Source: Patescibacteria group bacterium (GTDB lineage Bacteria; Patescibacteriota; Patescibacteriia; Patescibacteriales; UBA12465). Taken from it: a stretch of 64,000 nucleotides of DNA. The stretch is taken from the NCBI GenBank assembly GCA_023229115.1, contig JALNZW010000007.1, positions 1,423 through 65,422 on the forward strand, in the 5' to 3' direction. Below are positions 1 through 64,000 of the stretch, piece by piece. The number at the start of each line of letters is the position of its first letter. Position 1 is the stretch's first letter. Made by a program: the position numbers and the translations under genes. The notes under the pieces were generated by a model. The model was not told where the DNA came from, made no database searches, and saw only the letters and a list, made by a program, of their open reading frames with translations.

Positions 1-2
1 AT

Positions 3-386
3 GTCGCTTACAACAATTCCGGCATTGGCAGGGGATCATTTAGTAGTGCGGCTGGTTTCCAAGTTAGATGTATTTTAGACTATATCAGTAAATACAAAAT
101 AACTTTCGATAAGCAAGGAGGAACATACGGCTCAAGTGTAGTAATGGTCACATATGGACTTGATATGCCAGGAGCTATCGCTCCAACAAAAACTGGCTAT
201 GATTTTGTAGGTTATTTTACCTCACCTCTTTGTAAAGGTATTAAATATTATGATCATAATATGACAAGTATTTTGCCTTGGGATGTAAAAGGAGATAAAA
301 CCTTATATGCCTGCTGGCTTCACAGCTTCATAGAACCTGATCCTTGCCCTCCAGGAGAAATATGCCATGAAATTATTCAACAATAA
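3..386 (+). CDS. Surface/secreted repeat protein, 5'-partial (continues upstream of window): end of a Fib_succ_major-like domain followed by a Listeria-Bacteroides (Flg_new) repeat
   Basis: Frame 3 is open from base 3 to the stop at 384-386. The translation ...AAGFQVRCILD then KITFDKQGGTY...TKTGYDFVGYF...GDKTLYACW matches the List_Bact repeat consensus (G..F.GW...). The ATG at 144 is probably internal. Confidence 0.55.
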   Translation, partial: VAYNNSGIGRGSFSSAAGFQVRCILDYISKYKITFDKQGGTYGSSVVMVTYGLDMPGAIAPTKTGYDFVGYFTSPLCKGIKYYDHNMTSILPWDVKGDKTLYACWLHSFIEPDPCPPGEICHEIIQQ

Positions 387-422
387 ATTTTATATATTAT
401 CTTTAAAATTAATTAAAAAATT

Positions 423-902
423 ATGAATCAAAAAACAAAAAAAACTTTTATTTTTATAATTATTTTTATTATTTTGTTTTTAGTAGCTATTTTTATCTTT
501 AATGAAATAAATAAAAACAATAAACAAAATAACAATAATCTAGGAGAAATAAAAGATCAGACATCACACGAAGAAACAAGTGAGCTAGAAGAAAAAGAAT
601 TGGAGGAAGATGAGTCAAAAGAAAATAAAATAACTGAAGAAAAAAAAGAATATTTATTAAACTTAATAAATTTTAATATTACACAATTATTAATCATGGA
701 AGGCTACTTGGAGTCTGATTTAAAATTAAACAATGGTTTAATAATTAATGAAAAAGAAGCGCTTTTTAAATATCAACACAAGGGAAGGGAATTAGAAGTT
801 GAGATTGATTTTGATTACTACAACAATTCAGAATTAATGATAAATGATTATAAAATTTTAAATGAAACAACAAATGAACTAATTATAAATAAAAATGAAT
901 AG
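423..902 (+). CDS. Hypothetical membrane-anchored protein (N-terminal TM helix, N/E/K-rich low-complexity linker)
   Basis: 159-aa ORF with hydrophobic segment FIFIIIFIILFLVAIFIF near the N-terminus. No recognisable family. Confidence 0.45.
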   Translation: MNQKTKKTFIFIIIFIILFLVAIFIFNEINKNNKQNNNNLGEIKDQTSHEETSELEEKELEEDESKENKITEEKKEYLLNLINFNITQLLIMEGYLESDLKLNNGLIINEKEALFKYQHKGRELEVEIDFDYYNNSELMINDYKILNETTNELIINKNE

Positions 903-976
903 AATAAAATTTCAAAAATACATAACCTCAAAAGCAAGAAAAACAAACTAAAACAAAAAAATACAGGATTATGAAC

Positions 977-1008
977 AAAAAGAGAAGGGATAAACGCCTT
1001 CTCTTTTT
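977..1008. terminator. Bidirectional intrinsic terminator hairpin between convergent genes
   Basis: AGAGAAGG (981-988) pairs with CCTTCTCT (997-1004). An A-run lies upstream and a T-run downstream. It sits between the 3' ends of 423..902(+) and 1017..1994(-). Confidence 0.55.
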
Positions 1009-1016
1009 GTTGTATT

Positions 1017-1994
1017 TTATTTATCAAAATTTTTTCTAGAATGTATTTTTTTGTGAATATCTCCTAATTGTTTACTAGTAACATGAGTATAAACCTGGGT
1101 TGTAGCGATGTTTTTATGTCCTAAAAATTCTTGAACAAGTCTAAGGTCGACACCTTGTGACATTAAATCAGTGGCAAAACTATGTCTTAACGTGTGAGGC
1201 GTAGCCATGACCGGTAAGCCGGTTATTTTTATATATTTCTTAACTATTGTTTCAATACTTTTAGTTGTCAACCTTCTTGATTCTCCAGTTTTCTCAATTC
1301 CTGGCTTATAATTTATAAATAGGGCAGGGTCAATATCATTTCTTTTATCTAAATACTTTTTAATAGCGCTTAAAGCTCTTTCAGAAAAATAAACAGTTCT
1401 AACTTTTTGACCCTTGCCAACAACACTTATTTCTAAAAATTCTAAATTATTTTTTATTTTTATCTGATCTCTATTCAAAGCTACCAACTCTGAAACACGC
1501 AAGCCAGTAGAGAACAGTGTTTCTAGAATAGATCTATCTCTCAACCCTTTAATGTCATTATCATCCGGCGATGATAATAATTTTTTTAATTGATCTAGAT
1601 TTAAAAATTTTATTTCTCGCTCTGAACGATCCTTGGCTAATTTTATTTTGCTAGGAGGCAGAGAATTAATATTTTTTTCAACAAAAAACTCTAAAAGAGA
1701 CCTTAAGGCTATTAAATAATAATTTTGAGTACTTTTCTTAAGAGGCCTATTACTTACTTTATTTATATGCCTAGATAAAAACAAACGATACTTCCAAACA
1801 TGATCTTCATTTAAGTCTTGAGGTTTTAGGTCCTGTAAATTAGAATTTTTTAAATAATTAAAAAACTTATTTAAAAATCTGGAATAATTTTCTTGAGTCT
1901 TAAGAGAAAGACCTTTTTCAATTTCACTATAATCAAGAAAATCTTTTAAATATTTTATTATTGGCTTATTTTCCATAGGGAACTTAAAAAACAC
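1017..1994 (-). CDS. Tyrosine site-specific recombinase, XerC/XerD family
   Basis: C-terminal catalytic motifs HTLRHSFATDLMSQGVDLRLVQEFLGHKNIATTQVYTHV (R..H-x-x-R...H...Y). An N-terminal SAM-like core-binding region is present. 325 aa. Confidence 0.85.
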   Translation of the reverse strand: MFFKFPMENKPIIKYLKDFLDYSEIEKGLSLKTQENYSRFLNKFFNYLKNSNLQDLKPQDLNEDHVWKYRLFLSRHINKVSNRPLKKSTQNYYLIALRSLLEFFVEKNINSLPPSKIKLAKDRSEREIKFLNLDQLKKLLSSPDDNDIKGLRDRSILETLFSTGLRVSELVALNRDQIKIKNNLEFLEISVVGKGQKVRTVYFSERALSAIKKYLDKRNDIDPALFINYKPGIEKTGESRRLTTKSIETIVKKYIKITGLPVMATPHTLRHSFATDLMSQGVDLRLVQEFLGHKNIATTQVYTHVTSKQLGDIHKKIHSRKNFDK

Positions 1995-2129
1995 AAAGAA
2001 AAGTCTATTTCTATATTGTCCTTAACTTCGCATAATGTATATTAATTAACCTTATATATTTATTATAACAATAAACGCCAATAAATACAACAATATCAAT
2101 AATACCAACAAATTTAATGAATTTATTAA

Positions 2130-2273
2130 TTAGTAGATAGTTAAACCCATTAAATTTATTTCTGGAGTAAATAAAAGACTTATTTTTAAAAAAATTAAAA
2201 AAACACCTATAACCACTAAACAAAAAACAAAAATAGCTAGACCAAAAACAAATTTAAATGTTCCTTCTCCCAT
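2130..2273 (-). CDS. Possible 47-aa small membrane protein (below ORF-track cutoff)
   Basis: Manual translation gives MGEGTFKFVFGLAIFVFCLVVIGVFLIFLKISLLFTPEINLMGLTIY*. One clear TM helix. It lies between the ftsQ-like and xer genes on the same strand. Confidence 0.3.
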   Translation of the reverse strand: MGEGTFKFVFGLAIFVFCLVVIGVFLIFLKISLLFTPEINLMGLTIY

Positions 2274-2296
2274 ATATTTTTAAAAAAATTATAAAA

Positions 2297-3229
2297 TTAA
2301 CGATAATATATCTTATCACCATATCTAATATCGACATATTCGACTCCTTTTAACTTGTCTCTATATTCATTTTTTAACAATAAAAACCTCTTAATTTGAC
2401 TCTCTTGATCATCTTTTAAGCTAAAAAATACTATAATATCATTGTAAAGCTTAACTTTTAGAGTGTCTTTAGCCTCATCTATTATAAATTTTTTAACCCT
2501 AAAATCACTTTCTATGCCAAAGTCATTGAATATTTTATTGGCAAAATCTAAATATTCCTTACTAATCTTAGCTTTTTTATTATCTAAATCAATTTTTGAA
2601 TTACTGTGAATATTTTCTATAACTGGATAATAATTATCCTTTAAAGCTTCATTTTTAAGTTTTAAACAGTCATCTAAAGCTTTTTCTTCTAGGGCTAACA
2701 ATTCCTCTTCAGTACTTGAAGCTAAAGTGATCTGAGAACCTTCGCTCGAGTTAAAACAAACCCTTTTATTTTTAACTATATTAGCTAAATCATCTAAATA
2801 ATAAAAATAATCACCCTCTTCTAGTATATACCTAACCTCCCTCTCTAATATTGTTATTTTTAAACCAGAAATAAGGCTTTTTTTGATATCTACCTCTAAA
2901 AAATTATAATCAGACAATTGCTTTAAAAGCTCTTTTTCGTTAAAAAATAATATGTTTTCTTGAGAAAAAAAAGAATTTCTAGAGTCAATTTGAGCCTGAA
3001 CTATGTTTTCAATCTCATTTTCATTAACCTTGTTTAGGTCGCTTATTTTTATATTCTTTATTTTAAAAAAAGAAGTAAAAAAAACAAAATAAACAAATAA
3101 AGCTATTAAAACAAAGCCAAAAATTAAACAAATAAAACATTTTTTTCTAAATTTCTTATTTTTATTTTTTTTAATAAAAGGATTGTTTATTTTTTTACCC
3201 GTCATCCTAGTCAATTGATTTCTGCTCAT
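2297..3229 (-). CDS. ftsQ: FtsQ-like cell-division protein (N-terminal TM anchor + POTRA-type domain)
   Basis: Basic N-terminus and TM helix CFICLIFGFVLIALFVYFVFF. This is followed by FKIKNIKISDLNKVNENEIENIV...LKITILEREVRYIL, resembling the FtsQ POTRA pattern. It lies downstream of alr. Confidence 0.5.
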   Translation of the reverse strand: MSRNQLTRMTGKKINNPFIKKNKNKKFRKKCFICLIFGFVLIALFVYFVFFTSFFKIKNIKISDLNKVNENEIENIVQAQIDSRNSFFSQENILFFNEKELLKQLSDYNFLEVDIKKSLISGLKITILEREVRYILEEGDYFYYLDDLANIVKNKRVCFNSSEGSQITLASSTEEELLALEEKALDDCLKLKNEALKDNYYPVIENIHSNSKIDLDNKKAKISKEYLDFANKIFNDFGIESDFRVKKFIIDEAKDTLKVKLYNDIIVFFSLKDDQESQIKRFLLLKNEYRDKLKGVEYVDIRYGDKIYYR

Positions 3230-3239
3230 ACGCTTTTAT

Positions 3240-4397
3240 TTAAATTATCTTTCTTTTAATACTATGATTTAAGCCAGATAAAAGCTCATAACTTATAATG
3301 TTTATTTTATTGCTTAAATTTTGAATCGAATTATCCATATCATTATTATCAGAAAATATTTGCACTCTATCTCCAACATTAAAATCTTTGTTTAAAAAAT
3401 TTATACAACAAAGATTCATACAAACATTTCCAGCTATTTTCACCCAAAAAATTTCATTTTTATCTTTATTTTTATTGAACAAAAATTTTATACAACCAGA
3501 AAATCTTCTATCCAAACCCTCAAAATAACCAAAAGGAATAACAGCTATATTACAATCATCTTCAGCTACAAAACTATTACTATAAGACACTTTACTTCCC
3601 TTTTTAACCTTGTGTTTAGCTATAATAGTTGAATATAAGCTCAAGGCTGGTCTTAAAAAACTAGCCTTAGAGAAGTTTTTATCTTCCTTTAAGAAAGGAT
3701 TGTAGCCATAAAAAGCTATTCCCGGCCTAAAAGCATTGAAAATCTTATTATTTAAAACAAAAACACCAGCTGAATTACCTAAATGTATCCATTTAGGGTA
3801 TATTTTACTTCTGTGAAGTGTTTCTAGAGCATCTGTAAAACGCTTTTCTTGTTCTTGGTTAAAACTACTAGAATTATCATCGGCCTCGGCTAAATGAGAG
3901 CAAAAGCCGCTTATCTCTACTTTATTTAAGTATTTTTTATTATCATCAATAAAAAAATCTAAATCATCTATACCTTCCCTGTTCATCCCGCTATTAAAAA
4001 AAAGATGAATCTTAGCTTTTTTACCGTATCTAGATAGATATTTTAAAGTTTCTTTATTATAAACGATAAATTCAGTTCTTTTTAACTTACAATAACTATA
4101 AGCCTTAAGAGGCATTTCTCCTAATATTAGAACTTTACCAGGAAAATATTTATAAACTACCTGAGCCTCTGGAAAAGAATCAACAGCCACCATTTTAATA
4201 TTTGTTTTTTTTAAAATGTGACAAATTTCTTTTAATCCATGTCCGTAAGCATTTGACTTTAACACTGGAAAAATTTCAGCTTGCTCTTGTAACGACTGAA
4301 TATATTCTAAATTATGTAGAATATTTTTACTATTAATCTCTATCTGATTTAAAGTTTTATACTTTGGCTTGATTATTTTTCTAATTAAATTCAACAT
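3240..4397 (-). CDS. alr: Alanine racemase
   Basis: PLP-lysine motif VLKSNAYGHGL. Length of 385 aa and overall layout are typical of Alr. Confidence 0.9.
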   Translation of the reverse strand: MLNLIRKIIKPKYKTLNQIEINSKNILHNLEYIQSLQEQAEIFPVLKSNAYGHGLKEICHILKKTNIKMVAVDSFPEAQVVYKYFPGKVLILGEMPLKAYSYCKLKRTEFIVYNKETLKYLSRYGKKAKIHLFFNSGMNREGIDDLDFFIDDNKKYLNKVEISGFCSHLAEADDNSSSFNQEQEKRFTDALETLHRSKIYPKWIHLGNSAGVFVLNNKIFNAFRPGIAFYGYNPFLKEDKNFSKASFLRPALSLYSTIIAKHKVKKGSKVSYSNSFVAEDDCNIAVIPFGYFEGLDRRFSGCIKFLFNKNKDKNEIFWVKIAGNVCMNLCCINFLNKDFNVGDRVQIFSDNNDMDNSIQNLSNKINIISYELLSGLNHSIKRKII

Positions 4398-4496
4398 AAT
4401 TTTTTATTTTATATCTATAATTATATAAGGTTTAGTAAAATTTAGCAAATAAAAAATCTTTGAAATTTCAAAGATTTTATTAAAACTAACTAAAAT

Positions 4497-6362
4497 TTAT
4501 TTAATTATAACTACCCTGCCCTTGTCACTAGAAAAACGATCTCCTTTTAAATTGGTGTTGATATTTTCTAGACTTTGACTAATATCTCCTTGAGTAAATT
4601 CATCATATACGGTAAATTTAATATTTTTTACCAAATCAACAACTTTACCCAAATCTTCTTGTTCTGGAATAAAAATTATTTCCAAGTTAGCTCTGTATTT
4701 ATTAATTCCACCTTCTATTTCAGAAATTTCCCAAATCACTCTTTTGCCAATTTCAGCATAATTCAAACTACCATCTAAAACTCTTTTATTACCAGAAAAA
4801 TAAACATTGTCCGGCAATTCTGCTGTTAAAACAAAATCCTTCAATTTATTACCAGAATTATTAAATTCCAAAAATAACCAATAATTTGTAGCCATGCCAA
4901 CTGCCGGAGGTAAAGGACCAACACCCAGTTGATCACCCTGCTCACTATAATATCGACCAGAAACATTAGTCAAAACATCCGAAACCATCTTTGTTCTTGA
5001 AGAATAGGCCGTATATTTAACATTTTGATTATTAATTTGATATTCAACATCAGCCACTAATAAAGCTTCTTGATTGGATAAAATTTGCCTTCTTTCAAAC
5101 AAAACAAGCAATTCTAATTTTTGTTTTTCCCCTGGAACCAAATCTTCAATTTTAATAATATTATTTTCTAAACTAACATTATTAGGAGCATTTAAAATTT
5201 CAACGGAAGATAAAAATAAACCAAGCTGACCAGAATTTAACCTAAAAGAAATATCCTTTATTGCTTGGCTATTTTGATTTTCATATTCAAATTTATAAGC
5301 AATTTTTTCTCCAGTTTTAAGTAATGATTGATTAGATGAAATTCCTAATTTTATTTCTGGCTTACTTATTGATTTATTTATATCCGCTAAATCCAAATAA
5401 AGACTATCATTTAAAAAATTAAAAGATAGTCTAGGTTTTAAGTTAATATTTTCTTCATTTTTAGGATTTAAAAAAACCAAATATTCAAACTCTTGTTTTG
5501 CATCTATTTTTTCTAAAATCAACCTATTATCTTCAATTCTTAAGTCAGATTTTTTTATTTCAACGTCATCACCAAAAAATAGTTCAACATGATTTAGATC
5601 ACGACTAGCATTATTTTTTATTTTAACCTTAGCTTCGACTTCTGTATTGGAGTAAATTTTTTCTGGGAAAGAAATGCTAACATCGGCTAAATATTTATTA
5701 ATATTATAAAAATAAGAGCTTAAAACACCATCTTTACCACATTTATTACAATTAAAATTAAAAGAAATCATTTGATGATCACCCTTTTCTCCAATAACAT
5801 AACCATCTATTTTAATTTTACCAGTAGTTCCATTACTTAAATCATCCAAATAAAAGGTATTCTTTTCTTGATTATAGTAATTACTAGGACTAACACTTTC
5901 CAAAATAAAATTCCTAGGAAGCTCAACCTTAATAAAGTTTTCTTTTAAATCTTCTTTAATTTGATACTCCAGCTCAAAAGTTTTTAATTGTCCAGCTATA
6001 ATATTTTGATCATCAGTACTAACCTTTAATAAAACTTTATCATCCTTTCCAACTCCAAAAGAAAAAATAGAAAAAACTATTAAAGCAATTATTATCAAAA
6101 CAAGAATAATATCAGCAACTAAATGCCAAAAATTTTCCTGATAATGTCTTTCATGTCTTTTTTTGATAGAATCACCTATCAAATTTAAACTACCAATAAC
6201 AAAATTACCACCCTTTTTAACATCAATACCGTCTGGACCAAGCCGAACAGACTGATCTTCTCTGGATTCAATCATAGAGCCACCCCTATTTTCAACTTCT
6301 ACTATTTCTATTTCAGCATTTTCATTATTTTTATTTAATTTGTCTGAATTATTTTTTATCAT
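4497..6362 (-). CDS. Large membrane-anchored extracytoplasmic protein, function unknown
   Basis: 621-aa ORF with a single TM helix (LVADIILVLIIIALIVFSIFSF) after a cytoplasmic N-terminus of about 80 aa. The long remainder is beta-rich in appearance. No family recognised. Confidence 0.5.
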   Translation of the reverse strand: MIKNNSDKLNKNNENAEIEIVEVENRGGSMIESREDQSVRLGPDGIDVKKGGNFVIGSLNLIGDSIKKRHERHYQENFWHLVADIILVLIIIALIVFSIFSFGVGKDDKVLLKVSTDDQNIIAGQLKTFELEYQIKEDLKENFIKVELPRNFILESVSPSNYYNQEKNTFYLDDLSNGTTGKIKIDGYVIGEKGDHQMISFNFNCNKCGKDGVLSSYFYNINKYLADVSISFPEKIYSNTEVEAKVKIKNNASRDLNHVELFFGDDVEIKKSDLRIEDNRLILEKIDAKQEFEYLVFLNPKNEENINLKPRLSFNFLNDSLYLDLADINKSISKPEIKLGISSNQSLLKTGEKIAYKFEYENQNSQAIKDISFRLNSGQLGLFLSSVEILNAPNNVSLENNIIKIEDLVPGEKQKLELLVLFERRQILSNQEALLVADVEYQINNQNVKYTAYSSRTKMVSDVLTNVSGRYYSEQGDQLGVGPLPPAVGMATNYWLFLEFNNSGNKLKDFVLTAELPDNVYFSGNKRVLDGSLNYAEIGKRVIWEISEIEGGINKYRANLEIIFIPEQEDLGKVVDLVKNIKFTVYDEFTQGDISQSLENINTNLKGDRFSSDKGRVVIIK

Positions 6363-6415
6363 ATTTTTATAATTTAATTATACTCAATTTTTAAGCTAAA
6401 AGCAATCTAAATTAA

Positions 6416-8473
6416 TTAAAAACTAGTAGTTCCAACTAATATTTCAAAATTCTTGTCACCATCTAAATCATCCGACATTATCCTTAACCCAGACCTAAAA
6501 TCATTTTCATAAGCCATAAAAGAATTTAAATTTTTACCATCTTTGTTAAAAATTTTAACTTCAGGAGATCTTCCGGCTCCAGGAGCGGTTAGTATTTCTT
6601 TTTTACCATCTCCATCAATATCCCCAACCGCCAAAGAAACACCACCTCTAAAATTTTTATCATAAGCAAAAAAACCTCCAATTAAAGGCTTGCCATCTTT
6701 GTTAAAAATTCTAATATGTGGGCCACCACCTTGACCAGCGGCTGTTATTATTTCTTGAACCTTATCACCATCTAAATCCATAACAGCCACTCTAACACCA
6801 CCTCTAAAATTTTTATCATAAGCAAAAAAACCTCCAATTAAAGGCTTGCCATCTTTATTGAAAACTCGAACATGTGGGCCACCACCTTGACCAGCCCCAG
6901 TGATTATTTCTTTAGTCTTGTCGCCATCTAAATCAGCCACAGCAAAAGAGATATCTCCAGTAAATTTTCCATCATAAGGTTTAAATTCCCTAACTTTCTG
7001 TCCATTTTTATAAATAGAAATAAGACCATTACTATTAACTAAAGTTTCATCTCGCCCATCATTATCAATATCACTAATAAGTATCTGGGAATTGGCCGGC
7101 TGACTATCTACATAAGCAAAAAAACCAGAACGATTCTGTTGTCCCTTGCTATCAAAAACTCTAATAAAATCACCATTATTAAAACTATTATTTTTAATAG
7201 TAGCTACTGAAGAAATTCTTTTTAAAAGAATAACAGCATCGTTTGGCTTTATTTTAATAAAATTAATAATAGAGCCATTATTAATGGTTCTATCTTGAAT
7301 TCCATTTATTTTTTGAAATTCTTCTTGCTTAAAAACGTAAAGTTGCTCTTTATCACTAGAATTTAAAATGACAACTCCATTTTCAAAATCACGCCTCCAA
7401 AGACTTTTTTTATAAATCGTATTTCCTTTATTAAGTAAATCATAAGCACTAGACTGAGCTTTTCCTAAACTAACATCATATTCATCATACCACCAAACCT
7501 GTCCATGACTAGAAACATCGTAATCAAAGCTAAAATAACCATGACTTTCCATCATAACACTAGCCAAACCAAACCTCATTTTTTGATAAGATTGGCGACT
7601 GCTATAAGAATTTATTATTGTAATTTTAGGAGAATTATTTTTTTCACTAATATTAGAATATGTTTTTAATATTCCATCCCAATTACCGTTACTCTCCCAA
7701 GAAGATGGAAAACCTTCCAGCATTACACCATTTAAAAGCCCCTGATAACCATCATAAACCTTTCCATTACCAAGAATTAAATATTTCGAACCAATTAACT
7801 CCCTTGTTTTTTTAAGCATTTTTTTGACACCGTTAGACCAAGCATTATTAACTTCACTAATAGTATCACCACGTCCATCATTGTTAGCGTCAAAATCACC
7901 TCGAACCCAAGCTACATCACCCCAAACATTATCATAAAAAACACCATCCCATAATCCTGTTGAAATTATTTCTCTATTAACAAACTCCGGCAAATAATCA
8001 TTCCACCTTTGACCACGAGAATTAGCTCCAGCACCATCAGTAATATTTAAAAGATAAGTTCCCTCCCAAAAAGTTGTTCTACTTTTATCTTTATTTTTTA
8101 GCCACCAAGAATCAATAATATTATCAGCTAATTTTTTTCGAAGGGTTGCGTTGTGACTCCACTGACTAGAATGAATATTAGCATTAGCTTCTTGCGAAGT
8201 TATATAAGCTAATATAATTATATCTGGATTTATTTCTCTTATTTTTTTTAAATTGTTTTTACTATTAATCTGAACTTCCATATCCAATACTAAAAGATCC
8301 CATTTGGCTAATTCATTGACTTCGTGATCGGCAATAGTCCACTTCAAAAAGTAATTAGCTAATTTGGGATAAACATTTTTTTCATACACAGCCAAGGCCT
8401 CTTTTGTTCCAATAAAAAAACAAAAGAAAGCTAAAACTAAAAAAATATTTATTTTATTAAAAAATATAGACAT
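6416..8473 (-). CDS. Secreted protein: N-terminal putative glycosyl-hydrolase-like (GHL15-type) domain + C-terminal FG-GAP/VCBS-type repeats
   Basis: Signal-like N-terminus. YPKLANYFLKW...ELAKWDLLVLDME resembles GHL15 proteins. The C-terminus carries repeated DLDGDK..EI.T.AG.GGGPH.R.FNKDGK units typical of FG-GAP repeats. Confidence 0.6.
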   Translation of the reverse strand: MSIFFNKINIFLVLAFFCFFIGTKEALAVYEKNVYPKLANYFLKWTIADHEVNELAKWDLLVLDMEVQINSKNNLKKIREINPDIIILAYITSQEANANIHSSQWSHNATLRKKLADNIIDSWWLKNKDKSRTTFWEGTYLLNITDGAGANSRGQRWNDYLPEFVNREIISTGLWDGVFYDNVWGDVAWVRGDFDANNDGRGDTISEVNNAWSNGVKKMLKKTRELIGSKYLILGNGKVYDGYQGLLNGVMLEGFPSSWESNGNWDGILKTYSNISEKNNSPKITIINSYSSRQSYQKMRFGLASVMMESHGYFSFDYDVSSHGQVWWYDEYDVSLGKAQSSAYDLLNKGNTIYKKSLWRRDFENGVVILNSSDKEQLYVFKQEEFQKINGIQDRTINNGSIINFIKIKPNDAVILLKRISSVATIKNNSFNNGDFIRVFDSKGQQNRSGFFAYVDSQPANSQILISDIDNDGRDETLVNSNGLISIYKNGQKVREFKPYDGKFTGDISFAVADLDGDKTKEIITGAGQGGGPHVRVFNKDGKPLIGGFFAYDKNFRGGVRVAVMDLDGDKVQEIITAAGQGGGPHIRIFNKDGKPLIGGFFAYDKNFRGGVSLAVGDIDGDGKKEILTAPGAGRSPEVKIFNKDGKNLNSFMAYENDFRSGLRIMSDDLDGDKNFEILVGTTSF
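6639..6950 (-). repeat. Tandem 156-bp (52-codon) in-frame duplication inside the FG-GAP region
   Basis: acaccacctctaaaatttttatcataagcaaaaaaacctccaattaaaggcttgccatcttt... occurs at about 6639 and again at about 6795. About 100 nt are near-identical. The encoded units are ...GGPH(V/I)R(V/I)FNKDGKPLIGGFFAYDKNFRGGV. Confidence 0.8.
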
Positions 8474-8595
8474 TTCTCTTCTTTTTACTTAAAAATATAT
8501 CTTTTAAATATAACATATTTTTTATATAAAGTCAATAGTTATACTTCTTAAAAAAATCAGCTTTAAAACTGATTTTACTTACGTTTGTTGACTTA

Positions 8596-9507
8596 TTAAT
8601 AGCTTATATTAATAACACTAATTTCTGGTGGATTAAATAACCTAAAAGGTAAAGCAACGTTACCTATACCAGGTGTTACAAATAAATTAATATTATTAAT
8701 ATTATAAAAACCTTTATCAAAATCATATTCACTAGGAATAATTTTCTTATAGAGAATGGGTAGTCTTATTTGACCAGCGTGAGTATGGCCAGAAATCATT
8801 AAATCAATTTTTTTATTATTTTCAACATCTTCTAACTCATAAACGGAGTCTGGATTATGGCTAAGCAAAAATATGAAAGAAATATCAGAAGAATCATCTC
8901 GAGCTAAAATAGAATAATCTGGGCTAGCCACCCAGATATCCTCTAAACCAATGAATTCTATTTTTTGTCCATTAATCTCTAATATTTTAATTTTATTATC
9001 AATCATCAAAACTCCATTTTTTTCCAAAGAAGATTTGATAATTTGAGAAACTTCACTTCCCTCTTTATCATAATCATGATTGCCCAAAACAGCTAACTTG
9101 GGTATATTTATTTCTTTTAAACTAGAGAAATAATCTTCCATTCTGTTTTTATCAGCAAAATAAACAAAATCACCTGGAATAAGAATTAAATCAGGTTTAA
9201 TTTTTTTTATTTTAGTGACAGCTCTTTCTAATAATATTTGTTTGTTATAAATACCAATGTGGATATCAGAAATAACGACAATTTTTAATTGATTCTTTAA
9301 GTTATTATCTCCAAAATTATAATTTTTAATTAACAATAAATTTGGTTCTAAGAATCTCATCCAAATAAAAAATAAACTTACAAAAAGCAAAAACAATATT
9401 TCAATAGAAAATCTTTTTTTCTTTTTAACTTGCCAAAGCAACAAAAAAATAAAAGGAAAAATAAAATACGAGCCATAATATATTAAACTTAGAAATATCT
9501 TGGTCAT
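8596..9507 (-). CDS. Membrane-associated metallophosphoesterase (calcineurin-like)
   Basis: Motifs ISDIHIG, PGDFV, GNHD and SGHTHAGQ. N-terminal TM helices are present. Confidence 0.8.
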   Translation of the reverse strand: MTKIFLSLIYYGSYFIFPFIFLLLWQVKKKKRFSIEILFLLFVSLFFIWMRFLEPNLLLIKNYNFGDNNLKNQLKIVVISDIHIGIYNKQILLERAVTKIKKIKPDLILIPGDFVYFADKNRMEDYFSSLKEINIPKLAVLGNHDYDKEGSEVSQIIKSSLEKNGVLMIDNKIKILEINGQKIEFIGLEDIWVASPDYSILARDDSSDISFIFLLSHNPDSVYELEDVENNKKIDLMISGHTHAGQIRLPILYKKIIPSEYDFDKGFYNINNINLFVTPGIGNVALPFRLFNPPEISVINISY

Positions 9508-9508
9508 T

Positions 9509-10759
9509 TTATTTTGAAGAAATTTTATCTAATTTAATCGGCAAAAACTTTTTGAGAATCTCTGGAATCAAAACACTACCATCCTCCTGTTGATTTTGCT
9601 CTAATATAGCTGGCAACAACCTAGAGGTAGCCAAGCCGGAAGCATTAAGCGTATGCAAAAATTCAATTTTTCCCTCTTTGTTCTTATAGCGCATATTACC
9701 TCGGCGAGCTTGATAATCTAAAGCATTAGAAACAGAGCTAACCTCTTTATAGATATTCATGCTAGGAATCCAAACCTCCAAATCAACCGTTTTAGCCATA
9801 GCCGAACTGCAATCACCAGCCGCCAAATCACTAATTTGGAAATGCAAACCAAGTCCTTCCAATAGTTTTGTGGCATAATTTTTCATTTCCTCAAAGGAGT
9901 TCCAAGAATCTTCTGCTTTTGTGTATTGGAACATCTCAATTTTATTAAATTGATGACCTCTAATCATACCCCTCTCCTCTTGACGATAGCTACCGGCTTC
10001 CCTTCTAAAACAAGCTGAATAAGCAAAATATTTTAAAGGCAGATCCTCTTCCTTAAGAATTTCATCGCGATGATAATTGCCCAACATCATTTCAGAGGTA
10101 GCGTTTAGACACAAACCATCTTCTACCCAAAAAAGATCGTCTCTAAACTTAGGCATATGTCCAGAGGCATAAGCCGATGCTTCATTTAATAAAAATGGAG
10201 GCAAAATAAAATTATAATTATTTTTTGTATGAAAATCTATAAAATAATTAAGTAATGCCCATTCCAATAATGCACCTTCTTTTTTATATATCCAAAAACC
10301 AGAGCCAGACATTTTAGCTGCCCTTTTATAATCAATAATATCCAAATTTTCAGCCAACTCAACATGATCTTTAGCTTTAAAAGAAAACTGAGGTTTTTCT
10401 TTAAAAGTGTAAGAAACTTTATTATTTTCTTTACCACCAGAGACAACTTCGTCTGCAACTATATTAGGTAAGCCCAACATTCTTTCTCTCAAATCATCTT
10501 CAACCTTTTTCAATTCTTCTTCTAAATTCTTAATATTAACATTATTTTCTTTAATATTTTTGATAGTTTCTTCGTCTGGTTTAGTTTTGGATAATTTATT
10601 TTTTTCAGCTTTTAAATTTTCCAACTTCCCAATCAACTCTTTTCGACTATCATCTAATTTTATTATTTTATCCAAACCCAAATCAACATCTCCCAATCTT
10701 TTTTTTAAAGAAATTTCTATGTCTTTAGTTTCCTCTCTTATTTTTTTTATATCTAGCAT
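9509..10759 (-). CDS. serS: Seryl-tRNA synthetase
   Basis: N-terminal coiled-coil arm plus class II core motifs (FRREAGSYRQEERGMIRGHQFNKIEMF; TLNASGLATSRLLPAILE). Confidence 0.95.
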   Translation of the reverse strand: MLDIKKIREETKDIEISLKKRLGDVDLGLDKIIKLDDSRKELIGKLENLKAEKNKLSKTKPDEETIKNIKENNVNIKNLEEELKKVEDDLRERMLGLPNIVADEVVSGGKENNKVSYTFKEKPQFSFKAKDHVELAENLDIIDYKRAAKMSGSGFWIYKKEGALLEWALLNYFIDFHTKNNYNFILPPFLLNEASAYASGHMPKFRDDLFWVEDGLCLNATSEMMLGNYHRDEILKEEDLPLKYFAYSACFRREAGSYRQEERGMIRGHQFNKIEMFQYTKAEDSWNSFEEMKNYATKLLEGLGLHFQISDLAAGDCSSAMAKTVDLEVWIPSMNIYKEVSSVSNALDYQARRGNMRYKNKEGKIEFLHTLNASGLATSRLLPAILEQNQQEDGSVLIPEILKKFLPIKLDKISSK

Positions 10760-10792
10760 ATTTTTATATTTCTCGTATTAACGATAAAAAAA

Positions 10793-12397
10793 TTAATTTA
10801 TTACTTGTCCACCAAAAGTCTTAAGAATATTTTCTATAGCCTCATTATTGGAGGACTTCATATTGCTCGGGTTATCATTTTTTGAATCTCCATCAATAAT
10901 AGCTTCAATTGTTAAATCAGTCTTATAAACATCTTTCAAAATTTTATTAATAATATTTTTTATTTCTGGATTATCCAACCTATCTTTATGAAGTTTATAC
11001 TTGAAAGCTAAACAAATTTTGTTAGAATTGATTGAACTTATTTGACAGGATTGCATAACAAAAGACAAGGAATGATTATGCGGTTTTAATTTCATTAAAA
11101 ATTCTGGCCATAAATTTAGTATTTCATCTAGACTCAAAATGCCTTTATTTAAACTAGACAAATTTGAAGATTCAATTTTTGAATGAGAACCTTCTTTGTC
11201 TTTTTCTTCAGAAACACTCTCATCTAAATTACTTTTGCTTATCTTTTTTTGAATTGGTTTAATATTTTCTAATTCAGGGTTTTTTTTAATATTATCAACT
11301 TTATTATTACCACAAAAATCAATAACACTTAATTCAACTGGCATTTGAGGTATAAAATGACTTCCAATATCCCTTAAATTATCTAAAAATTTTTCACTTA
11401 AAAATATCAATTCATTAATTTCAAACTGAGAGCTTAATTCACTAATTTTTATTTCCATTTTTTCACTCAAATCTAAGCCTAAAGTAGTTGATAAAGAATT
11501 GTTCATTTTAGATAATATCATTTTCCTAAGAAGCTCTATTAAGTCGGTTAAAAATATTTTTAAATTAACGCCATTTAAAAATAAATTATTTACCAATTCA
11601 ATAGCTGAAACAGCATCTTTCTTGCTTAAAAATTTTAGGAAATTAATATTTTCTTCTAGGTTGTTGTAAGGGATAACTAAGCTAGCGCTAGTCATATTTA
11701 TTTCATTGTCAGAAATAGATATTATTTGACTTAAAAGACTTTCAGCATCTCTTAAATGGCCATCTGACTTACTAGCTATTAATTCTAGCACTTCCCGATC
11801 CGCTTTTATCTTTTCTTTTTTAACAATATTTTCCAATTTCAAAATCATATCAGAAGTACTTATCTTTTTGAAATCAAATCTTTCACAACGAGAAATTATT
11901 GTTAGTGGTACTTTATAAGCTTCGGTAGTACAAAGTATAAAAATAACATTAGCTGGTGGCTCTTCTAGTGTTTTAAGGAGAGCATTAAAAGCCGACAAAG
12001 AGAGCATGTGCACCTCATCAATTATAAAAACCTTATACTTGTTATTAGTAGAAATAATTCTACTTAAAGAAATAATATTTTCCCTAACATTGTCAACTCC
12101 CGTATTGCTAGCGGCATCAATTTCAACAACATCTAAATTACTAAAACCATTAATACTAAGACAAGATTCACAATTATTACAAGGCTCATATTCATTTTCC
12201 TTTCTGTTTGTGCAATTAACTGCCTTAGCCAAAACTCTAGCTAAAGTTGTTTTGCCAACAGCCCTTGGTCCACAAAACAAATAAGCATGCGCAATTTTAT
12301 TGTGTAAAATTTCGTTTTGCAAGGTAATCTTTATATTGTTCTGTCCCAAAATTTCTGAAAATTTTTGAGGTCTATATTTCTGATATAAAACAGCCAT
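10793..12397 (-). CDS. dnaX: DNA polymerase III subunit gamma/tau
   Basis: YRPQKFSEILGQ...HAYLFCGPRAVGKTTLARVLAKAVNC, a zinc module CNNCESC, and the DEVHMLS box. Confidence 0.95.
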   Translation of the reverse strand: MAVLYQKYRPQKFSEILGQNNIKITLQNEILHNKIAHAYLFCGPRAVGKTTLARVLAKAVNCTNRKENEYEPCNNCESCLSINGFSNLDVVEIDAASNTGVDNVRENIISLSRIISTNNKYKVFIIDEVHMLSLSAFNALLKTLEEPPANVIFILCTTEAYKVPLTIISRCERFDFKKISTSDMILKLENIVKKEKIKADREVLELIASKSDGHLRDAESLLSQIISISDNEINMTSASLVIPYNNLEENINFLKFLSKKDAVSAIELVNNLFLNGVNLKIFLTDLIELLRKMILSKMNNSLSTTLGLDLSEKMEIKISELSSQFEINELIFLSEKFLDNLRDIGSHFIPQMPVELSVIDFCGNNKVDNIKKNPELENIKPIQKKISKSNLDESVSEEKDKEGSHSKIESSNLSSLNKGILSLDEILNLWPEFLMKLKPHNHSLSFVMQSCQISSINSNKICLAFKYKLHKDRLDNPEIKNIINKILKDVYKTDLTIEAIIDGDSKNDNPSNMKSSNNEAIENILKTFGGQVIN

Positions 12398-12406
12398 AAT
12401 TTTTAT

Positions 12407-13669
12407 TTATCTAATTGACCCTGAATAAGTTATCGCTTGCATGATGTTCCAATCTTCAGTTGTTTCTGGTAATTTATCGAAAATATCTTTAAAAATAGCG
12501 ATACCTTTAACCTCACTATTTAAGTTTCTATTTTCAGCTCTTTGTCTTAAACCATAAGCCATTATTTTTATAGCCGACATGTCCTTAACGTTATTTTCAT
12601 CAGCTTCTCTTTTATAGATAGTTCTAAACATTTCCCTAGCCCTCAATTCGGCCTCCTCATTATAGTTTTCTGGCCAACGACCGTTAGCTATTTTAATAGC
12701 ATCAGCTAATTCTTGCCCAGTTTCTGGTAATTTACCAAAAGCATTTTGAAAAGAATGAATAACAGCAGCTCTCTCTCCTTCTCCTAATTTTTTAGTATTT
12801 TCATCAACTCCATATGTTACAAAACTATTAATAGCGTTTCTAGCCTCTTCGCTAATTTTACTCATTTCCGTTATTAAGGATTTTAAATGAAGAATTTGAG
12901 CTTGTTGTTCTTTGATGATATTTCTTAATTCTCTTATTTCATTTAAGATTTGAGTCAAATTATTGTTTAACAATAAATTAGCTGATTCATTTATTTCTTC
13001 AATCATTTGATCGTTGGAAGTAGATTTACATTCACCCTCATAAGCCACAATTTGACCATATTGTTTTTCGGCTATACAACGATTAGAATAAGTTTTACCA
13101 TTCTTAGCACAAACAGGAGCATACTCTTTAGTGCAAGCGATCATCTCTTCTTTACACTCCCCCATATAAGCAAAACTTTGCTTAGCAGCGTTTAAAAAGC
13201 ATTTATTACTATAAGTTTTACCATCCTTACCACAAACTGGTGCATATTCTAAAGTACAGGCTACAGCATCTGTATTTTCACCACCTAAAGTCACTTTTAT
13301 TTGATTACTATAAACACCACATTTACCGCCCAAATATTCACAAACACGAACATAATAATTTCCAGCTCCACTAAAAGCCTCTAATGTATCAGAACTCTTG
13401 TTCGCATCTGTAAAATAATGATATTTATCTCCGCTTCTTAAAGGATAAGTTGGCCCTTCATTTTTTGACCAAACAACTTTAAATCCTTGATCAGAATAAC
13501 CATTAGTAGTCCAATATATTTTTGATCCGTCAGCCTTTAGAGCAATTGACTCTACAGAAGAATTGTCATGTTCTTCATTGACGTAAATAGCCTTAGCTTG
13601 ATCAATAAAAAACAAGCCAAAAGCAAGGAATAATGAAAGACCTGCTAACGTAAGCTTTTTAATATTCAT
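12407..13669 (-). CDS. Secreted protein with two tandem Kazal-type domains plus a C-terminal helical domain
   Basis: Signal peptide. [25 protein letters not shown]...GEC and [25 protein letters not shown]...GEC fit the Kazal cysteine/Tyr pattern (nt about 13028-13258). Confidence 0.75.
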
Positions 13670-13849
13670 AGTTTTTTTATACCTTGAATTAATGCATAAT
13701 TTAAGGTATTTAAATTAATATTTTACTATAAGTTTATTATAACAATTTTAAATTTATCAGTAAAGATTCTACTTACCTTTCTTGAAATATTTTTTTTATA
13801 GAGCTATAATCAAAAACAGATAAATAATAAAAATAATTTATAAAGTCTT

Positions 13850-14992
13850 ATGAAAAGAATAATTGTCTTTTTTTTGTTGTTTTTAACTATTTTTAGCCTA
13901 AAAACTGAAATAGTAAAAGCGAATTCCGATTTAGAAAATTCATTTACAAAAAATAATGAAAATCAAGTGGAGATATTGTTTTTTGGTAGCCCCACCTGCC
14001 CTCATTGTTCGGTCGAAAAAGAATTTCTTGAAAAAATCAAAGAAAAATACCCAGACACAATTATAAAAGAGTATGATTTTTCTAAAAATTTAGAATTAGT
14101 AGAAAAATTGTATGATGAACATGAGGTACTTAAAGGACAAAGAGGTTTAGTGCCAGCTACATTTATTGGCGAAAATTTCTTTCTTGGGTTTAATGAAAGT
14201 ATTTCTAAAGAAATAGAAAATCAAATTCAAGGAGCTAAAGTTGACAACTCCTCTCCTGCAATAAAAATTCCTTTGGTTGGAGAAGTTGATATTTTTAAAT
14301 ATTCGATGCCAGTTCTAGCAATAATACTAGGTGTTGTAGACGGATTTAATGTTTGCTCACTAGGCGCTTTAGTCATAATCCTAGGCTTAGTAATGGTTTT
14401 AAGGTCAAGAAAAAGAATATTAGTGCTGGGTGGCGTTTTCGTTTTAGTAACTGGCCTAACCTATGGATTACTTATATTTTTATGGCACCAATTTTTTGCT
14501 TTTATATCACCCTATATTAAAAGCATGGAGATACTAATAGCTGCTCTCTCAATTATTGGCGGTCTTTATCTCCTGAGAGAATTCATAAAGTCAATTAAAG
14601 AAGGGCCTACCTGCTCTTCTGGCGGAATTATAGCAAGACTAACACCTAAAGTAGAAAAAATATTTGCCAATAAGAAAAAGTTATCTATTCTTTTCGGGGT
14701 TGTTGTTTTGTTTGCACTAGCCATAACCATAGTTGAGTTTCCCTGCTCTGCTTTTTTACCCATGCTTTTTGCCAGCCTATTAGTAGAAAGTCAGTTTAGT
14801 TTAGGGACTAGCATTTCTTATATGGGCTTATTTCTTCTATTTTACATGCTTGATGAAATTATTATTTTCTTAATAGCCTTCTTTAGTCTTAAAATAAAAA
14901 TTGTATCTCCTAAGTTTATAAATGCTTTTAATTTATTGGCCGCTATCATCTTTTTATTCCTAGGTGGCTTTTATTTGGCAAGAATATTTTAA
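13850..14992 (+). CDS. Thioredoxin-fold (CPHC) domain fused to a DsbD/CcdA-like multi-pass membrane domain
   Basis: Signal/TM, then FFGSPTCPHCSVEKEFLEK (Trx/Grx-like CxxC). This is followed by at least 6 hydrophobic helices with conserved Cys (FNVCSLGAL, EFPCSAFLP). Confidence 0.6.
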   Translation: MKRIIVFFLLFLTIFSLKTEIVKANSDLENSFTKNNENQVEILFFGSPTCPHCSVEKEFLEKIKEKYPDTIIKEYDFSKNLELVEKLYDEHEVLKGQRGLVPATFIGENFFLGFNESISKEIENQIQGAKVDNSSPAIKIPLVGEVDIFKYSMPVLAIILGVVDGFNVCSLGALVIILGLVMVLRSRKRILVLGGVFVLVTGLTYGLLIFLWHQFFAFISPYIKSMEILIAALSIIGGLYLLREFIKSIKEGPTCSSGGIIARLTPKVEKIFANKKKLSILFGVVVLFALAITIVEFPCSAFLPMLFASLLVESQFSLGTSISYMGLFLLFYMLDEIIIFLIAFFSLKIKIVSPKFINAFNLLAAIIFLFLGGFYLARIF

Positions 14993-15077
14993 ACAACGAT
15001 ACAGAAAATATTCATTGATTTTTTTATAAAAATAATACATAATAACAAGTTAAAAGAAGAACCTTAAAAATTAAATA

Positions 15078-15632
15078 GTGATGAAAAAACTAAAAGAAAA
15101 AATAATTCTATTTTTAGAATGTTTTTTTACCTGGAAAATTAAAAAAGACAAGAAAAACGAGCCCGAGGAAGCTTATGTTTATTTTTGTCTATCATTTGGT
15201 TACGCCAAAGATCATTCAGATTTAAGCAATCAAGCCTTAGCTCTTGTTTTGAAAAAATACTACTTACAAAAAAGAGCGATAATAATTGCTCAAAAAGAAA
15301 TAGCAGATTATTTGCCAGATGTTATAATAAATTTCACTATTAATAAGCATCAAAAAGAATCTAAGTATTTAGACACTTTTGAAGTTTGCAGACAATGCTT
15401 TAATTATTGTCAAGAAATAAATCTCAAAAAAATTCTAGTTTTTGCTCACCCTGATCATCTGTGGAGAATAAAAAAAGTTATGGAGAAGCTAGGGGCAAAA
15501 ATTTCTGTAGCTGACACCAGTGCTTGTCCATATAATAAAAAATCAAAACAAATATGGACTAAAAATAGAGCTTTCTTTATGATTAGAGAAGTGTTTGTAC
15601 GCTTATATTATTTTTTCTCTGGTAAAATCTAA
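15078..15632 (+). CDS. DUF218/YdcF-like protein (weak)
   Basis: C-terminal KILVFAHPDHLWRIKKVMEKLG resembles the DUF218 (V)T..yHm.Ra pattern. Only one motif was matched. Confidence 0.4.
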   Translation: MMKKLKEKIILFLECFFTWKIKKDKKNEPEEAYVYFCLSFGYAKDHSDLSNQALALVLKKYYLQKRAIIIAQKEIADYLPDVIINFTINKHQKESKYLDTFEVCRQCFNYCQEINLKKILVFAHPDHLWRIKKVMEKLGAKISVADTSACPYNKKSKQIWTKNRAFFMIREVFVRLYYFFSGKI

Positions 15633-15635
15633 ATT

Positions 15636-15662
15636 AAACCTGCTTACAGCAGGTTTTTTTAT
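15636..15662 (+). terminator. Intrinsic terminator after 15078..15632
   Basis: CCTGCT-TAC-AGCAGG stem-loop followed by a T-run (15654 onward). Confidence 0.65.
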
Positions 15663-15669
15663 TTTTATA

Positions 15670-15700
15670 TAAAAAAAGAAGACGCCTCAACATCTTCTTT
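15670..15700 (-). terminator. Intrinsic terminator after 15746..16480
   Basis: AAGAAGA (15676-15682) pairs with TCTTCTT (15693-15699). On the minus strand it is followed by a U-run (plus-strand A-run 15671-15677). Confidence 0.6.
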
Positions 15701-15745
15701 TAAAAATAAAACTTATCTAATAATTTTTTTATTTATAAAAATTAT

Positions 15746-16480
15746 TTATTTCTTTTTTATAGTTTTTTTAGTAGTTTTTACCTTTGGAGTAGCTGTCTTT
15801 TTAAGCTCTTTTTTAGCTGGTTTAGAAATAACTTTTTTAGTTTCTTTGCCAATATTCTTTTTCTTGTCCACCTTTTTAACTTCTACTTTTTTGGCCTCTT
15901 CTTTAGCATTATCTTTCTTAACTTCTTCTTTTTTTTCTGAAGATAATTTAATAACATTATTTTTAGGAGTTAAGATGTCTATAAGTTTATCTAATTTAGC
16001 ATTTAAAAGCTCAAACTGTTTATCTGAAGATCCATTTTTGCCAGAACCTTTTCTTGATCCATCTCCTTTACCAAAACATTCATCACAATAAACTGGTTTA
16101 TCAGGTGATGGTTTAAAAGGAACTTCACAATCCTTTCCGCACTCATCACAAACAACTTTAAACATTTGTCTATCTCTATCACCAAAAGATGGTTTAGAAA
16201 AATCTCTATCACGAGAACCTCTTGATCTAGAAAAATCTCTATCATTAGACCCTCTAGGATTTGAATTTTCTCTACCAGCAAAACAATTACTGCAATAAAC
16301 AGGTTTGTCGCCTGTTGGTTTAAAAGGAACTTCACAGCTAGCACCACATTCAGCACAAGTAGCTCTATGCATTTCTGATCTACCACCTCCAAAACTACCA
16401 CCTCTGCCAGAACTTCTGCCACCTCCAAAACCGCCGCCTCTTCTATCTCTAGAACCCCTGTCTCTGTTAAAATCTCTCAT
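15746..16480 (-). CDS. CxxC-x17-CxxC zinc-ribbon protein (two modules) with RG-rich N-terminus and K-rich C-terminal tail; probable nucleic-acid-binding protein
   Basis: CAECGASCEVPFKPTGDKPVYCSNCF and CDECGKDCEVPFKPSPDKPVYCDECF each have exactly 17 residues between the CxxC pairs. RGG/RDR repeats lie N-terminal and a lysine-rich tail lies C-terminal. Confidence 0.7.
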   Translation of the reverse strand: MRDFNRDRGSRDRRGGGFGGGRSSGRGGSFGGGRSEMHRATCAECGASCEVPFKPTGDKPVYCSNCFAGRENSNPRGSNDRDFSRSRGSRDRDFSKPSFGDRDRQMFKVVCDECGKDCEVPFKPSPDKPVYCDECFGKGDGSRKGSGKNGSSDKQFELLNAKLDKLIDILTPKNNVIKLSSEKKEEVKKDNAKEEAKKVEVKKVDKKKNIGKETKKVISKPAKKELKKTATPKVKTTKKTIKKK

Positions 16481-16573
16481 AAAATTATGATAATAAATAT
16501 TATTTAATTATTTTTTATATTTCATTTTTAAGCAATATCCCGCCAAATTTCTAAGGCGGGATAATTACTTTAA

Positions 16574-16771
16574 CTAAACGCGTTTAACATTAACCGCATT
16601 CATACCTTTTGGAGACATCTCTGTTTCGAAAGAAACTGTGTCGCCTTTTTGTAATTCATTGAATTGAACATCAACTAATGAATTGCTGTGAAAGAAAAGA
16701 TCTTTATCTTGACCTTCAACAATAATAAAACCAAAACCTTTTTCGTTTAAGGTTTTAATAGTACCTGTCAT
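16574..16771 (-). CDS. cspA: Cold-shock protein (CSD)
   Basis: GTIKTLNEKGFGFI (RNP1-like) and VFFHSN-type RNP2 (LFFHSN). 65 aa. Confidence 0.9.
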   Translation of the reverse strand: MTGTIKTLNEKGFGFIIVEGQDKDLFFHSNSLVDVQFNELQKGDTVSFETEMSPKGMNAVNVKRV

Positions 16772-16891
16772 AAGCTTTAGACTTAACTTGTTAAATTTGC
16801 AATTTAATAAAGAGTTTAAAAATCGACTACTTTTTGAGACGCATTATTCTTGCCTAGTAATTATAGCACATAAAAACAATTAAACCAATAG

Positions 16892-17470
16892 CTAGTCAAA
16901 TAGCAAAATCTCCTCTATTAATTCCTGTATTCCGCTTCTATTTTTAGTTGAGCAAGCAAGAACTTTATAATCACCAAATGTTTTTTTTATTTGATTGAGT
17001 TGTTTTTCTTTTTCTGAACTTTTTAATTTATCAATTTTATTAACAACAATTATTACTTGTTTATTATGCTCTTTTAAAGCCTGAAAAATTTCCAAATCAT
17101 CTTTTGTCGGCCCAACTTTAGCATCAATAATTAAAAAAACTTTTTTTTGTTCATAGGTGGTTAAAAATAAATACCAATTAATTAAATTTTCAACTTTAAA
17201 CCTCATCTCTTTCGGGAGCTTAGCATAACCATAACCTGGCAGATCAACTAAGTAAAAAGAATTATTAATCAAAAATAAATTTATTTCTCTAGTTCTGCCT
17301 GGCAAAGCACTTGTTTTAGCTAAATTTTTTTGATTGGTCAAAGAATTAATGATACTTGATTTGCCAACATTAGATCTACCAATAAGAGCAATCTGTGGCT
17401 TGCTGTCATTAAGTATTGGATCTAGACCAGTAATTCCCTTTACAAATTGAGCTGATTTTATATTAGTCAT
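16892..17470 (-). CDS. engB: Ribosome-biogenesis GTPase YsxC/EngB
   Basis: G1 GRSNVGKSS, DLPGYGYAK, NKIDK. 192 aa. Confidence 0.9.
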   Translation of the reverse strand: MTNIKSAQFVKGITGLDPILNDSKPQIALIGRSNVGKSSIINSLTNQKNLAKTSALPGRTREINLFLINNSFYLVDLPGYGYAKLPKEMRFKVENLINWYLFLTTYEQKKVFLIIDAKVGPTKDDLEIFQALKEHNKQVIIVVNKIDKLKSSEKEKQLNQIKKTFGDYKVLACSTKNRSGIQELIEEILLFD

Positions 17471-17559
17471 TTTTTTAAATTAAGATTTAATGTTTTTTAA
17501 ATTATATAAAACTATAGCACATATTTTTATATAAAAAAATACAAAAATTATTAAAATAT

Positions 17560-18759
17560 TTAATTTGCTTGTAAGTTTATTTGATTATCTTTCTTTTTTG
17601 TCGGGACCAAAAAAATAAAAGCATTGATTAAAATCAAAATAGAAATAATTAAAATAGCCACCTTCATTGAATAAATATCAGCCAGATAACCGATAAACGG
17701 TAATATCCATAATTTATTTAAAGATTTAAATAATTCTAAAATTGATCCCATAGTTGCTCTTTTTTGATTTGGTACTTGTTCGTGAAATAAGTTATTGGCA
17801 ACTGGTGACCTAAAATTTTCAAGCAAAAGAACTATAAAAAACAAACCAACCATTAGAACCGAATTTCCCCCTAAACTAAGAGGAATAAGAGCTAAAAAAG
17901 CAATAAAACCAGAATAATTCATAATCTTTTCCGCACTCCATTTGTCCTCCAAGCGAGAACTTGCTTTAACTATTAAGGCAATAATTATTAAAAAAGCTGA
18001 ATAAAAAACACCAAAATATTGAAGCTCAACGCCAGCGCTTTTCATATAAGGTTGAACAAATTTTTCCAAAGCAGAAAAAGAAGCGGAGAAAAAAGCAATA
18101 TTTAAAATTATATTAAGAACTATTTTATTATTTTTTATTTCCGAAAAAGCAATTTTTATAAATTTCCAATTTTCCCTTAAGCTAATTTTATTTTCTTTAT
18201 TTTCTTCATCAGTTTTAATTTTTTCCCAACTTAAAGTTTGAATAAAATTTATAAAAGCTGGAACGGCTGCAATAAAGAAAACAACATTAAATCCTAAGCG
18301 ATAAGCGACAAAACCACCAATTAAAGCAGCTATACTCTCTGAGATACGTGCATAAAATTTTTGATTAATTTTTATTTTAGTATAACTAGGATGGTTTTTG
18401 TCTTGAGATAAATAATTAAAAATAAAAGCTGTTTCTGTGCCCGAACGAAAACTTTTACCAAGTTCGTATATTAAATTAGCAACAAGTAAAATAATAAAGT
18501 TGTTGGCCAGACCAAAAATTATAAAACTCACAAATATCAGGAACTTAGACAATATAATACTTTTTCTATTGCCATACTTATCAGCAAATACCCCCGTTGG
18601 AATTTCAATAATAAATGAAAAAATAGAAGCAATAGTAAAAATCCAGAATATATTGGCATAATTTAAACCAATATCCTGAAAAAACAAAATCATAATCGGG
18701 ACAAAATAAATCTGATTTTTTAAAAAAGAAGCTAGGTAAAATTTATTTATTTGATTCAT
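17560..18759 (-). CDS. MFS-type transporter
   Basis: About 12 hydrophobic helices in 399 aa. GVFADKYGNRKS resembles the MFS loop 2-3 motif (G...D+.GR+). Confidence 0.7.
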   Translation of the reverse strand: MNQINKFYLASFLKNQIYFVPIMILFFQDIGLNYANIFWIFTIASIFSFIIEIPTGVFADKYGNRKSIILSKFLIFVSFIIFGLANNFIILLVANLIYELGKSFRSGTETAFIFNYLSQDKNHPSYTKIKINQKFYARISESIAALIGGFVAYRLGFNVVFFIAAVPAFINFIQTLSWEKIKTDEENKENKISLRENWKFIKIAFSEIKNNKIVLNIILNIAFFSASFSALEKFVQPYMKSAGVELQYFGVFYSAFLIIIALIVKASSRLEDKWSAEKIMNYSGFIAFLALIPLSLGGNSVLMVGLFFIVLLLENFRSPVANNLFHEQVPNQKRATMGSILELFKSLNKLWILPFIGYLADIYSMKVAILIISILILINAFIFLVPTKKKDNQINLQAN

Positions 18760-18822
18760 GAGTTAGCAATGTTAGTCTATATATTAATCAATTAAAATTA
18801 TAACATTTTCGTTGGTTTATTC

Positions 18823-18849
18823 AAAAAAACACCCAAAGAAGGTGTTTTT
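18823..18849. terminator. Intrinsic terminator hairpin (bidirectional look) after DUF333 gene
   Basis: A-run, ACACC-CAAAGAA-GGTGT, T-run. The sequence is closely similar to the hairpin inside the GC-rich element at 19691-19719. Confidence 0.55.
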
Positions 18850-18871
18850 AAAAGAATTAAAATGTTTTTAA

Positions 18872-19369
18872 TTATTGTATTTCCACGTTTCCGGCATTTG
18901 GAGTTAGATCGCTTGGATCAGGACATTCACCATTAAAATTTGCTTGTGCCGTACAAAGCGTTCCATCTATTCGTTTGCACATTGGAGTGTCCGTACCTAC
19001 CCCTTCAACCTCCCCTCCAGTAATGACACAAAAAATTTCAGCATTATTTTCGTAACCAGTTATTTTTAATCCACCAACTGGGCAATCTCCGCGCAAAAGC
19101 GCCCATTCTTCACACTGTCTATTATCTTCAAAAAAACAAACTCCATATTCTCCCCCATCACCACGCTTCTGAACAACTAAATCTCCACCAGAATTTAGAC
19201 AATTAACTGAAGCTGGATTAGCCATTTGAACTGAATTTTCTGGAATCAAAGACTCTTTAACATTGGACAATCCTGATGGTTCTTGTATAAATTTTTGATA
19301 AAAACAAAGACCACCGATACCAACAACTAAAATAATAATCGTAAACAATGTTAATTGTTTAAATTTCAT
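18872..19369 (-). CDS. DUF333-family secreted protein (two DUF333-like Cys modules)
   Basis: TM/signal, then ANPASVNCLNSGGDLV...GEYGVCFFEDNRQCEEWALLRGDC (DUF333 pattern). A second, more divergent module follows. Confidence 0.7.
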   Translation of the reverse strand: MKFKQLTLFTIIILVVGIGGLCFYQKFIQEPSGLSNVKESLIPENSVQMANPASVNCLNSGGDLVVQKRGDGGEYGVCFFEDNRQCEEWALLRGDCPVGGLKITGYENNAEIFCVITGGEVEGVGTDTPMCKRIDGTLCTAQANFNGECPDPSDLTPNAGNVEIQ

Positions 19370-19517
19370 ATTTTTATAATTAAATAATTTTATTATTAAA
19401 TAAAAATAATATCACTCTCATAATACCATATTTAATTAAAAAATAAAAAGTTGTTTAAAATTTATATAAGAAGGATTCAGATCTATAAATTTCGCTTGTC
19501 TTGTTTTGTTTTACGTG

Positions 19518-19536
19518 GCTCGGGGACTAGGATTCG
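19518..19536 (-). repeat. Exact 19-nt copy of the tRNA-Gln 3' end (T-loop C to discriminator +1); att-like direct repeat, distal copy
   Basis: gctcggggactaggattcg is identical to 28422-28440 and 20878-20896, in the same orientation as the tRNA gene. Confidence 0.8.
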
Positions 19537-19690
19537 GTCACGGTCACTAAGCCTCGCTCCCTCGCTTCGCTCATCGCTCGCTAAGCGCCCCGACCCGACC
19601 TCGCCTGTGCTCATTTCATTCGCACATGGCTCAGGCTTTCTCATCCTAGGCGCGAAGTGCGCAGGCACTTCGCTTCCCCTTCGCTCATTC

Positions 19691-19719
19691 AAAAAAACAC
19701 CCCAAAGGGTGTTTTTTTT
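19691..19719. terminator. Terminator-like 12-bp hairpin inside copy 1
   Basis: AAAAAAACACCC-CAAA-GGGTGTTTTTTT, flanked on both sides by CATTC. Confidence 0.5.
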
Positions 19720-19784
19720 CATTCGCTCGCCTGGAGAGACAGTTTTCGGACGTGGGTGGCTAATAATAAAGAATAATTTAGACA

Positions 19785-20765
19785 TCAATTCTTCATTTGT
19801 CTAACCTCAAAATCTACTAAATTATCTAAATTAAAATTTTCTCTCTCCGCCTCACATTCTCCTCTCTCTTTGTCTGGATAATTACTACAATTAGGGTACC
19901 GAGCTACAAATTGCACCAAGTAAACATTATCTTCTATTACTGTCGTATAAGCATATTGCGTATAGACAGATCCTACTGCTCCTTCGCTTGAAGCGCCTAT
20001 GCAATATTTCTGACCGTTTACCTGTCTCTTGCTTATTCGTAGCGGCAAACTTGATTCTAGGGGAGTTTCATCACACTCTATTTCACTATTTTCTACCCAA
20101 GACTCTAATTTAGGATATTCTTCGACATTAAATACGTTTGAGCCATAATTCTGAAATGAAATATAACTAGCCTTAAAGCTATCTGGTAGATTTGATTCTA
20201 TATTTCCTTCTTCAGTATATAAATGCTTAACTCCTTCTACTTTGATTGTACCTAAAGTTGTATAAATCTCACTTTCTTCGTTAATCAACTCTCCGCTAAT
20301 TTCTATTTTTTGTCCCATTCTTATTTTATTAACTACATTATTTTTATCGTCACTTGGCGCTTGCAAGCGATAATAATCACCATCATTATTCTTAACACCA
20401 AAGACGCATAAATCATTATGAGGCTCATCTTGATTTTTTACAGGTAAACAAACAAAATCTCCGGAGACAATGAATAAATCTTTATTTTCTAAATTCACTG
20501 CTTCATTGATGGATAAATTTCCACAATCACAAAGTATTTTTTTACCACACAAAGTTGACACGCTGTCACAAGGAACTTGAACATTATTATATTCTTTGCA
20601 TCCAAATAACCCTTCACAATTTTTTAAGCTAAATTCACAATATCCTTTTTCGGGATATGCCTTAAAATCGTTTTCACACTTATTTGGAATTAAAAAAAAT
20701 AAAGCAATAAAAATAAATAGTAAAGCAGCTAAAGAGTAGATTAAAATTTTGAATTCCTTTTTCAT
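19785..20765 (-). CDS. Secreted/membrane-anchored cysteine-rich protein, function unknown
   Basis: 326-aa ORF with N-terminal hydrophobic anchor and many Cys in the first about 90 and last about 80 residues. No family recognised. Confidence 0.55.
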   Translation of the reverse strand: MKKEFKILIYSLAALLFIFIALFFLIPNKCENDFKAYPEKGYCEFSLKNCEGLFGCKEYNNVQVPCDSVSTLCGKKILCDCGNLSINEAVNLENKDLFIVSGDFVCLPVKNQDEPHNDLCVFGVKNNDGDYYRLQAPSDDKNNVVNKIRMGQKIEISGELINEESEIYTTLGTIKVEGVKHLYTEEGNIESNLPDSFKASYISFQNYGSNVFNVEEYPKLESWVENSEIECDETPLESSLPLRISKRQVNGQKYCIGASSEGAVGSVYTQYAYTTVIEDNVYLVQFVARYPNCSNYPDKERGECEAERENFNLDNLVDFEVRQMKN

Positions 20766-20877
20766 ACTATTTTAAATTTAAATATTAACTATTTATATTA
20801 TAACATACCCCCTCCTTCTATCAAATAATATAAATCATAAATAAAAATACGCTATTATTAGCTTATTTTTATTATTC

Positions 20878-20896
20878 GCTCGGGGACTAGGATTCG
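20878..20896 (-). repeat. Exact 19-nt copy of the tRNA-Gln 3' end; att-like direct repeat, middle copy
   Basis: gctcggggactaggattcg is identical to 28422-28440 and 19518-19536. Confidence 0.8.
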
Positions 20897-21175
20897 GTCA
20901 CGGTCATCGCATAAAATGGCCTTGCCATCACGCGACCTCGCTAACAAAAACAACGTTGCTTTATAGGCGCCCTCCGCGTGCCGAAGGTTATACGCGGCTC
21001 CGGCTTTCTCGTCCTAAATGCCACGTATAGCTCACTTCGTTCGCACGTGGCTTCGCTCGTCGCTCGCTAAGCGCCCCGACCCGGCCTCGCCTGTGCTCAT
21101 TTCATTCGCACATGGCTCCGGCTTTCTCATCCTAGGCGCGAAGTGCGCAGGCACTTCGCTTCCCCTCACTCATTC

Positions 21176-21204
21176 AAAAAATCCAGCTTACACTGGATTT
21201 TTTT
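21176..21204. terminator. Terminator-like 11-bp hairpin inside copy 2
   Basis: AAAAAATCCAG-CTTACA-CTGGATTTTTT occupies the same position as the copy-1 hairpin. The stem sequence is different and the same CATTC flanks are present. Confidence 0.5.
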
Positions 21205-21610
21205 CATTCGCTCCGCACTCAGGTCTAGAAACTAATAAATAGGAGTTTTACAAGGGTTTTTGAATATATTTTATATACTAAAATAACGTAGTTCGGTCGG
21301 GGTCTGAAATTAAATGTTACAAATATTACACTATAAAAAGAAGTTTTTATCTTGAGAAATGTAAATAAGGTTATTATAATATTTTATTATGAAAAACACT
21401 TTTACTTTTCATATTTATATAAACTCCACCATTTAAAACACAAGCATGAATAATTATACAATTAAAATTTTCAAATATTTCTTTATTGTTATGTTTTCGC
21501 AAAGACTTATAATGAGTTGTTATTTCATTATCCATGCCCAATCCATGCCCAAAAAAAATATTATAATAGTAGTTGGCTAAATCCTGTTTTCATTTGACTC
21601 CATAATACTA

Positions 21611-21979
21611 TCAATTTTCATTCCAGAAAATAACTGTAGAGACAATAGCTCCTAAAAGCGAAACTATCTGCGATAAAATAATTTCAATATTATATTCTGA
21701 AATAATAAAAAAATAACTTAAATATAGAAGAGCCACAAACAAAGTTAATAAAATAGATGCTATTCTTTTATTGTTTGGAGCGACACTAAAACCAATAAAA
21801 ACAAAAATCATTCCGGAAAATAAATAGCTAAAATAACTTCCAAAAATTAAAAACACCCAACCATCGCCAAGCATGATCAGGAGAAATCTCGTATACAAAA
21901 AAGTAAAAATAATTGAACCCAAAAAAGATGCTGGCAAAACAACCATCCAAAGTAATATGTCCCTGATTTTTTTATTCAT
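21611..21979 (-). CDS. Small integral membrane protein (about 4 TM), orphan
   Basis: 122-aa ORF that is almost entirely hydrophobic helices. Confidence 0.5.
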   Translation of the reverse strand: MNKKIRDILLWMVVLPASFLGSIIFTFLYTRFLLIMLGDGWVFLIFGSYFSYLFSGMIFVFIGFSVAPNNKRIASILLTLFVALLYLSYFFIISEYNIEIILSQIVSLLGAIVSTVIFWNEN

Positions 21980-22019
21980 ATTATTTGCAAAAAGATAATA
22001 ATTAATTTAAATAGCATTC

Positions 22020-22826
22020 CTATCTAACAACAAACCTAGACATCTTCTCTTTACTCAACATTGTTAAAACAGAAAACAATGGAAACAGTAAACTATTAAT
22101 AGAAATTAAAATTCCTTCAGTTAAATTATTGCTATCTACTAGCCATTTAATATTATGTAATCCGTCATATATTATTAACTGAAATATTTCACGAAAAGAA
22201 AACGCGCACCAAATAAGGATAAAAACCCTTAGTATTATCTTTAATAAAGAATTTTTTGACAATAAATAAAAAATTATCAATATTAAAATAAAAATATAAT
22301 AGCTATTTATATGCCAAAAACCATAAGAAAGAAAATTATAAGTTATTGATATGAAAATAATTATTATACCCAAGAAAATTAAAGTATAATCTCTACTAGA
22401 TATTTCTGATATTTTTTTAAAATTGATAAATGACTGATTTTTTAAAAATATTAACCATTTTTTAAAATCATTTTTATATAAATATATTAAGGGAAATGCA
22501 GATGGGAGAAAACGTATTATGTCCGAATATTCAAAATAGTAACCTCCCCTTAATACAAAAAAGGTGATTAAAAGAATTGTTGAGAAAATAATCTTAGCTG
22601 GCAGGACAACCCAATTTTTTTTATAAAAAACAATATAAAGAGCAAGAATAAAAAATGACATTGGGAATAAAATAAACTCAATCATAATATTACCTGATAT
22701 TACTTCTTTCCATAACAAAAACAGAGAGACAAATATTAAAAAATAAGCAAACGCGATACTGACTAATCTTTTTAATTTATTTTTTTTCATAATTTTAATT
22801 ATTATATTTGTATTATTTAATAACAT
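22020..22826 (-). CDS. Integral membrane protein (multi-pass), orphan
   Basis: 268-aa ORF with 7 or more hydrophobic segments. The more likely start is MKKNKLKR at 22790. Confidence 0.5.
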   Translation of the reverse strand: MLLNNTNIIIKIMKKNKLKRLVSIAFAYFLIFVSLFLLWKEVISGNIMIEFILFPMSFFILALYIVFYKKNWVVLPAKIIFSTILLITFFVLRGGYYFEYSDIIRFLPSAFPLIYLYKNDFKKWLIFLKNQSFINFKKISEISSRDYTLIFLGIIIIFISITYNFLSYGFWHINSYYIFILILIIFYLLSKNSLLKIILRVFILIWCAFSFREIFQLIIYDGLHNIKWLVDSNNLTEGILISINSLLFPLFSVLTMLSKEKMSRFVVR

Positions 22827-22971
22827 TTCTATTAAGATTTTTTATAATTTCATCCATCGCCTCATCGAACTCTTTATTTTCTTCTGGTTTTAATTTAGCT
22901 CTTTTTAAGATAATCTGTAAACTCTTGTTTTCTAATCGCTCTTTTTTTAATTTTTTAGTTTTACTTTTCAT
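22813..22971 (-). CDS. Possible 52-aa charged helical protein (below ORF-track cutoff)
   Basis: Manual translation gives MKSKTKKLKKERLENKSLQIILKRAKLKPEENKEFDEAMDEIIKNLNRNVIK*. Its stop abuts or overlaps the next gene's start. Confidence 0.3.
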   Translation of the reverse strand: MKSKTKKLKKERLENKSLQIILKRAKLKPEENKEFDEAMDEIIKNLNRNVIK

Positions 22972-23181
22972 AATTTTGTAATTACTTTACAAATATAAAA
23001 AATCTTTTTTTATATTCTATTTAATATTTATATATTTATTTTTTAATGCTTATTTTTTCTAATTTTATCTAATTGATCTCAATAACATATCTATCCACAA
23101 ATCTAAAAACTAATAAATAAATCTTATAAAACTTTTTGAACATGCTTTATATATTCAAAAACATATTTTAATCGATAATTA

Positions 23182-23721
23182 TTATTTTATCCAAATCATG
23201 TTATTACTATAAAAAAAATTAAAAAAAATATAATTTTTTCTAATTAATCTAAAAGCAAAATAAAAAGATAAATAATAAACTAATTTAGTGAATAGCCATA
23301 AAAAAGATAAAGAAATAATAAAAATTTTAAGCCAAAAAACAATATTGTTATAATAAAAAGAAATAAGCATTCCAATCACTACTAACAAAACCGAGAAAAA
23401 AATCGTTTGCCTTCCTTTTGAAAATTTTCCTTTTAAAATAAACCAAGAAAACAAAATAAAAGGAATAACCAAAAAAGAAAACCAATTAAAAACAAAAATA
23501 GAAGATATAATACTAAAAACAAGAGATAGCGGTTCTAAAAAAAACATTACTAATCTAATAAAAAAAGTTTCAAATTTTAAAAAATTACCAACATTTTTTT
23601 TAATATCTGAACTATTTGTTTCGGTAAAAAAACTTCTAAACCCAGCCAAGTCTAAATAAATAGTATGTTCGCCAGAATTATACTTTTCAATTATTTCTTT
23701 GTATTGATCTATTGTTACCAT
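23182..23721 (-). CDS. Membrane protein with short soluble N-terminal domain, orphan
   Basis: 179 aa. About 55 N-terminal soluble residues are followed by 4 hydrophobic helices. Confidence 0.5.
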   Translation of the reverse strand: MVTIDQYKEIIEKYNSGEHTIYLDLAGFRSFFTETNSSDIKKNVGNFLKFETFFIRLVMFFLEPLSLVFSIISSIFVFNWFSFLVIPFILFSWFILKGKFSKGRQTIFFSVLLVVIGMLISFYYNNIVFWLKIFIISLSFLWLFTKLVYYLSFYFAFRLIRKNYIFFNFFYSNNMIWIK

Positions 23722-23751
23722 ATATTTAAAAATACTTTAAATTAATTTTTT

Positions 23752-24162
23752 TTATTTTTTTAAATTACCATTTTTAATTTCATTTAATTCCCTTTTTAAT
23801 TTATTTGTTTTAATCTTAACGTAAACAAGACCGGGAACAATAGACACAACAACAATTAAAAGACCAATCTTAAAATTTTGTGTAGTTACTATAAAAGAAA
23901 CACTTAAAACAACACTTAATATGAAAAATGCAAACAATGAAATTAAATAAGGATATAAGTCCAAAAAAATATAAAAAAGATTTGACTTTCTATTACTCTC
24001 ACCAGAAATCAAATCAGTTCTCATTTTTAACACTTCTCTATTTGAAACATTAAAATCTCGTAAGAGTGTATTAACTAAATTTTCGTTTTTTCCTATTTCT
24101 TTTAAGATTTTAATTCTTGTTCCATGCTCCAATTCTTGATATTCTTTTATTAATTTAATCAT
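23752..24162 (-). CDS. Membrane protein with helical N-terminal domain, orphan
   Basis: 136 aa. A soluble N-terminus (MIKLIKEYQELEHGTRIKILKEIG...) is followed by 2 TM helices. Confidence 0.5.
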   Translation of the reverse strand: MIKLIKEYQELEHGTRIKILKEIGKNENLVNTLLRDFNVSNREVLKMRTDLISGESNRKSNLFYIFLDLYPYLISLFAFFILSVVLSVSFIVTTQNFKIGLLIVVVSIVPGLVYVKIKTNKLKRELNEIKNGNLKK

Positions 24163-24232
24163 ATCTTTATATTATTTTTAAACGATTCTTCCATATTATT
24201 TTATTTAAATATATAAATTAATTTGTCTCACT

Positions 24233-24646
24233 TCAAATAACAAAACTTAACAATAACAGGAAAAGACCAAACAATAAAGAAAATCCAAATAACAACAATG
24301 ATAGAATTTGTGTATTTTCTTTAAAAAGAGCTGTTATTCCCCCAGTTATAAGCCAGCCATAAATAGCACCAAATATAACCCAATACCATTTAATAAAAAA
24401 GAAAGATGCCGTAAAAGATAAAAATATAGAAATAATTGCAGCGATCATTATAAAGCTTGAATAACTCTTGAAAGATAGCCCAATTCGCCAACCCTCTTTT
24501 TTTGCATAACCCCCATAACCATTAATTAAAAGGCCGGAAATAAAAATAACAAACAAAAAAATCAAAATATTGCTTATGTTAGTAAAAATAAACCAAATAA
24601 CAAATAAATTTATGGCAATAAACAATATACCAAATATTTTTCTCAT
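24233..24646 (-). CDS. Small integral membrane protein (4 TM), orphan
   Basis: 137-aa hydrophobic ORF. Confidence 0.5.
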   Translation of the reverse strand: MRKIFGILFIAINLFVIWFIFTNISNILIFLFVIFISGLLINGYGGYAKKEGWRIGLSFKSYSSFIMIAAIISIFLSFTASFFFIKWYWVIFGAIYGWLITGGITALFKENTQILSLLLFGFSLLFGLFLLLLSFVI

Positions 24647-24660
24647 AATATTATATAATA

Positions 24661-25431
24661 TTAATTTTTATATTTTTTTGTCTCTGCTTTAAACCACTTT
24701 CTTATATCCCTAGAACTAACTTCTTTTCTAAAAAAGAAGCACTTGCTCTTATTTTCTTCTGGCACAACATAATCAATAAGGCTTTTGCCATGTTTTGTGC
24801 CGCAATGAACTTGATGAACAAAATCTTTTTTATATTTTTCATTATTAAATTCACAATAAAATATTTCCGTATCATTATCTAAAACAAAGGTATGAGAATC
24901 GCCATGTCCAACAAAAAAAACTTCTCTCACATTATCATCTGCCATTATTTTATAAACATCATCTATTGAAGCATTTAAATAAAAAGAGAAATCATTACCT
25001 CTTTTTAATTCTAAATATTTAATAATAGCCTTTACATCCAGCAAATAATAATTGCCCTTAACTGCATATTTAAAGGTATATCTACCAAAATGTGCCATAA
25101 TTACAACCGCAGTTTTTACACAGTCCTTGTTATAATCTTCTAAAAATTTAGCGACTTTTTTAATGTTATCATTTTCACACCAATACAGCATTCCGAAAAT
25201 TGGAAAAAATAGTATCTTATATAAACTAGCCTCCCTTATAATTAAAATAGAAAAAATAACTAATATTAAATATATAGATAATAAATAATAAAAAGGAAAA
25301 TAGAATTTAACACCAAGAGAAAACGATAGAGAGTGGGAAATAAAAGCAGAAAATGATAAAAACATTATTAAAGAAAAGAAAAAACCTACAAGAACTCTTT
25401 TTTCATGTTTAATAGATTCTTTTAATTTCAT
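24661..25431 (-). CDS. Membrane-anchored protein with C-terminal soluble domain of unknown function
   Basis: 256 aa with 3 N-terminal TM helices. The soluble domain contains VFFVGHGDSH and VHQVHCGTKHG (a possible His/Cys pair after hydrophobic strands). No family assignment. Confidence 0.45.
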   Translation of the reverse strand: MKLKESIKHEKRVLVGFFFSLIMFLSFSAFISHSLSFSLGVKFYFPFYYLLSIYLILVIFSILIIREASLYKILFFPIFGMLYWCENDNIKKVAKFLEDYNKDCVKTAVVIMAHFGRYTFKYAVKGNYYLLDVKAIIKYLELKRGNDFSFYLNASIDDVYKIMADDNVREVFFVGHGDSHTFVLDNDTEIFYCEFNNEKYKKDFVHQVHCGTKHGKSLIDYVVPEENKSKCFFFRKEVSSRDIRKWFKAETKKYKN

Positions 25432-25518
25432 AAATAATTATAAATTAATACTATAGTGTTCATCCTTAATAAGTAAACTTTTAAAACAACTCACTATCAA
25501 ATCAGTAAATTGAAGAAC

Positions 25519-26454
25519 TTAATTTGTGTCACCAAATGGCACAAAAACAGAAGGAACGTTATTTACGCCATTAATATTCTTTTTTTGATCGTCAAAGTAT
25601 ATATGAGGATTTAATGTTTCCAATATATTTTTTTTCTTCGTTGTTCCCAAAAAAAATGATTGGTCAATATCGATCCCCCAAGATTCCAAGGTGTGAATTG
25701 CTCTTTCATGGGCAGGAGCGCTTCGAGCAGTAACTAATATGATTTTTATAGCACGTTTATATCTTTTACTCCCTTCTAATTTTAAAGATTCCAATTTTCT
25801 TAATTCAACTATTTTTTTAGCAAAATCTTGCAACGGCCCAGGTTTAAGTGGTTTATATGATTTCTTAATTTCTGATTTTTGGTATTTTTTTAAACCTTTG
25901 CCTCTATAAATCTTTTCTGATTCATCATCAGCAAGAACTCCGTCAAAGTCAAAAGCTATTCTCAATTCTTTTTCTTCATCACCAACAATTCTGTCTGTCT
26001 CGTCTCTCAAAACCATACCAGCAGGATATCCGCCATCAACAGCCAACTTAACATCTTGAAAGTTGGCAGATAAAAACAATGAAGCGTTAAAAGCTTCAAT
26101 GTATCTATAAGGAGATTCACCTGAAAAAAAACCAGCCTTTTGAATATCCAGTTTATAATGTTGTATAGATTTAAACACGCGCAAGCCGGTTTCGTGACTA
26201 TTCCTAGACAACAACACAACCTCCACTACTCCACTAGGAACCTCCTTTTTAAAAACACTATTAAGTTTTAATATTCTCTTAATAAAAGGAAATGCTATTC
26301 CTTCTTTTAATATTTTATCTAAATTTTTATTTTGAAATTTTCTATAAGCAACCGCACCCTTTTCTTTAAACACCTTGTCAGAATCACTTAAATCAAACAG
26401 AGCGCTAGAGGCGATTGCTATTATTAATTTCTCAAATTTTTTAGCTTTTTTCAT
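25519..26454 (-). CDS. 5'-nucleotidase, cytosolic cN-IA-like family (HAD-type)
   Basis: 311 aa. IAFDFDGVLADDESE (the DxDx[T/V] HAD motif I) and ILVTARSAPAHERAIHTLESWGI fit the bacterial pfam06189-type layout as I recall it. Confidence 0.6.
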   Translation of the reverse strand: MKKAKKFEKLIIAIASSALFDLSDSDKVFKEKGAVAYRKFQNKNLDKILKEGIAFPFIKRILKLNSVFKKEVPSGVVEVVLLSRNSHETGLRVFKSIQHYKLDIQKAGFFSGESPYRYIEAFNASLFLSANFQDVKLAVDGGYPAGMVLRDETDRIVGDEEKELRIAFDFDGVLADDESEKIYRGKGLKKYQKSEIKKSYKPLKPGPLQDFAKKIVELRKLESLKLEGSKRYKRAIKIILVTARSAPAHERAIHTLESWGIDIDQSFFLGTTKKKNILETLNPHIYFDDQKKNINGVNNVPSVFVPFGDTN

Positions 26455-26520
26455 ATAAAATTATTAGAATATTTAAAAAATCAAGTATATATACTAATTT
26501 AAACAAAAAAAATGTTGGTT

Positions 26521-27285
26521 TTACATATTTGATGACCGAGGAACAAGAGATTTGATAATATCTTCTATTTTGTTTAATTCATTATCTAAATTTTTCAAAA
26601 AATAATGATTAAATTCCTTTAAGATTTCCAAACATACAAAAACAGAAGATAACAAAGACTCATTAACTAAATTATTGCTTGGGCTGATGGATAGTGTTAA
26701 CTCTTTTTTATTTCCTTCTTTAAAATACTCATTCGTACTTCTAGGATTTGGATGAGATAGCATGCATGAAATTTTATACCAAGTATTATAAACACCTTTT
26801 AAACCAAATTTTTCTGCCATTTTATAAGTGCTAATATCTGACCATCCTTTTTTTGGATCAAAATTATATTTTCTTTGAACTCTATTGTATTGTTTAATTA
26901 TTTCTTGAATCACTTTATGATCCATATTCAAATTAAAATTTAGTTGATTTTTGTCATACATCTCCTTTCTAACAACCCAATCATATTCGAAAAACCTTTC
27001 TGCCAAAGAATCATCTCCAACAGATAGAATATATTTAAGGGAAAAATATAACTCTAAAACACTTCTACTAAGAATAACTGCATCCTCTCCAAAGCCTTTT
27101 TGACATAACAGCGATATAGCTTCTAGTGTTTTTTTAGATTTTGCGACTGCAAACAGAAAAAAGGCGTCTTTTTTATGTTTAGGCTCTTTGTGTTTATTTA
27201 CTACAATAACAAAAATATTTTGTAATTTCTCTATTGTTTCATATATTTTATTATCACCAAAAATTTGACTGTTAGAAGCACACAT
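26521..27285 (-). CDS. DUF5677-like protein (tentative)
   Basis: TLEAISLLCQKGFGEDAVILSRSVLELYFSLKYI and later W.D.S...MAEKFGL...Y...S.LSHP resemble the DUF5677 pattern from memory. This was not verified by search. Confidence 0.4.
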   Translation of the reverse strand: MCASNSQIFGDNKIYETIEKLQNIFVIVVNKHKEPKHKKDAFFLFAVAKSKKTLEAISLLCQKGFGEDAVILSRSVLELYFSLKYILSVGDDSLAERFFEYDWVVRKEMYDKNQLNFNLNMDHKVIQEIIKQYNRVQRKYNFDPKKGWSDISTYKMAEKFGLKGVYNTWYKISCMLSHPNPRSTNEYFKEGNKKELTLSISPSNNLVNESLLSSVFVCLEILKEFNHYFLKNLDNELNKIEDIIKSLVPRSSNM

Positions 27286-27421
27286 ATTTTATTATAAATT
27301 ATTAAGACTTATTAATTCATTTAAACTACATTAATTTTTTTGACATTAGGACAAACATGTTCAACAATCTAACAATTGAATAGCCTAAATTTATTTTTTT
27401 AATTTAAACAATAATATAAAT

Positions 27422-27790
27422 CTAAAAGAGATTTTTAAGTTCTTTTATAATAAAATAAACAGTAAATATCAACACAATAATTAGTCCAAGTCCAAGCCAT
27501 TTATACTCAGATGCAAAAACTGAAAAAAATAATTGAGAAAGAGCTACTAAAACCTGAACAATTGCAACTATAGACAAAACAGTAGAAAACCTTCTTGTAT
27601 CCTCACCAGAATCTTCTAAACTTTTTCTGTTTCTTAAAATAGATTGAATCTGGAGCTTTCTAAATAGATGAGTAGCATCAACAGAATAAGAATGATCTAA
27701 TTCTTTTAATATATCACTATCCTCTTCTAGATATTTGCTTTTTTCTTTTTTGTCAGACATAAATTTTATATTACACCTCCATTTTACCAC
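27422..27790 (-). CDS. Small protein with C-terminal 2-TM anchor, orphan
   Basis: 122 aa. The more likely start is MSDKKEK at 27760. Confidence 0.45.
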   Translation of the reverse strand: MVKWRCNIKFMSDKKEKSKYLEEDSDILKELDHSYSVDATHLFRKLQIQSILRNRKSLEDSGEDTRRFSTVLSIVAIVQVLVALSQLFFSVFASEYKWLGLGLIIVLIFTVYFIIKELKNLF

Positions 27791-27969
27791 TAAAAATACA
27801 TAGTATCAAGATAAAATTACAATGAACTATTAAGTTTTTTTCAACCTTTTTTGCACCCCATTTTAAATACTTTTAACGCCTTTGACTAAAAAAACCTGGC
27901 ATCTGCCAAGTTTTCTTTTTACCCCTATAAAACAAGGGCTTAAGCTCGGTCGCTTTTACCGAATTTGTC

Positions 27970-27997
27970 TGCTCGGAGACTGGGACAAGATTGGAAC
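27970..27997 (-). repeat. Degenerate remnant of the tRNA-Gln 3' end (possible decayed att copy)
   Basis: Compare tgctcggagactgggacaagattggaac with the tRNA region tgctcggggactagg-------attcgaac. They share the tgctcgg.gact.gga and att.gaac ends, with an internal insertion. Confidence 0.35.
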
Positions 27998-28064
27998 TTT
28001 TTTGTAAGAAAAAAGGCCTCTTCAACAAAGAAAAGGCCTTATGACTGATTACTGTAAATCGAGT

Positions 28065-28343
28065 TTAAAGCTTTGAGAATTCAGAGCATGCTTTGTAAAT
28101 TTTCGATCCGACAAAGCCTCTTAAAACTTCACTTTTTGTACCATCTTCATTGAGACTTTCTATAAACTCCACAAATGGCACTACTTCGCGTGGTTTGTGT
28201 AAATCGTTTAAATACTTAACAGTATTTTTAATTAAAGAATCTTCGTCAGTCTCAGAAAAAAGTAATTCTTTTCCAAGCCATTTTGATAAAGGTCCATTAA
28301 TTACAGTCACGCCATAGGTTATCAAAAACCATTTTTTACTCAT
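28065..28343 (-). CDS. Hypothetical 92-aa protein
   Basis: ORF with GGAGGAAA Shine-Dalgarno-like sequence upstream (plus-strand tttcctcc at about 28352-28359). No family. Confidence 0.5.
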   Translation of the reverse strand: MSKKWFLITYGVTVINGPLSKWLGKELLFSETDEDSLIKNTVKYLNDLHKPREVVPFVEFIESLNEDGTKSEVLRGFVGSKIYKACSEFSKL

Positions 28344-28422
28344 CTTTTTTTCCTCCTTATTGATTAGTATCTTGTTAATGAATACAAAAAATATAGCATA
28401 AAGCTATATTTTTGTCAATGTG

Positions 28423-28493
28423 CTCGGGGACTAGGATTCGAACCCAGATAAACAGGACCAGAACCTGTTGTCCTACCATTAGACGATCCCCGA
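28423..28493 (-). tRNA. tRNA-Gln (anticodon CUG), CCA not encoded
   Basis: Manual cloverleaf: acceptor TCGGGGA/TCCCCGA (U1:A72, G73 as expected for Gln), D arm GTC-TAATGGTA-GGAC, anticodon arm ACAGG-TTCTGGT-CCTGT, variable TTAT, T arm CTGGG-TTCGAAT-CCTAG. 71 nt. Confidence 0.9.
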
Positions 28494-28544
28494 ATAAAAT
28501 ATCAACTTATTATTTTATATCATTAAACTATTTTTTTTTCAAGT

Positions 28545-28570
28545 AAAAAGCCCTTTTGATAAAGGGCTTC
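28545..28570 (-). terminator. Intrinsic terminator after 28586..29476
   Basis: AAGCCCTTT-TGAT-AAAGGGCTT hairpin with a U-run on the minus strand. Confidence 0.6.
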
Positions 28571-28585
28571 TAAAAAATGTTCTAG

Positions 28586-29476
28586 TTATTTTTTAAGAAA
28601 TTTATTTGAAAAAACTTTAAGCATTTCTATTCGATTTTTTTCCGAAAAGAGGTAAAACATTTTAGAGGCTTCATCCTTTTGATTGTCCTCAATTAAGTAT
28701 AAAAACCTCGTCATTAGTTCTTCCTCGGTTATTTTTCGGTCTAGAATTTTTAAAATTCTTTCAACTTTAAAAAATTGACATTTCTTAAGAGCAGCCTCTA
28801 GAATTAATTCAACTTCCGCCCGGCTCAATTTTCTTTCTAAAACATAAGAAACACTTGAAGCACTCTCCAGGTCACCATCTTTTATTGCTAACTGAAACTT
28901 ACCTTCGAGCTCTTTTTTTATTTTACTTTTATCGGGTATAAATTTGAAAAATTTTAAAACAAATTTATTTCTAAAAAAAGAACATATAACAAACTCGGAC
29001 ATGTTTTCTAGAGTAAGCTTTAGCTCTTCTCTTTCCTTGACAAGGTCTTCGTTTTCTATATCTTCTTCAGATAAAGGGTTTTTCTTTAAAAAACAAGACA
29101 TTCTTTGAAGCAAGTCATAAACCAGCTTAAGATTTTTCTCGTCAACAAAATTGATTTCCAACATTTCCCTAAGGTTGTCTAAAGTCAAAAAATCTTTTTG
29201 AATTAAAGACTCCAATCTTTGACAATAATAATAGTCACCCTTTTTAATAGAAGACTCAACAAAACTCATCAAAAAATCAATCTCGTCTTTATCCGGTGCC
29301 TCTCCTGTTTTTTCGAAACATTTAAGTAGTGATTGATGATCATTAGATGAAATCCATTTTTCAATAATTAGACCCAAAATGCTTTCATCATTGTCGAGGC
29401 TTGAAACTAACAAGTCCAAAGCTTTATCAATTTCTCCTTTAGATAGCATACGCTCAATTACTGTACTTATTTCCAT
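28586..29476 (-). CDS. Hypothetical all-helical protein
   Basis: 296-aa ORF rich in E/K/L, with helical-repeat appearance. No family recognised. Confidence 0.5.
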   Translation of the reverse strand: MEISTVIERMLSKGEIDKALDLLVSSLDNDESILGLIIEKWISSNDHQSLLKCFEKTGEAPDKDEIDFLMSFVESSIKKGDYYYCQRLESLIQKDFLTLDNLREMLEINFVDEKNLKLVYDLLQRMSCFLKKNPLSEEDIENEDLVKEREELKLTLENMSEFVICSFFRNKFVLKFFKFIPDKSKIKKELEGKFQLAIKDGDLESASSVSYVLERKLSRAEVELILEAALKKCQFFKVERILKILDRKITEEELMTRFLYLIEDNQKDEASKMFYLFSEKNRIEMLKVFSNKFLKK

Positions 29477-29501
29477 TTTATCAATTTTTAAGGTTCATAA
29501 T

Positions 29502-29531
29502 AAAAAATCCTTTTACTATAAAAGGATTTTT
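29502..29531 (-). terminator. Intrinsic terminator after lysS
   Basis: AATCCTTTT-ACTAT-AAAAGGATT hairpin flanked by A/T runs. Confidence 0.65.
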
Positions 29532-29566
29532 AAAAAAAGTCAATATAAAATATAGTAAATAATATT

Positions 29567-31036
29567 TTAATCAGCCTTAGGCTTCATTAAAGGAAAAAGA
29601 GTTGTTTCTCTAACCGGCTTATCATTTAAAAAGGCAAATAATCTTTCTCCAAAACCAAATCCGCAAGTTGGTGGCATGCCATGTTCAAGCATCTCCACAA
29701 ACTCCCAGTCAGGCATCATAGCTTCTTCGTCGCCTCTATCAATTAAAGATTGCTGTTCTTCAAATCTTTTTCTCTGTTCAATTGGATTGTTCAACTCACT
29801 ATAACCATTACCAACCTCACTGCCAGCTATAATTATTTGAAATCTTTCAGTTAACTCAGGGTTTTCCTCTTTAGATTTAGCCAAAGGAGACACTAATTTA
29901 GGATGATTTATTAAAAAAGCTGGTCCAGCTATATTTTTTCGACAATATTTCCATAGAGTATCCATTAATCTTTCCCTAGTTTGACCATCATATTTAACCT
30001 TTAATTCCTGCAATTTAGAGGCCATTTCTTCTTTACTAGCATTTAAAACATCTATCCCTGTCTGTTTTAATATTTCATCCTTATAATCTATTTCCTTCCA
30101 TTCATCTCCTAAATTATATTCATAGCCCTTGGTTTTAAACTTTGTTGTACCAAAAACTTGAACAGCTATTTCTCGATATAACTCTTGAGAAAGCTTCATT
30201 CCGTCAAGATAATTAGCATAAGCCCAATAAAACTCTAAATTAGTAAATTCTTGTAAATGATCTGGGCTACTGCCTTCATTTCTAAAAACTTTACCAATTT
30301 CAAATGTTTTTTCAAAACCAGCTGCCATTAACCTTTTTTGCCATAATTCACCCACCGATATTCTTAAATAAACATCTAAATCAAAGTCATTATGATGTGT
30401 TTTAAAAGGTCTAGCCTCCGCTCCACCAGTAGTTGTCTCTAAAACTGGTGTTTCTACTTCAAAGAAGCCCTTCTTTATCATAAAGTCACGAGTAACTTGC
30501 CAAAATTTTGATTTTTTAACAAACATCTCTCTCAAATCATCATTAGTAAGTAAATCCAAATATCTTTTTCTTAATCTCTCCTCTTCGTCCTTTAATCCAT
30601 GCCATTTCTCTGGTAATGGCAATAAAGCTTTGCTTAAAACCTTGTATTTTTTAACTAATAAACTATTTTGGCCTTTATGAGTAACAAAACAAACACCACT
30701 AACCTCCAAAAAGTCAGCCATATCAATCAACTTCACAAACGACTTATAGTCATCACCTAATTCATTTTTTGAAAAAGCTAATTGAATTTCACTAGAAGAA
30801 TCTTTTAAATTAGCAAAACTAAGATTGCCATGAGTTCTTAAATTAATAATTCTACCAGCTAACACAACTTCCTCTTTACTCCCCTCTAAATCAGAAAAGT
30901 TAGACAAAACATCAGCGATAGAATGAGTTCTTACTGTTTTGCTAGGATAAGGATTGCTTGATTCCAAAATCTTATTAAGTTTTATTTCCCTCTCAACTCT
31001 CTCGTTGTTTGAGTTAATGGGTGTTTTATTTTCCAT
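29567..31036 (-). CDS. lysS: Lysyl-tRNA synthetase (class II)
   Basis: OB-fold N-domain plus class II motifs (FRNEGSSPDHLQEFTNLEFYWAY; GFGFGERL). The start is set at MENKTPINS (31036), 1 nt after the greA stop, rather than the longer ORF-track start at 31132, which would overlap greA. Confidence 0.93.
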   Translation of the reverse strand: MENKTPINSNNERVEREIKLNKILESSNPYPSKTVRTHSIADVLSNFSDLEGSKEEVVLAGRIINLRTHGNLSFANLKDSSSEIQLAFSKNELGDDYKSFVKLIDMADFLEVSGVCFVTHKGQNSLLVKKYKVLSKALLPLPEKWHGLKDEEERLRKRYLDLLTNDDLREMFVKKSKFWQVTRDFMIKKGFFEVETPVLETTTGGAEARPFKTHHNDFDLDVYLRISVGELWQKRLMAAGFEKTFEIGKVFRNEGSSPDHLQEFTNLEFYWAYANYLDGMKLSQELYREIAVQVFGTTKFKTKGYEYNLGDEWKEIDYKDEILKQTGIDVLNASKEEMASKLQELKVKYDGQTRERLMDTLWKYCRKNIAGPAFLINHPKLVSPLAKSKEENPELTERFQIIIAGSEVGNGYSELNNPIEQRKRFEEQQSLIDRGDEEAMMPDWEFVEMLEHGMPPTCGFGFGERLFAFLNDKPVRETTLFPLMKPKAD

Positions 31037-31037
31037 A

Positions 31038-31499
31038 TTATTTAATTTCAAGAATTTTATACTTAAATTCTCCCTTGGGAGTAGTAACCATAACTTCGTC
31101 CCCTTTTCTTTTCCCCAAGAAAGCCATTCCAATTGGAGATTCGTTTGATATCTTGCCGTTCAAAGGATCAGCTTCGTTAAAACTAACTATAACAAAATCT
31201 TTTTTCTTGCCATCACAAGACACTTTAACACTAGAGCCCATTTCAATTTCACCTTTGTTGGAACCAACAGTTTTAACTATGGTTACATTTTTTAAAATAT
31301 TTGTTAGCTCCAAAATTCGACCCTCGTTTAAGGCTTGAGCATCTTTAGCTTCACTGTATTCAGCATTTTCACTTAAATCACCCAATTCTTTAGCTCTTTC
31401 AATTCTTTCGGCAATTTCTTTTCTTCTAGTCACACTCAATAAATCCAATTCCTCTTTAATCTTATTGTAACCCTCTTGCGTTATAATTTGATTCTCCAT
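31038..31499 (-). CDS. greA: Transcription elongation factor GreA
   Basis: GDLSENAEYSEAKDAQ motif, coiled-coil N-domain and C-terminal FKBP-like domain. 153 aa. Confidence 0.9.
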   Translation of the reverse strand: MENQIITQEGYNKIKEELDLLSVTRRKEIAERIERAKELGDLSENAEYSEAKDAQALNEGRILELTNILKNVTIVKTVGSNKGEIEMGSSVKVSCDGKKKDFVIVSFNEADPLNGKISNESPIGMAFLGKRKGDEVMVTTPKGEFKYKILEIK

Positions 31500-31578
31500 A
31501 GTTTTTAATTATATTATTAGATTGTTTTAAAATAATCCTTTAAAATATATCAATTTTTAATAAATAATGCAAATAAAC

Positions 31579-32193
31579 TTAGATTAAAGTTATTAAATAA
31601 ATCAACAACAAATGAAGTGGATAAAAAGAATACTGTAAATATTTATTAATTTTAAAATCATACTTTTCAAAATAATGGATTATAAAAAAAGAAGGTATAG
31701 CAAAAATTTGCCAAAAAGATTGAGGTAGCAAAAAGACTCTAACAATAGTTAAACCAGATTGCAATGGAATAACAAATTTATTTTTAAAAATATGAAAAAA
31801 CATTATCATTATAATTCCATAAAGACCATAGTCCAGAGGAACAATAAAAGGTAAAATTAGAACAATAAAAAGCAAAAAATAACTTAAAAATTTATTTTTT
31901 AATTTATTTTCATAAAAAAAGATGGCTGCTAAACCCAGCAACAAAGTAAAACAAATATTTAAAATTTCTTTATCAATCACTAAATAAAAGAAAGGTTGAG
32001 AAATCAAAGCCAACAACAATAATCTCCACCCATACTTATAGACATTTCTAGTTTTAGCATAACCGTTGGCTATTCCCCAAGCAAAAAATGGAAAAGCTAA
32101 ACGACCGATAAGTCTAAAAACAATTTGATCCGGAAAAAAAACCAAACCAACATGATCAATTAACATTGTTACTATGGCAATTATTTTAAACAT
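31579..32193 (-). CDS. TraX-family membrane protein (putative acyltransferase)
   Basis: MFKIIAIVTMLIDHVGLVFFP matches the TraX N-terminal signature. It is multi-pass and 204 aa. Confidence 0.65.
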   Translation of the reverse strand: MFKIIAIVTMLIDHVGLVFFPDQIVFRLIGRLAFPFFAWGIANGYAKTRNVYKYGWRLLLLALISQPFFYLVIDKEILNICFTLLLGLAAIFFYENKLKNKFLSYFLLFIVLILPFIVPLDYGLYGIIMIMFFHIFKNKFVIPLQSGLTIVRVFLLPQSFWQIFAIPSFFIIHYFEKYDFKINKYLQYSFYPLHLLLIYLITLI

Positions 32194-33704
32194 ATTTTAT
32201 TATTTTGGTTTTTATAATAATCAAAAAATAAAATCAGTAGAATTAGCAAAGATATTCCCAGGGGATGATTAAGATAAGGAGTAAAAAAATTAACAGCACT
32301 TAAACTTAAAAGAGATGAAATTATAATTAAATATAAATAATCAGCACTACTATAAAAAGTAATTAAGTTTTTCTTCAAAAACAATAAAATTAACCAGGAG
32401 TAAATTGCAAAACCTAAAACTCCCATCTTTAACAAAATATCCAGCCAACCCCACTCAAAAGCATAGGTTGAATATTTACCATCAGGACTACTCTGAAGAA
32501 CTCGAGGATCACTAGAAATATACTCTATACGAGCTCCAAAGCCTTTACCCAAGATGAAATTAGACTGAATTTCAACTTTCATAGCATCTAATAAGGCCCA
32601 ACGAGAAGATATAGCTGATTCATTGGCGGTTACTTTAGCCCTCTCAGAAAATGAATCAATATTAAAAGAGCTCTTAGCTATTGGCCAAGGAAATTTAACA
32701 ACAATAAAAATTAATATCAAAGACAATGATAATGATAACACTCCTAAAAAAAACGTTTTTAAAAATTTTTTAAAACCATATTTATGCCAAATAAAAAACA
32801 AAAGAACCAAAAAGACTGATAAAAAACCAAACCAGAAACTCCTGGAAAAACTTAAAACGATTACTGATAAAGACAAAATTGAGATTAACAAAAAGTTAAA
32901 TTTAATTTTTTTATTTTCTTTTATCAAAAATATAAAACTAAAATAGAAAATTAAAAAAGAAAAAATTTGATTCTGAAAAAATATTCGATAAAAACCATTA
33001 TTCATATTAGTTATTTCCCCTAAGGCATATACCCTGCTCCAAGAATAAAGATCGGAAATTGTTGGTCTTAAATCATGAGAAAATAAAAACAAAAAAAACA
33101 ATGATTTAAAAATCATGTAAAAACCAACTGAAATAAATATTAAAAAAATATTTTTCCAAAACTTATCTTTTTCATCTTGTTTAGAAAAATAAACAAGGTA
33201 AGAAAAAGGTAAAATCAAAATCAAAAAAAGCCAAGAATTGAAATCAAAAAAAGCATCAGAAAATCCATTATTAACTAGGCCGAGGATAAAAGAAAAAATT
33301 AAAAAAACAGATAAATAAAGAAAATTTTTACCAAAAGCAAAGTTTTTAAAAAAATTTATTATAGCCGCCCTATCTTTTATAAATAAAAAAATAAATTTAC
33401 TTAGAAAAATAGCCATAAAAATCAACCAAAAAGCTATTCGTAATGAAATTTTTAAACCACCATTTTCTAAATAAAAAATATAGCCCATGGAATTCAAAAA
33501 AATCTCAGCCAAAAGTAAGTAGGCACCCCATTTTAAATCAACAAAACTAAAAATTGCTAACAACAAAACTAATAAGAAAAAAAATAAAGTATTTAAAAAA
33601 CTAAAATTAAAAGAAATAAAAGATATCATTTCCATTAGAAATGATATCAAAAAAATAAAAAATATTTTCTTATAATCAGATTTTAAAAAAGAAATATTAA
33701 ACAT
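32181..33704 (-). CDS. O-antigen ligase/polymerase-like (Wzy_C-type) integral membrane protein
   Basis: 507 aa with at least 10 TM helices and one larger loop (SERAKVTANESAISSRWALLDA...GKGFG). It lies in a glycosyltransferase cluster. Confidence 0.5.
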   Translation of the reverse strand: MFNISFLKSDYKKIFFIFLISFLMEMISFISFNFSFLNTLFFFLLVLLLAIFSFVDLKWGAYLLLAEIFLNSMGYIFYLENGGLKISLRIAFWLIFMAIFLSKFIFLFIKDRAAIINFFKNFAFGKNFLYLSVFLIFSFILGLVNNGFSDAFFDFNSWLFLILILPFSYLVYFSKQDEKDKFWKNIFLIFISVGFYMIFKSLFFLFLFSHDLRPTISDLYSWSRVYALGEITNMNNGFYRIFFQNQIFSFLIFYFSFIFLIKENKKIKFNFLLISILSLSVIVLSFSRSFWFGFLSVFLVLLFFIWHKYGFKKFLKTFFLGVLSLSLSLILIFIVVKFPWPIAKSSFNIDSFSERAKVTANESAISSRWALLDAMKVEIQSNFILGKGFGARIEYISSDPRVLQSSPDGKYSTYAFEWGWLDILLKMGVLGFAIYSWLILLFLKKNLITFYSSADYLYLIIISSLLSLSAVNFFTPYLNHPLGISLLILLILFFDYYKNQNNKICLK

Positions 33705-33708
33705 TTTA

Positions 33709-34410
33709 TTAAATCAAATTATGTTTGTCCTTTATAATTTTCATAGCTTTCTTATATTTTCTGACTGCTGGCAAAAAAGGGAAAGCCTTATAAGCAAAGG
33801 CCGGTAACCAAGATGAAATAGTTCCACCTGGTTTTATCTTAAACAAGGCTTCATCGATAAAAAATCCAGTATGACCATTTTCTAGCATAGTTAACCACAA
33901 ATCCCAATCTTGTAATTTTTTAATACTTTCATCCCAGCCACTTTCAGGAAAAGACTCTCTTCTAATAAGTGACATAGTATGAATATAGGGCATTTTTTTA
34001 AGTTTATCAGCATCAAAGGGCCAAAGCTTAAACAATTTATTACCCCAATAAAAAGAAGAATAAACATAAGCAACTTCAGGGTCAGATTCCAAAACTTGCA
34101 ACATTTTTTCTAAAGCATCAGACTTTAAAATAGAATCACAATCACAAAAAAGAATATACTTACCCCGAGACTCCTTTAAACCCTTATTTCTAGCAGCTGG
34201 AGCGCCTTTATTCTCTTGATTAATAAAATAATAATCATTATCAACCTTAAAACTTTCTAAAAATTTTTCAAAAACAGAACGAGTATTATCTCTTGAACCA
34301 TCATTAACAATAATAACCTCAAAATCACGATAGGTCTGAGCTTCTATGCTTTTAACAGTATTTACGATTGTTTTAGCCCCATTATAAACAGGAATTATTA
34401 TTGATATCAT
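33709..34410 (-). CDS. Glycosyltransferase family 2
   Basis: ISIIIPVYNGAKTI...VIIVNDGSRDNT...CDCDS (DxD-type) motifs. Confidence 0.85.
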   Translation of the reverse strand: MISIIIPVYNGAKTIVNTVKSIEAQTYRDFEVIIVNDGSRDNTRSVFEKFLESFKVDNDYYFINQENKGAPAARNKGLKESRGKYILFCDCDSILKSDALEKMLQVLESDPEVAYVYSSFYWGNKLFKLWPFDADKLKKMPYIHTMSLIRRESFPESGWDESIKKLQDWDLWLTMLENGHTGFFIDEALFKIKPGGTISSWLPAFAYKAFPFLPAVRKYKKAMKIIKDKHNLI

Positions 34411-34414
34411 TTAT

Positions 34415-35518
34415 TTATTTATTTAAAAAATCATAAATATTATTTGCCTGATTTTTCCAATTAAATTTAATTAAAGCTCTTTCCCTACCACCTTCACCCA
34501 AATTATGACTTAAATTTTTATTATTTAATAATTTCAAAATAGCTTCTGAAATTTCATCTTTAGACTCGGGATCAACCATTAAGCCACTATAATTATGAGC
34601 AACAGCATCAGAAACACCACCACTCTTACCAGCAATAACAGGTTTAAACAGAAGTCCTGCTTCTAAAAAAACTATACCAAAACCCTCAAAATCACCAGCA
34701 ATATTTCTGGCAGGCATAATAAAGATATCAGATAGAGATAAAAAAGTCCATTTCTCCTCTTCACTTATTTCGCCAGTAAAAATTATTTTTTCTTGAAAAT
34801 TTTCACCAAAAGTTTTAAATGCCAAATTCTTTAAATAACTCTCATCAGGACCATTCCCAGCTATAACATATTTTAAGTTGTTACCTAAAAAATCGCTGGA
34901 CTGAAAAACTTTCTCTAAAGATAAAATAGTATAATCAAAACCCTTTCTTTTAACCAACCTACCCAGACTAAACAAAACCTTTTTACCTGACAAGTTGTAC
35001 TTTTTAATTAACTCCTCCCTTTTTGACTCATTATTAAAATTAAAATCATTTACACCAGGATTAACAGTTATTACCTTATTATTATCTATTCTATAAATAT
35101 TTTTTAGCATTTCACAAACGAAAGAATTGGCGCAAATTATTTTATCCGATCTTTTAATTATTTTTTTTGTTAAAAATCTTTTCCAATTATTTTTAGAAGC
35201 TAAAGGAAGATCCATTCCATGAAAAAAGATTGTATATTTAATTTTTAAAAAAAATGACAGAAAAAACACAACTGTTCCTAATGGTAAAACCTGCCCAACC
35301 AAAACATTTTCTATGTTATTTTTTTTAATCTCTTTCCATGTTTTAAAAATAGCCGGAAACCATCTCAAAAAACCACTTCTCCTGATTAATTTATCATTAC
35401 TGTTATCTAAAACAATTATTTCTGAAGATTTTGGCCAATGATAAACCATATTAGTATAATAATTAGCTACACCGCCCTTAAAAGGAAAATATTCAGATGT
35501 TAATAATAAAAATTTCAT
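34415..35518 (-). CDS. Glycosyltransferase family 4 (GT-B, GT1/GT4-type)
   Basis: The C-terminal EGFGIVFLEAGLLFKPVIAGKSGGVSDAV motif (E-x7-E region) is typical of GT4. Confidence 0.85.
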   Translation of the reverse strand: MKFLLLTSEYFPFKGGVANYYTNMVYHWPKSSEIIVLDNSNDKLIRRSGFLRWFPAIFKTWKEIKKNNIENVLVGQVLPLGTVVFFLSFFLKIKYTIFFHGMDLPLASKNNWKRFLTKKIIKRSDKIICANSFVCEMLKNIYRIDNNKVITVNPGVNDFNFNNESKREELIKKYNLSGKKVLFSLGRLVKRKGFDYTILSLEKVFQSSDFLGNNLKYVIAGNGPDESYLKNLAFKTFGENFQEKIIFTGEISEEEKWTFLSLSDIFIMPARNIAGDFEGFGIVFLEAGLLFKPVIAGKSGGVSDAVAHNYSGLMVDPESKDEISEAILKLLNNKNLSHNLGEGGRERALIKFNWKNQANNIYDFLNK

Positions 35519-35524
35519 AGATTA

Positions 35525-36988
35525 TTATTTTTTAGATAACTTAAAAGAATTTATAATATAAATTATTTCATCTTTTTTAAATCCTCCCAAGAAAAATATT
35601 AATAAAAAATAAATAATTGCCGATAACAAACAGAGCAAGAAAATATTTAAAGAATCTTTTAGGATAAAAATAAAAATTCCCATCAAAAAAGAAGAAAAAA
35701 GAATTTTCAAAAAAATAGAAAAATTTTCCTTAAATTTATAAACAATAATTTTTTTACTTTCTATTATACCCAAAACAAACATTAAAATATTACTCAACAA
35801 GACAACCACTGAAGCTCCGACTACTCCAAACCTTGGGATCAAGAAAATGTTTAAAACAACTGAAAAAATTAAAGTTATTAACATGTTTCTAGTGTTTTTA
35901 GCTTGTTTATCACAAGCATTAAGCAAGGACCCAATCGGAAAATTTAGAAAAATAAAAATCAAAGAAATTATAGAAATTTTTAAAGGCCAATTAGCTTCAA
36001 GATAGCCCTCCTTAAAAATACTAATGATTTTATCGGATAAAAGGAAAATTCCAAAAGAGATTGGTACAGAAATTAAAAGTAAATAATCAATTGATCTTCT
36101 AAAGGTTATTTTTAATTGCTCCCTATTCTCTTTCCAATAATAACTCATAGCTGGATAAAGAGAAGCCGTAAAAGCCATCGGCAAAAATTGCAAAGCAAAA
36201 ATAATTTTAAAAGAAACCTGGTAAATACCAACTGAATAATCACCTGAAAAAAAAGACAATAAGACAGAGTCCAGATAAGTATATAAACGTTGAAATATGC
36301 CAAACAAAGCAAAAGGCAAACTGAACAATATTATTTTTTTTATAAACTTAAAATCAAAAGAAATTTTAACAGCTAACTTTATTTTATATTTCAAAATTAA
36401 ATAAGAATAGAAAAAATTAAAAATACTAGCCAAAACCAAAGAAGTCATTATTATTCTTAAATCCATTTTTAAATAAATAAATAGGTATCCGAAAAACAAA
36501 ACAATTAATTGAAAAAGCACTGAAGAAACGCTTTCAAATTTTAGATTATGAAAACCGCGAGCTGATCCAAAAAAAGTTAAAGTAAAAGAATCAAGCACCA
36601 TACAAATTGACGAAATATAGACCAATTGTTTGCTTAAAACATCATAATCGCCTAAAATATTTATAAACAAAAAAACAGCCAAAACTGTAAAAAAACTAAA
36701 AACAAGTTTCATTCCTAAAATATTGGACAAAAGACCTCCCGCTTCTTTGCGATCCTTGGCTGTTTCTCTAGTTAAATAATTAACTAAGCCTAAATCAATA
36801 AAAATAGCAAAAATAGTAGTAAAAGAGATGGCAAAGTAATATTTCCCTAAATCACTCGGATCTAAATTTCTAGCTAAAATAACAAAATACAAAAAAGAGA
36901 TGACCTTTTGTATTATTAAAGCCATCGTCAAATAAGAAGTATTTTTAGCTATATTTTTTACTTTTTTATCGATCTCCATAATGAGCAA
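35525..36988 (-). CDS. Polysaccharide flippase (Wzx/MOP superfamily)
   Basis: 487 aa and about 12-14 TM helices. The N-terminal KNTSYLTMALIIQKVISFLYFVILARNL is typical of Wzx/PST proteins. Confidence 0.7.
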   Translation of the reverse strand: MLIMEIDKKVKNIAKNTSYLTMALIIQKVISFLYFVILARNLDPSDLGKYYFAISFTTIFAIFIDLGLVNYLTRETAKDRKEAGGLLSNILGMKLVFSFFTVLAVFLFINILGDYDVLSKQLVYISSICMVLDSFTLTFFGSARGFHNLKFESVSSVLFQLIVLFFGYLFIYLKMDLRIIMTSLVLASIFNFFYSYLILKYKIKLAVKISFDFKFIKKIILFSLPFALFGIFQRLYTYLDSVLLSFFSGDYSVGIYQVSFKIIFALQFLPMAFTASLYPAMSYYWKENREQLKITFRRSIDYLLLISVPISFGIFLLSDKIISIFKEGYLEANWPLKISIISLIFIFLNFPIGSLLNACDKQAKNTRNMLITLIFSVVLNIFLIPRFGVVGASVVVLLSNILMFVLGIIESKKIIVYKFKENFSIFLKILFSSFLMGIFIFILKDSLNIFLLCLLSAIIYFLLIFFLGGFKKDEIIYIINSFKLSKK

Positions 36989-37107
36989 ATTATAGCATAA
37001 AGAAGCATGAAAAACAATAATTTATAATAAATTTAAGAAGAATTTATCTTGCTTGTTTTAAAATATTAAAAATTATAATTAAAAAATCAATAATTATTAT
37101 TGATAAA

Positions 37108-37794
37108 ATGCTTATGAAAATTTTAGTGGTTGATGATGACAAGAAAATCTGTCAATTATTGAAAAGCTCTTTAAAGAAAGAACTTTTCACCGTAGACTTG
37201 GCTAATGACAGCCAAGATGCTTTATACAAATTTCAAACTAATGTTTACAATTTAATTTTAGTTGATTACAACCTACCAGACAAAAATGGAGAAGAATTAA
37301 TTAAGGAAATAAGAGAAATAAATAAAAAAATACCAATAATAATGTTAACAGTTGAGGGAGAACAAGAAATGAAAAATAAGTTATTTGATTTAGGTATTGA
37401 TGACTACATCACCAAACCCTTTATATTTGAAGACTTATTAAGAAGGATAAAGGCTGTTATGCGCCGACCACAAGAAACAAAAGGAAGAATTTATAAAATT
37501 GACGACCTATGTGTTGATGTTGAAAAACATCAAGTAAAAAGAGGAAAAGAAAAAGTTTATTTAACTTTTAAAGAATTAATGCTTTTGGAATATTTTTTAA
37601 AAAATCAAGGAAAAATTCTTTCTCGAACAGTTCTGATGGAAAATGTTTGGGATTTTAACGCTGATCCTTTTTCTAACACAATAGAATCACATATTTTAAA
37701 AATTAGAAAAAAAATAAATCCCACTCAAGATAAGCGGGATTTAATTCACACCATTAAGGGCCGAGGTTATAAAATTGATACTAGTAAATGGTAA
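37108..37794 (+). CDS. OmpR-family response regulator (receiver + winged-helix)
   Basis: KILVVDDD...LILVDYNLPDKNG...KPF receiver motifs. The C-terminal LTFKELMLLEYFLKN...IHTIKGRGYKI is the OmpR/PhoB DNA-binding domain. Confidence 0.9.
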   Translation: MLMKILVVDDDKKICQLLKSSLKKELFTVDLANDSQDALYKFQTNVYNLILVDYNLPDKNGEELIKEIREINKKIPIIMLTVEGEQEMKNKLFDLGIDDYITKPFIFEDLLRRIKAVMRRPQETKGRIYKIDDLCVDVEKHQVKRGKEKVYLTFKELMLLEYFLKNQGKILSRTVLMENVWDFNADPFSNTIESHILKIRKKINPTQDKRDLIHTIKGRGYKIDTSKW

Positions 37795-38601
37795 CTATAA
37801 TACAACTTTTTGAATATCCTCCATCTCTCTTCCTAGAAAAAATTCTCCTAATTCTTTAAATTTTTCAACATTGTCAGTGGCATAAAATTTAAGCTGAGGA
37901 TTCATTTTTTTTTCAATTCCCAGTTCTGGATGACGATTCAAATAACTCAAAAGACTATCACTAATTATTTTTTCGGTATCAAGAACTTGGCAATTTTTTC
38001 CCATTATTCTTTTAATATCTTTTAATAAAAAAGGATAATGAGTGCAAGCCAAAACTAGAGCTTCTACTTTTTTTACCTTAAGTTTTCTTAAATATTTTTT
38101 AAGAATCATTTTTGTTTCCGGCTTCTTTAACCAATTTTCTTCTATCAAAGAAACTAAAAGTGGAGTTGCCTTCTGAAAAACTTCCAAATCTCTATCTAAA
38201 TTTCTAATTTCCTTTCCATAAACATCAGAATTTATTGTTGCTTTAGTACCAATAATACCAACTCTTTCAATATTTTTAAGCCTAGCTATTTCCTCGGCTA
38301 TAGGACGAACAACTCCTAAAACTTTTAAACCCGGATACTTTACTGGCAAATACTCTTGTTGAATTTTTCTAAGAGCTTGAGCTGAGGCGCTGTTACAAGC
38401 TATTATTATTAATTTACAATTTTGACTGTACAAAAAATCAACTGCTTTAACTGTGTAGTTATAAATTGTTTCCATTGACTTGTTACCATAAGGGACGTTA
38501 GCATTATCACCTAAATAAATGTAATCATATTCTGGATGATCTTTTAAAAATCCTCTAAGGACAGTCAAACCACCAACACCTGAATCAAAAACTCCAATCA
38601 T
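37795..38601 (-). CDS. murI: Glutamate racemase
   Basis: GVFDSGVGGLTVL, IIACNSASA and LACTHYP catalytic-Cys motifs. Confidence 0.95.
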   Translation of the reverse strand: MIGVFDSGVGGLTVLRGFLKDHPEYDYIYLGDNANVPYGNKSMETIYNYTVKAVDFLYSQNCKLIIIACNSASAQALRKIQQEYLPVKYPGLKVLGVVRPIAEEIARLKNIERVGIIGTKATINSDVYGKEIRNLDRDLEVFQKATPLLVSLIEENWLKKPETKMILKKYLRKLKVKKVEALVLACTHYPFLLKDIKRIMGKNCQVLDTEKIISDSLLSYLNRHPELGIEKKMNPQLKFYATDNVEKFKELGEFFLGREMEDIQKVVL

Positions 38602-38607
38602 AATTAA

Positions 38608-39282
38608 TTAAGATAATTTAAAATTATTAATTGTCAGTACAAAATTATAGCCTAAAAATTCAGCTGCCTTACGACAAAACACCATTCTATTATTAAATAT
38701 TTCAAAATATTCCATAACTCCAGTTACCTTAGTATCAATTTTCAATTTCAAAATAATTTCTTTTTTAGCTTTATTAACTTTGAAGGCTGATTCTATAACC
38801 GAATAATTAACTCTATCATGAATATCTTCTTTTAAATTTTCTGGGGTTTTATTTTTAACTCTATTTCGATGAACGTCTGACTTATCAGCCAAAACTAATA
38901 TAGCACCAATTTTGTTAACAACTTCATTTTCATGTTCGTCATGATTAGCTATGGCTTGCATAACCTCTAAAATATCTTTAGTTTCTTGACTACTTCTAGA
39001 GCTAGATAAAAAAAATTGAGAAAAAAGCATGGCTCCAGTATAGGGATGGCCGGTTCTTTGTAAAAAATTACCCATATCATGACAATAACCAGCAATAGCC
39101 GCTAGCTGTTGCTCTCGCTCGTCTAAACCAATATTTTTAGCCAAACTTTTAGCTCTATCAGAAACCAAATTTAAATGACGAGGACCATGGTCAGTATATC
39201 CTAAATAATTCAAATATTCTTCTGTTTTTTTTATAGAATAAACAACACCCGAATGTTTTTTAATTTCTTCTAAACTCAACAT
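38608..39282 (-). CDS. HD-domain phosphohydrolase
   Basis: H...HD pattern: HGPRHLNLV ... GYCHDMGN ... ANHDEH. Confidence 0.7.
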   Translation of the reverse strand: MLSLEEIKKHSGVVYSIKKTEEYLNYLGYTDHGPRHLNLVSDRAKSLAKNIGLDEREQQLAAIAGYCHDMGNFLQRTGHPYTGAMLFSQFFLSSSRSSQETKDILEVMQAIANHDEHENEVVNKIGAILVLADKSDVHRNRVKNKTPENLKEDIHDRVNYSVIESAFKVNKAKKEIILKLKIDTKVTGVMEYFEIFNNRMVFCRKAAEFLGYNFVLTINNFKLS

Positions 39283-39298
39283 AAAATTTATAATAAAA

Positions 39299-40342
39299 TT
39301 AATTTTTAATTAAACCATGAGCCACGCTCTCTCTCAGGCCAGCTCCACTAATTTCTATAAAATCAACCTTCCCTTTCACTCTTTCAATATTATCTGCCCC
39401 CATATAAGTCATGCCGGAAGCTAAACCACCTAAAAATTTATTAACAATTGGAACGACAGAACCTTTATACTCAATTGTTGTCATTTCACCTTCGACATGA
39501 ACTACCTCCTCTTTTTTCTTGCCATCTAGGGCCATTTTTTTAACAGTTGCTAGGTAACTAGCCATACCTCGATATTCTTTATATTTTTTACCATTTTTTG
39601 TAATAATCTTACCGGGAGTTTCTTTTGTCCCCGAAAAAAGAGAACCACTCATTACGGTGTCAGCTCCAGCCCCTATAGCTTTAACTATATCTCCTGGATT
39701 TTTAATTCCACCGTCAGCACAAACTGGAACCCTCCCCTGGCTAGCTTCATAAACATCCATTATTGCTGTAATCTGAGGAACGCCAGCTCCAGCCATTATT
39801 CTGGTTGTACACATTGATCCTGGTCCAATACCAACTTTTATAGCATCAGCTTTTTTATTTATAAAATATTCAGCTGCATCTTTAGTGGCAATATTACCAA
39901 CCATAATGTCTATTCTAGGATAATTTTCTTTTAAATAATCTAAAGTTTTACCAACCCTTTTGGAATGACCATGAGCCACATCCAAAACCAGAATATCAAC
40001 ACCAGAGTCAGCTAAAGCTTTAACCCTTTCTTCATAATCCTTAACACCCAAAGCTGCGGCTGCTAAAAGATTTTCTTTTTTAATTTTTTTTACTTCTTTT
40101 GCCTGATTAGCCACAGTCATAAATCTATGGACAACTCCCAAACCGCCCATTTTACCGACAGTGATAGCCATTTCACTTTCGCAAACAGTATCCATATTTG
40201 CTACTAACAATGGAATGTCTATAAAATGATTTTTAGTAACTTTTGTTCTAAAGGAAACTTCCTTGCGAGAATTAACTCTATTATATTTAGGAACAAGCAA
40301 AACATCGTCAAAAGAATAACCTTTACCAATAATTCTGGCCAT
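39299..40342 (-). CDS. IMP dehydrogenase/GMP reductase family enzyme lacking the CBS (Bateman) insert
   Basis: [12 protein letters not shown], catalytic loop [28 protein letters not shown]. At 347 aa there is no room for a CBS pair. Confidence 0.8.
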
Positions 40343-40347
40343 AAATT

Positions 40348-40923
40348 TTATTTTATTAATTTAATAATTTTTTTAATTGAATTTTGATACTGATCAAGAT
40401 AATTTTTTCCATTATTTTTTTCAGCCAATCCAAATAATTTTGTTTTTATATTTTTAATACCACAAAATTTTAACACACCCCTTAATGTTTTAGTTGCTAA
40501 ATTACCAAATAAAAAATAATAAAAACTAGGAGCGCCAGAAGTGCAAATTAAAATAGATTTTTTACCCTTAAGTAATTTTTCTGGCATTGCACCATTAGGG
40601 TTATTATATTTAAAAGCAAAGCCAGGTAAAAAAACTCTATCAATAAATCCTTTTAAAATTGCTGGGAAGCTATACCACCATATTGGAAAAACAAAAATTA
40701 AATAATCAGCCCATAAAATATCTGATTGAGCTGATTTTAAATCTGGCTCCAACTCCTGAATTTCTTTATATCCCTTTTTTAAATTTAAATCAAAATTTAA
40801 TTCACCTAAATTTATTCTTTTAAAATCAAATTTACTATTAAGTTCTTTTTCAAAAATATCAGCTAATTTACCATTAAGACCATCCTTGTTTGGATTACCC
40901 AAAATCAACAAAATTTTTTTCAT
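40348..40923 (-). CDS. Flavodoxin-like-fold NAD(P)H (quinone) oxidoreductase
   Basis: MKKILLILGNPNKDGLNGKLA... and FVFPIWWYSFPAILKGFIDRVF match the Flavodoxin_2/NQO-type pattern. Confidence 0.7.
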   Translation of the reverse strand: MKKILLILGNPNKDGLNGKLADIFEKELNSKFDFKRINLGELNFDLNLKKGYKEIQELEPDLKSAQSDILWADYLIFVFPIWWYSFPAILKGFIDRVFLPGFAFKYNNPNGAMPEKLLKGKKSILICTSGAPSFYYFLFGNLATKTLRGVLKFCGIKNIKTKLFGLAEKNNGKNYLDQYQNSIKKIIKLIK

Positions 40924-40924
40924 A

Positions 40925-41410
40925 TTAATTTAATAAATAAATTGAGTAAGCCAAATAAGTAGCAAAAGAAACCCACAAAAAATAAGGAATAAACAAAACA
41001 GCGGAGGCTTTATGGTCTTTCCAAAGCATTAAAATTAAAACTAAATTAATTAAATTTAGGGCAATCATTTCCATAACTGACCAGAAAATTAGATGCCAAG
41101 AAAAAAACAAAACTGACCAAAAAACATTGAGCAGTCCATTTAAAACAAACAAAAAAACAACTATGTAAAAAAACAAACTTTTCCTATCAGTCTTATGATT
41201 GTTAGAAAAAAGCAGAATTGAAATGGCTGATAAAATAAAAATAACAGTCCAAGCTATCCCAATAAAAGAACCATGCGGAGTAAATGATGGCTGATTGATT
41301 GCATCATACCAATCCATTCCACCTCCAGTAATATAACCACCCAATAAAGATACAAATAAAACACCCAATGGTGCCAATAAATAATTAACTTTTAAACCTC
41401 TAATTTTCAT
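40925..41410 (-). CDS. tspO: TspO/MBR family tryptophan-rich membrane protein
   Basis: WYDAINQPSFTPHGSFIGIAWTVIFILSAIS. 5 TM helices, 161 aa. Confidence 0.85.
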   Translation of the reverse strand: MKIRGLKVNYLLAPLGVLFVSLLGGYITGGGMDWYDAINQPSFTPHGSFIGIAWTVIFILSAISILLFSNNHKTDRKSLFFYIVVFLFVLNGLLNVFWSVLFFSWHLIFWSVMEMIALNLINLVLILMLWKDHKASAVLFIPYFLWVSFATYLAYSIYLLN

Positions 41411-41466
41411 AAGCCTAAAATTAATATTAATATCCCTAATAATTATAGCAAAAAAAAATTAAATTG

Positions 41467-42618
41467 TCATTTTAGTTTTTTAGATTTTTTTCTAGCAAGA
41501 TTAGCAAAACGATGTGCTTCATCTCGAGCTTTTAAAAGTATTAATTTAATATCTAAAACTTCCTTTTTAAATTTTTTATCTGTATTTTTCAAAAAAACTA
41601 TTTCGTCTCCAGCAAATTTAGATAAACCAACTACATTTTTTATTTTATATTGTTCAAAAATTTCTTTTAAAAAATCAAGCTGAGGGCGCCCTCCGTCTAT
41701 CAAAAACAAATCAGGATATGACCATTCTTGGTGCTTTAATCTTCTTTCCATAACTTCAGCTAAAGCACGGAAGTCATCATGTAAGTAGTTATTTTTAATT
41801 TTAAATAAACGATAATCATTTTTTTGATATTCACCTTCAAAATCAACAACAACCATAGAGCCATAAGTTTCTTTTCCAGAAAAATGAGAAATATCATAGG
41901 CCTCTATTCTTTTAAAATTATTTTGTTCTAAATTTTTTTCATTTTCTATCAAAGAAACGTCTTGTAAATGCTTTAAAGCTTTAAGTTGTTCGGGGTTTTC
42001 TTTCGAAAGTTTTTTTATCAAATACTCTTTTTTGCCAGATAAAAGTAAAATAATATTTTTAATATTTTTCTGATAATCTTTTTTATTTATTTTTCCCAAA
42101 CACGATCCAGGGCAAAGACCAACCTGATAATCAAAACAAGCCTTACCCGAATTAGCTTTACAGGTTCCATAAGGAAAAATGCGCCGAACAATCCTTAAAG
42201 CATTTTTAATTAAAGTAAAAGATTGATAAGGTCCAAAAATTTGATTATTTTTATCTTGATATTTTTCTAAATCTTTACCTCTAATAATTACAGGGTAAGT
42301 AAAATCTTTTTTAGCGATGATAATATAAATAAAAGACCGATCATCGCGGTCTTTAATATTGTATTTGGGCCAATATTTCTTGATATATTTAGCCTCCAAA
42401 ATAATCGCCTCAAGCAAAGTTTTGGTTTCAATAACTTTTATTTTTTTAGCCTGTGCGACCATTTCCTTTATTCTCAAATCAATATTAGACAAAAAATACT
42501 GACTTAATCTATTTTTTAAGCTTGTTGCTCGACCAACATATAAAACCTTTCCCTGGCCATCAAGCCAAAAATAAACACCAGGACCTTTAGAAATATTCTT
42601 TATACTATCTTTTAGCAT
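41467..42618 (-). CDS. uvrC: Excinuclease ABC subunit C, short form (GIY-YIG + endonuclease core; no recognisable UVR or C-terminal HhH domains)
   Basis: GVYFWLDGQGKVLYVGRATSLKNRLSQY (GIY-YIG), CFDYQVGLCPGSC, IEAYDISHFSG. It ends just after RDEAHRFA. Length is 383 aa versus about 610 aa in E. coli. Confidence 0.8.
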   Translation of the reverse strand: MLKDSIKNISKGPGVYFWLDGQGKVLYVGRATSLKNRLSQYFLSNIDLRIKEMVAQAKKIKVIETKTLLEAIILEAKYIKKYWPKYNIKDRDDRSFIYIIIAKKDFTYPVIIRGKDLEKYQDKNNQIFGPYQSFTLIKNALRIVRRIFPYGTCKANSGKACFDYQVGLCPGSCLGKINKKDYQKNIKNIILLLSGKKEYLIKKLSKENPEQLKALKHLQDVSLIENEKNLEQNNFKRIEAYDISHFSGKETYGSMVVVDFEGEYQKNDYRLFKIKNNYLHDDFRALAEVMERRLKHQEWSYPDLFLIDGGRPQLDFLKEIFEQYKIKNVVGLSKFAGDEIVFLKNTDKKFKKEVLDIKLILLKARDEAHRFANLARKKSKKLK

Positions 42619-42655
42619 AAAATAATTATATCATTTTAAAAACCTTGCTTCAAAT

Positions 42656-42680
42656 AAAAAAAGGACTAAAATGTCCTTTT
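42656..42680. terminator. Intrinsic terminator hairpin between uvrA region and uvrC
   Basis: AAAGGAC-TAAAAT-GTCCTTT with an A-run upstream and a T-run downstream. Confidence 0.55.
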
Positions 42681-42704
42681 GAAAAATTACCGAATTGCAA
42701 ATTA

Positions 42705-42818
42705 TTAAAAACCTATCAATATAGCGAGAACAATAAGAATTATTCCCAACAATATTCTTCCCAAATATAGCTTGCCACCACCTTTAGTAACAATAATGAT
42801 GTCTCTAAAATATCTCAT
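42705..42818 (-). CDS. Possible 37-aa single-TM peptide (below ORF-track cutoff)
   Basis: Manual translation gives MRYFRDIIIVTKGGGKLYLGRILLGIILIVLAILIGF*. It lies between uvrA and the terminator. Confidence 0.3.
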   Translation of the reverse strand: MRYFRDIIIVTKGGGKLYLGRILLGIILIVLAILIGF

Positions 42819-42920
42819 CTTTTAAAATTTTAGGTTAAACAATAAAATATTATTATTCAAAGTACTAATTTTGCTATTATAACACACTTTAAATATTTTG
42901 TCAAACAAAAAACTAAAAAA

Positions 42921-45473
42921 TTATCTCAAATAATCTTTTAAATATTTGCCAGTAATACTCTTTTCATTTCTAATAATATCCTCCGGTTCGCCACTGGCCA
43001 GTAAATATCCACCCTTTTCTCCTCCATCGGGACCAAGGTCAATTAAATAATCCATTGACTTAAGCATGTGCATATTGTGTTCTATAACCACAACTGTATG
43101 CCCTTTGTCTACTAATTTATTTAAAACTTGTAACAACATTTCAATATCTTTATAATGAAGTCCGGTTGTTGGTTCATCTAATAAATACAAAGTTTTTTGG
43201 CCCAAAACATAGTTTAATTCTTTGGCAATTTTTACTCTTTGGGCCTCTCCGCCAGAAAGTGTGGTTGCACTTTGTCCTAGTTTTAAATATCCAAGACCAA
43301 CTGATTTCAAAATATTAAGTTTATCGGTTATATAATAATTACCATCAAAAAGCTTAATTGCCTCCTCAACGCTTAAATCTAAAACGTCAGAAATATTATG
43401 ATTTTTATATTCTACTTGCAAAGTTTCTCGATTAAATCTTTTGCCTCGACAAATCTCACATTCAACTAGCACTGCTGGTAAGAAATGCATCTCTATAAGG
43501 TTAAATCCAGCACCCTGACAAGCCTCACAACGTCCACCAGCTCTGTTAAACGAAAAACGTGACAAAGTATAGCCTCTTTCTTTAGATTCTGGTAATTCAG
43601 CAAAAAAATCCCTAATTGGAGTGAAAATATCAGTATAAGTTGCTGGATTTGATCTAGGAGTTCTGCCTATAGGTGATTGATCAATAACCGATATCTTATT
43701 TATATACTCAGCTCCTTTTATATCTTCAACATCTATTAATTTATTCTTTTTACCAGGATTATTCTTTATCTGTACAATATTTTTATACAGAACATCATAT
43801 AACAACGAAGATTTTCCACTACCAGACACACCACACAAACCAACAAGCCTTCCCAATGGTATTTCCAGATTAATATTCTTCAAATTATTAGCCCTAGCCC
43901 CTTTTATACTTATAAAACCCTTATTTTGAGATCTCCTTTTATTTGGCAATTCTATTCTTTTTACGCCATTTAAGTACTCCAAGGTCAAAGAATTTGAACT
44001 TTTATTAGTATTTATTTCTTTCTTGACTACTTTTTTTGTACTTAATTTTGGATTATCATTCTTTTTTACTAAATCAGCTGTATATCCAATCTCAACAATT
44101 TCACCGCCATTTATACCAGCTCCCGGACCTAAATCTACTAAATAATCAGAATTAAGTATTGTTTGTTCATCATGTTCCACTAAAATTACTGTATTACCCT
44201 TGTCTCTAAGGGATTTTAAGGTATCTATCAGTTTAAAAGTGTCTCTCTCGTGAAGACCAATGGTCGGCTCATCTAAAACATACAAAGTTCTAGATAGTTG
44301 TGAACCAATTTGAGAAGAAAGCCTTATTCTTTGAGCTTCTCCACCAGAAAGAGTTTCTGCTTCCCTGTTTAAAGTTAAATAAGATAAACCAACTTTATTT
44401 AAAAACTCCAATCTATCTATAATCTGCTGCATCACGGTTGAAACTATTTCCATTTGACGTTTATTTAGATTACCCAAAACAACTTCAAAAAATAAATAAG
44501 CTTCACTTAGTGATAAGGCAGTCACTTCAGCTATATTTTTATCATTAATTCTAACCGACAAGGCCTCTTCCCTCAACCTTTGACCATTACACTTAGGACA
44601 TACTTCATTAGCATAAAAACCAATTTTACCTAAACCAGAGCAAGAGGGACAAGCTCCATGAGGAGAATTGAAAGAAAAAAGACGTGGTTCAACTTCTGGA
44701 AAAGAAAAATTATCATTAGGGCAAGTCCAATTAGAAGAAAGTAAAAACTCTTCTTTTTCTAAACCGACATAAACCAAGCCCTTGCTATAAGCAATAGCAT
44801 TTTCTATAGCCTCAAATAAACGAGAATCATCACTTGGTAAAACTTTATCAATAACAATATCTATGTCATGTTTTTTGTTGGGACTTAATTTAATCTGATC
44901 TCTCAAAGATTGTATTTTTCCATCAATTCTAGCCTCAGAATAACCTAATGACAAATAATCATATAATAATTGGTAATATTCACCCTTTCTTCCTCTAACC
45001 ACTGGAGATATTATTGTTAGGTGTTTACTATTAGAATCCTTAGCTCGATTAATAGAAATATCAACCATTTCTTCTAGCGATAATCTTTGAATCTTATGAC
45101 CACATAAAGGGCAAAAAACTTCTCCCAAACGAGCATAAAGAACTCTTAAATAATCATAAATTTCTGTAAGAGTTCCAACAGTAGACCGTGGATTATGCGA
45201 CAAAGCTTTCTGATCAATAGAAATAGCTGGGGCTAATCCTAGTATTTCGTCAACATCGGCCGGTTTTTTTTGACCTAAAAATTGTCGCATATAAGGAGAA
45301 AGTGACTCAACATAACGACGTTGTCCTTCGGCAAAAATTGTATCAAAAGCAAGCGATGATTTACCACTACCAGAAACACCAGTAATAACCGTTAATTTAT
45401 TATGCGGTATTTCTAAATCAATATTTTTTAAGTTGTGCATTCGTGCACCACGAATGATTATTTTATCATTCAT
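42921..45473 (-). CDS. uvrA: Excinuclease ABC subunit A
   Basis: Two ABC ATPase modules (GVSGSGKSS twice; LSGGEAQR twice) and zinc modules ([22 protein letters not shown]...CEICRG). 850 aa. Confidence 0.95.
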
Positions 45474-45477
45474 AAAA

Positions 45478-47322
45478 TTAATCTTTCTTTTCTAAGTCTA
45501 AAAAATCTTCAATCTTTTTAATAATAGTCTTTGGATCAATATTATTCTTCTTGTTATAAGCTAATTGTTTTTTTCTTCTTCTTTCCACTTCTTTGACTGC
45601 ACTTTTAATTGAACCGGTCATATTATCAGCATAGAGAATAATTTTTCCACTTACATTACGAGCGGCTCTGCCCATAGTTTGGATAAGTGAAGTTTGACTC
45701 CTCAAAAAACCTTCCCGATCAGCATCCAAAATAGCAACTAGTGATACTTCTGGCAAATCCAATCCTTCACGAAGTAGGTTAACACCAATTAGAATATCAA
45801 AATTGCCGATACGAAAATCTTTTAGTATTTCATTACGGGCTAAAGTTTTAGTGTCAGAATGCATGTAATTTGACTTGATATTGTTTTGCCTCAAGTGTGC
45901 ATCCAAATCTTCGGCTTGTTTTTTAGTAAGAGTGTTAATTATAACACGTTCACCTTTAGATATTATTTTTTCTGCCTCTTTGATTATGTCATTTATTTGA
46001 CTGTAATTTGTTTCTTTGTTAAAAACTGGACGTATTTCTATTTCGGGATCAACTAAACCAGTAGGACGAATAACTTGTTCAACTGTTTGTTTTGATTTTT
46101 CTTTTTCAAATTTACCAGGAGTAGCACTAGTGAATATTACTTGATTAATTTTCTTTTCAAATTCAGAAAATTTTAGTGGGCGATTATCTAAAGCTGAAGG
46201 CAATCGCCAGCCATATTTAATTAAAGTTTCTTTGCGACTTCTATCACCAGCATACATGCCACCAATTTGTGGAATACCAATATGACTTTCATCTGATACT
46301 AAAAGAAAATCTGGCCCTCCCTTTTCATCTCTAGGGAAATATTCTAAAAGAGAGTCAGGAGCTTCTCCGGCTAATTTACCAGTTAGATGTCTAGAGTAAT
46401 TTTCAATACTATGACAATATCCAAGGCTATAAAGCATCTCCATATCATATCTAACTCTTCGCTCTAGTCTTTCTGCTTCTAAATATAATTTGTTTTTTTT
46501 GAAATATTTCAAACGATCTTTTAATTCTTCTTGAATGCTTTTTATAGCTTGCTCTATTTGAGGCTTAGTAGAAATAAAATGCTTGGGAGGAAAAATAACT
46601 ATCTCAGGTAAATGCTCTAAAATATTTTTGGTAGTATTGTCTATGATTGTTAAATCGGATACTTTTTGCTCACTTAATTCCAGTCGATAAATAATATTTT
46701 CTGACATTGGTCTAATTTCAAAAACATCACCACGCACTCTGAACTGACCACGCTTAACGTCTCCTAAAGATCTTTCAAATTGCATTTTTATCAATTGTGA
46801 AATTAGATCTGATCTAGTTAATGGCTTGTCCTTTTCTAGGTGCAAAGTAGCTTCCATATAACTTATTGGAACACCCAAATTGTATATACAAGAAACTGAA
46901 GCTACAATTATAACATCACGACGAGAAAGCAGAGCTGAGGTTGCTCCATGACGAAGTCTGTCAATTTCATCATTGATCATTGCTTCTTTTTCAATATAAG
47001 TGTCAGAATTTGGCATATAAGCCTCTGGCTGGTAGTAATCATAATAAGAAACAAAATAATGGACAGCATTCTCGGGAAAAAAATTTTTATATTCTCGATA
47101 TAGCTGAGCAGCTAAAGATTTATTGGGCGCCATCACTAAAACAGGTTTATTTAATTCTTGAATAATATTAGCTATTGTAAATGTTTTACCAGAACCAGTA
47201 ATACCTAGAAGTGTTTGATAATCAAATCCCTTCCCTATTCCTTGCAAGAGCTTTTTAATAGCCTCTGGTTGATCACCGGCTGGCTGAAAATCTGATTTAA
47301 GTTTGAATATTTTTTCCTTCAC
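45478..47322 (-). CDS. uvrB: Excinuclease ABC subunit B (lacks C-terminal UVR domain)
   Basis: [19 protein letters not shown], the DESH box ([10 protein letters not shown]) and helicase motifs V/VI (QTMGRAARN). It ends about 8 aa after the YN..N.I.P..I motif. 614 aa. Confidence 0.95.
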
Positions 47323-47333
47323 AGAATTATAAA

Positions 47334-47795
47334 TTAATAATGATATTTCTTCCCTTTTTCAATATTAACTGCTCGATAAATTTGCTCAACTAAAATAACT
47401 TTAGCCATCTCATGAAGAAAAGTCATCTTGGATAATGATATTTTTTTATAATTACCCAAAACATCAAAATCAAAACCCAAAGCACCAGCAATTACAAAAA
47501 TTATTTCTTCATTGAATGAAAATATTTTTTTAGAAAACTGTATCGAATCTAGCTCTTCCCCATTTTCCGACAATAAAAAAATCTGAGAATTTTTATTCTT
47601 ATTTAAAAAATCTAAAATTCTTTGACTCTCCTGTTTTTTTATTATTAAAGCATCTTTTTCAGAAAAACCTTTAGAAGGTAATTCAATAAAATCTAGCTTT
47701 ATTTCCTTACTTAATCTTTTGCTATATTCAAGGATTGCCTCCTGATAATATTTCTCTTTAACAGCTCCAATACTTAAAATTGTTATTTTTTTCAT
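47334..47795 (-). CDS. rlmH: 23S rRNA (pseudouridine1915-N3)-methyltransferase RlmH (SPOUT)
   Basis: 153 aa. ...FVIAGALGF...LSLSKMTFLHEMAKVILVEQIYRA...KKYHY is typical of the RlmH C-terminus. Confidence 0.85.
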   Translation of the reverse strand: MKKITILSIGAVKEKYYQEAILEYSKRLSKEIKLDFIELPSKGFSEKDALIIKKQESQRILDFLNKNKNSQIFLLSENGEELDSIQFSKKIFSFNEEIIFVIAGALGFDFDVLGNYKKISLSKMTFLHEMAKVILVEQIYRAVNIEKGKKYHY

Positions 47796-48889
47796 TTTAA
47801 TTTTTTAATTTCACCTGGCTTAAAAATTCCATCTTCAGTTATAATACCGGTGATTAAATCAGCTGGCGTAACATCAAAAACCGGATTAAAAGCCTTAGTT
47901 CCTTTAGGAGAAATCTCGAGTAATGGATTAAAATTTTTTCCTTGTTTTTTAGCCAAATTTCTATTTTCCCAGTAAGAAGTATGCTTCAAAACTTCATCAC
48001 CAGATCTATGCTCTATTTCTATCTCTTTACCGGTCTTGGTATTAAAGTCAATTGTAGCTTTAACGGCAGCTACATAAAAAGGAATTTTATACCTTTTAGC
48101 CATTAAAGCTAAGGGATATGTTCCGATTTTATTAGCCGTATCACCATTTAGAGCAATTCGATCAGCTCCGACTATTACCATGTCCACCATTTTATTTTCC
48201 ATCAAAAAACCACTGGCACTGTCAATATTAACTCGATGCTCAATGCCAGCTTTATTCATCTCCCAAGCAGTAAGCCTAGCACCCTGAAGCCATGGCCTGG
48301 TTTCATCGACTAAAACTGATATTTTTTTGCCTTTTAAAATAGCACTATACATTGGAGCCGTAGCCGTTCCATACCAAATAGCTGAAAGTGAACCGGCATT
48401 ACAATGAGTCATGATGCGATAATTATTTTTGATTAACTTCTCGCCATAAGCACCAATTTTTAAATTATTATTTACCTCTTCTTCTAGTAATTTTTTATAA
48501 GAATTATAAATATCTTTTTTAATGCCTCCAACGGTATTTGAGTTTATTTCACTTAAAATTTTATTAACTGCCCAAGCCAAATTATTAGCTGTTGGACGAG
48601 CTTTAATTATTTCACTTGATACTTTTTGTAAATAATTTAAAAAATCAAAGGGATCATTTTTTTTATATTGTAAAGATGCCAAAAAAATACCAGCGCCACC
48701 AACAGCCCCAATAGCCTGAGCACCACGAACATTAAATTCTTTTATAGCCGAAATAGCTTGAGAATATTTTTTTAATTGAATAAACTTCAGCTTATCAGGC
48801 AAATAAACTTGATCGATTATTACTACTTTATCTTTTTTTAACTCGACAGTTAAAGGTAGGACCTTTTGTAATTGCTTTAAATTTTTCAT
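47792..48889 (-). CDS. mtnA: eIF-2B alpha/beta/delta-like sugar-phosphate isomerase (MtnA methylthioribose-1-P isomerase or ribose-1,5-bisphosphate isomerase)
   Basis: RGAQAIGAVGG, RPTANNLAWAV, VDETRPWLQGARLTAWE, VGADRIALNGDTANKIGTY. Confidence 0.85.
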   Translation of the reverse strand: MKNLKQLQKVLPLTVELKKDKVVIIDQVYLPDKLKFIQLKKYSQAISAIKEFNVRGAQAIGAVGGAGIFLASLQYKKNDPFDFLNYLQKVSSEIIKARPTANNLAWAVNKILSEINSNTVGGIKKDIYNSYKKLLEEEVNNNLKIGAYGEKLIKNNYRIMTHCNAGSLSAIWYGTATAPMYSAILKGKKISVLVDETRPWLQGARLTAWEMNKAGIEHRVNIDSASGFLMENKMVDMVIVGADRIALNGDTANKIGTYPLALMAKRYKIPFYVAAVKATIDFNTKTGKEIEIEHRSGDEVLKHTSYWENRNLAKKQGKNFNPLLEISPKGTKAFNPVFDVTPADLITGIITEDGIFKPGEIKKLK

Positions 48890-49442
48890 GATATTTTTGA
48901 ATTAATTTTAAACTTGATGAAATATTTTTTCCTAAAGCTAAAACTCCGTGATTTTGCATTATTAAATAATCACCTTTTTTTGAGGCATTTTTAATTGCTC
49001 TAGCTGATTCCATTGTTCCATAAGAATACTCTTTAACATAAATAACATCTTTTATTTTCTGCTCACAATTAACGGCCAAAAAATCATGAGAGTGTAAAAC
49101 ACAATTAATATCTGGCCTGGCTTGATAAACTCCCCAATGAAGACGAGCTTCGGAGCTAGGCTCTTTTTGACCAAAGGTATAAACCTCATCTTTTTTAAAA
49201 CCAACCACCAAAGAAAAATCACTTTTTTTTAGCTGATGAGGAAAAGAACCAGTGGTTTTAATGATTATACCGTTTTTAGTTCGCACACTGAAATTTCCAC
49301 CATTATTATCTTTACAACCTAATTTAGCCAAATCTTTGCCAACTTTAATTAAATCTTTTATTAATTTTAATTCTCTAGCGTTTGGCTTAAAATCACCTTT
49401 ATAAATAGTTTTAAATTTAGTACCTATATATTTTTCTCCCAT
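48828..49442 (-). CDS. Class II aldolase/adducin-family protein (MtnB/FucA-like)
   Basis: GGNFSVRTKNGIIIKTTGS and the metal-ligand region VLHSHDFLAV...HGVLALG. Its 3' end overlaps the next ORF's annotated start by 62 nt. Confidence 0.75.
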   Translation of the reverse strand: MGEKYIGTKFKTIYKGDFKPNARELKLIKDLIKVGKDLAKLGCKDNNGGNFSVRTKNGIIIKTTGSFPHQLKKSDFSLVVGFKKDEVYTFGQKEPSSEARLHWGVYQARPDINCVLHSHDFLAVNCEQKIKDVIYVKEYSYGTMESARAIKNASKKGDYLIMQNHGVLALGKNISSSLKLIQKYHEKFKAITKGPTFNCRVKKR

Positions 49443-49446
49443 AAAA

Positions 49447-50226
49447 TTATTTTTTATTTTTTGACATCAAAACAAAAGATTCTAATGCTACCAATGATGC
49501 TCGATTTTCCATTTTTACTAAGTCACCCTTTCCAGACTGAGCTTCTAATGAATATTTGGCAATTTTTTGTTTAATATTTTTTTCAGCTTCTTGATCAACT
49601 ACCAATAAAACGACACCGGCTTTAAAACCTTTAACTCGAGCTAAAGTTAAAACTGTTCCCGCTTCCATATCTTGAGCTAAGGTATTAAAAGCTGACCACA
49701 TTTTTTTAATCTCTTTAGTGCGAGCAGAAAATAAAGCATCAACTGTTACGGTTGGTCCAGCATAATATTTAAATTTCATATTTTCTGAAGCTTTTTTCAT
49801 GATTTGAAAAGTATCAGGGTCAGCAATGGCTGGATATTGAAGCGGAACATAATCAAGACAAGTATGATCCTCTCTAACCACACTATCAGAAATTACTAAA
49901 TCACCAATTTTAATTTTAGCTTGATTAGCCCCACAAGAACCAACTCTAATAAACTTCTTAGCTCCGATAGCTATAAGTTCTTCCATGGCTATAGCAGTTG
50001 AAGGCCCACCTATTCCAGTTGAACAAATTGTAATCGGCACTCCCTTATATTTTCCAGTAAAAACCCTGTATTCCCGATTAAAAGAAATCTCCCTTCCACC
50101 ATCAAGCAGTTTAGCAATCCGCAAAACCCTACCCGGATCACCAGGTAAAATAACATTTTCGGCTATATCTCCTTTTTTACATAAAATATGAGGCTGAAGA
50201 AGTTCGGATTTTTTGTTTTTAGACAT
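49447..50226 (-). CDS. Nucleoside phosphorylase, PNP/UDP family 1 (uridine/MTA/purine nucleoside phosphorylase type)
   Basis: LPGDPGRV, STGIGGPSTAIAMEELI, RVGSCG, QDMEAGTV. Confidence 0.8.
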   Translation of the reverse strand: MSKNKKSELLQPHILCKKGDIAENVILPGDPGRVLRIAKLLDGGREISFNREYRVFTGKYKGVPITICSTGIGGPSTAIAMEELIAIGAKKFIRVGSCGANQAKIKIGDLVISDSVVREDHTCLDYVPLQYPAIADPDTFQIMKKASENMKFKYYAGPTVTVDALFSARTKEIKKMWSAFNTLAQDMEAGTVLTLARVKGFKAGVVLLVVDQEAEKNIKQKIAKYSLEAQSGKGDLVKMENRASLVALESFVLMSKNKK

Positions 50227-50344
50227 AAATAAATAATATTAATTATAAATACTAGTTAATTTTAGCATAATTTCAAGGAAAATAAAAATAAATTTAACTT
50301 ATCTTAAATTTGAAAATAAAATACTTTAGAGTTATAATTAAACC

Positions 50345-51448
50345 ATGAAAAAAACAATAATTATAACAATATCGGGGCTCTTATTCTCTCTTTTTATTTT
50401 TTTAATTAGTTTTAATTTTGTTAATCAAGAGAAAAATCAAAAAAACATTAATGATCTAAAATTTTTTAAAAAAGAAGAAAAAAAGGAACAGACAGATCAA
50501 AAGACTGAATCCAATAATCAAAACGAAACACAAAAAGAAAAAGAAGAGGATTTAAATCTGAACCTACTATTCTTTGGTGACCTAATGTTAGATCGTCATG
50601 TTGGCGAAAAAATAAATATTCATGGATTTGATTATTTATTTGAAAAATTAGAAACAGAAAAATTTACTGAAGATTATGATTTTGTCATGGCCAATTTAGA
50701 AGGAGCTGTTACCAATGATGGCTTACACCATAAACCAGACAATCTTTACGATTTTGCTTTTAAACCAGAAATTATAGAAAAGTTAAAAAAATATAATTTT
50801 AATATTTTTACCTTATCTAACAATCACTTATCAGATCAAGGAGAGAAAGGAATAACAGAAACTTATCAAAATTTAAGCGAACTTGGTTTTAATTATTTTG
50901 GCTGCAAGGATGGAAATTTATCATCACTAAAAAATATTACAACAGTATACAAGGCCGAGGAAAACGAAAAACAAAAAATATTAAATAATGAAGATTGTTC
51001 GGCTATAATAATTGAAACTAAAAATAAAAAAATTGCTTTTTTTGCTTTTAGTATTGTCTACCAAGATATCGAAGAAATCAAAATATTAAATCAAATCGAA
51101 GCTTTAAAAAAACAAAGTGATTTTTTAATAATTTCACCTCATTGGGGCGTGGAATATCAAGAAAAAGCTAACAAAAAACAAGAAAATTTAGCTAGAAAAA
51201 TGATAGATTCTGGGGCTGACTTAATTATTGGTCACCACCCTCACGTAATCCAAAATTACGAAATTTATAAAGAAAAACCAATTTTTTATTCTTTGGGTAA
51301 TTTCATTTTTGATCAATATTTTTCTCAAGAAACTCAAGAAGGTCTAGTAGTGTCAATTAAAATAAATAAAAATAATGAAATACAAAAAACAGTATATAAA
51401 ATAAAAACCCAAGGAAGCAAAATAGGAGAAATTAACAAGATAGAATAG
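50345..51448 (+). CDS. CapA/PGA_cap-family metallophosphatase-like protein (poly-gamma-glutamate capsule synthesis-type)
   Basis: TM anchor, then LLFFGDLMLDR, ANLEGAVT, LSNNHLSDQG, SPHWGVEY, IIGHHPHVIQ. Confidence 0.8.
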   Translation: MKKTIIITISGLLFSLFIFLISFNFVNQEKNQKNINDLKFFKKEEKKEQTDQKTESNNQNETQKEKEEDLNLNLLFFGDLMLDRHVGEKINIHGFDYLFEKLETEKFTEDYDFVMANLEGAVTNDGLHHKPDNLYDFAFKPEIIEKLKKYNFNIFTLSNNHLSDQGEKGITETYQNLSELGFNYFGCKDGNLSSLKNITTVYKAEENEKQKILNNEDCSAIIIETKNKKIAFFAFSIVYQDIEEIKILNQIEALKKQSDFLIISPHWGVEYQEKANKKQENLARKMIDSGADLIIGHHPHVIQNYEIYKEKPIFYSLGNFIFDQYFSQETQEGLVVSIKINKNNEIQKTVYKIKTQGSKIGEINKIE

Positions 51449-51528
51449 AATGACCTTGACTTTATTTGTTTTTTTTAATAGAATAAATAATCGTAACTTA
51501 AAAATTTTTAACCCTAAATACAAAGAAA

Positions 51529-51861
51529 ATGGCAGAAACTAGCACTAGAAATCTTCCTCTGGGATTCATAGCTGAACAAAAAATCAGAATCCAGACAGAA
51601 TTGAACGCTTATGTTAATCGAGAAAAAATTAGTGAAGCAATTAAAGGCTCCGACGAAGAAACCGGCCTTGAATCGGAATACCTGGATTATGTAGCCCAAA
51701 AACAAAAGAAAATGGTTCCCAAACTCGAAAAAGCCTTAGAATTAATCAAAAAAGGTGAGTATGGTATTTGTCAAAAATGTAGAGGAAATATTGAAATGCA
51801 GCGCTTGATAATAATTCCAAGCGCAACTGAATGTTGCAACTGTATTAAAAGTTTAAAATAA
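51529..51861 (+). CDS. DksA/TraR-family C4 zinc-finger protein
   Basis: The C-terminal CQKCRGNIEMQRLIIIPSATECCNC four-Cys finger follows a helical region. 110 aa. Confidence 0.75.
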   Translation: MAETSTRNLPLGFIAEQKIRIQTELNAYVNREKISEAIKGSDEETGLESEYLDYVAQKQKKMVPKLEKALELIKKGEYGICQKCRGNIEMQRLIIIPSATECCNCIKSLK

Positions 51862-51867
51862 AAAAAC

Positions 51868-51896
51868 AAAGGGAGTCTTTAAGACCCCCTTTTTTA
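51868..51896 (+). terminator. Intrinsic terminator after dksA-like gene
   Basis: GGGAGTC-TTTAA-GACCCCC (one mismatch) followed by TTTTTT. Confidence 0.6.
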
Positions 51897-51914
51897 TTCT
51901 TCAAAATTAAAATT

Positions 51915-52622
51915 TTATTTACAAGAACTCAAACATTCTTGCTTGTCAGCCGGATCCTCAATCATCTCACAATAAGCACAAAGATCTATATCTTGCATGT
52001 TAAAGGAGTTTTCATCTATCCCCTGACCACTACTTACTGGAATACTTTGATTAAAAGTATTCATTAAACTCGATAAATCTTTAAAGTTTTTATCTTTTGG
52101 CAAATCAAACTTGGAATTATCAACCTTCCATGATTTACATTTAAAATCAAAAACCTCATCCATGTCAACCAATTCATCTTCATCCTCCAAATCATCAGAT
52201 GCAAGATCTTCATCATCTTCTTCTAGGTTAATCTTCATGCCATCTTTATTAGTTAAATCATCCCAGAAATAACTCCAATTATCCTTAATAATGTTAACTG
52301 AATTAATCTCTAGTCCTTGCTCTTTATCAATAGTTTTCATTTCCACCCTAACCCTTTCATTTTTGTTATCAAAATAATAAACAGCAGTCATGTCAGCGTA
52401 GGCATCATTTATCTCAGCCGAACATTCAAGTGGTTTTCCTTCTTTAAACATTTCAGTGACAGAAGAAGAAAAATAAGATTCTTCACCATTATCATTCTCC
52501 AAGAAAGAACTTTCTTGAGAGGAGTTATTTTCTTGATTAGAATTATTCTTTTGTCCACAAGCTGACAAAGAAAAAATTAAAACCAAAAACAATGGCAAAA
52601 AATAAAGTTTAGATAACTTCAT
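51915..52622 (-). CDS. Acidic lipoprotein, function unknown
   Basis: Lipobox LSAC after the signal peptide (LVLIFSLSACGQ). D/E-rich, with 4 C-terminal Cys. Confidence 0.6.
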   Translation of the reverse strand: MKLSKLYFLPLFLVLIFSLSACGQKNNSNQENNSSQESSFLENDNGEESYFSSSVTEMFKEGKPLECSAEINDAYADMTAVYYFDNKNERVRVEMKTIDKEQGLEINSVNIIKDNWSYFWDDLTNKDGMKINLEEDDEDLASDDLEDEDELVDMDEVFDFKCKSWKVDNSKFDLPKDKNFKDLSSLMNTFNQSIPVSSGQGIDENSFNMQDIDLCAYCEMIEDPADKQECLSSCK

Positions 52623-52736
52623 ATTTTTTTATTTTAATTTACCCTGGAAAAACCAGGCATTAATAATATTAATATTATACTAACAAAAAAAATCAATAAT
52701 TACAAAAATTTATAACAAACTTTTAAGTAATTAAAA

Positions 52737-53774
52737 TTACTTAATTATTTTATAATAAAGACTCTCATAAGAACTAATCATTTTATCCAATGAAAAATAC
52801 TTCTGAGCCCTATTCAAACAATCTTCTTTTTTAATATTTTTAACTTTTTTGATAGCCCCTAACATTTCATTAAAATCATTGACAACATAACCAGTCTTGC
52901 CATTTTCAACCAATTCCCTAATAGCTCCTTGATCGTAAGCCACAACTGGAACAGCTGAGGCCATGGCCTCTAAAAAAGTATTACCAAAAGCCTCTATCAA
53001 TCTATTAGGTTGAATTAAGCAAAAAGCACCACCTAAAAGCTTCTTTTTTTCCTGCCCTAAAACTTCCCCCTTATAAATTATTTGTTTGCCATCAATAAAA
53101 GGAAGAACTTTTTTGTCTAAAAAATCCCGATCAGCTTCTGAAATTTTTCCAGCTAAAATTAATTTCATTTTTAGTCTTTTGGCTAATTTAATAGCCGTAT
53201 CAACTCCCTTCTGTGGACTCAAACGAGCTAAAAACAAAAGATAATCTCCTGGTTTATCTTGTTGAATAAAATTACTAGAATCAAGACCATTATAAATAAT
53301 ATCTTGCCAATTTAAAAAAGGAAGTAATTTTTTAAGAGACCTAGATATTCCTACATAATTCAAATGTTTATATTTTTTTAACAAATCCCTTTCTTGTTCA
53401 AAAAATTCACCATATCGAATTGAATGAATTGAAGGTGTCTTTACCAGATCAGCAAAAATAACACTTTTTTGTTCAACTGCGCAGTGAATAATATCAAAAT
53501 CTTTAGCTCTTTTAAAAGCTTCGGCTATATTTTGATATTCATGAACCTCAGAATAATCATTTTTATAATAAGTCTTTCTAACAGAAATAAGTTTTTGAGC
53601 TTTGGTTCTGGAATCACCAGTAGCAAACAAAGTAACGTGATGCCCTCTATCCACTAAGCCATTTACTAAATAACCGACAGAAGAGCCAGTTCCTCCACGA
53701 GAATCAGGGCTTGTCTCTTCCCATAATTTAGAAACAATAGCTATTTTTAATTTCTTTTTTTTGTATTTATTCAT
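52737..53774 (-). CDS. Glycosyltransferase family 4
   Basis: N-terminal GGTGSSVGYLVNGL and C-terminal EAFGNTFLEAMASAVPVVAYDQGAIRELVENGKTG motif. Confidence 0.85.
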   Translation of the reverse strand: MNKYKKKKLKIAIVSKLWEETSPDSRGGTGSSVGYLVNGLVDRGHHVTLFATGDSRTKAQKLISVRKTYYKNDYSEVHEYQNIAEAFKRAKDFDIIHCAVEQKSVIFADLVKTPSIHSIRYGEFFEQERDLLKKYKHLNYVGISRSLKKLLPFLNWQDIIYNGLDSSNFIQQDKPGDYLLFLARLSPQKGVDTAIKLAKRLKMKLILAGKISEADRDFLDKKVLPFIDGKQIIYKGEVLGQEKKKLLGGAFCLIQPNRLIEAFGNTFLEAMASAVPVVAYDQGAIRELVENGKTGYVVNDFNEMLGAIKKVKNIKKEDCLNRAQKYFSLDKMISSYESLYYKIIK

Positions 53775-53810
53775 AATAAAATATTAACAATAATCTTAAA
53801 AAATGTAAAT

Positions 53811-53839
53811 AAAAAAAGGCCAGGATGTTTTCTGGCCTT
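53811..53839 (-). terminator. Intrinsic terminator after 53885..54277
   Basis: AAGGCCAG-8 nt-CTGGCCTT with a minus-strand U-run (plus-strand A-run 53811-53817). Confidence 0.7.
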
Positions 53840-53884
53840 AACCTAAAAGCTGATCTATGATAATCAGTAGCTCACAAAAAAATT

Positions 53885-54277
53885 TTAACTCAAAACAGAG
53901 GCAGAATCTTTTGTAAGATTTTTTTTAGAAATGACTCTAGATACAAGGGTCATTCTATGTTTAACCTTTGGTGAAACATAACCCTTAACCTCTTCGACGT
54001 CAATAATGATTGAGAGTGTTTTTTGATCGGATAGAAAATCCTCTAAACAACGGCAAAACTTTTCATCTATGAACACAAGACTGAGATCATCTTGATTAAA
54101 AGACAAATCATCCTTGAAGTGAAAAGCATTAACAAATCCGCCATTATTTTTTTTACCATTAATTTTCAGAAAACCTCTTTTAATAAGTTTTCCGTCAGTT
54201 TTAGCAAAAAAATCACGACCAGCCTCAAAAGACATGTCTTCCAAGGATTTTCTACTTGGGCAAAGAAATTTCTCCAT
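53885..54277 (-). CDS. Hypothetical 130-aa protein
   Basis: ORF only; no family recognised. Confidence 0.45.
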   Translation of the reverse strand: MEKFLCPSRKSLEDMSFEAGRDFFAKTDGKLIKRGFLKINGKKNNGGFVNAFHFKDDLSFNQDDLSLVFIDEKFCRCLEDFLSDQKTLSIIIDVEEVKGYVSPKVKHRMTLVSRVISKKNLTKDSASVLS

Positions 54278-54335
54278 ATCAAATTATTTAAAGTGCTATA
54301 AACAAAAGCTATCAAAAAAATTAATTTTTGTCAAT

Positions 54336-54362
54336 AAAAAAAGGGTCAAATTTATTGACCCT
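54336..54362 (-). terminator. Intrinsic terminator after purA
   Basis: AGGGTCAA-5 nt-TTGACCCT with a minus-strand U-run. Confidence 0.7.
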
Positions 54363-54382
54363 CTAGTTTAAGCAAAATAAAA

Positions 54383-55906
54383 CTAAGCAAATATTATATT
54401 TTCTTTTCTAAAACCAGTGCTTAAAATTTTAATGCTAGCCCCGGTTTCTTTAGAAATGAAATCTAAATAATTGATTAAATTTTCGGGTAAATCAGATATT
54501 TTTTTACAATCTCCAATATCAGATTTCCAACCAGGAAGATCAACATAAATAGGTTTACAATTTTTAATTACATCGTAATCCATGACAGTTTCACGAAAGA
54601 TAGTGCCAGGAATTAAGGTTTTATTTCCATAGTTATATTGAGGTCCAGAATATTGATAAGCATTACAAACTCTAATATAATCACAATCATTTAGAACATC
54701 CAATTTAGTTACAACTAAATCTTTTATTCCAAAATTCATAGCATACCTCAAAAGCGGTAAATCTAGCCAACCAACTCTCCTAGGACGACCTGTCGTGGCT
54801 CCATATTCATCGCCTATAGATCTCAATTTCATGCCAAACATAAAATCTTTACTGGGAATATTGCCTTGATCAAATTTAGTCTCGCCTTTTAGTATGGACA
54901 ATTCTTTCTCACGATCAATAGAAGAATTGTTACACCAATTTTCAGAGAATTCACCACCAAGCTCAGTTGGAAAAGGACCGTTTCCAACCCTGGTTACGTA
55001 AGCCTTAATAATCCCTAAAGATAAATCAACCTGACTATAATTCAAGCCAATACCCTCAGCCGATCCATAAGGAGAACAATCGGAACTAGTCACATAAGGA
55101 TAGGTTCCATATTTATTACTCAAACCAAGACCCTGGGCACCTTCTATTGCTATTTTTTTATGACCAACACTTTGTCTGATAAATTTATCAGTATCACAAA
55201 TTAAATCTTTTAACTCTTGACCATAAAAATAATATTTTTCAATAATGGCATCTAAATTAAAAAGATTTTTTTCATCCCAGTAAAGACTATTTTCTAGTCT
55301 CATTGAATCTAAGAGAGCTCTAACTAATTGAGAATCATGAGAATTAAAGAAAAATTTTTTTGTTTCATAATTTTTCTTTATTTTCCTGGCTAAAGAATCC
55401 TTGTTTAATAAATCATTAACAAACAAACCAGAGCGATTAATTCGATCAGCATAAGCCCATGCTATCCCCCGACCAGTAGTCCCTATCTTATTCTCACCAG
55501 CAGAAATCTCTGATAAGTTATCCTGAACGATATGAAAAGGCAAAATTAAGGCCGCATTTAGGGCTAGCATTAAATTCTGATGATTAATGCTATGAACTTT
55601 AGCCATCCCTATTTCATCAGTAAGAGATTTAGGATTAATAACCATCCCATTTCCCATAAGGTTTGTTTTACTAGGATCACCACAAGGTATTAAATGAGAT
55701 ACATACTTGTTATTGCCATACCAAACAGTATGACCAGCATTATCACCGCCAGTTCCTCGAGCTACTATATCAGCCCAATCAGAAAAAAGATCAACTATCT
55801 TGCCTTTGCCAGTGTCTCCCCACTGAAGACAATTAATGGCTACAGTTTTAACATCTTTACTAACTAGATCTAACTGCATTAAATTAAAATCTACATTTTC
55901 GTCCAT
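54383..55906 (-). CDS. purA: Adenylosuccinate synthetase (long form)
   Basis: QWGDTGKGKIVD, GTTGRGIAWAY, GATTGRPRRVGWLD. Length is 507 aa versus about 430 aa typically. Confidence 0.95.
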   Translation of the reverse strand: MDENVDFNLMQLDLVSKDVKTVAINCLQWGDTGKGKIVDLFSDWADIVARGTGGDNAGHTVWYGNNKYVSHLIPCGDPSKTNLMGNGMVINPKSLTDEIGMAKVHSINHQNLMLALNAALILPFHIVQDNLSEISAGENKIGTTGRGIAWAYADRINRSGLFVNDLLNKDSLARKIKKNYETKKFFFNSHDSQLVRALLDSMRLENSLYWDEKNLFNLDAIIEKYYFYGQELKDLICDTDKFIRQSVGHKKIAIEGAQGLGLSNKYGTYPYVTSSDCSPYGSAEGIGLNYSQVDLSLGIIKAYVTRVGNGPFPTELGGEFSENWCNNSSIDREKELSILKGETKFDQGNIPSKDFMFGMKLRSIGDEYGATTGRPRRVGWLDLPLLRYAMNFGIKDLVVTKLDVLNDCDYIRVCNAYQYSGPQYNYGNKTLIPGTIFRETVMDYDVIKNCKPIYVDLPGWKSDIGDCKKISDLPENLINYLDFISKETGASIKILSTGFRKENIIFA

Positions 55907-56044
55907 AATCTATGATTTTTGGTGTTTAATTACTATTTTTAAAGAACAAACAAGCATAACATTTAAATATTTTTTTGACAAGAATAAAAAAAATAAGACC
56001 TTTAAACAAGCCTTATTTTCTATTTTTAAACATTATTTTTTTTA

Positions 56045-57856
56045 CTAACTATTCTCTTCAATTATTTTTTTATTGATTGACTTTATGTTTAATTCTTCTA
56101 ATTGCTTTTCCTTAATTGTACAAGGAGACCCACTCATTAAATCCTTACCCTTGCTGTCCTTAGGGAAGGCATAAATATCTCTAATTGAATTCCAGTCATT
56201 TAAAACCATAACAATCCTATCTAATCCGGGAGCATTCCCTCCATGAGGCGGGGCCCCATACGAAAAAGCATTAATCATGGCTGAAAAATTTTGATCAACC
56301 TCCTCTTTAGAATAACCAGCAACTTCAAAAGCTTTATACATAACCTCCGGATTATGATTTCTAATTGCACCTGAAGAAACTTCAAAACCATTAAAAACTA
56401 AATCGAATTGATTAGCCAAGATAGACAAGGGATCTTTGTTTAATAAAGAGTCCATACCGCCTTGAGGCATAGAAAAAGGATTGTGAGCAAAGTCAATTCT
56501 TCCCTCCTCTATTTCCGAATATTCATACATTGGAAAATCAACTATCCAAGCGAGCGCAGCCAAATTATTATCCTTAAGGCTCATTTTTTCAGCTAAATAA
56601 TTTCTCAAATAGCCTAAAGCCAAGCAAACAGTTCGCCACTCATCAGCAGCTATAAAAACAAGATCACCTTGTTCAACTTTAGTTTTTTTAATAATTTCAG
56701 AAATTAATTCTTCTCCTAAAAATTTAAGCAAAGAAGATTGAAATTTGCCATCCTTCAAAACAATATATGATAAACCTTTTAATCCTTTTTTCTTAGCCTC
56801 TTCAATAATTACATCAATTTCTTTCCTACTTAAATTAGCTCCGCCCTTCAGAGGTAGGGCCTTTACGAATCCACCATTTTTAAGTTGATCAGTAAAAATT
56901 GGAAAATCACTATTGGCCACTAATTCTGAAATGTCTATCAACTCCATCTCAAAACGTAAATCTGGCTTATCAGATCCAAATCTATCCATAGAATCTTTCC
57001 AAGAGATCTGCTGAAAACGACCATCCGATAAAAGACCAATCATTTTTTTATTGCTAAATTTCTCTACTAATTCCTTCATTAATGGCTCCATGGTTTTAAA
57101 GATATCGTCTTGCTCAACAAAACTCATTTCCATATCAATCTGATAAAACTCACCATAATGACGATCCATACGAGGGTCTTCATCTCTAAAGCAAGGAGCA
57201 ATTTGAAAATATTTATCAACACCACCAACCATTAAAAGTTGTTTAAATTGTTGTGGCGCTTGAGGCAGGGCATAAAATTTGCCAGGATAAATACGTGATG
57301 GAATTAAGAAATCACGAGCACCTTCAGGAGATGAATTAGCTAAAATTGGAGTTTGAATTTCAGTAAAATCAAGTTTATGAAAATAAGATCGAACATGTTT
57401 AATAATTTCATCTTTAGTTTTTAACATTTCTTGAATTTTTGATCTACGCAAATCAAGAAAACGATATTTTAAACGCAAAGCTTCATTAACTTCGCCCGCT
57501 TTATCCTCGTTTAATTCAAACGGAAGGCTTAAACTTTTATTTAAAACAGAAATATTTAAGATTTCCACTTCAATCTCTCCTGTCTTTATTTTTTGATTTT
57601 TATTAGAATCATCACGAGCCACAATTAATCCCTCAGCCTGTAATACCCATTCATTTTTTACATCCTTTAAAATAGCAGAAATTTTAGGATCACCAATATT
57701 ACTATCAAATTTAATTTGAGTCATTCCGTATTTATCACGCAAATCTATAAAAATCAAACCACCCAAATCACGATAACTATTCACCCAACCAGATAAAACA
57801 ACTTTTTCACCTAAATTTTTAGAATTAAGTTCTCCACAAGTATGTGTTCGTAACAT
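56045..57856 (-). CDS. aspS: Aspartyl-tRNA synthetase (bacterial type with GAD insertion)
   Basis: LRTHTCGEL, FIDLRD, QSPQ-like LPQAPQQFKQLLM, FRDEDPRMDR, GGNAPGLDR. Confidence 0.95.
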   Translation of the reverse strand: MLRTHTCGELNSKNLGEKVVLSGWVNSYRDLGGLIFIDLRDKYGMTQIKFDSNIGDPKISAILKDVKNEWVLQAEGLIVARDDSNKNQKIKTGEIEVEILNISVLNKSLSLPFELNEDKAGEVNEALRLKYRFLDLRRSKIQEMLKTKDEIIKHVRSYFHKLDFTEIQTPILANSSPEGARDFLIPSRIYPGKFYALPQAPQQFKQLLMVGGVDKYFQIAPCFRDEDPRMDRHYGEFYQIDMEMSFVEQDDIFKTMEPLMKELVEKFSNKKMIGLLSDGRFQQISWKDSMDRFGSDKPDLRFEMELIDISELVANSDFPIFTDQLKNGGFVKALPLKGGANLSRKEIDVIIEEAKKKGLKGLSYIVLKDGKFQSSLLKFLGEELISEIIKKTKVEQGDLVFIAADEWRTVCLALGYLRNYLAEKMSLKDNNLAALAWIVDFPMYEYSEIEEGRIDFAHNPFSMPQGGMDSLLNKDPLSILANQFDLVFNGFEVSSGAIRNHNPEVMYKAFEVAGYSKEEVDQNFSAMINAFSYGAPPHGGNAPGLDRIVMVLNDWNSIRDIYAFPKDSKGKDLMSGSPCTIKEKQLEELNIKSINKKIIEENS

Positions 57857-57987
57857 AATTTTATATAGAAATTATTATTAATTACCCCTTAAATATAGCT
57901 TAATTATTAAAAAAAGTAAACCATAAATTTACTTAATCTTTTTTTTAATGTATATTAGTTAAATAATACATAATTAAATTTAAACTT

Positions 57988-58338
57988 ATGGCTGATGTCC
58001 AACAAATATTTAACAAAATCAAAGAAAGACAAAAAGAACAAAAAACCCTTAAACAAATATACAAAGATGTTTTAGCTAATTCCCAAGAATACCAAGATAT
58101 TTTAGAAGAATTAGACACACTAAAAGCTAAAAAGAAAAAAGTAGAAGAAGTTCTTAAGAGTGAATTAAGATCGGAAATTGATCAGTTAAACTCTATTAAA
58201 GTTGACATTGACTCTGAAAAAGAAATACTAAGCCAAGCAACTCTAACTAAAATATTAAAAGGTGAGCCCATAGAATTAATCGATGAAAATAACAATAAAT
58301 ACGAGCCAATTTTTAGTGTTCGTTTTAGAAAATACTAA
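57988..58338 (+). CDS. Hypothetical coiled-coil protein
   Basis: 116-aa K/E/Q-rich ORF; no family. Confidence 0.45.
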   Translation: MADVQQIFNKIKERQKEQKTLKQIYKDVLANSQEYQDILEELDTLKAKKKKVEEVLKSELRSEIDQLNSIKVDIDSEKEILSQATLTKILKGEPIELIDENNNKYEPIFSVRFRKY

Positions 58339-58410
58339 ATAATTTGCTGTAAAAAAGGAAATATTATAAAATATTAATGCAAATTAATATTAAAAAATAA
58401 TATTCAAAAA

Positions 58411-59115
58411 ATGAATTTCAAAGAAGTTACAAAATTTAAAGAGGTTATAAAATTTAAAAACGGACATGATGAAAATAAAAAAGTTTTTATAAGCAGTATT
58501 ATAAATTCTAGCACACCCAATTTTGATTTTTATATAATGGTTATCTTGGCCTCTCTTATAACTTCCCTAGGCATAATTGCAGACAACCTACCATTAGTTA
58601 TAGCCGGAATGATAGTTGCCCCCCTTCTTTCTCCAATATTAGCCATGTCTTTGGGTTTCACGATTTTTAAACCTAAACTAATATGGCGATCAATAAAAAT
58701 AATGTTATTGTCAATAATATTATCTATTTCTATTTCAACCTTAGTTGGTTTGTTATTTAAAATAGAAAACCACCAATTAGCACTGGTTGATAAAATGAAT
58801 ATTTCTTGGCTAACCTTTTCAATTGCCTTAGCAGCTGGCATAACAGCTAGTTACGCTTGGACAAGAGTAAATTCTAAAGATTATTTATCGGGCATTGCTA
58901 TTGCAGTCACCATCATTCCCCCACTAACAGCTACTGGATTAAGTATCTCTTGTTTGGACATTGCTTTATTTGAAAAAGTCTTTAGTTTTTTTCTAATGAA
59001 CCTAATAGGAATATTTTTAGGAGGAATTGTTGTTTTCCCTTTAATGAATTTCTATAAAGTAAAAAAAGTAGTTGATAAAGAAATTAAGAAAGAAGAGCTT
59101 CACATAAATTCATAA
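58411..59115 (+). CDS. DUF389-family integral membrane protein
   Basis: LVIAGMIVAPLLSPILAMSLG and a repeated 2x3-TM layout. Confidence 0.65.
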   Translation: MNFKEVTKFKEVIKFKNGHDENKKVFISSIINSSTPNFDFYIMVILASLITSLGIIADNLPLVIAGMIVAPLLSPILAMSLGFTIFKPKLIWRSIKIMLLSIILSISISTLVGLLFKIENHQLALVDKMNISWLTFSIALAAGITASYAWTRVNSKDYLSGIAIAVTIIPPLTATGLSISCLDIALFEKVFSFFLMNLIGIFLGGIVVFPLMNFYKVKKVVDKEIKKEELHINS

Positions 59116-59119
59116 AAAT

Positions 59120-59608
59120 ATGAGAGTGCCCACCAGAAAGAGTGATAAAATCCCTGGAGAAAAAATAGATGCTAGAATAACATTAGAAAAATACCAGGCT
59201 CTACAAAAAACATTAAAAAAATTAAAAGAAGAAAATAGACCAGTAGAATCAGAAGAAGTTAAAATATTATCAACAACTGGGGATTATTCAGAAAATGCTG
59301 GTTATCAAGCAGCCAAAGCCAAGCTAAGAAGAACGAATAATAAAATAAGCAAAATAGAGTATATCTTAAATAGAGCGGAAATAATTGAAACCAACAAAAA
59401 AAGAGATGAGATAGAAATAGGTAGTTCAGTTGAACTAGAAGTAGAGGGTACAATTAAAAAATATCAAATATTAGGTTCGTCAGAAACTAATCCCAGCCAA
59501 GGTAAAATATCTTATAGTTCACCGCTAGGCTCTATTTTATTAAATAAAAAAGTCGGAGACACTATAATATTAAAAAATAAAAAATATACAATTAAAAAAA
59601 TAAGTTAA
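59120..59608 (+). CDS. GreA/GreB-family transcription factor, second paralog
   Basis: TGDYSENAGYQAAKAKL motif and C-terminal ...ISYSSPLGSILLNKKVGD (Gre C-domain). Confidence 0.85.
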   Translation: MRVPTRKSDKIPGEKIDARITLEKYQALQKTLKKLKEENRPVESEEVKILSTTGDYSENAGYQAAKAKLRRTNNKISKIEYILNRAEIIETNKKRDEIEIGSSVELEVEGTIKKYQILGSSETNPSQGKISYSSPLGSILLNKKVGDTIILKNKKYTIKKIS

Positions 59609-59622
59609 TAGTTTTGAAAAAA

Positions 59623-60192
59623 TTATTTTAATTCATTAAAAGAAAAATTTTTCAATTTTTTTCTCCTTTCTTTAAAATCCGGACAAGCAATAGCTACTAA
59701 GTTCCAAAATTTTGGAGAATGATTAAACTCCTTTAAGTGACAAAGTTCATGTATAATAATATAGTCAGCCAAATCAAGTGGCAAAAAAATAATTTTATAA
59801 TTAAAATTTAAACTAGCTTTTTTAGAACAACTTCCCCAGCGAGTTTTTTGATTTCTAATGCTTATTTTATTAAATTTAAATTTATAAAACCTATTTAACA
59901 TCTCAACTCTCTCTCTAACAAAATTTAGAGATTTTTTTTTATTTTTTTGATATTCTTGATTGTTTTCTGAATTTAATTTTATAAAATCCTCTTTAACAAA
60001 ATTTTTAAATTTATCTAGAATCCAATCACTTTTTTTAAACAAAAAATCCTTCACCATTCTTTTGCTCACAAACCAGGGTTTAGAAACTCTAAAGCTGCCA
60101 TCGCGACTAATACTAAGACGAATTACTCCTTTTTTAGACTTAGTAATCTTGTAAGAAAAATCCTGATTAGCTATTTTTATAATATTATTCAT
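59623..60192 (-). CDS. YgjP/DUF45-type (M48-like) zinc metallopeptidase
   Basis: RWGSCS...IIIHELCHLKEFNHSPKFW (HExxH in the DUF45 context). Confidence 0.85.
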   Translation of the reverse strand: MNNIIKIANQDFSYKITKSKKGVIRLSISRDGSFRVSKPWFVSKRMVKDFLFKKSDWILDKFKNFVKEDFIKLNSENNQEYQKNKKKSLNFVRERVEMLNRFYKFKFNKISIRNQKTRWGSCSKKASLNFNYKIIFLPLDLADYIIIHELCHLKEFNHSPKFWNLVAIACPDFKERRKKLKNFSFNELK

Positions 60193-60295
60193 AAAATAAT
60201 AATAAACTATTTTTAAATATCAAGCAAAGTTATGTTCAAGCCATGGAACATAATTGACAGTTAATTAAAAAAATGATATAATAACAGGTTGTACT

Positions 60296-60892
60296 TTGAA
60301 AATTTTTAACTTAAAACAATATATCATGAAAGCTTTAGCATTTATTAGATGTTTGTTTGGGAAAAGTCCCAAAAGAATAATCAAGAAAAATTTGAAATGG
60401 ATAAGTGAGCTCAAACTGGATTTGCTCAAAATTATCGCGATGGAAAGTAACCAAGTAAGGGCCATCGTCTGCTTGTTTCGTTCAATTTCGCCCATTCAAG
60501 ATCAAGGAGGATTTAATAATTTAATAAAATCCTTGCAGAAGAAAAACTATGGACAGTTAGATGAACTAATTGAGTCATTGGAAACTTTGCAAATTCACAT
60601 TAATAGAGTCGGAAGAGATAAGCATGGAATGAATCGAACTAGCCCAGGCCAAGAAGTTACACCTGAAAACGTTTTCTTAGGTGATGTTTACGGATTGCTA
60701 ACCAAACCAGCCTCTTTCTGGTTGGAAAGACAAGAAGTTATGAAAAAAGAATCACGGCCAGATCTTGAACAAAGTGAAAGAAGAAAAATAACTAACTGGG
60801 ATTGTATTAATTCTCAGGCTGGCAACTTCGTAAAGTCACACACCATCCCAATGATTGAAGAAATTGAAAAAATTGAAGCTTATATAGCTTAA
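60296..60892 (+). CDS. Hypothetical protein
   Basis: 198-aa ORF (an ATG start at MKALAF, 60326, is plausible). No family recognised. Confidence 0.45.
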   Translation: MKIFNLKQYIMKALAFIRCLFGKSPKRIIKKNLKWISELKLDLLKIIAMESNQVRAIVCLFRSISPIQDQGGFNNLIKSLQKKNYGQLDELIESLETLQIHINRVGRDKHGMNRTSPGQEVTPENVFLGDVYGLLTKPASFWLERQEVMKKESRPDLEQSERRKITNWDCINSQAGNFVKSHTIPMIEEIEKIEAYIA

Positions 60893-60927
60893 AACATCAA
60901 TTAAAGCTTAGATTGCCTAAAACATTA

Positions 60928-60956
60928 AAGGAGATCCAAATGATCTCCTTTTTTCT
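60928..60956 (+). terminator. Intrinsic terminator after 60296..60892
   Basis: AAGGAGATC-CAAAT-GATCTCCTT followed by TTTTT. Confidence 0.7.
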
Positions 60957-60972
60957 TTATTATAAATATTTT

Positions 60973-61539
60973 TTATAGAACCCCTCTTTTCTTTAATTCA
61001 AAGAAAGATTTATAACAAGCGATTACATCGGCCAAAGCATTATGAGCATTATCAAAATATTCATCAAATAATTTAAAATATAAATCTGATAATTTAGGAA
61101 ATTTTTTATTAGGCAAAGCACAAAAACCAACACTACCCTTCATTGTGCAAATAGAATTTAGATTTAAAAAAATACTAGCCATATTCATTCTTAAAAATTC
61201 AGCTGCCACAATATTTTTATCGAACATAATATTGTGAGCAACAAGACTAGTATTTTCAGTATTCAAAGTATAATTAAAAACATCCAAAACATCTCTCAAA
61301 CTCTTACCATTGGCTTGAGCTTTAATATTGTCAATACCATGAATAGCTGAAGATTCAGGCGGAATTATAAAACCATTAGGCTGTATAATATATTCCTCTT
61401 GAGACATAACATTACCCAAATCATCACTTAAAAGCCAAGCAATTTGTACCATTCTGGGCCAATTATCTAAATCTGATATAGGAGCATTAAATTTTTTAGG
61501 TAAACCAGTGGTTTCCGTGTCAAAAAATAAATAAGACAT
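60973..61539 (-). CDS. DEDDh 3'-5' exonuclease (DnaQ/epsilon-like domain)
   Basis: Exo I FFDTETTGL, Exo II AHNIMFDKNIV, Exo III HNALADV. Confidence 0.9.
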   Translation of the reverse strand: MSYLFFDTETTGLPKKFNAPISDLDNWPRMVQIAWLLSDDLGNVMSQEEYIIQPNGFIIPPESSAIHGIDNIKAQANGKSLRDVLDVFNYTLNTENTSLVAHNIMFDKNIVAAEFLRMNMASIFLNLNSICTMKGSVGFCALPNKKFPKLSDLYFKLFDEYFDNAHNALADVIACYKSFFELKKRGVL

Positions 61540-61576
61540 ATTTTAAATTTATCACAAGAAAATCTTTAAATCAAAT

Positions 61577-61604
61577 AAAAAGGCCTTGAAAAAAAACAAG
61601 GCCT
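61577..61604 (-). terminator. Intrinsic terminator after small ORF 61645..61815
   Basis: AGGCCTTG-A8-CAAGGCCT hairpin with a minus-strand U-run. Confidence 0.6.
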
Positions 61605-61644
61605 AGAGATAAAAAGGATTAATAAAACTTAATTTTTACAAATG

Positions 61645-61815
61645 TTATACTTTTCTGTTGAAAATTTTAAAAACATTTTTAGAAAACTGCCTATTTCTCA
61701 AATAACGACCGTTGCTCAAATAAGCGGTTATAGGTGCCTTTTCAACTCTTAATTTGTTGATACAAACTCCGGGAATAAAATTTATTCCAGAAAGAAAAGA
61801 ATTAAGTTTTCTCAT
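61645..61815 (-). CDS. Possible 56-aa basic protein (below ORF-track cutoff) with strong Shine-Dalgarno
   Basis: AAGGAGG lies 8 nt upstream of the ATG. Manual translation gives MRKLNSFLSGINFIPGVCINKLRVEKAPITAYLSNGRYLRNRQFSKNVFKIFNRKV*. A terminator follows. Confidence 0.4.
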   Translation of the reverse strand: MRKLNSFLSGINFIPGVCINKLRVEKAPITAYLSNGRYLRNRQFSKNVFKIFNRKV

Positions 61816-61846
61816 AATCAAATCCTCCTTAAAAAATTAATTTAAT

Positions 61847-62503
61847 TTAAAAAGATTTCAGCAATCTTTCCCTAATTTCAAACATTAATTTGCTATACTT
61901 TAAAGAGGGTGGTCTTAACTTAACAGCTGAATCCCAATTATCTTCAACAAATTTAACCGCCTCTTTTAACTTAGCGTTATTAGACTTTTGAGCAATTTTT
62001 TTAATTTTATGCAATTCCTTTATGGAATTATCATTAAAACCCGATAAACAAGAATAAAGAAATCGAAGAGAATATTCGCTCAGATTAACATCAAATATCT
62101 TTTTGTTTCTTGCCTTCCCTTCGGGTTTTAAAATTGACACCGCCTCAACAATTGCTCTAGTTTTGTAACATTTACTATCAGCACCACAAGCTAAAAGCTC
62201 TTCATTGTAGTTATCAAAACTAGAAATAGCTAAAATTGGACCCTCAAAAGAACCCCTGACATCAGATATTAAATTTAAAGTATCAGGTCGGTCAACATCA
62301 CTCAAGAAAGCATCAGATAAGATTATGTCAGGTGAAAGAGTAGCATCAATAATTCTTCTGACAATTAGTTCAGCATCATTTAAGTTAGAGGCAACAATAA
62401 TTTCAACCCCTTCTCTAAAATGAGATTTTAATTCTTCAGAAAACTGTTTAATATAAACAGTATTTCCTTCAAAAATAACAACTGTTCTTATTTCTCTTTC
62501 CAT
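61847..62503 (-). CDS. Receiver-like (CheY-fold?) domain protein with helical C-terminal extension, tentative
   Basis: A beta-alpha pattern (TVVIFEGN...IIVASNL...PDIILSDAFLSDV...ILAISSF...) resembles a receiver domain. The canonical DD/K motifs are not clear. Confidence 0.3.
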   Translation of the reverse strand: MEREIRTVVIFEGNTVYIKQFSEELKSHFREGVEIIVASNLNDAELIVRRIIDATLSPDIILSDAFLSDVDRPDTLNLISDVRGSFEGPILAISSFDNYNEELLACGADSKCYKTRAIVEAVSILKPEGKARNKKIFDVNLSEYSLRFLYSCLSGFNDNSIKELHKIKKIAQKSNNAKLKEAVKFVEDNWDSAVKLRPPSLKYSKLMFEIRERLLKSF

Positions 62504-62605
62504 TATAAAATTTTTAGATTTAAACTAATTAAATTTTCTAAGCATTTAAATTGTTAAAAAGCTATTCGTCTTTCTATATTTAATCAAAATAAATGTTTTG
62601 TCAAA

Positions 62606-62629
62606 TAAAAAAGCGCTTTGAAAGCGCTT
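62606..62629 (-). terminator. Intrinsic terminator overlapping the stop of 62628..63134
   Basis: AAGCGC-TTTGAAA-GCGCTT with a minus-strand U-run. Confidence 0.6.
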
Positions 62630-63134
62630 ATTTGATGGTTAACATAAAAATAATCACCAAATGATTAAACCACATTATTAAAAAATGTCTAGGTTTTAAC
62701 ATCCAGGCATTAGTTAGCCCTATGTCCCAAGATTTTTTAAATGGATAAAATGGTTTAGGTCTTAATTCCTCTTCCTTGTATTTATGAAGAAGGAGGTCGT
62801 AAAAAAGGTGCAAACCCCAGCCCAAGCTTAAAAATAAAAAAATATTACTAAATAAAAAACCGACAATCAATAATGCAAGCAAAAAAATAAAGCTATGAAA
62901 AAATAAATAGCTTTTTATTTTTGGCTTAACAATTGATCCATATTTAGTAAAATCATCTAAATTTAACTTAAAAACAGATTTTTTAGCTTTTTTAGCTATT
63001 AAAAAATAAGCTTTAGAAAAAGAAATGTCTGGTAAAACAGAACCGAGTACAATAATTGCTTTTTGTTCGGGCGTTGTCTCCGGCATTAAACTAGCTAACA
63101 TTACTCCCGATAAGGCGTGCGTAACAATATCCAT
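62628..63134 (-). CDS. YdjM/DUF457-type membrane-bound metal-dependent hydrolase
   Basis: N-terminal MDIVTHALSG signature, hydrophobic helices and His-rich C-terminal half. Confidence 0.65.
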   Translation of the reverse strand: MDIVTHALSGVMLASLMPETTPEQKAIIVLGSVLPDISFSKAYFLIAKKAKKSVFKLNLDDFTKYGSIVKPKIKSYLFFHSFIFLLALLIVGFLFSNIFLFLSLGWGLHLFYDLLLHKYKEEELRPKPFYPFKKSWDIGLTNAWMLKPRHFLIMWFNHLVIIFMLTIK

Positions 63135-63222
63135 GATTTTTCTTTTTTAAATTTTTTAAATTAAAGAACGATTGATAGTATAACAAAAATAAAAAATAAA
63201 AACAAAACAAAACTTAAAATCA

Positions 63223-63621
63223 TTATTTCAAACAAGAGTTAGCAGAAATTATCTCTCCTGCTGTTGGTGAAGAGCCACCAATAATCTCACTGGCCCTTTC
63301 TTGTCCTAATTTTTCTATAAAACATTTTTGCATTTCCGGTGTAATTTCTGATGGTAATTTTGAAGTATCAACCCCAACTGATTCTAACATCACTTCTTGC
63401 TCTGAATTTAGCAAAGGATTTCTGTCAATATTAGGATCAACTGATTCTCTTTGAAAAATCAAATTTTTAGTCGTAGAAAATAATGATTGATCTTCTGGAA
63501 TAAAGGTTTTTAAATTAAAAGGATCAAACACAAAAAAATAAATAACCCCTAAAATTAAAATAAAAAATATCACTCCCAAAAAAACAAAAAAAACATTTAA
63601 AATCTTTAATAATAGTTTCAT
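63223..63621 (-). CDS. Hypothetical membrane-anchored protein
   Basis: 132 aa with an N-terminal TM helix. The soluble C-terminal domain has 2 Cys. Confidence 0.45.
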   Translation of the reverse strand: MKLLLKILNVFFVFLGVIFFILILGVIYFFVFDPFNLKTFIPEDQSLFSTTKNLIFQRESVDPNIDRNPLLNSEQEVMLESVGVDTSKLPSEITPEMQKCFIEKLGQERASEIIGGSSPTAGEIISANSCLK

Positions 63622-63676
63622 ATTTTTTAATTTATTTATAAAATAATTATAACACTAAAAAACTTTAAATTCAAAT

Positions 63677-63700
63677 AAAAAAAGGGACTAATTGTCCCTT
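63677..63700 (-). terminator. Intrinsic terminator after ndk
   Basis: AAGGGAC-TAATT-GTCCCTT with a minus-strand U-run. Confidence 0.7.
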
Positions 63701-63706
63701 GTAAAT

Positions 63707-64000
63707 TCAAAATAATTCGCTACTGGCAAAATGGAAATTTATTTCCATTTCAGCTGTTTGCAAGCTATCCGAACCATGGATCCCATTGTCATCAATAGAT
63801 GATCCAAAGATTTTCCTAATAGTTCCTTCTTCGGCCACAAGGGGGTTAGTACTACCAATGAGGCTTCTAAAATCAAGGACAGCATTCTCCTTTTCTAGCA
63901 CGGCTACTATCACCGGACCGGAAGTCATTGCTTTAACCAACTTTTTAAAAAATGGCCTGTCACGATGAATCTCATAAAACAATCCTGCTCTTTTCGGGGT
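63707..64000 (-). CDS. ndk: Nucleoside diphosphate kinase, 5'-partial (N-terminus beyond window end)
   Basis: ...FYEIHRDRPFF...SGPVIVAVLEKENAV...GSTNP..A..GTIR...NGIHGSDS (catalytic His in NGIHGSD). The frame stays open to base 64000. Confidence 0.9.
   Translation of the reverse strand, partial: TPKRAGLFYEIHRDRPFFKKLVKAMTSGPVIVAVLEKENAVLDFRSLIGSTNPLVAEEGTIRKIFGSSIDDNGIHGSDSLQTAEMEINFHFASSELF

Follow-up and report, generated by a model that had tools for sequence, protein, structure and literature searches.

What are the two short, GC-rich and apparently gene-less segments, here called E1 and E2, that lie close together in an otherwise AT-rich stretch of bacterial DNA? The sequence-only reading of the window, by which is meant the whole stretch of 64,000 nt that was analysed, took them for two copies of a hairpin-rich, non-coding element, and suggested either a family of structured RNA genes or the RNA-bearing end of a mobile element.

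Composition and anatomy of the two segments

In composition, the segments are set off from their surroundings as sharply as had been described, with 55-64% GC against ca 28% for the genome. In 100-nt windows the GC fraction is 0.60-0.61 at 19500-19650 and 0.54-0.64 at 20900-21150, where the background of the window is 0.19-0.33. The shared sequence reported earlier is also there, namely an identical block of 29 nt (19518-19546 = 20878-20906), a near-identical core (97% over 117 nt, 19564-19680 vs 21050-21166), additional sequence in E2 which separates block and core when the two are aligned, and a duplicate of 21 nt inside E2 (20996-21016 vs 21114-21134). A combination of A-run, hairpin and T-run indeed occupies an equal relative position in both copies, with stems of different sequence; a simple terminator scan flagged neither hairpin under its own criteria.

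What had been labelled a 5' block requires a different reading. The first 19 nt of the block repeat the 3' end of the tRNA-Gln gene (28422-28493) exactly and, on the minus strand, E1 and E2 each end in an exact 18-19-nt copy of this tRNA from the T-loop to the 3' end. Such an 18-nt tail occurs three times in the window, where 0.01 occurrences would be expected by chance. The block is, then, the 3' end of an element on the minus strand, and the earlier plus-strand reading gives way to a family that is oriented on, and apparently folds on, the minus (tRNA-sense) strand. The tRNA-Gln gene, itself on the minus strand, is the only tRNA gene in the window. Read along the tRNA strand, a unit opens with a long hairpin, which in most cases has a CTGC loop and in many cases A-run and T-run flanks, followed by a short segment termed anti-T, complementary to the T-loop and to the 3' strand of the T-stem of the tRNA, a conserved core of ca 125 nt with two hairpin arms and, lastly, the copy of the tRNA tail (Table 1). 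The long hairpin also gives the tRNA a terminator.

E2 combines two units. Of these, the first is intact just through the 5' half of its long helix, the 3' half having been replaced (model match 21013-21140 on the minus strand, 25 bits). The second, unit b, is degenerate and gives no full-unit match to the covariance model, yet has a proper tail at its end. The 21-nt internal duplicate is present because E2 holds this second unit.

Table 1. Positions of the element parts and of associated features in the window
Feature	Position	Strand	Basis or remark
E1 tail (GAATCCTAGTCCCCGAGC), 3' strand of closing helix P0	19518..19535	-	exact match to 28422-28439 and 20878-20895
E1 match to covariance model	19518-19654	-	72.8 bits, E = 1e-14; model from other loci only
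E1 conserved core (GAAAGCC...GTGACC)	19536..19640	-	covariance model, minimum-energy fold, covariation
E1 helices Px, hp1, and long P2 with apical hp2	hp1 19603-19630; P2 with hp2 19536-19594	-	reproduced by minimum-energy fold
E1 anti-T CCTAGGA, 5' strand of P0	19644..19650	-	complementary to T-loop/T-stem part of tail
E1 CTGC-loop hairpin (GCGAAGTGC-CTGC-GCACTTCGC)	19652..19673	-	sequence, fold; loop recurrent in most inspected family members
E1 anti-acceptor GGGGA, pairs with tail TCCCC	19675..19679	-	fold; seen only in two-hairpin subfamilies, of greater length in L013 and L012/L021
E1 A-run / hairpin / T-run, terminator-like in both directions	19691..19720	-	sequence; same position in E2 and Gln-type relatives, stem sequence different
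Degenerate tRNA-3'-end-like remnant before E1 (…CGTCCGAAAACTGTCTCTCCAGGCGAGC)	19725..19761	-	sequence; same ca 45 nt precede element in L048; may be read as right end of upstream gene cassette
Gene for 326-aa Cys-rich protein, N-terminal hydrophobic segment	19785..20765	-	one-gene cargo between E2 and E1; no Pfam family matched; homologues adjoin element in L005
E2 tail	20878..20895	-	second exact tRNA-Gln T-loop-to-3' copy
E2 unit b, degenerate second unit, ends ...GATGACCGTGACC	20896..21016	-	sequence; order: anti-T-like TAGGACGA, GAAAGCCGGAG, hairpin CCGCGT..ACGCGG, AT-richer remainder
E2 unit a	21018..21136	-	anti-T 21130-21136; core intact through P2 5' strand
E2 left part: CTGC hairpin 21138-21159; A-run/hairpin/T-run 21176-21204; degenerate tRNA-3'-like remnant 21210-21228	21138..21228	-	sequence, alignment to E1
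Pseudo-T site (GTTCCAATCTTGTCCCAGTCTCCGAGC) after 92-aa gene	27975..28003	-	marks one more cassette boundary within the tRNA-Gln stack
tRNA-Gln(CUG), resident target gene	28422..28493	-	no element directly behind

That the segments might encode small proteins, in the ORFs 19451-19804(+), 19483-19788(-) and 21018-21242(+), could be argued from the fact that the minus-strand ORF is called by gene callers in public assemblies. Two of these three ORFs were used in searches of 5.8 billion proteins, one as the minus-strand translation and the other as a plus-strand frame in the form of a profile of 20 elements, and the homologues returned (3 hits and 6 hits) are without exception further copies of the element. 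Moreover, one conserved frame always stops at GCTTAG, conservation tracks base pairs rather than codons, and the hairpin lengths differ by non-multiples of three, such that a conserved reading frame is excluded. The ORFs are therefore spurious, as had been surmised from their nonsense translations, and the small-protein reading is refuted for practical purposes.

The earlier statement that no known family could be assigned also holds. At the gathering threshold of Rfam 15 the tRNA-Gln gene is the sole match in the window, and ARAGORN likewise reports only tRNA-Gln 28422-28493, with E1 and E2 unrecognised. With E up to 10, the region 19300-21400 gives only sub-threshold matches (11-23 bits against cut-offs of 45-80), mostly over the terminator hairpin; the tRNA and tmRNA models do not match E1/E2 even at this level, nor do the IS605 motifs of Rfam. 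BLAST of E1 against phage and plasmid collections gave no match, and scans of viral contigs gave none for three patterns of the element and one chance match, inside a coding region, for the pseudo-T pattern. The literal core sequences are absent from the literature searched, in which keyword searches gave analogies only, and the element family is undescribed. A paper on tRNA introns in Patescibacteria concerns group I introns of the anticodon loop and not this element (PMC13011429).

A family behind tRNA genes and its fold

The homologues that the sequence-only reading had proposed to look for do exist. The spurious ORFs served as bait for the first of them (only 6 further proteins came from a profile of 20 of these peptides), ca 50 relatives were collected from metagenomes and genome bins, and a covariance model (R1) finds 53 copies. 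The element sits directly behind tRNA genes in tiny-genome bacteria of the Patescibacteria type. Its anatomy and fold, its agreement with the tRNA and its occurrence at various tRNAs and flanks can be read directly from the collected copies. The core directly follows intact genes for tRNA-Gln, Ala(UGC, GGC), Ser(CGA, GGA, UGA, GCU), Pro and Val, always in the orientation of the tRNA. The 3' end is in each case a T-loop-to-3' copy of the tRNA which precedes that copy, and every relative contains an internal segment complementary to its tail. In other words, the 3' part of the tRNA is directly repeated around inserted DNA while the tRNA gene itself stays intact, as for the repeats of attachment sites.

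Several features of the family bear on movement. Near-identical cores are found with five or more kinds of tRNA. Identity between cores is 92-96% for four different tRNAs, and only 80% between two elements at one tRNA-Ala locus, from which it would follow that the element moves between tRNAs. Variant tails that differ from the resident tRNA are found at L004, L015, L037, L049, L009, L012 and L021, and one of them recurs with different flanks; to judge from these sequences, the tail probably travels with the element. In L004, the tail of the element is followed by 16 nt similar to those found immediately behind the element-free tRNA-Gln of the window, and the tRNA-Ala(GGC) gene is empty in L052/L054 and occupied in L031/L033/L035/L045. 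The distribution is patchy, at different tRNAs. In most cases a single copy directly follows an intact tRNA, and stacks of cassettes and tandem units also occur; truncated second units are seen in L017, L033, L035 and L045. An exact 21-mer occurs once in each of 10 species genomes, and the element is thus not a high-copy repeat. The suggested tie to mobile DNA is upheld to the extent that the element lies at tRNA integration hot spots and that the same element occurs with different flanks; it is not, however, the end of a larger element with an enzyme of its own, most copies standing alone.

The predicted fold is a three-way junction of 44 pairs. Across the 53 copies, 93% of the paired cells hold standard pairs, as against 31-39% in slid controls, compensatory changes are found in 27 of the 44 pairs, and the compensated cells number 204, compared with 47 ± 6 in shuffles. 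In helix 1, between anti-T and tail, 8 of 11 pairs are changed on both sides, and the complementarity of anti-T and tail averages 7.5 nt, where mismatched partners give 5.96 ± 0.19. In L052/L054 the tRNA T-loop, the tail and the anti-T change in concert, and in L039 there is a wholesale compensatory swap in P2. Indeed, every variable helix covaries while the junction bases are conserved. Compensatory changes in all helices, together with the co-variation of anti-T and tail, show selection on the fold. With covariation this strong, the initial view of a structured, non-coding, hairpin-rich family is supported.

As for which strand folds, G-T pairs occupy 22 cells, plus one invariant G-T, as against 3 cells for A-C, although the independent events are few (11 positions vs 3), and the minimum free energy is -73.8 kcal/mol for the minus and -61.0 kcal/mol for the plus strand. 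Both would favour the tRNA-sense strand, which from GC skew would be the lagging-strand template in the window. Many loops are GNA triloops closed by C-G. Two candidate features of the fold were rejected, these being an acceptor-like stem common to the whole family (5.53, with 5.54 in the control) and a hammerhead-like junction, of which the GAAA strand is present and the CUGANGA box absent.

Mobile element, RNA gene or scar

The reading which we put forward, and to which we would give about an even chance, is that E1 and E2 are copies of a non-autonomous, protein-less element of ca 200 nt that is specific for tRNA 3' ends and mobilised in trans. Since the anti-T pairs with the terminal tail copy, one strand folds into a Y shape which is partly tRNA-like. 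The target-matched helix could then act as a recognition module, and a small circular or single-stranded intermediate would undergo site-specific recombination with the tRNA 3' end by means of an enzyme encoded elsewhere, such that the unit is inserted exactly behind the last base of the tRNA gene. Later insertions at the same tRNA, be they copies, gene cassettes or prophages, would push older copies outward, and the order found in the window (tRNA-Gln, ca 7 kb of cargo, E2, one gene, E1) would follow from such stacking. The truncated second units are accounted for only in part. The mobility, the mobilisation in trans and the kind of enzyme are inferred. Beyond host synteny, no protein family is common to the loci; Pfam identifies NUDIX, NERD, AAA ATPases, a methylase, DUF5677 and a 5'-nucleotidase among the cargo and flanking genes and finds no recombinase or transposase there. 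A single tyrosine recombinase, of Xer-like type, is encoded in the window at a distance of 17.5 kb, and no excised form, recombinase or autonomous relative was found. With respect to the active form, we lean towards single-stranded DNA rather than read-through RNA, on the basis of the terminator-like hairpin on each side in most loci examined, where no conserved promoter was seen, the GNA triloops and the probable placement on the lagging-strand template. It must be said that a 44-pair three-way junction with conserved junction bases looks more RNA-like than the known recombination sites of single-stranded DNA, and that a double-stranded circle of 200 bp would be strained.

A structured non-coding RNA gene has also to be considered, a reading that is possible, if on the unlikely side. 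The RNA would arise by read-through from the strongly transcribed tRNA gene, tRNA-processing enzymes would cut it free at a 3' end that resembles tRNA and, at the same tentative level, it would have either a host function or a role as guide RNA for a recombinase or nuclease encoded elsewhere, the anti-T and 3' tail being in the latter case the target-matching parts. Such a gene would explain the multi-helix fold with its covariation in each variable helix and its conserved junction bases, the tolerance of G-U pairs on the tRNA-sense strand, the GC-richness within an AT-rich genome, the invariable position immediately behind a co-oriented tRNA, the acceptor-like and T-like stems that make a tRNA-like shape in some subfamilies, and the retention at an orthologous locus, with compensatory change, in L052/L054. 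Read-through would, however, have to pass a terminator-like hairpin and T-run between tRNA and element in the examined loci, and most loci have a second such hairpin after the tail, with an A-run/hairpin/T-run on both sides of the element in most of those examined; no conserved promoter was seen there either, and on these two counts the earlier designation as an RNA gene loses ground. The patchy occupation of different tRNAs, the absence of a matching Rfam family, the prevalence of GNA triloops over GNRA or UNCG loops and the want of an adjacent partner protein at the loci checked point the same way. A more novel reading, which we consider rather doubtful, is a self-guided, protein-less mobile module of a new kind, in which the anti-T, as RNA or as folded single-stranded DNA, base-pairs with the T-arm and directs an unlinked recombinase, the unit being inserted exactly behind the tRNA and its specificity being resettable between tRNAs.

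Two further explanations treat the element as a by-product. Inert scars, that is, attachment-site arms of a family of phages or islands at tRNA 3' ends whose interior has been deleted, are improbable. Tail direct repeats and stacks of cassettes are typical of integration hot spots, and a prophage-like region adjoins a copy in L055; but the end that belongs to a prophage or island, wherever there is one, is a pseudo-T site, a motif distinct from the element, near-identical cores at different tRNAs would not be expected of scars, the covariation speaks of selection, and no long element with the core as its arm appeared in four viral scans or in BLAST against phages and plasmids. Neurospora mitochondrial retroplasmids integrate by way of tRNA-primed cDNA and homologous recombination, and a cDNA that has a tRNA 3' end as its primer and recombines homologously into the tRNA gene would account for an element that begins exactly at the tRNA 3' end, closes with a tail copy of ca 18 nt and forms tandem units with a truncated distal copy. 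We nevertheless hold such a product of a retro-element to be very improbable: apart from gene-encoded CCA, the junctions of tRNA and element lack post-transcriptional CCA, no reverse transcriptase gene was found nearby, and at least one truncated unit, that of L033, breaks off within downstream coding sequence and so points to plain deletion. Group II introns, moreover, are undetected in complete Patescibacteria genomes (PMC13011429).

The choice between these readings matters beyond the present locus. Here, selection maintains an elaborate fold in a gene-less unit of 200 nt, which contains its target both as a copy and as a complement. In general, tRNA 3' ends are classic landing sites of phages and islands, and the DNA left there is usually taken as a plain repeat read by an integrase. 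Were the element to be targeted by base pairing, it would constitute a new and very compact programmable insertion system, and would give a handle on the accumulation of accessory and defence genes behind tRNA genes in the reduced Patescibacteria genomes; as a self-guided module it would be a tRNA-targeting counterpart, in Patescibacteria, of bridge-RNA or IS608-type guided recombination. If it is an RNA, it would be a new tRNA-linked class in a phylum with few known non-coding RNAs. The R1 model is a ready tool for genome surveys under either reading.

Comparison with known systems

Among tRNA-like RNAs are tmRNA, the bacterial Y-RNA-like RNAs and the tRNA-like ends of viral RNAs. As in these, the two ends of the molecule form acceptor-like and T-like stems in some subfamilies of the element; unlike them, it has a large insertion in its 'T loop' and neither D arm nor anticodon arm, ARAGORN and the tRNA and tmRNA models are blind to it, and the acceptor-like stem is not family-wide. 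An actual tRNA or tmRNA gene was rejected, only the last 18-19 nt being tRNA sequence. So were group I and II introns (no match to RF00028/RF00029, and a core of only ca 125 nt) and a MITE, in that the ends of the element are not mutual inverted repeats, the 18-19 nt that it repeats are copied from the target and need not agree with the resident tRNA, and the 21-mer is found once per genome in 10 genomes.

Enzyme-less derivatives are known at tRNA sites, such as the CIMEs (cis-mobilisable elements) of Streptococcus and the tycheposon remnants of Prochlorococcus. In Dehalococcoides, islands with repeated 3' ends are reported to be stacked at the tmRNA gene (PMC3146451), a case that also lends some weight to inert scars. 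Insertion at a tRNA 3' end, the direct repeat of the tail, the intact tRNA, the stacking of successive insertions and the existence of copies that lack their own recombinase are common to such islands, their derivatives and the element. In contrast to the islands, the element is cargo-free and comprises only ca 200 nt, is rich in GC, has a three-way fold that is conserved and covaries, carries an internal complement of its repeat and serves many tRNAs with one core.

Free-standing sRNA modules of an IS110-family element have been reported (PMC12288879). The bridge and seek RNAs of IS110/IS1111 and the omega RNAs of TnpB/IscB resemble the element in being GC-rich, structured non-coding modules of ca 150-200 nt with target-matching segments, and such modules can likewise occur away from the transposase gene. 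The element differs in that about 50 loci show neither a DEDD transposase nor a TnpB gene next to it, its target-matching parts pair in cis, and no Rfam model of this kind matches. A bridge or seek RNA was rejected on the grounds that there is no adjacent transposase, the internal loops are invariant and the target-matched parts form the closing helix; the guide logic of TnpB was rejected because the intact tRNA next to the element would be targeted as well.

The remaining comparison is with recombination sites that act as folded single strands, namely integron attC, the attachment site of CTX phage and the ends of IS200/IS605 elements such as IS608, along with the non-autonomous derivatives of the latter (background in PMC5027513 and PMC6393395). 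No link of the element to IntI, a Xer-dif mimic or a Y1 transposase was found. An integron attC was rejected, given a three-way junction in place of a single palindrome and loci in which intI was not seen; nor was the R-box consensus of attC seen in the element by eye. An IS200/IS605 end, or a non-autonomous derivative of one, is a candidate that would fit in geometry and strand specificity; no Y1 transposase or TnpB was found in about 50 loci, and the IS605 motifs of Rfam do not match. With all these sites the element shares strand-specific folding and a structure that is kept while its stems vary; its size can be as little as that of an 'empty' cassette, and like IS608 it would have its target chosen by base pairing with an internal guide and insert 3' of that target. 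Those sites, however, consist of one imperfect hairpin each, with guides of 4 nt or extrahelical bases that are read by protein, whereas the element has a 44-pair junction and a complement of 7-12 nt.

Two GC-rich segments and their tRNA gene

The window is AT-rich (GC 0.19-0.33 per kb), and in 100-nt windows two intergenic segments rise to GC 0.60-0.61 (19500-19650) and 0.54-0.64 (20900-21150), as the sequence-only reading, made on the plus strand, had described. The identical 29-nt block and the near-identical core that it had aligned by eye are both recovered by a repeat finder, the core as 117 nt at 97% identity, and pairwise alignment bears out the extra sequence in copy 2. What it missed is a third member of the 29-nt repeat family, which lies at the 3' end of tRNA-Gln(CUG), the only tRNA gene in the window and on the minus strand. 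The first 18-19 nt of the repeat are identical at all three sites and in the same orientation, with 0.01 chance matches expected. Since the tRNA-Gln tail is matched on the minus strand, and since all the genes around the two copies (E1 and E2) lie on that strand, the elements are read on the minus strand. E2 is a composite of two units; the 21-nt duplicate reported inside copy 2 is the start of E2's second unit, consisting of its tRNA-complementary segment (anti-T, see below) plus GAAAGCCGGAGCC.

DNA identical to that of the window is found in two further public assemblies, such that E1 and E2 are no assembly oddity of one sample. In other respects the window is ordinary chromosome of a small genome, encoding UvrABC, aminoacyl-tRNA synthetases and glycosyltransferases; further repeats within it are listed in the table.

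Coordinates of the elements, associated sites and other repeats (window positions unless a relative locus is named)
Feature	Location	Strand	Remarks
E1	19761 down to 19518	(-)	minus-strand reading
E2	21228 down to 20878	(-)	minus-strand reading
29-nt repeat in E1 and E2	19518-19546; 20878-20906		identical
29-nt repeat, third member	28422-28450	(-)	
Core common to E1 and E2	19564-19680; 21050-21166		
Near-identical hairpin AAAAAAACACCC...GGTGTTTTT	18828-18855; 19691-19720		downstream of DUF333 gene; E1 A-run/hairpin/T-run
Xer-like tyrosine recombinase	1017-1994	(-)	325 aa; below XerC and XerD equivalog cut-offs
Tandem 156-nt repeat	6608-6919		86% identity; within 685-aa ORF 6416-8473
57-nt direct repeat	13082-13261		81% identity; spacing 123 nt; inside gene for 420-aa Kazal-domain protein
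244-aa protein	15746-16480	(-)	Gly/Arg-rich and Lys-rich low-complexity stretches; Cys motif duplicated internally
Cys-motif DNA repeat of 244-aa protein	16072-16129; 16279-16336		precomputed Pfam family of the protein: zf_Tbcl_2
Pseudo-T site	27975-28003	(-)	
Pseudo-T sites, relatives	L021 285/1448/4638; L009 653/2227; L029 1273/2222; L012, L013, L034, L050		oriented coordinates
GTTCCAAAGT motif or complement	L027 ~7330; L029 ~650; L050 ~4890 and ~4960		near tRNA-proximal cassette ends
Cargo loci	L022 366-2279; L030 3024-5216; L009 963-1715; L003 10385-12392		also 137-aa ORFs in L009, L029 and L039
Prophage-like block	L055 7874-15585		RusA, S24 repressor, N6/N4 methylase, terminase-like

Relatives, anatomy and fold

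The first relatives came from a protein search with a spurious minus-strand ORF, which led to two other contigs, each with an intact tRNA-Gln and, directly behind it, an element ending in a repeat of the tRNA T-loop-to-3' end. Scans, each with a conserved core word, returned 10 further loci from species-representative genomes and 36 from metagenome contigs, and a second ORF-based search three additional contexts, so that the collection of homologues called for by the sequence-only reading now holds about 50 loci with the element (L-numbers denote such relative loci and contigs). The ~125-nt core is placed exactly behind intact tRNA genes for Gln (CUG, UUG), Ala (UGC, GGC), Ser (CGA, GGA, UGA, GCU), Pro (GGG) and Val (UAC), in every case in the orientation of its tRNA. 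The element is rare, an exact 21-mer occurring in 10 of 185,579 species genomes, once in each. Among the carrier genome records, several bear the name Parcubacteria or Patescibacteria in their titles and some are labelled otherwise; the GenBank titles 'uncultured Gammaproteobacteria' of L007, L011, L013 and L014 are probably binning or labelling errors in the public records, since L007 and L014 have genes upstream of tRNA-Ala in common with the Patescibacteria-labelled L008. The first hairpin of L014 is also the hairpin behind the tail in L008.

In the tRNA-strand reading, a unit opens with a long, often perfect hairpin, whose loop is usually CTGC and which in many cases has an A-run and a T-run on its flanks, followed by a linker, the anti-T segment, the conserved core (GAAAGCCGGAG, variable hairpin hp1, CGAGGCCGGGTCGGGGCGCTTAGCGAGCG, variable hairpin hp2, AGCGAGGCTTAGCGACCGTGACC) and a tail that copies the tRNA, starting at about C56/G57 and running one base past the discriminator. 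The first 7-12 nt of the tail have their reverse complement in the anti-T, which varies with the tRNA, being CCTAAGGGATTC at Ala(UGC), ATAAGGGACTT at Ala(GGC), CAGGGATTTG at Ser(CGA), CCGGAATT at Pro, ACAAGGATTC at Val and CCTAGGA for the window Gln type. The CTGC loop is conserved, and a TAGCGA motif is repeated. In two-hairpin subfamilies, the window Gln type included, the CTGC hairpin is preceded by a short segment complementary to the acceptor 3' strand, which gives a tRNA-like outline; as a family-wide feature this complement is unsupported (5.53 vs 5.54 in the control). Second units are truncated in L017, L035, L033 and L045, breaking off 0, 4, 37 and 42 nt after the start of the core, respectively; at least the L033 case looks like a deletion that extends into the following gene.

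RNAalifold places three helices at one junction: P0 (anti-T with tail), a short Px around hp1, and a long, interrupted P2 capped by hp2. A covariance model trained on seven elements, all from outside the window, was run on 45 sources and matched 53 times; every strong match lies on the tRNA-sense strand, and the score of E1 is 72.8 bits. On the alignment fitted to this model, a fitting which itself favours the structure, standard pairs fill 93.0% of cells, against 31-39% with partners slid by 1-3 columns and 83.2% in shuffles; both sides change in 27 of 44 pairs (shuffles, 15.8 ± 1.8), and compensated cells number 204 (47 ± 6), none of 500 shuffles matching any observed measure. The covariation analysis thereby upholds the earlier suggestion of a structured, hairpin-rich family. 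Independent support comes from a P2 pair that passes from C-G to A-T in L052 and L054, from the second copy in L039, where a whole 6-bp block is exchanged (CGAGTT/AACTCG), and from the hp2 variants GCTTGC/GCAAGC, GTTTGC/GCAAAC, GTTCAC/GTGAAC, GTCACGT/ACGTGAC and GTCGCG/CGCGAC. The fold of the element is real. With moderate confidence, the folded strand is the tRNA-sense strand, given that core helices hold G-T in 22 cells at 11 positions vs A-C in 3 cells at 3 positions, that one G-T is invariant, and that E1 gives -73.8 kcal/mol when folded on the minus strand, where the family structure is recovered, vs -61.0 on the plus strand.

Spread, stacks and cassettes

The tail travels with the unit. 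In L004 the tail and anti-T carry CCTAG/CTAGG beside a resident tRNA with CCCTG; in L015, L037 and L049 a GAATCCCGCCCTCGGAGC tail with matching anti-T stands beside a tRNA-Gln ending CCCTGTCCCCGAGC; and the variant tail GAAACCTT... recurs in L009, L012 and L021 with different flanks. As the left copy then consists purely of tRNA sequence and the right copy purely of element sequence, any exchange must fall at the very 3' end of the tRNA. The target-matched complement is under selection: at the orthologous loci L052 and L054, tRNA-Val T-loop, tail and anti-T differ at matching positions. Cores at Ala-UGC, Ser-GGA, Ala-GGC and Ser-GCU tRNAs are near-identical (92-96%), whereas identity is only 80% between two elements at the orthologous tRNA-Ala(UGC) locus, and core lineages therefore do not track the target. 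Filled and empty sites both occur: tRNA-Ala(GGC) has the element in L031, L033, L035 and L045, and lacks it in L052 and L054; the window's tRNA-Gln has none directly behind it, and the 16 nt behind the L004 element resemble the sequence directly after that gene. L042 and L022 have element and downstream flank in common, L022 with an island between tRNA and element.

Stacks and tandem units are seen behind these genes. From tRNA-Gln outwards on the minus strand, the window holds a 92-aa gene closed by a tRNA-tail-like motif (pseudo-T site), about 7 kb of accessory genes (DUF5677, 5'-nucleotidase, small membrane proteins), E2, a gene for a 326-aa Cys-rich protein closed by a degenerate tRNA-tail remnant, E1, and then DUF333 and MFS genes, an MFS gene being downstream of tRNA-Gln in related contigs also. 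This order fits repeated insertion at a functional tRNA with older inserts pushed outward, and the same logic holds for L003 (tRNA, element, 3.75-kb restriction-modification-like island, second identical element).

A second conserved motif, the pseudo-T site (GTTCSAA, ~5 nt, CGTCC, then the tRNA acceptor 3' strand), recurs at intervals of 1-3 kb and closes small cassettes of genes behind tRNA genes, whether or not the GC-rich element is there and with no integrase in sight; the arrangement resembles an integron-like array of cassettes, or else the termini of a family of small islands. The short GTTCCAAAGT motif, found also downstream of the element in L055, may be the binding site of a recombinase moving the cassettes. 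Cargo between tRNA and element is defence-like or accessory: AAA_15/AAA_21 and SMC-like ATPases, NERD nuclease, NUDIX, DNA methylase and a DpnII-like gene. The prophage-like block of L055 abuts a pseudo-T-like site, followed by an element copy.

Proposed mode of movement

The reading to which we commit is that of a site-specific, non-autonomous insertion element, for which we infer mobilisation in trans. Across about 50 loci, no recombinase, transposase or reverse transcriptase was found within the elements or next to them, the Xer-like protein 17.5 kb away being the only recombinase found in the window. The intermediate would be a small circle or single strand of hairpin, anti-T, core and tail, recombining with the tRNA 3' end, with the P0 helix as its recognition module.

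Several other accounts must be weighed. That the segments encode protein is unlikely, and the coding reading is rejected: translated ORFs searched against 5.8 billion proteins match only other element copies, one reading frame ends at GCTTAG in every case, and length differences in hp1 and hp2 are non-multiples of three, breaking frame, all in keeping with the earlier view of these ORFs as nonsense. Origin as tRNA-primed cDNA is unlikely, as is the notion of inert attachment-site scars. A strong alternative is that the element acts as RNA, expressed by read-through from the tRNA and possibly serving as guide for an unlinked enzyme; indeed, no known single-stranded-DNA site is as RNA-like as this junction of 44 pairs with its conserved junction bases. 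For the insertion element we nonetheless lean to a DNA-level, single-strand mechanism, to which several features point in addition to the geometry discussed below. Terminator-like hairpins stand on both sides of the unit in most loci examined, and no conserved promoter was seen; GNA triloops with a C-G closing pair, which are especially stable in DNA, make up many of the loops; and, judging by GC skew, the folded strand serves as lagging-strand template in the window.

The feature is real, and the element constitutes a new family. Rfam, searched as the sequence-only reading had proposed, holds no family matching the segments, and tRNA or tmRNA identity was ruled out for E1 and E2 by ARAGORN and Rfam models; neither the viral, phage and plasmid collections searched nor any paper among the literature searched contains, respectively, an element match or the core sequences. 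Its architecture is not one described for tRNA-linked repeats. The geometry is like that of IS608, where a guide within the element pairs with a target situated 5' of the insertion point, and where the element's own end is read likewise.

Follow-up and report, generated by a model that had tools for sequence, protein, structure and literature searches.

Two small folded elements repeat the 3' end of a tRNA-Gln gene in a Patescibacteria contig and may be mini-elements moved in trans

The window analysed here is a 64,000-nucleotide stretch (29% GC) of a contig from a Patescibacteria group bacterium, and its only tRNA gene, according to ARAGORN and Rfam, encodes tRNA-Gln(CUG). This gene anchors an array of at least four tandem units that runs, in order, tRNA-Gln, cargo block 1, element B, cargo block 2 and element A. 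All features lie on the minus strand:

28423..28493, minus: tRNA-Gln(CUG), the array anchor (ARAGORN, start 28422/28423; Rfam tRNA, 58 bits)
21231..28421, minus: cargo block 1, about 7.2 kb, about 10 co-oriented ORFs (ORF list, Pfam, PADLOC)
26521-27285, minus: DUF5677 gene in cargo block 1 (Pfam)
25519-26454, minus: 5'-nucleotidase-like gene in cargo block 1 (matches PADLOC PDC-S08, 2.7e-120)
21210..21230, minus: TTCTAGACCTGAGTGCGGAGC, possible tRNA-3'-end-like pseudo-core closing cargo block 1 (read from sequence)
20878..21209, minus: element B, 332 nt (sequence)
21176-21204, minus: element B hairpin hp1, flanks GAGCGAAUGA / GAAUGAGUGA
21161-21165, minus: element B P1-5', GGGGA
21138-21159, minus: element B P1a hairpin, CUGC loop
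21116-21134, minus: element B motif 1, UAGGAUGAGAAAGCCGGAG
21073-21091, minus: element B motif 2
20998-21016, minus: element B motif 1b, in a second, nested module
20896-20904, minus: element B P3 3' strand
20878-20896, minus: element B 19-mer tail
19785..20765, minus: cargo block 2, an ORF of 326 aa (ORF list)
19725..19749, minus: CCGAAAACTGTCTCTCCAGGCGAGC, closing cargo block 2 (sequence, comparison with relatives)
19518..19724, minus: element A, 207 nt (sequence, fold)
19691-19719, minus: element A hp1
19675-19679, minus: element A P1-5', GGGGA
19652-19673, minus: element A P1a, CUGC loop
19643-19648, minus: element A PT 5' strand, UAGGAU
19637-19642, minus: element A junction, GAGAAA
19598-19636, minus: element A P2
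from 19595, minus: element A P3 5' strand
19536-19544, minus: element A P3 3' strand
19518-19536, minus: element A 19-mer tail

A preliminary description of this DNA had pointed to an exact 19-mer shared by the tRNA gene and two downstream sites, and a search of the window bears this out: GCTCGGGGACTAGGATTCG occurs at 19518-19536, 20878-20896 and 28422-28440, always on the plus strand. No fourth copy appears in the window even at up to three mismatches, and three matches were reached in 0 of 100 shuffles. The copy at 28422-28440 comprises the final 18 nt of tRNA-Gln and one flanking base. In tRNA terms it reads C56-G57-A58-A59-U60, then CCUAG as the 3' strand of the T-stem, UCCCCGA as that of the acceptor stem, the discriminator G and one flanking C, the same extent from mid T-loop onwards as originally proposed. 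The two downstream copies have 29 nt in common, with an extra GTCACGGTCA beyond the 19-mer, and each abuts a GC-rich stretch (about 57–66% GC), again as reported.

Each downstream 19-mer is the 3' strand of a GC-rich element of about 210–330 nt. The tail of element A begins with a C within P3, followed by the junction GA, AUCCUA (19528-19533) as the PT 3' strand and a G; the remainder is UCCCC (19522-19526), the P1 3' strand, and a GAGC overhang. Unconstrained minimum-free-energy folding of element A recovers P1, P1a, PT, P2 and P3. The same full architecture is obtained for the elements at loci L052 and L068, and PT, P2 and P3 for L026, the 5' end of which is cut.

Cargo block 1 opens with a terminator-like hairpin immediately after tRNA-Gln. 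The sequence that closes it is laid out as T-loop (7 nt), T-stem (5), acceptor (7), discriminator and C, and may be a pseudo-core resembling a tRNA 3' end, with GAGC alone in common with the real core. The cargo block 2 ORF, flanked by an element on either side, has a hydrophobic N-terminus and no match in Pfam; related strains and species carry variants of 340, 344, 415 and 422 aa at this position. Its closing tail is perhaps a degenerate tRNA-3'-like remnant; the homologue in L075 reads CCGAAAACTATCCCTCCAAGCGAGC, and related species have TTCGAACTTCGTCCACGACCCCGAGC at that place. The partition into units of 7.5 kb and 1.3 kb was correct in its sizes but too simple, as each unit consists of a cargo block with what may be a degenerate tRNA-3'-like end and then a separate mini-element. 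Across the family, cargo comprises co-oriented gene arrays including toxin–antitoxin and candidate defence genes, and cargo-less units exist.

Profile searches agree with the earlier remark that the islands hold no recombinase: between 19.5 and 28.5 kb, Pfam yields no integrase, transposase or phage protein, and PHROGs no match. The one recombinase noted in the window, the ORF at 1017-1994 (minus), stands as such and is an Xer-type protein (Phage_integrase/SAM-like in Pfam); the other scanned window ORFs of at least 280 aa are housekeeping genes or lack a Pfam match, with no recombinase among them. Across about 45 loci, none lies within about 4 kb of an element except at L037. A search for an autonomous relative, with this folded body and an enzyme, found none.

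Relatives of the elements were sought by motif 1 scans of species-representative genomes and metagenomes, in which 23 of 32 and about 25 of 30 matches, respectively, were real. They occur in Patescibacteria, Elusimicrobia and one Pseudobdellovibrionaceae MAG; Rfam, phage, plasmid and literature searches gave no match to the mini-element. Of the matches that could be assessed, nearly all have a co-oriented tRNA or the preceding unit at most about 110 nt upstream, and an intact distal tail copies the 3' end of the neighbouring tRNA, be it Gln (CUG/UUG), Tyr, Lys, Asn, Arg, Val or Leu.

The body of the mini-element is a three-way junction with covariation support, and in its closing helix UAGGAY is matched by RUCCUA from the tRNA copy. 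Over anchored segments of 25 distinct elements, every one found through a single exact 18–19-nt motif so that the sample is biased and some alignment columns are fixed, 92.2% of cells are paired, against 30–40% with slid partners. Double-sided changes occur at 8 pairs, and the observed values were reached in 0 of 500 shuffles. PT pair 6-52, for instance, is C-G in 13 elements, U-A in 10 and U.G in one, element E3 of L080 has UGGGAU/AUCCCA in place of UAGGAU/AUCCUA, and P1a forms 11 distinct hairpins of 9/9 bp and two of 8/9, all with a CUGC loop. Two near-invariant G.U pairs in P3 (23/25 and 16/25) would be A.C mismatches on the opposite strand, which points to the tRNA-sense strand as the one that folds. 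Many copies also hold a segment complementary to the 3' acceptor strand of their tRNA, with perfect Watson–Crick runs of up to 13 nt for Val, 11 for Tyr, 9 and 8 for Gln, and 7 for both Tyr and Asn; non-cognate runs average 4.2. Because a terminator-like hairpin separates the tRNA from the body and no obvious promoter was found after it, expression of the body stays a prediction.

Polymorphism at the repeat boundaries, the lack of which would have counted against the preliminary description, is present between near-identical strains with flanks 99–100% identical, both for cargo 1 and for element A with the DUF333 gene. Strains with and without cargo 1 differ exactly between ...CCCCGAGC and GAATGA: at L001 (haplotype H2), which is without it, the tRNA ends in ...CCCCGAGC and continues directly into GAATGAAAAAAATCC. 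Element B lies directly 3' of the tRNA in L001, L011 and L014, the latter two of which have other sequence in place of element A plus DUF333. L071 has another element variant in the place of B, with the downstream flank of B kept and neighbouring genes 91–99% identical in amino acids. Identical tandem units occur at three loci (L026, L052, L064), L032 and L065 show two element types in swapped order at one locus, and in one MAG two bodies (L036, L043) are 99.3% identical with different tails. On one contig, two bodies that are 92% identical sit behind different tRNAs (L050, L059). The boundaries of cargo 1 have GAGC alone in common, so its gain or loss may have had another mechanism. The search for an empty site, tRNA-Gln without any element, met no such allele in any relative, and insertion of the mini-element is accordingly something we infer rather than observe.

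We put at about even the chance that A and B are non-autonomous mini-elements that target the tRNA T-loop, contain a structured RNA and rely on an enzyme supplied in trans to move. Both are members of a family of small elements that is widespread and has no recombinase of its own, and that would target tRNA genes between T-loop and 3' end. The tRNA-proximal side of each unit would supply a replacement tRNA 3' end and the terminator-like hairpin, and the 19-mer would be repeated because each insertion displaces the original 3' end to the distal side, a Campbell-type geometry with its boundary at C56; a T-loop sublocation class of tRNA targeting was reportedly described by Williams in 2002. The body would act as RNA rather than single-stranded DNA, made from the tRNA-sense strand, with its junction closed by nucleotides at the start of the distal tRNA copy. 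In many members the upstream complement would lengthen the closing helix to about 12 bp, an acceptor/T-stem-like stack that leaves a short overhang at the 3' side. Incoming units and cargo would settle beside the tRNA and shift older ones outward. The catalyst is probably encoded elsewhere, and a tyrosine recombinase is our default guess. Gene arrays would then seem to be assembled at tRNAs without an on-board integrase in several bacterial phyla.

It is also conceivable, though unlikely, that integration is RNA-guided, with the acceptor complement and UAGGAY of the element RNA pairing to the target gene on its tRNA-sense strand, the effector encoded elsewhere, the distal tail a leftover target copy and a change of guide amounting to retargeting. 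The scaffold is conserved across phyla, and the complement follows tRNA identity over up to 13 nt, even between two 92% identical bodies on one contig that sit behind tRNA-Gln and tRNA-Tyr (L050, L059) and match each respectively. The PT/P1 covariation fits pairing with the cis tail and with a target of the same sequence alike, but L080 E3 is a poorer match to the local tRNA than to the tail it carries itself, which favours cis pairing. Moreover, some members (L035, L076) are without P1-5', TnpB, IscB, IS110, Cas and RT-like genes are absent from the window and from the vicinity of about 45 copies, and Rfam gives no omega-RNA (HEARO) or other family match.

Equally doubtful is a resident host non-coding RNA, co-transcribed with the tRNA as its trailer and excised by tRNA-processing enzymes through the acceptor/T-stem-like stack. 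Arrays and cargo differences would then reflect local duplication and homologous exchange, for example after DNA uptake, with the tRNA and conserved element as homology arms. The element begins precisely where the tRNA is processed at its 3' end and stops at a position like that of a discriminator, and the stack of about 12 bp leaves a 4-nt overhang. tRNA-Gln and an element beside LysRS are common to several related species, a synteny compatible with long residence as well as with mobility. Element B and that of L024 are 96% identical, against about 87% for the LysRS proteins, and the gene between the elements in L011 is about 90% identical inside flanks above 99%. Such a trailer leaves unexplained why tail and complement match the adjacent tRNA over seven tRNA types and why the 99.3% identical bodies in one genome have different tails, and it gives no account of the identical tandem units or the swapped order.

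Somewhat less probable still is a folded single-stranded DNA recombination site, similar to integron attC or CTX-phage attP, in which complement and tail rebuild a duplex mimicking the tRNA gene 3' end for a host tyrosine recombinase and the units are cassette-like. The co-oriented arrays with their toxin–antitoxin and candidate defence cargo, the cargo-less units and the absence of an integrase in cis would all suit it, as would the Xer-type recombinases in the window and 4–5 kb from Saccharibacteria copies and the near-palindromic region of L027 and L038, which begins at the tRNA 3' end, takes in hp1 and extends to the complement. The conserved junction sequences, tandem G.A-type internal loop and near-invariant G.U pairs are, however, more typical of RNA; attC keeps its shape and not its sequence, and no GTTRRRY-type boundary is present. 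We know of no action of Xer proteins at tRNA genes.

Plain decay, in which two classical islands have lost the integrases they once bore and left the 19-mers as att scars and the GC-rich stretches as mere island ends (attP arms), is very improbable: it would suit the tandem tRNA 3'-end repeats without an integrase, the remnants and stacked insertions published for tRNA-targeting elements (10.1101/2020.12.28.424599; PMC3146451) and the integrase-bearing island of L037, which sits in an array of comparable kind, but the comparative data disfavour it, as the GC-rich ends also occur without any island between two repeats, and their cross-phylum conservation, compensatory changes and tRNA-matching complement are left unexplained. 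The original proposal of insertion at a tRNA keeps its duplicated 3' ends, boundary polymorphism and lack of an on-board recombinase. The two downstream 19-mers are more than bare att scars, each forming an integral strand of a conserved fold that lies behind many different tRNAs, and the last option it listed, another use of the tRNA-derived sequence, comes closest to the data.

Among known systems, integron arrays have co-oriented genes separated by folded attC sites, array-proximal insertion and empty units, and CTX-phage uses a folded single-stranded attP and host XerCD, an enzyme not encoded by the inserted unit. The mini-elements resemble integron arrays in placing co-oriented genes between folded recombination-site-like elements, in having empty units and in the proposed array-proximal insertion, and CTX-phage in that the unit does not encode the enzyme; they differ in lacking IntI and attI, in being anchored at a tRNA gene and in folding, instead of into an imperfect palindrome, into a three-way junction of conserved sequence that contains G.U pairs. 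Guide-bearing RNAs include TnpB/IscB omega RNA (OMEGA review, PMC13565253), the IS110 bridge RNA and group II introns with EBS–IBS pairing. These share a structured element-end scaffold beside a 17–20-nt target-identical segment, and internal segments that co-vary with the flanking target. Here, in contrast, the loci yielded no effector gene, the scaffold takes up the target-like segment by base pairing, the duplication is 19 nt and not none or 2 nt, and Rfam has no match. tRNA-like minihelix RNAs (the tRNA-like domain of tmRNA, YrlA, viral 3' tRNA-like structures and mascRNA-type processing signals) likewise bring both ends of a larger RNA together in a coaxial stack that resembles acceptor and T-stem, measures about 12 bp and leaves a short 3' overhang. 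The mini-elements, which match none of these families in Rfam, have a junction with two extra arms in place of the T-loop, and their stack copies the adjacent tRNA, whichever its type.

Non-autonomous integrative elements (cis-mobilizable, satellite and MITE-like) share with ours the flanking att-type repeats, the lack of recombination genes and a presumed mobilization in trans (review of integrative mobilizable elements, PMC5704250). They are, however, deletion derivatives of a recognisable parent, none of which was found with this body, and the body here is a conserved structure and not leftover arms. A further comparison is with the tRNA/tmRNA-targeting elements, which duplicate a tRNA 3' segment on either side of the insert and form stacked islands where later tRNA-adjacent insertions displace older ones and scatter partial tRNAs (10.1101/2020.12.28.424599; PMC3146451). 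Prochlorococcus tycheposons and Dehalococcoides ssrA islands share the duplication from T-loop to 3' end and the outward stacking, whereas the units described here are without an integrase and as small as about 200 nt, their distal end is a conserved folded module with a helix that uses the duplicated tRNA segment, and one such module serves at least seven tRNA types.

The window has a GC content of 29% and a single tRNA gene, tRNA-Gln(CUG), at 28423-28493 on the minus strand. The preliminary description had reported that the 3' end of this gene recurs exactly, twice and in the same orientation, downstream of it, and our search bore this out: the 19-mer GCTCGGGGACTAGGATTCG has three exact copies on the plus strand, at 19518, 20878 and 28422, with no near matches in the window and none expected by chance. 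Read on the tRNA strand (CGAAUCCUAGUCCCCGAGC) it spans, as had been claimed, T-loop positions 56-60, the T-stem 3' strand, the acceptor 3' strand and the discriminator, plus one extra base. The two downstream copies have ten additional bases in common, and each terminates a stretch of ~57-66% GC. The inserted DNA is bordered by direct repeats of the tRNA 3' segment, here and in relatives alike.

All ORFs between 16.9 and 31.1 kb lie on the tRNA strand. The neighbours of the array are LysRS and a 296-aa protein without a Pfam match, and its features, in tRNA-strand order, are as follows.

28423-28493, minus strand: tRNA-Gln(CUG) with the first 19-mer (copy 0), first in the array
28421-21231: cargo 1, opening with its own hairpin
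21230-21210: pseudo-core TTCTAGACCTGAGTGCGGAGC, resembling a tRNA 3' end
21209-20878: element B, containing a second, nested module
19785-20765, minus strand: cargo 2, a 326-aa gene between elements B and A
19749-19725: a weaker pseudo-core, after cargo 2
19724-19518: element A, followed by the DUF333 gene

The order of gene, pseudo-core and element also occurs at L075, L080 and L081 (L-numbers denote loci on other contigs or genomes). Where the preliminary description had counted two units, of 7.5 and 1.3 kb, the array therefore comprises four or more. Elements A and B share a 117-nt core with 97% identity. The nested module of B (20934-21068, minus strand) is a second, diverged copy of this core, with its motif 1b (TAGGACGAGAAAGCCGGAG) at 20998-21016, and occupies the place of the first module's P3 hairpin; at L071 a single-module element stands at the position of B.

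Within cargo 1, a 5'-nucleotidase-family protein (25519-26454, minus strand) matches the PADLOC candidate defence family PDC-S08 (E 2.7e-120) and adjoins a DUF5677 protein (26521-27285, minus strand), so that this block is possibly a small defence island. The gene enclosed by a pair of elements (window 19785-20765, minus strand; L011 4631-5653; L001 502-1536; L080 7484-8731; L081 5315-6583) varies across relatives, with products of 326, 340, 344, 415 and 422 aa. Given this variation, an identity of only ~90% from B through this gene in strains with flanks above 99%, a hydrophobic N-terminus and the absence of a Pfam match, the product may be a fast-evolving surface protein. ORFs of 64-117 aa cross the GC-rich elements themselves (window 19483-19788, minus strand; 19451-19804 and 21018-21242, plus strand; also in L001-L007 and L080-L085). 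They are most likely spurious, which is of practical concern in that public gene calls place such ORFs over the elements, listing them as '100 aa' and '64 aa'.

We compared near-identical strains by collecting contigs that encode exactly the flanking DUF333 protein and 296-aa protein, and found three haplotypes.

H1 (window, L012, L013, L002, L003, L006): tRNA, 7.2-kb cargo, B, 19-mer, 326-aa gene, A, 19-mer, DUF333, MFS
H2 (L001): B directly after the tRNA (...CCCCGAGC joined to GAATGAAAAAAATCC...), the remainder as in H1
H3 (L011, L014): tRNA, B, 19-mer, 340-aa gene, 267-aa gene, MFS, without element A and DUF333

The objection of an identical arrangement in all relatives, which the preliminary description had foreseen, therefore fails. 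In H2, cargo 1 is missing exactly from the end of the tRNA to the start of B, and the two boundaries share only GAGC. The outer flanks of H3 are 99.4-99.9% identical to those of the window, and the segment from B through the inter-element gene ~90%. B alone (314 nt) fills the gap between two 19-mers, so that B is a unit of its own. No empty site, that is, tRNA-Gln without any element, was seen among the relatives examined. Two samples of one species differ downstream of their array: one (L080 9254-12891) encodes an N6/N4 methyltransferase and a DpnII-family endonuclease, alongside an AAA/SMC-like gene, whereas the other (L081 6861-7020) runs directly into a GTPase gene.

We traced the distribution of such elements with the motif TAGGAYGAGAAAGCCNGAG, through which all family members were gathered. 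One genome per species yielded 32 matches, against ~35 expected by chance, by our own arithmetic, for as many specified bases; 23 of the 32 share the same genomic context. A metagenome scan added ~25 members. The hosts are Parcubacteria/Paceibacterota, Yanofskybacteria, Saccharibacteria, many Elusimicrobia and one Pseudobdellovibrionaceae MAG. Among the carriers is Parelusimicrobium proximum Dip518 (NZ_CP015019), a cultivable host whose copy stands behind tRNA-Val. Nearly all assessable members closely follow, on the 3' side, a co-oriented tRNA or the previous unit, and intact distal tails copy the 3' end of the adjacent tRNA, from C56 or near it; the tRNAs served are Gln(CUG), Gln(UUG), Tyr, Lys, Asn, Arg, Val and Leu. 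At the gathering threshold, Rfam 15 returned tRNA matches only for the window and 15 related loci, and weak, unrelated matches only at E-values up to 10. A phage or plasmid origin was rejected, with zero matches in IMG/VR (two patterns) and in phage and plasmid collections, and our literature search found no published description of the folded element.

Two tRNA-related sequences near family members deserve mention. ARAGORN reports a 'tRNA-Stop (tta)' before an element at L068 (3081-3154) and L072 (844-917); its anticodon loop, CUUUUAAG, is that of the tRNA-Lys(UUU) at L052, and the call may be a shifted one and not a suppressor tRNA. At cargo ends and downstream of arrays, TTCGAAC..GTC...GACC(C/T)CGAGC or a bare AGTTCGAATCC recurs (L011 6520-6552; L080 8765-8790; L081 6613-6640; L018 ~825-840; L030 ~655-670). 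It resembles a tRNA 3' end with a replaced middle, perhaps as the remnant of an older att site.

From 5' to 3', the conserved core consists of UAGGAY, GAGAAA, helix P2, two junction bases, helix P3, GA, RUCCUA and the rest of the tRNA copy. P2 comprises GCC, a GGA/GA internal loop, a 3-bp helix, a variable hairpin and GGC, and P3 is ~9 bp enclosing a variable hairpin; the fold as a whole forms a three-way junction, its motifs are invariant and its boundaries lie at GAGC/GAAT. Since the inner hairpins differ in length, plain MAFFT/RNAalifold alignment retrieved P1a and P2 only, and was replaced by anchored-segment alignments; that used for covariation holds fixed-length segments of 25 distinct elements, variable hairpin interiors excluded. 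Pairing is found in 92.2% of its cells, compared with 30-40% after shifting partners by 1-3 columns, and double-sided changes occur at eight pairs; 0 of 500 shuffles reached the observed values. The search patterns dictated motif 1 and some of motifs 2 and 3; evidence is drawn from free columns alone.

The closing helix, PT, forms between motif 1 and the tail, the distal tRNA copy. At its sixth pair, 13 sequences have C-G, 10 have U-A and 1 has U.G; in element E3 of the L080 array the second pair has changed from A-U to G-C (UGGGAU with AUCCCA), and in E1 of L080 and L081 PT is lengthened to 8 bp (GGGAUUCG with CGAAUCCU). P3 contains two near-invariant G.U pairs (23/25 and 16/25), which would be A.C mismatches on the opposite strand, an indication that it is the tRNA-sense strand that folds. 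Many members carry a hairpin upstream of motif 1, P1a, with an invariant CUGC loop; 11 different 9-bp stems are fully paired (9/9) and two more at 8/9. It is preceded by P1-5', the complement of the acceptor 3' strand of the tRNA. Unconstrained MFE folds of element A, L052 and L068 show P1, PT, P2 and P3, and that of L026, whose 5' end is cut, PT, P2 and P3. In element A, the 19-mer supplies the last P3 pair (C), the junction (GA), PT (AUCCUA(G)), P1 (UCCCC) and an overhang (GAGC). PT and P1 form a ~12-bp stack with a 4-nt overhang, matching the geometry of a tRNA acceptor/T-stem minihelix. A small structure model put the window copies on an internal pseudo-tail and so served only for counting copies; its weak match at 63271-63308 (minus strand; 16.2 bits, E 0.024), in apparent coding sequence, is probably due to chance.

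Between hairpin hp1 and P1a we found perfect Watson-Crick complements of the neighbouring tRNA's 3' end. Strict Watson-Crick matching replaced RNAduplex and G.U-tolerant runs, which were too noisy in GC-rich sequence. The complements measure 13 nt (L027, Val), 11 nt (L026 and L077, Tyr), 9 and 8 nt (Gln) and 7 nt (a Tyr variant and Asn), against a mean of 4.2 nt and a maximum of 5-7 for non-cognate pairs. In the window type the complement is GGGGA only; on inspection, hp1 is flanked there by GAGCGAAUGA and GAAUGAGUGA, which could pair as a helix rich in tandem G.A pairs. At L027 and L038 the run leading from the tRNA 3' end via hp1 to the complement is almost a palindrome, so that pairing of the complement with the upstream copy is conceivable as well. 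L035, L076 and L017 lack P1-5' and P1a, which are thus accessory. Distal tails have decayed beyond PT at L042, L077, L079 and L032, with PT largely retained. E3 of L080 fits its own tail and not the local tRNA-Gln; tail and body therefore evolve as one unit.

Several arrangements suggest mobility. Identical tandem units stand behind tRNA-Tyr (L026), tRNA-Lys (L052) and tRNA-Gln (L064), and L032 and L065 represent one locus in which the order of two element types is reversed. Within one MAG (L036 and L043), bodies are 99.3% identical and tails differ, diverging right after CGAATCCT; on one 157-kb contig (L050 and L059), bodies 92% identical lie behind tRNA-Gln and tRNA-Tyr, each with the matching complement. 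Cargo between units includes a BrnT/BrnA-like pair (L043, by sequence inspection), pilin-like genes, a restriction-modification system (L080) and the PDC-S08 candidate defence gene of the window.

In the preliminary description, the DNA between the repeats showed no gene for an integrase or a transposase and none of phage origin, and searches of all ORFs of 19.5-28.5 kb with Pfam, PHROGs and PADLOC agree. The ORF at 1017-1994 (minus strand) is a Xer-type tyrosine recombinase; the remaining scanned window ORFs of at least 280 aa have housekeeping Pfam matches or none. No DEDD recombinase (IS110/IS1111) occurs among the scanned window ORFs, nor tnpA(Y1) or tnpB among these or at the relatives' loci examined. 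The Xer-like protein matches, at ~259 bits, a Saccharibacteria protein (L017 452-1366; also L066 and L078) that sits 4-5 kb from the tRNA-Arg element of its genome; the two are probably housekeeping orthologues. A protein family common to the neighbourhoods was also sought and rejected, as nothing emerged beyond local synteny and spurious ORFs that overlie the elements. Among ~45 related loci, only the Elusimicrobiaceae array L037 has integrases nearby: two adjacent, diverged tyrosine integrase genes (4311-5378 and 5518-6570), the second ending ~10 nt before a tRNA-Gln 3' copy, behind which stand a family element and a degenerate element. This integrase island adjoins the tRNA-Gln 3' copy but lacks the folded body, and no comparable autonomous counterpart was seen in Patescibacteria.

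The reading that we favour, with middling confidence, is that these are non-autonomous mobile mini-elements, carrying a predicted structured RNA and moved in trans. Insertion would be Campbell-type, or equivalent, at the T-loop: the incoming unit would supply a replacement 3' end and hairpin proximally, leaving the old 3' end distally. Its distinctive features are that the displaced tRNA segment would become a strand of the conserved fold and that the unit carries a complement tuned to its tRNA. Neither an empty site nor an enzyme for the mini-elements was found in the window or at the relatives' loci examined.

Integration might instead be RNA-guided. The folded body would then be a programmable RNA in which two internal segments read the last ~20 nt of the tRNA gene; with an enzyme encoded outside the unit, it would insert itself and its cargo at the T-loop, and rewriting the complement would retarget it, in a tRNA-anchored cassette system common to Patescibacteria, Elusimicrobia and predatory bacteria. 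Co-variation with the target is a likeness to guide-bearing element RNAs, but no effector gene was found here; we consider this reading unlikely. It is similarly doubtful that the fold is a resident trailer RNA in arrays shaped by homologous exchange. That a host recombinase acts on a folded single-stranded DNA site is quite improbable; the logic resembles that of integron/CTX-type systems, but the site structure differs here. Plain decayed islands are a very improbable explanation. Three further candidates were rejected: a group I intron in the tRNA, since the tRNA is intact and the duplication cannot yield a 5' exon ending in U and an intron ending in G (a paper on Patescibacteria introns has nothing on this arrangement); hammerhead and other small ribozyme cores, whose junction lengths and sequences misfit on inspection; and the homing guide of a type V-K CRISPR-associated transposon, there being no Cas12k or Tns genes and the element beginning 0 nt from its target.

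Stacked islands without an integrase are common at tRNA genes, and how they are built is usually left unexplained. In the arrays described here the boundary marker is a conserved, structured and apparently mobile module that adapts to its tRNA, and in ultra-small bacteria it encloses variable genes for surface proteins, toxin-antitoxin systems and candidate defence functions. Should the fold prove to be an RNA cofactor or a folded recombination site, it would offer a testable handle on gene flux in Patescibacteria and Elusimicrobia, and would also add an RNA or DNA structure family missing from Rfam 15.

We file the array as a tRNA-anchored integrative array with a structured module, which we found described nowhere. 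It behaves like stacked tRNA-targeted islands (10.1101/2020.12.28.424599; PMC3146451), but has no integrase between its repeats. As in non-autonomous (cis-mobilizable) integrative elements, att-type repeats lie on both sides and recombination genes are absent. Integron cassette arrays have IntI, attI and Pc beside them, whereas the anchor here is a tRNA, with LysRS and the 296-aa protein as neighbours; the integron attC is an imperfect palindrome with R/L boxes and a GTTRRRY core, conserved in shape and not in sequence, in contrast to the three-way junction with invariant motifs. IS200/IS605-TnpB elements and PATEs insert 3' of a short motif without target duplication and have a free 3' guide; here there is a duplication of 19-20 nt, and the tail has its first 6-8 nt base-paired with motif 1. 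The bridge or seek RNAs of IS110/IS1111, finally, have separate target and donor loops, whereas the present fold is one junction with small internal loops.
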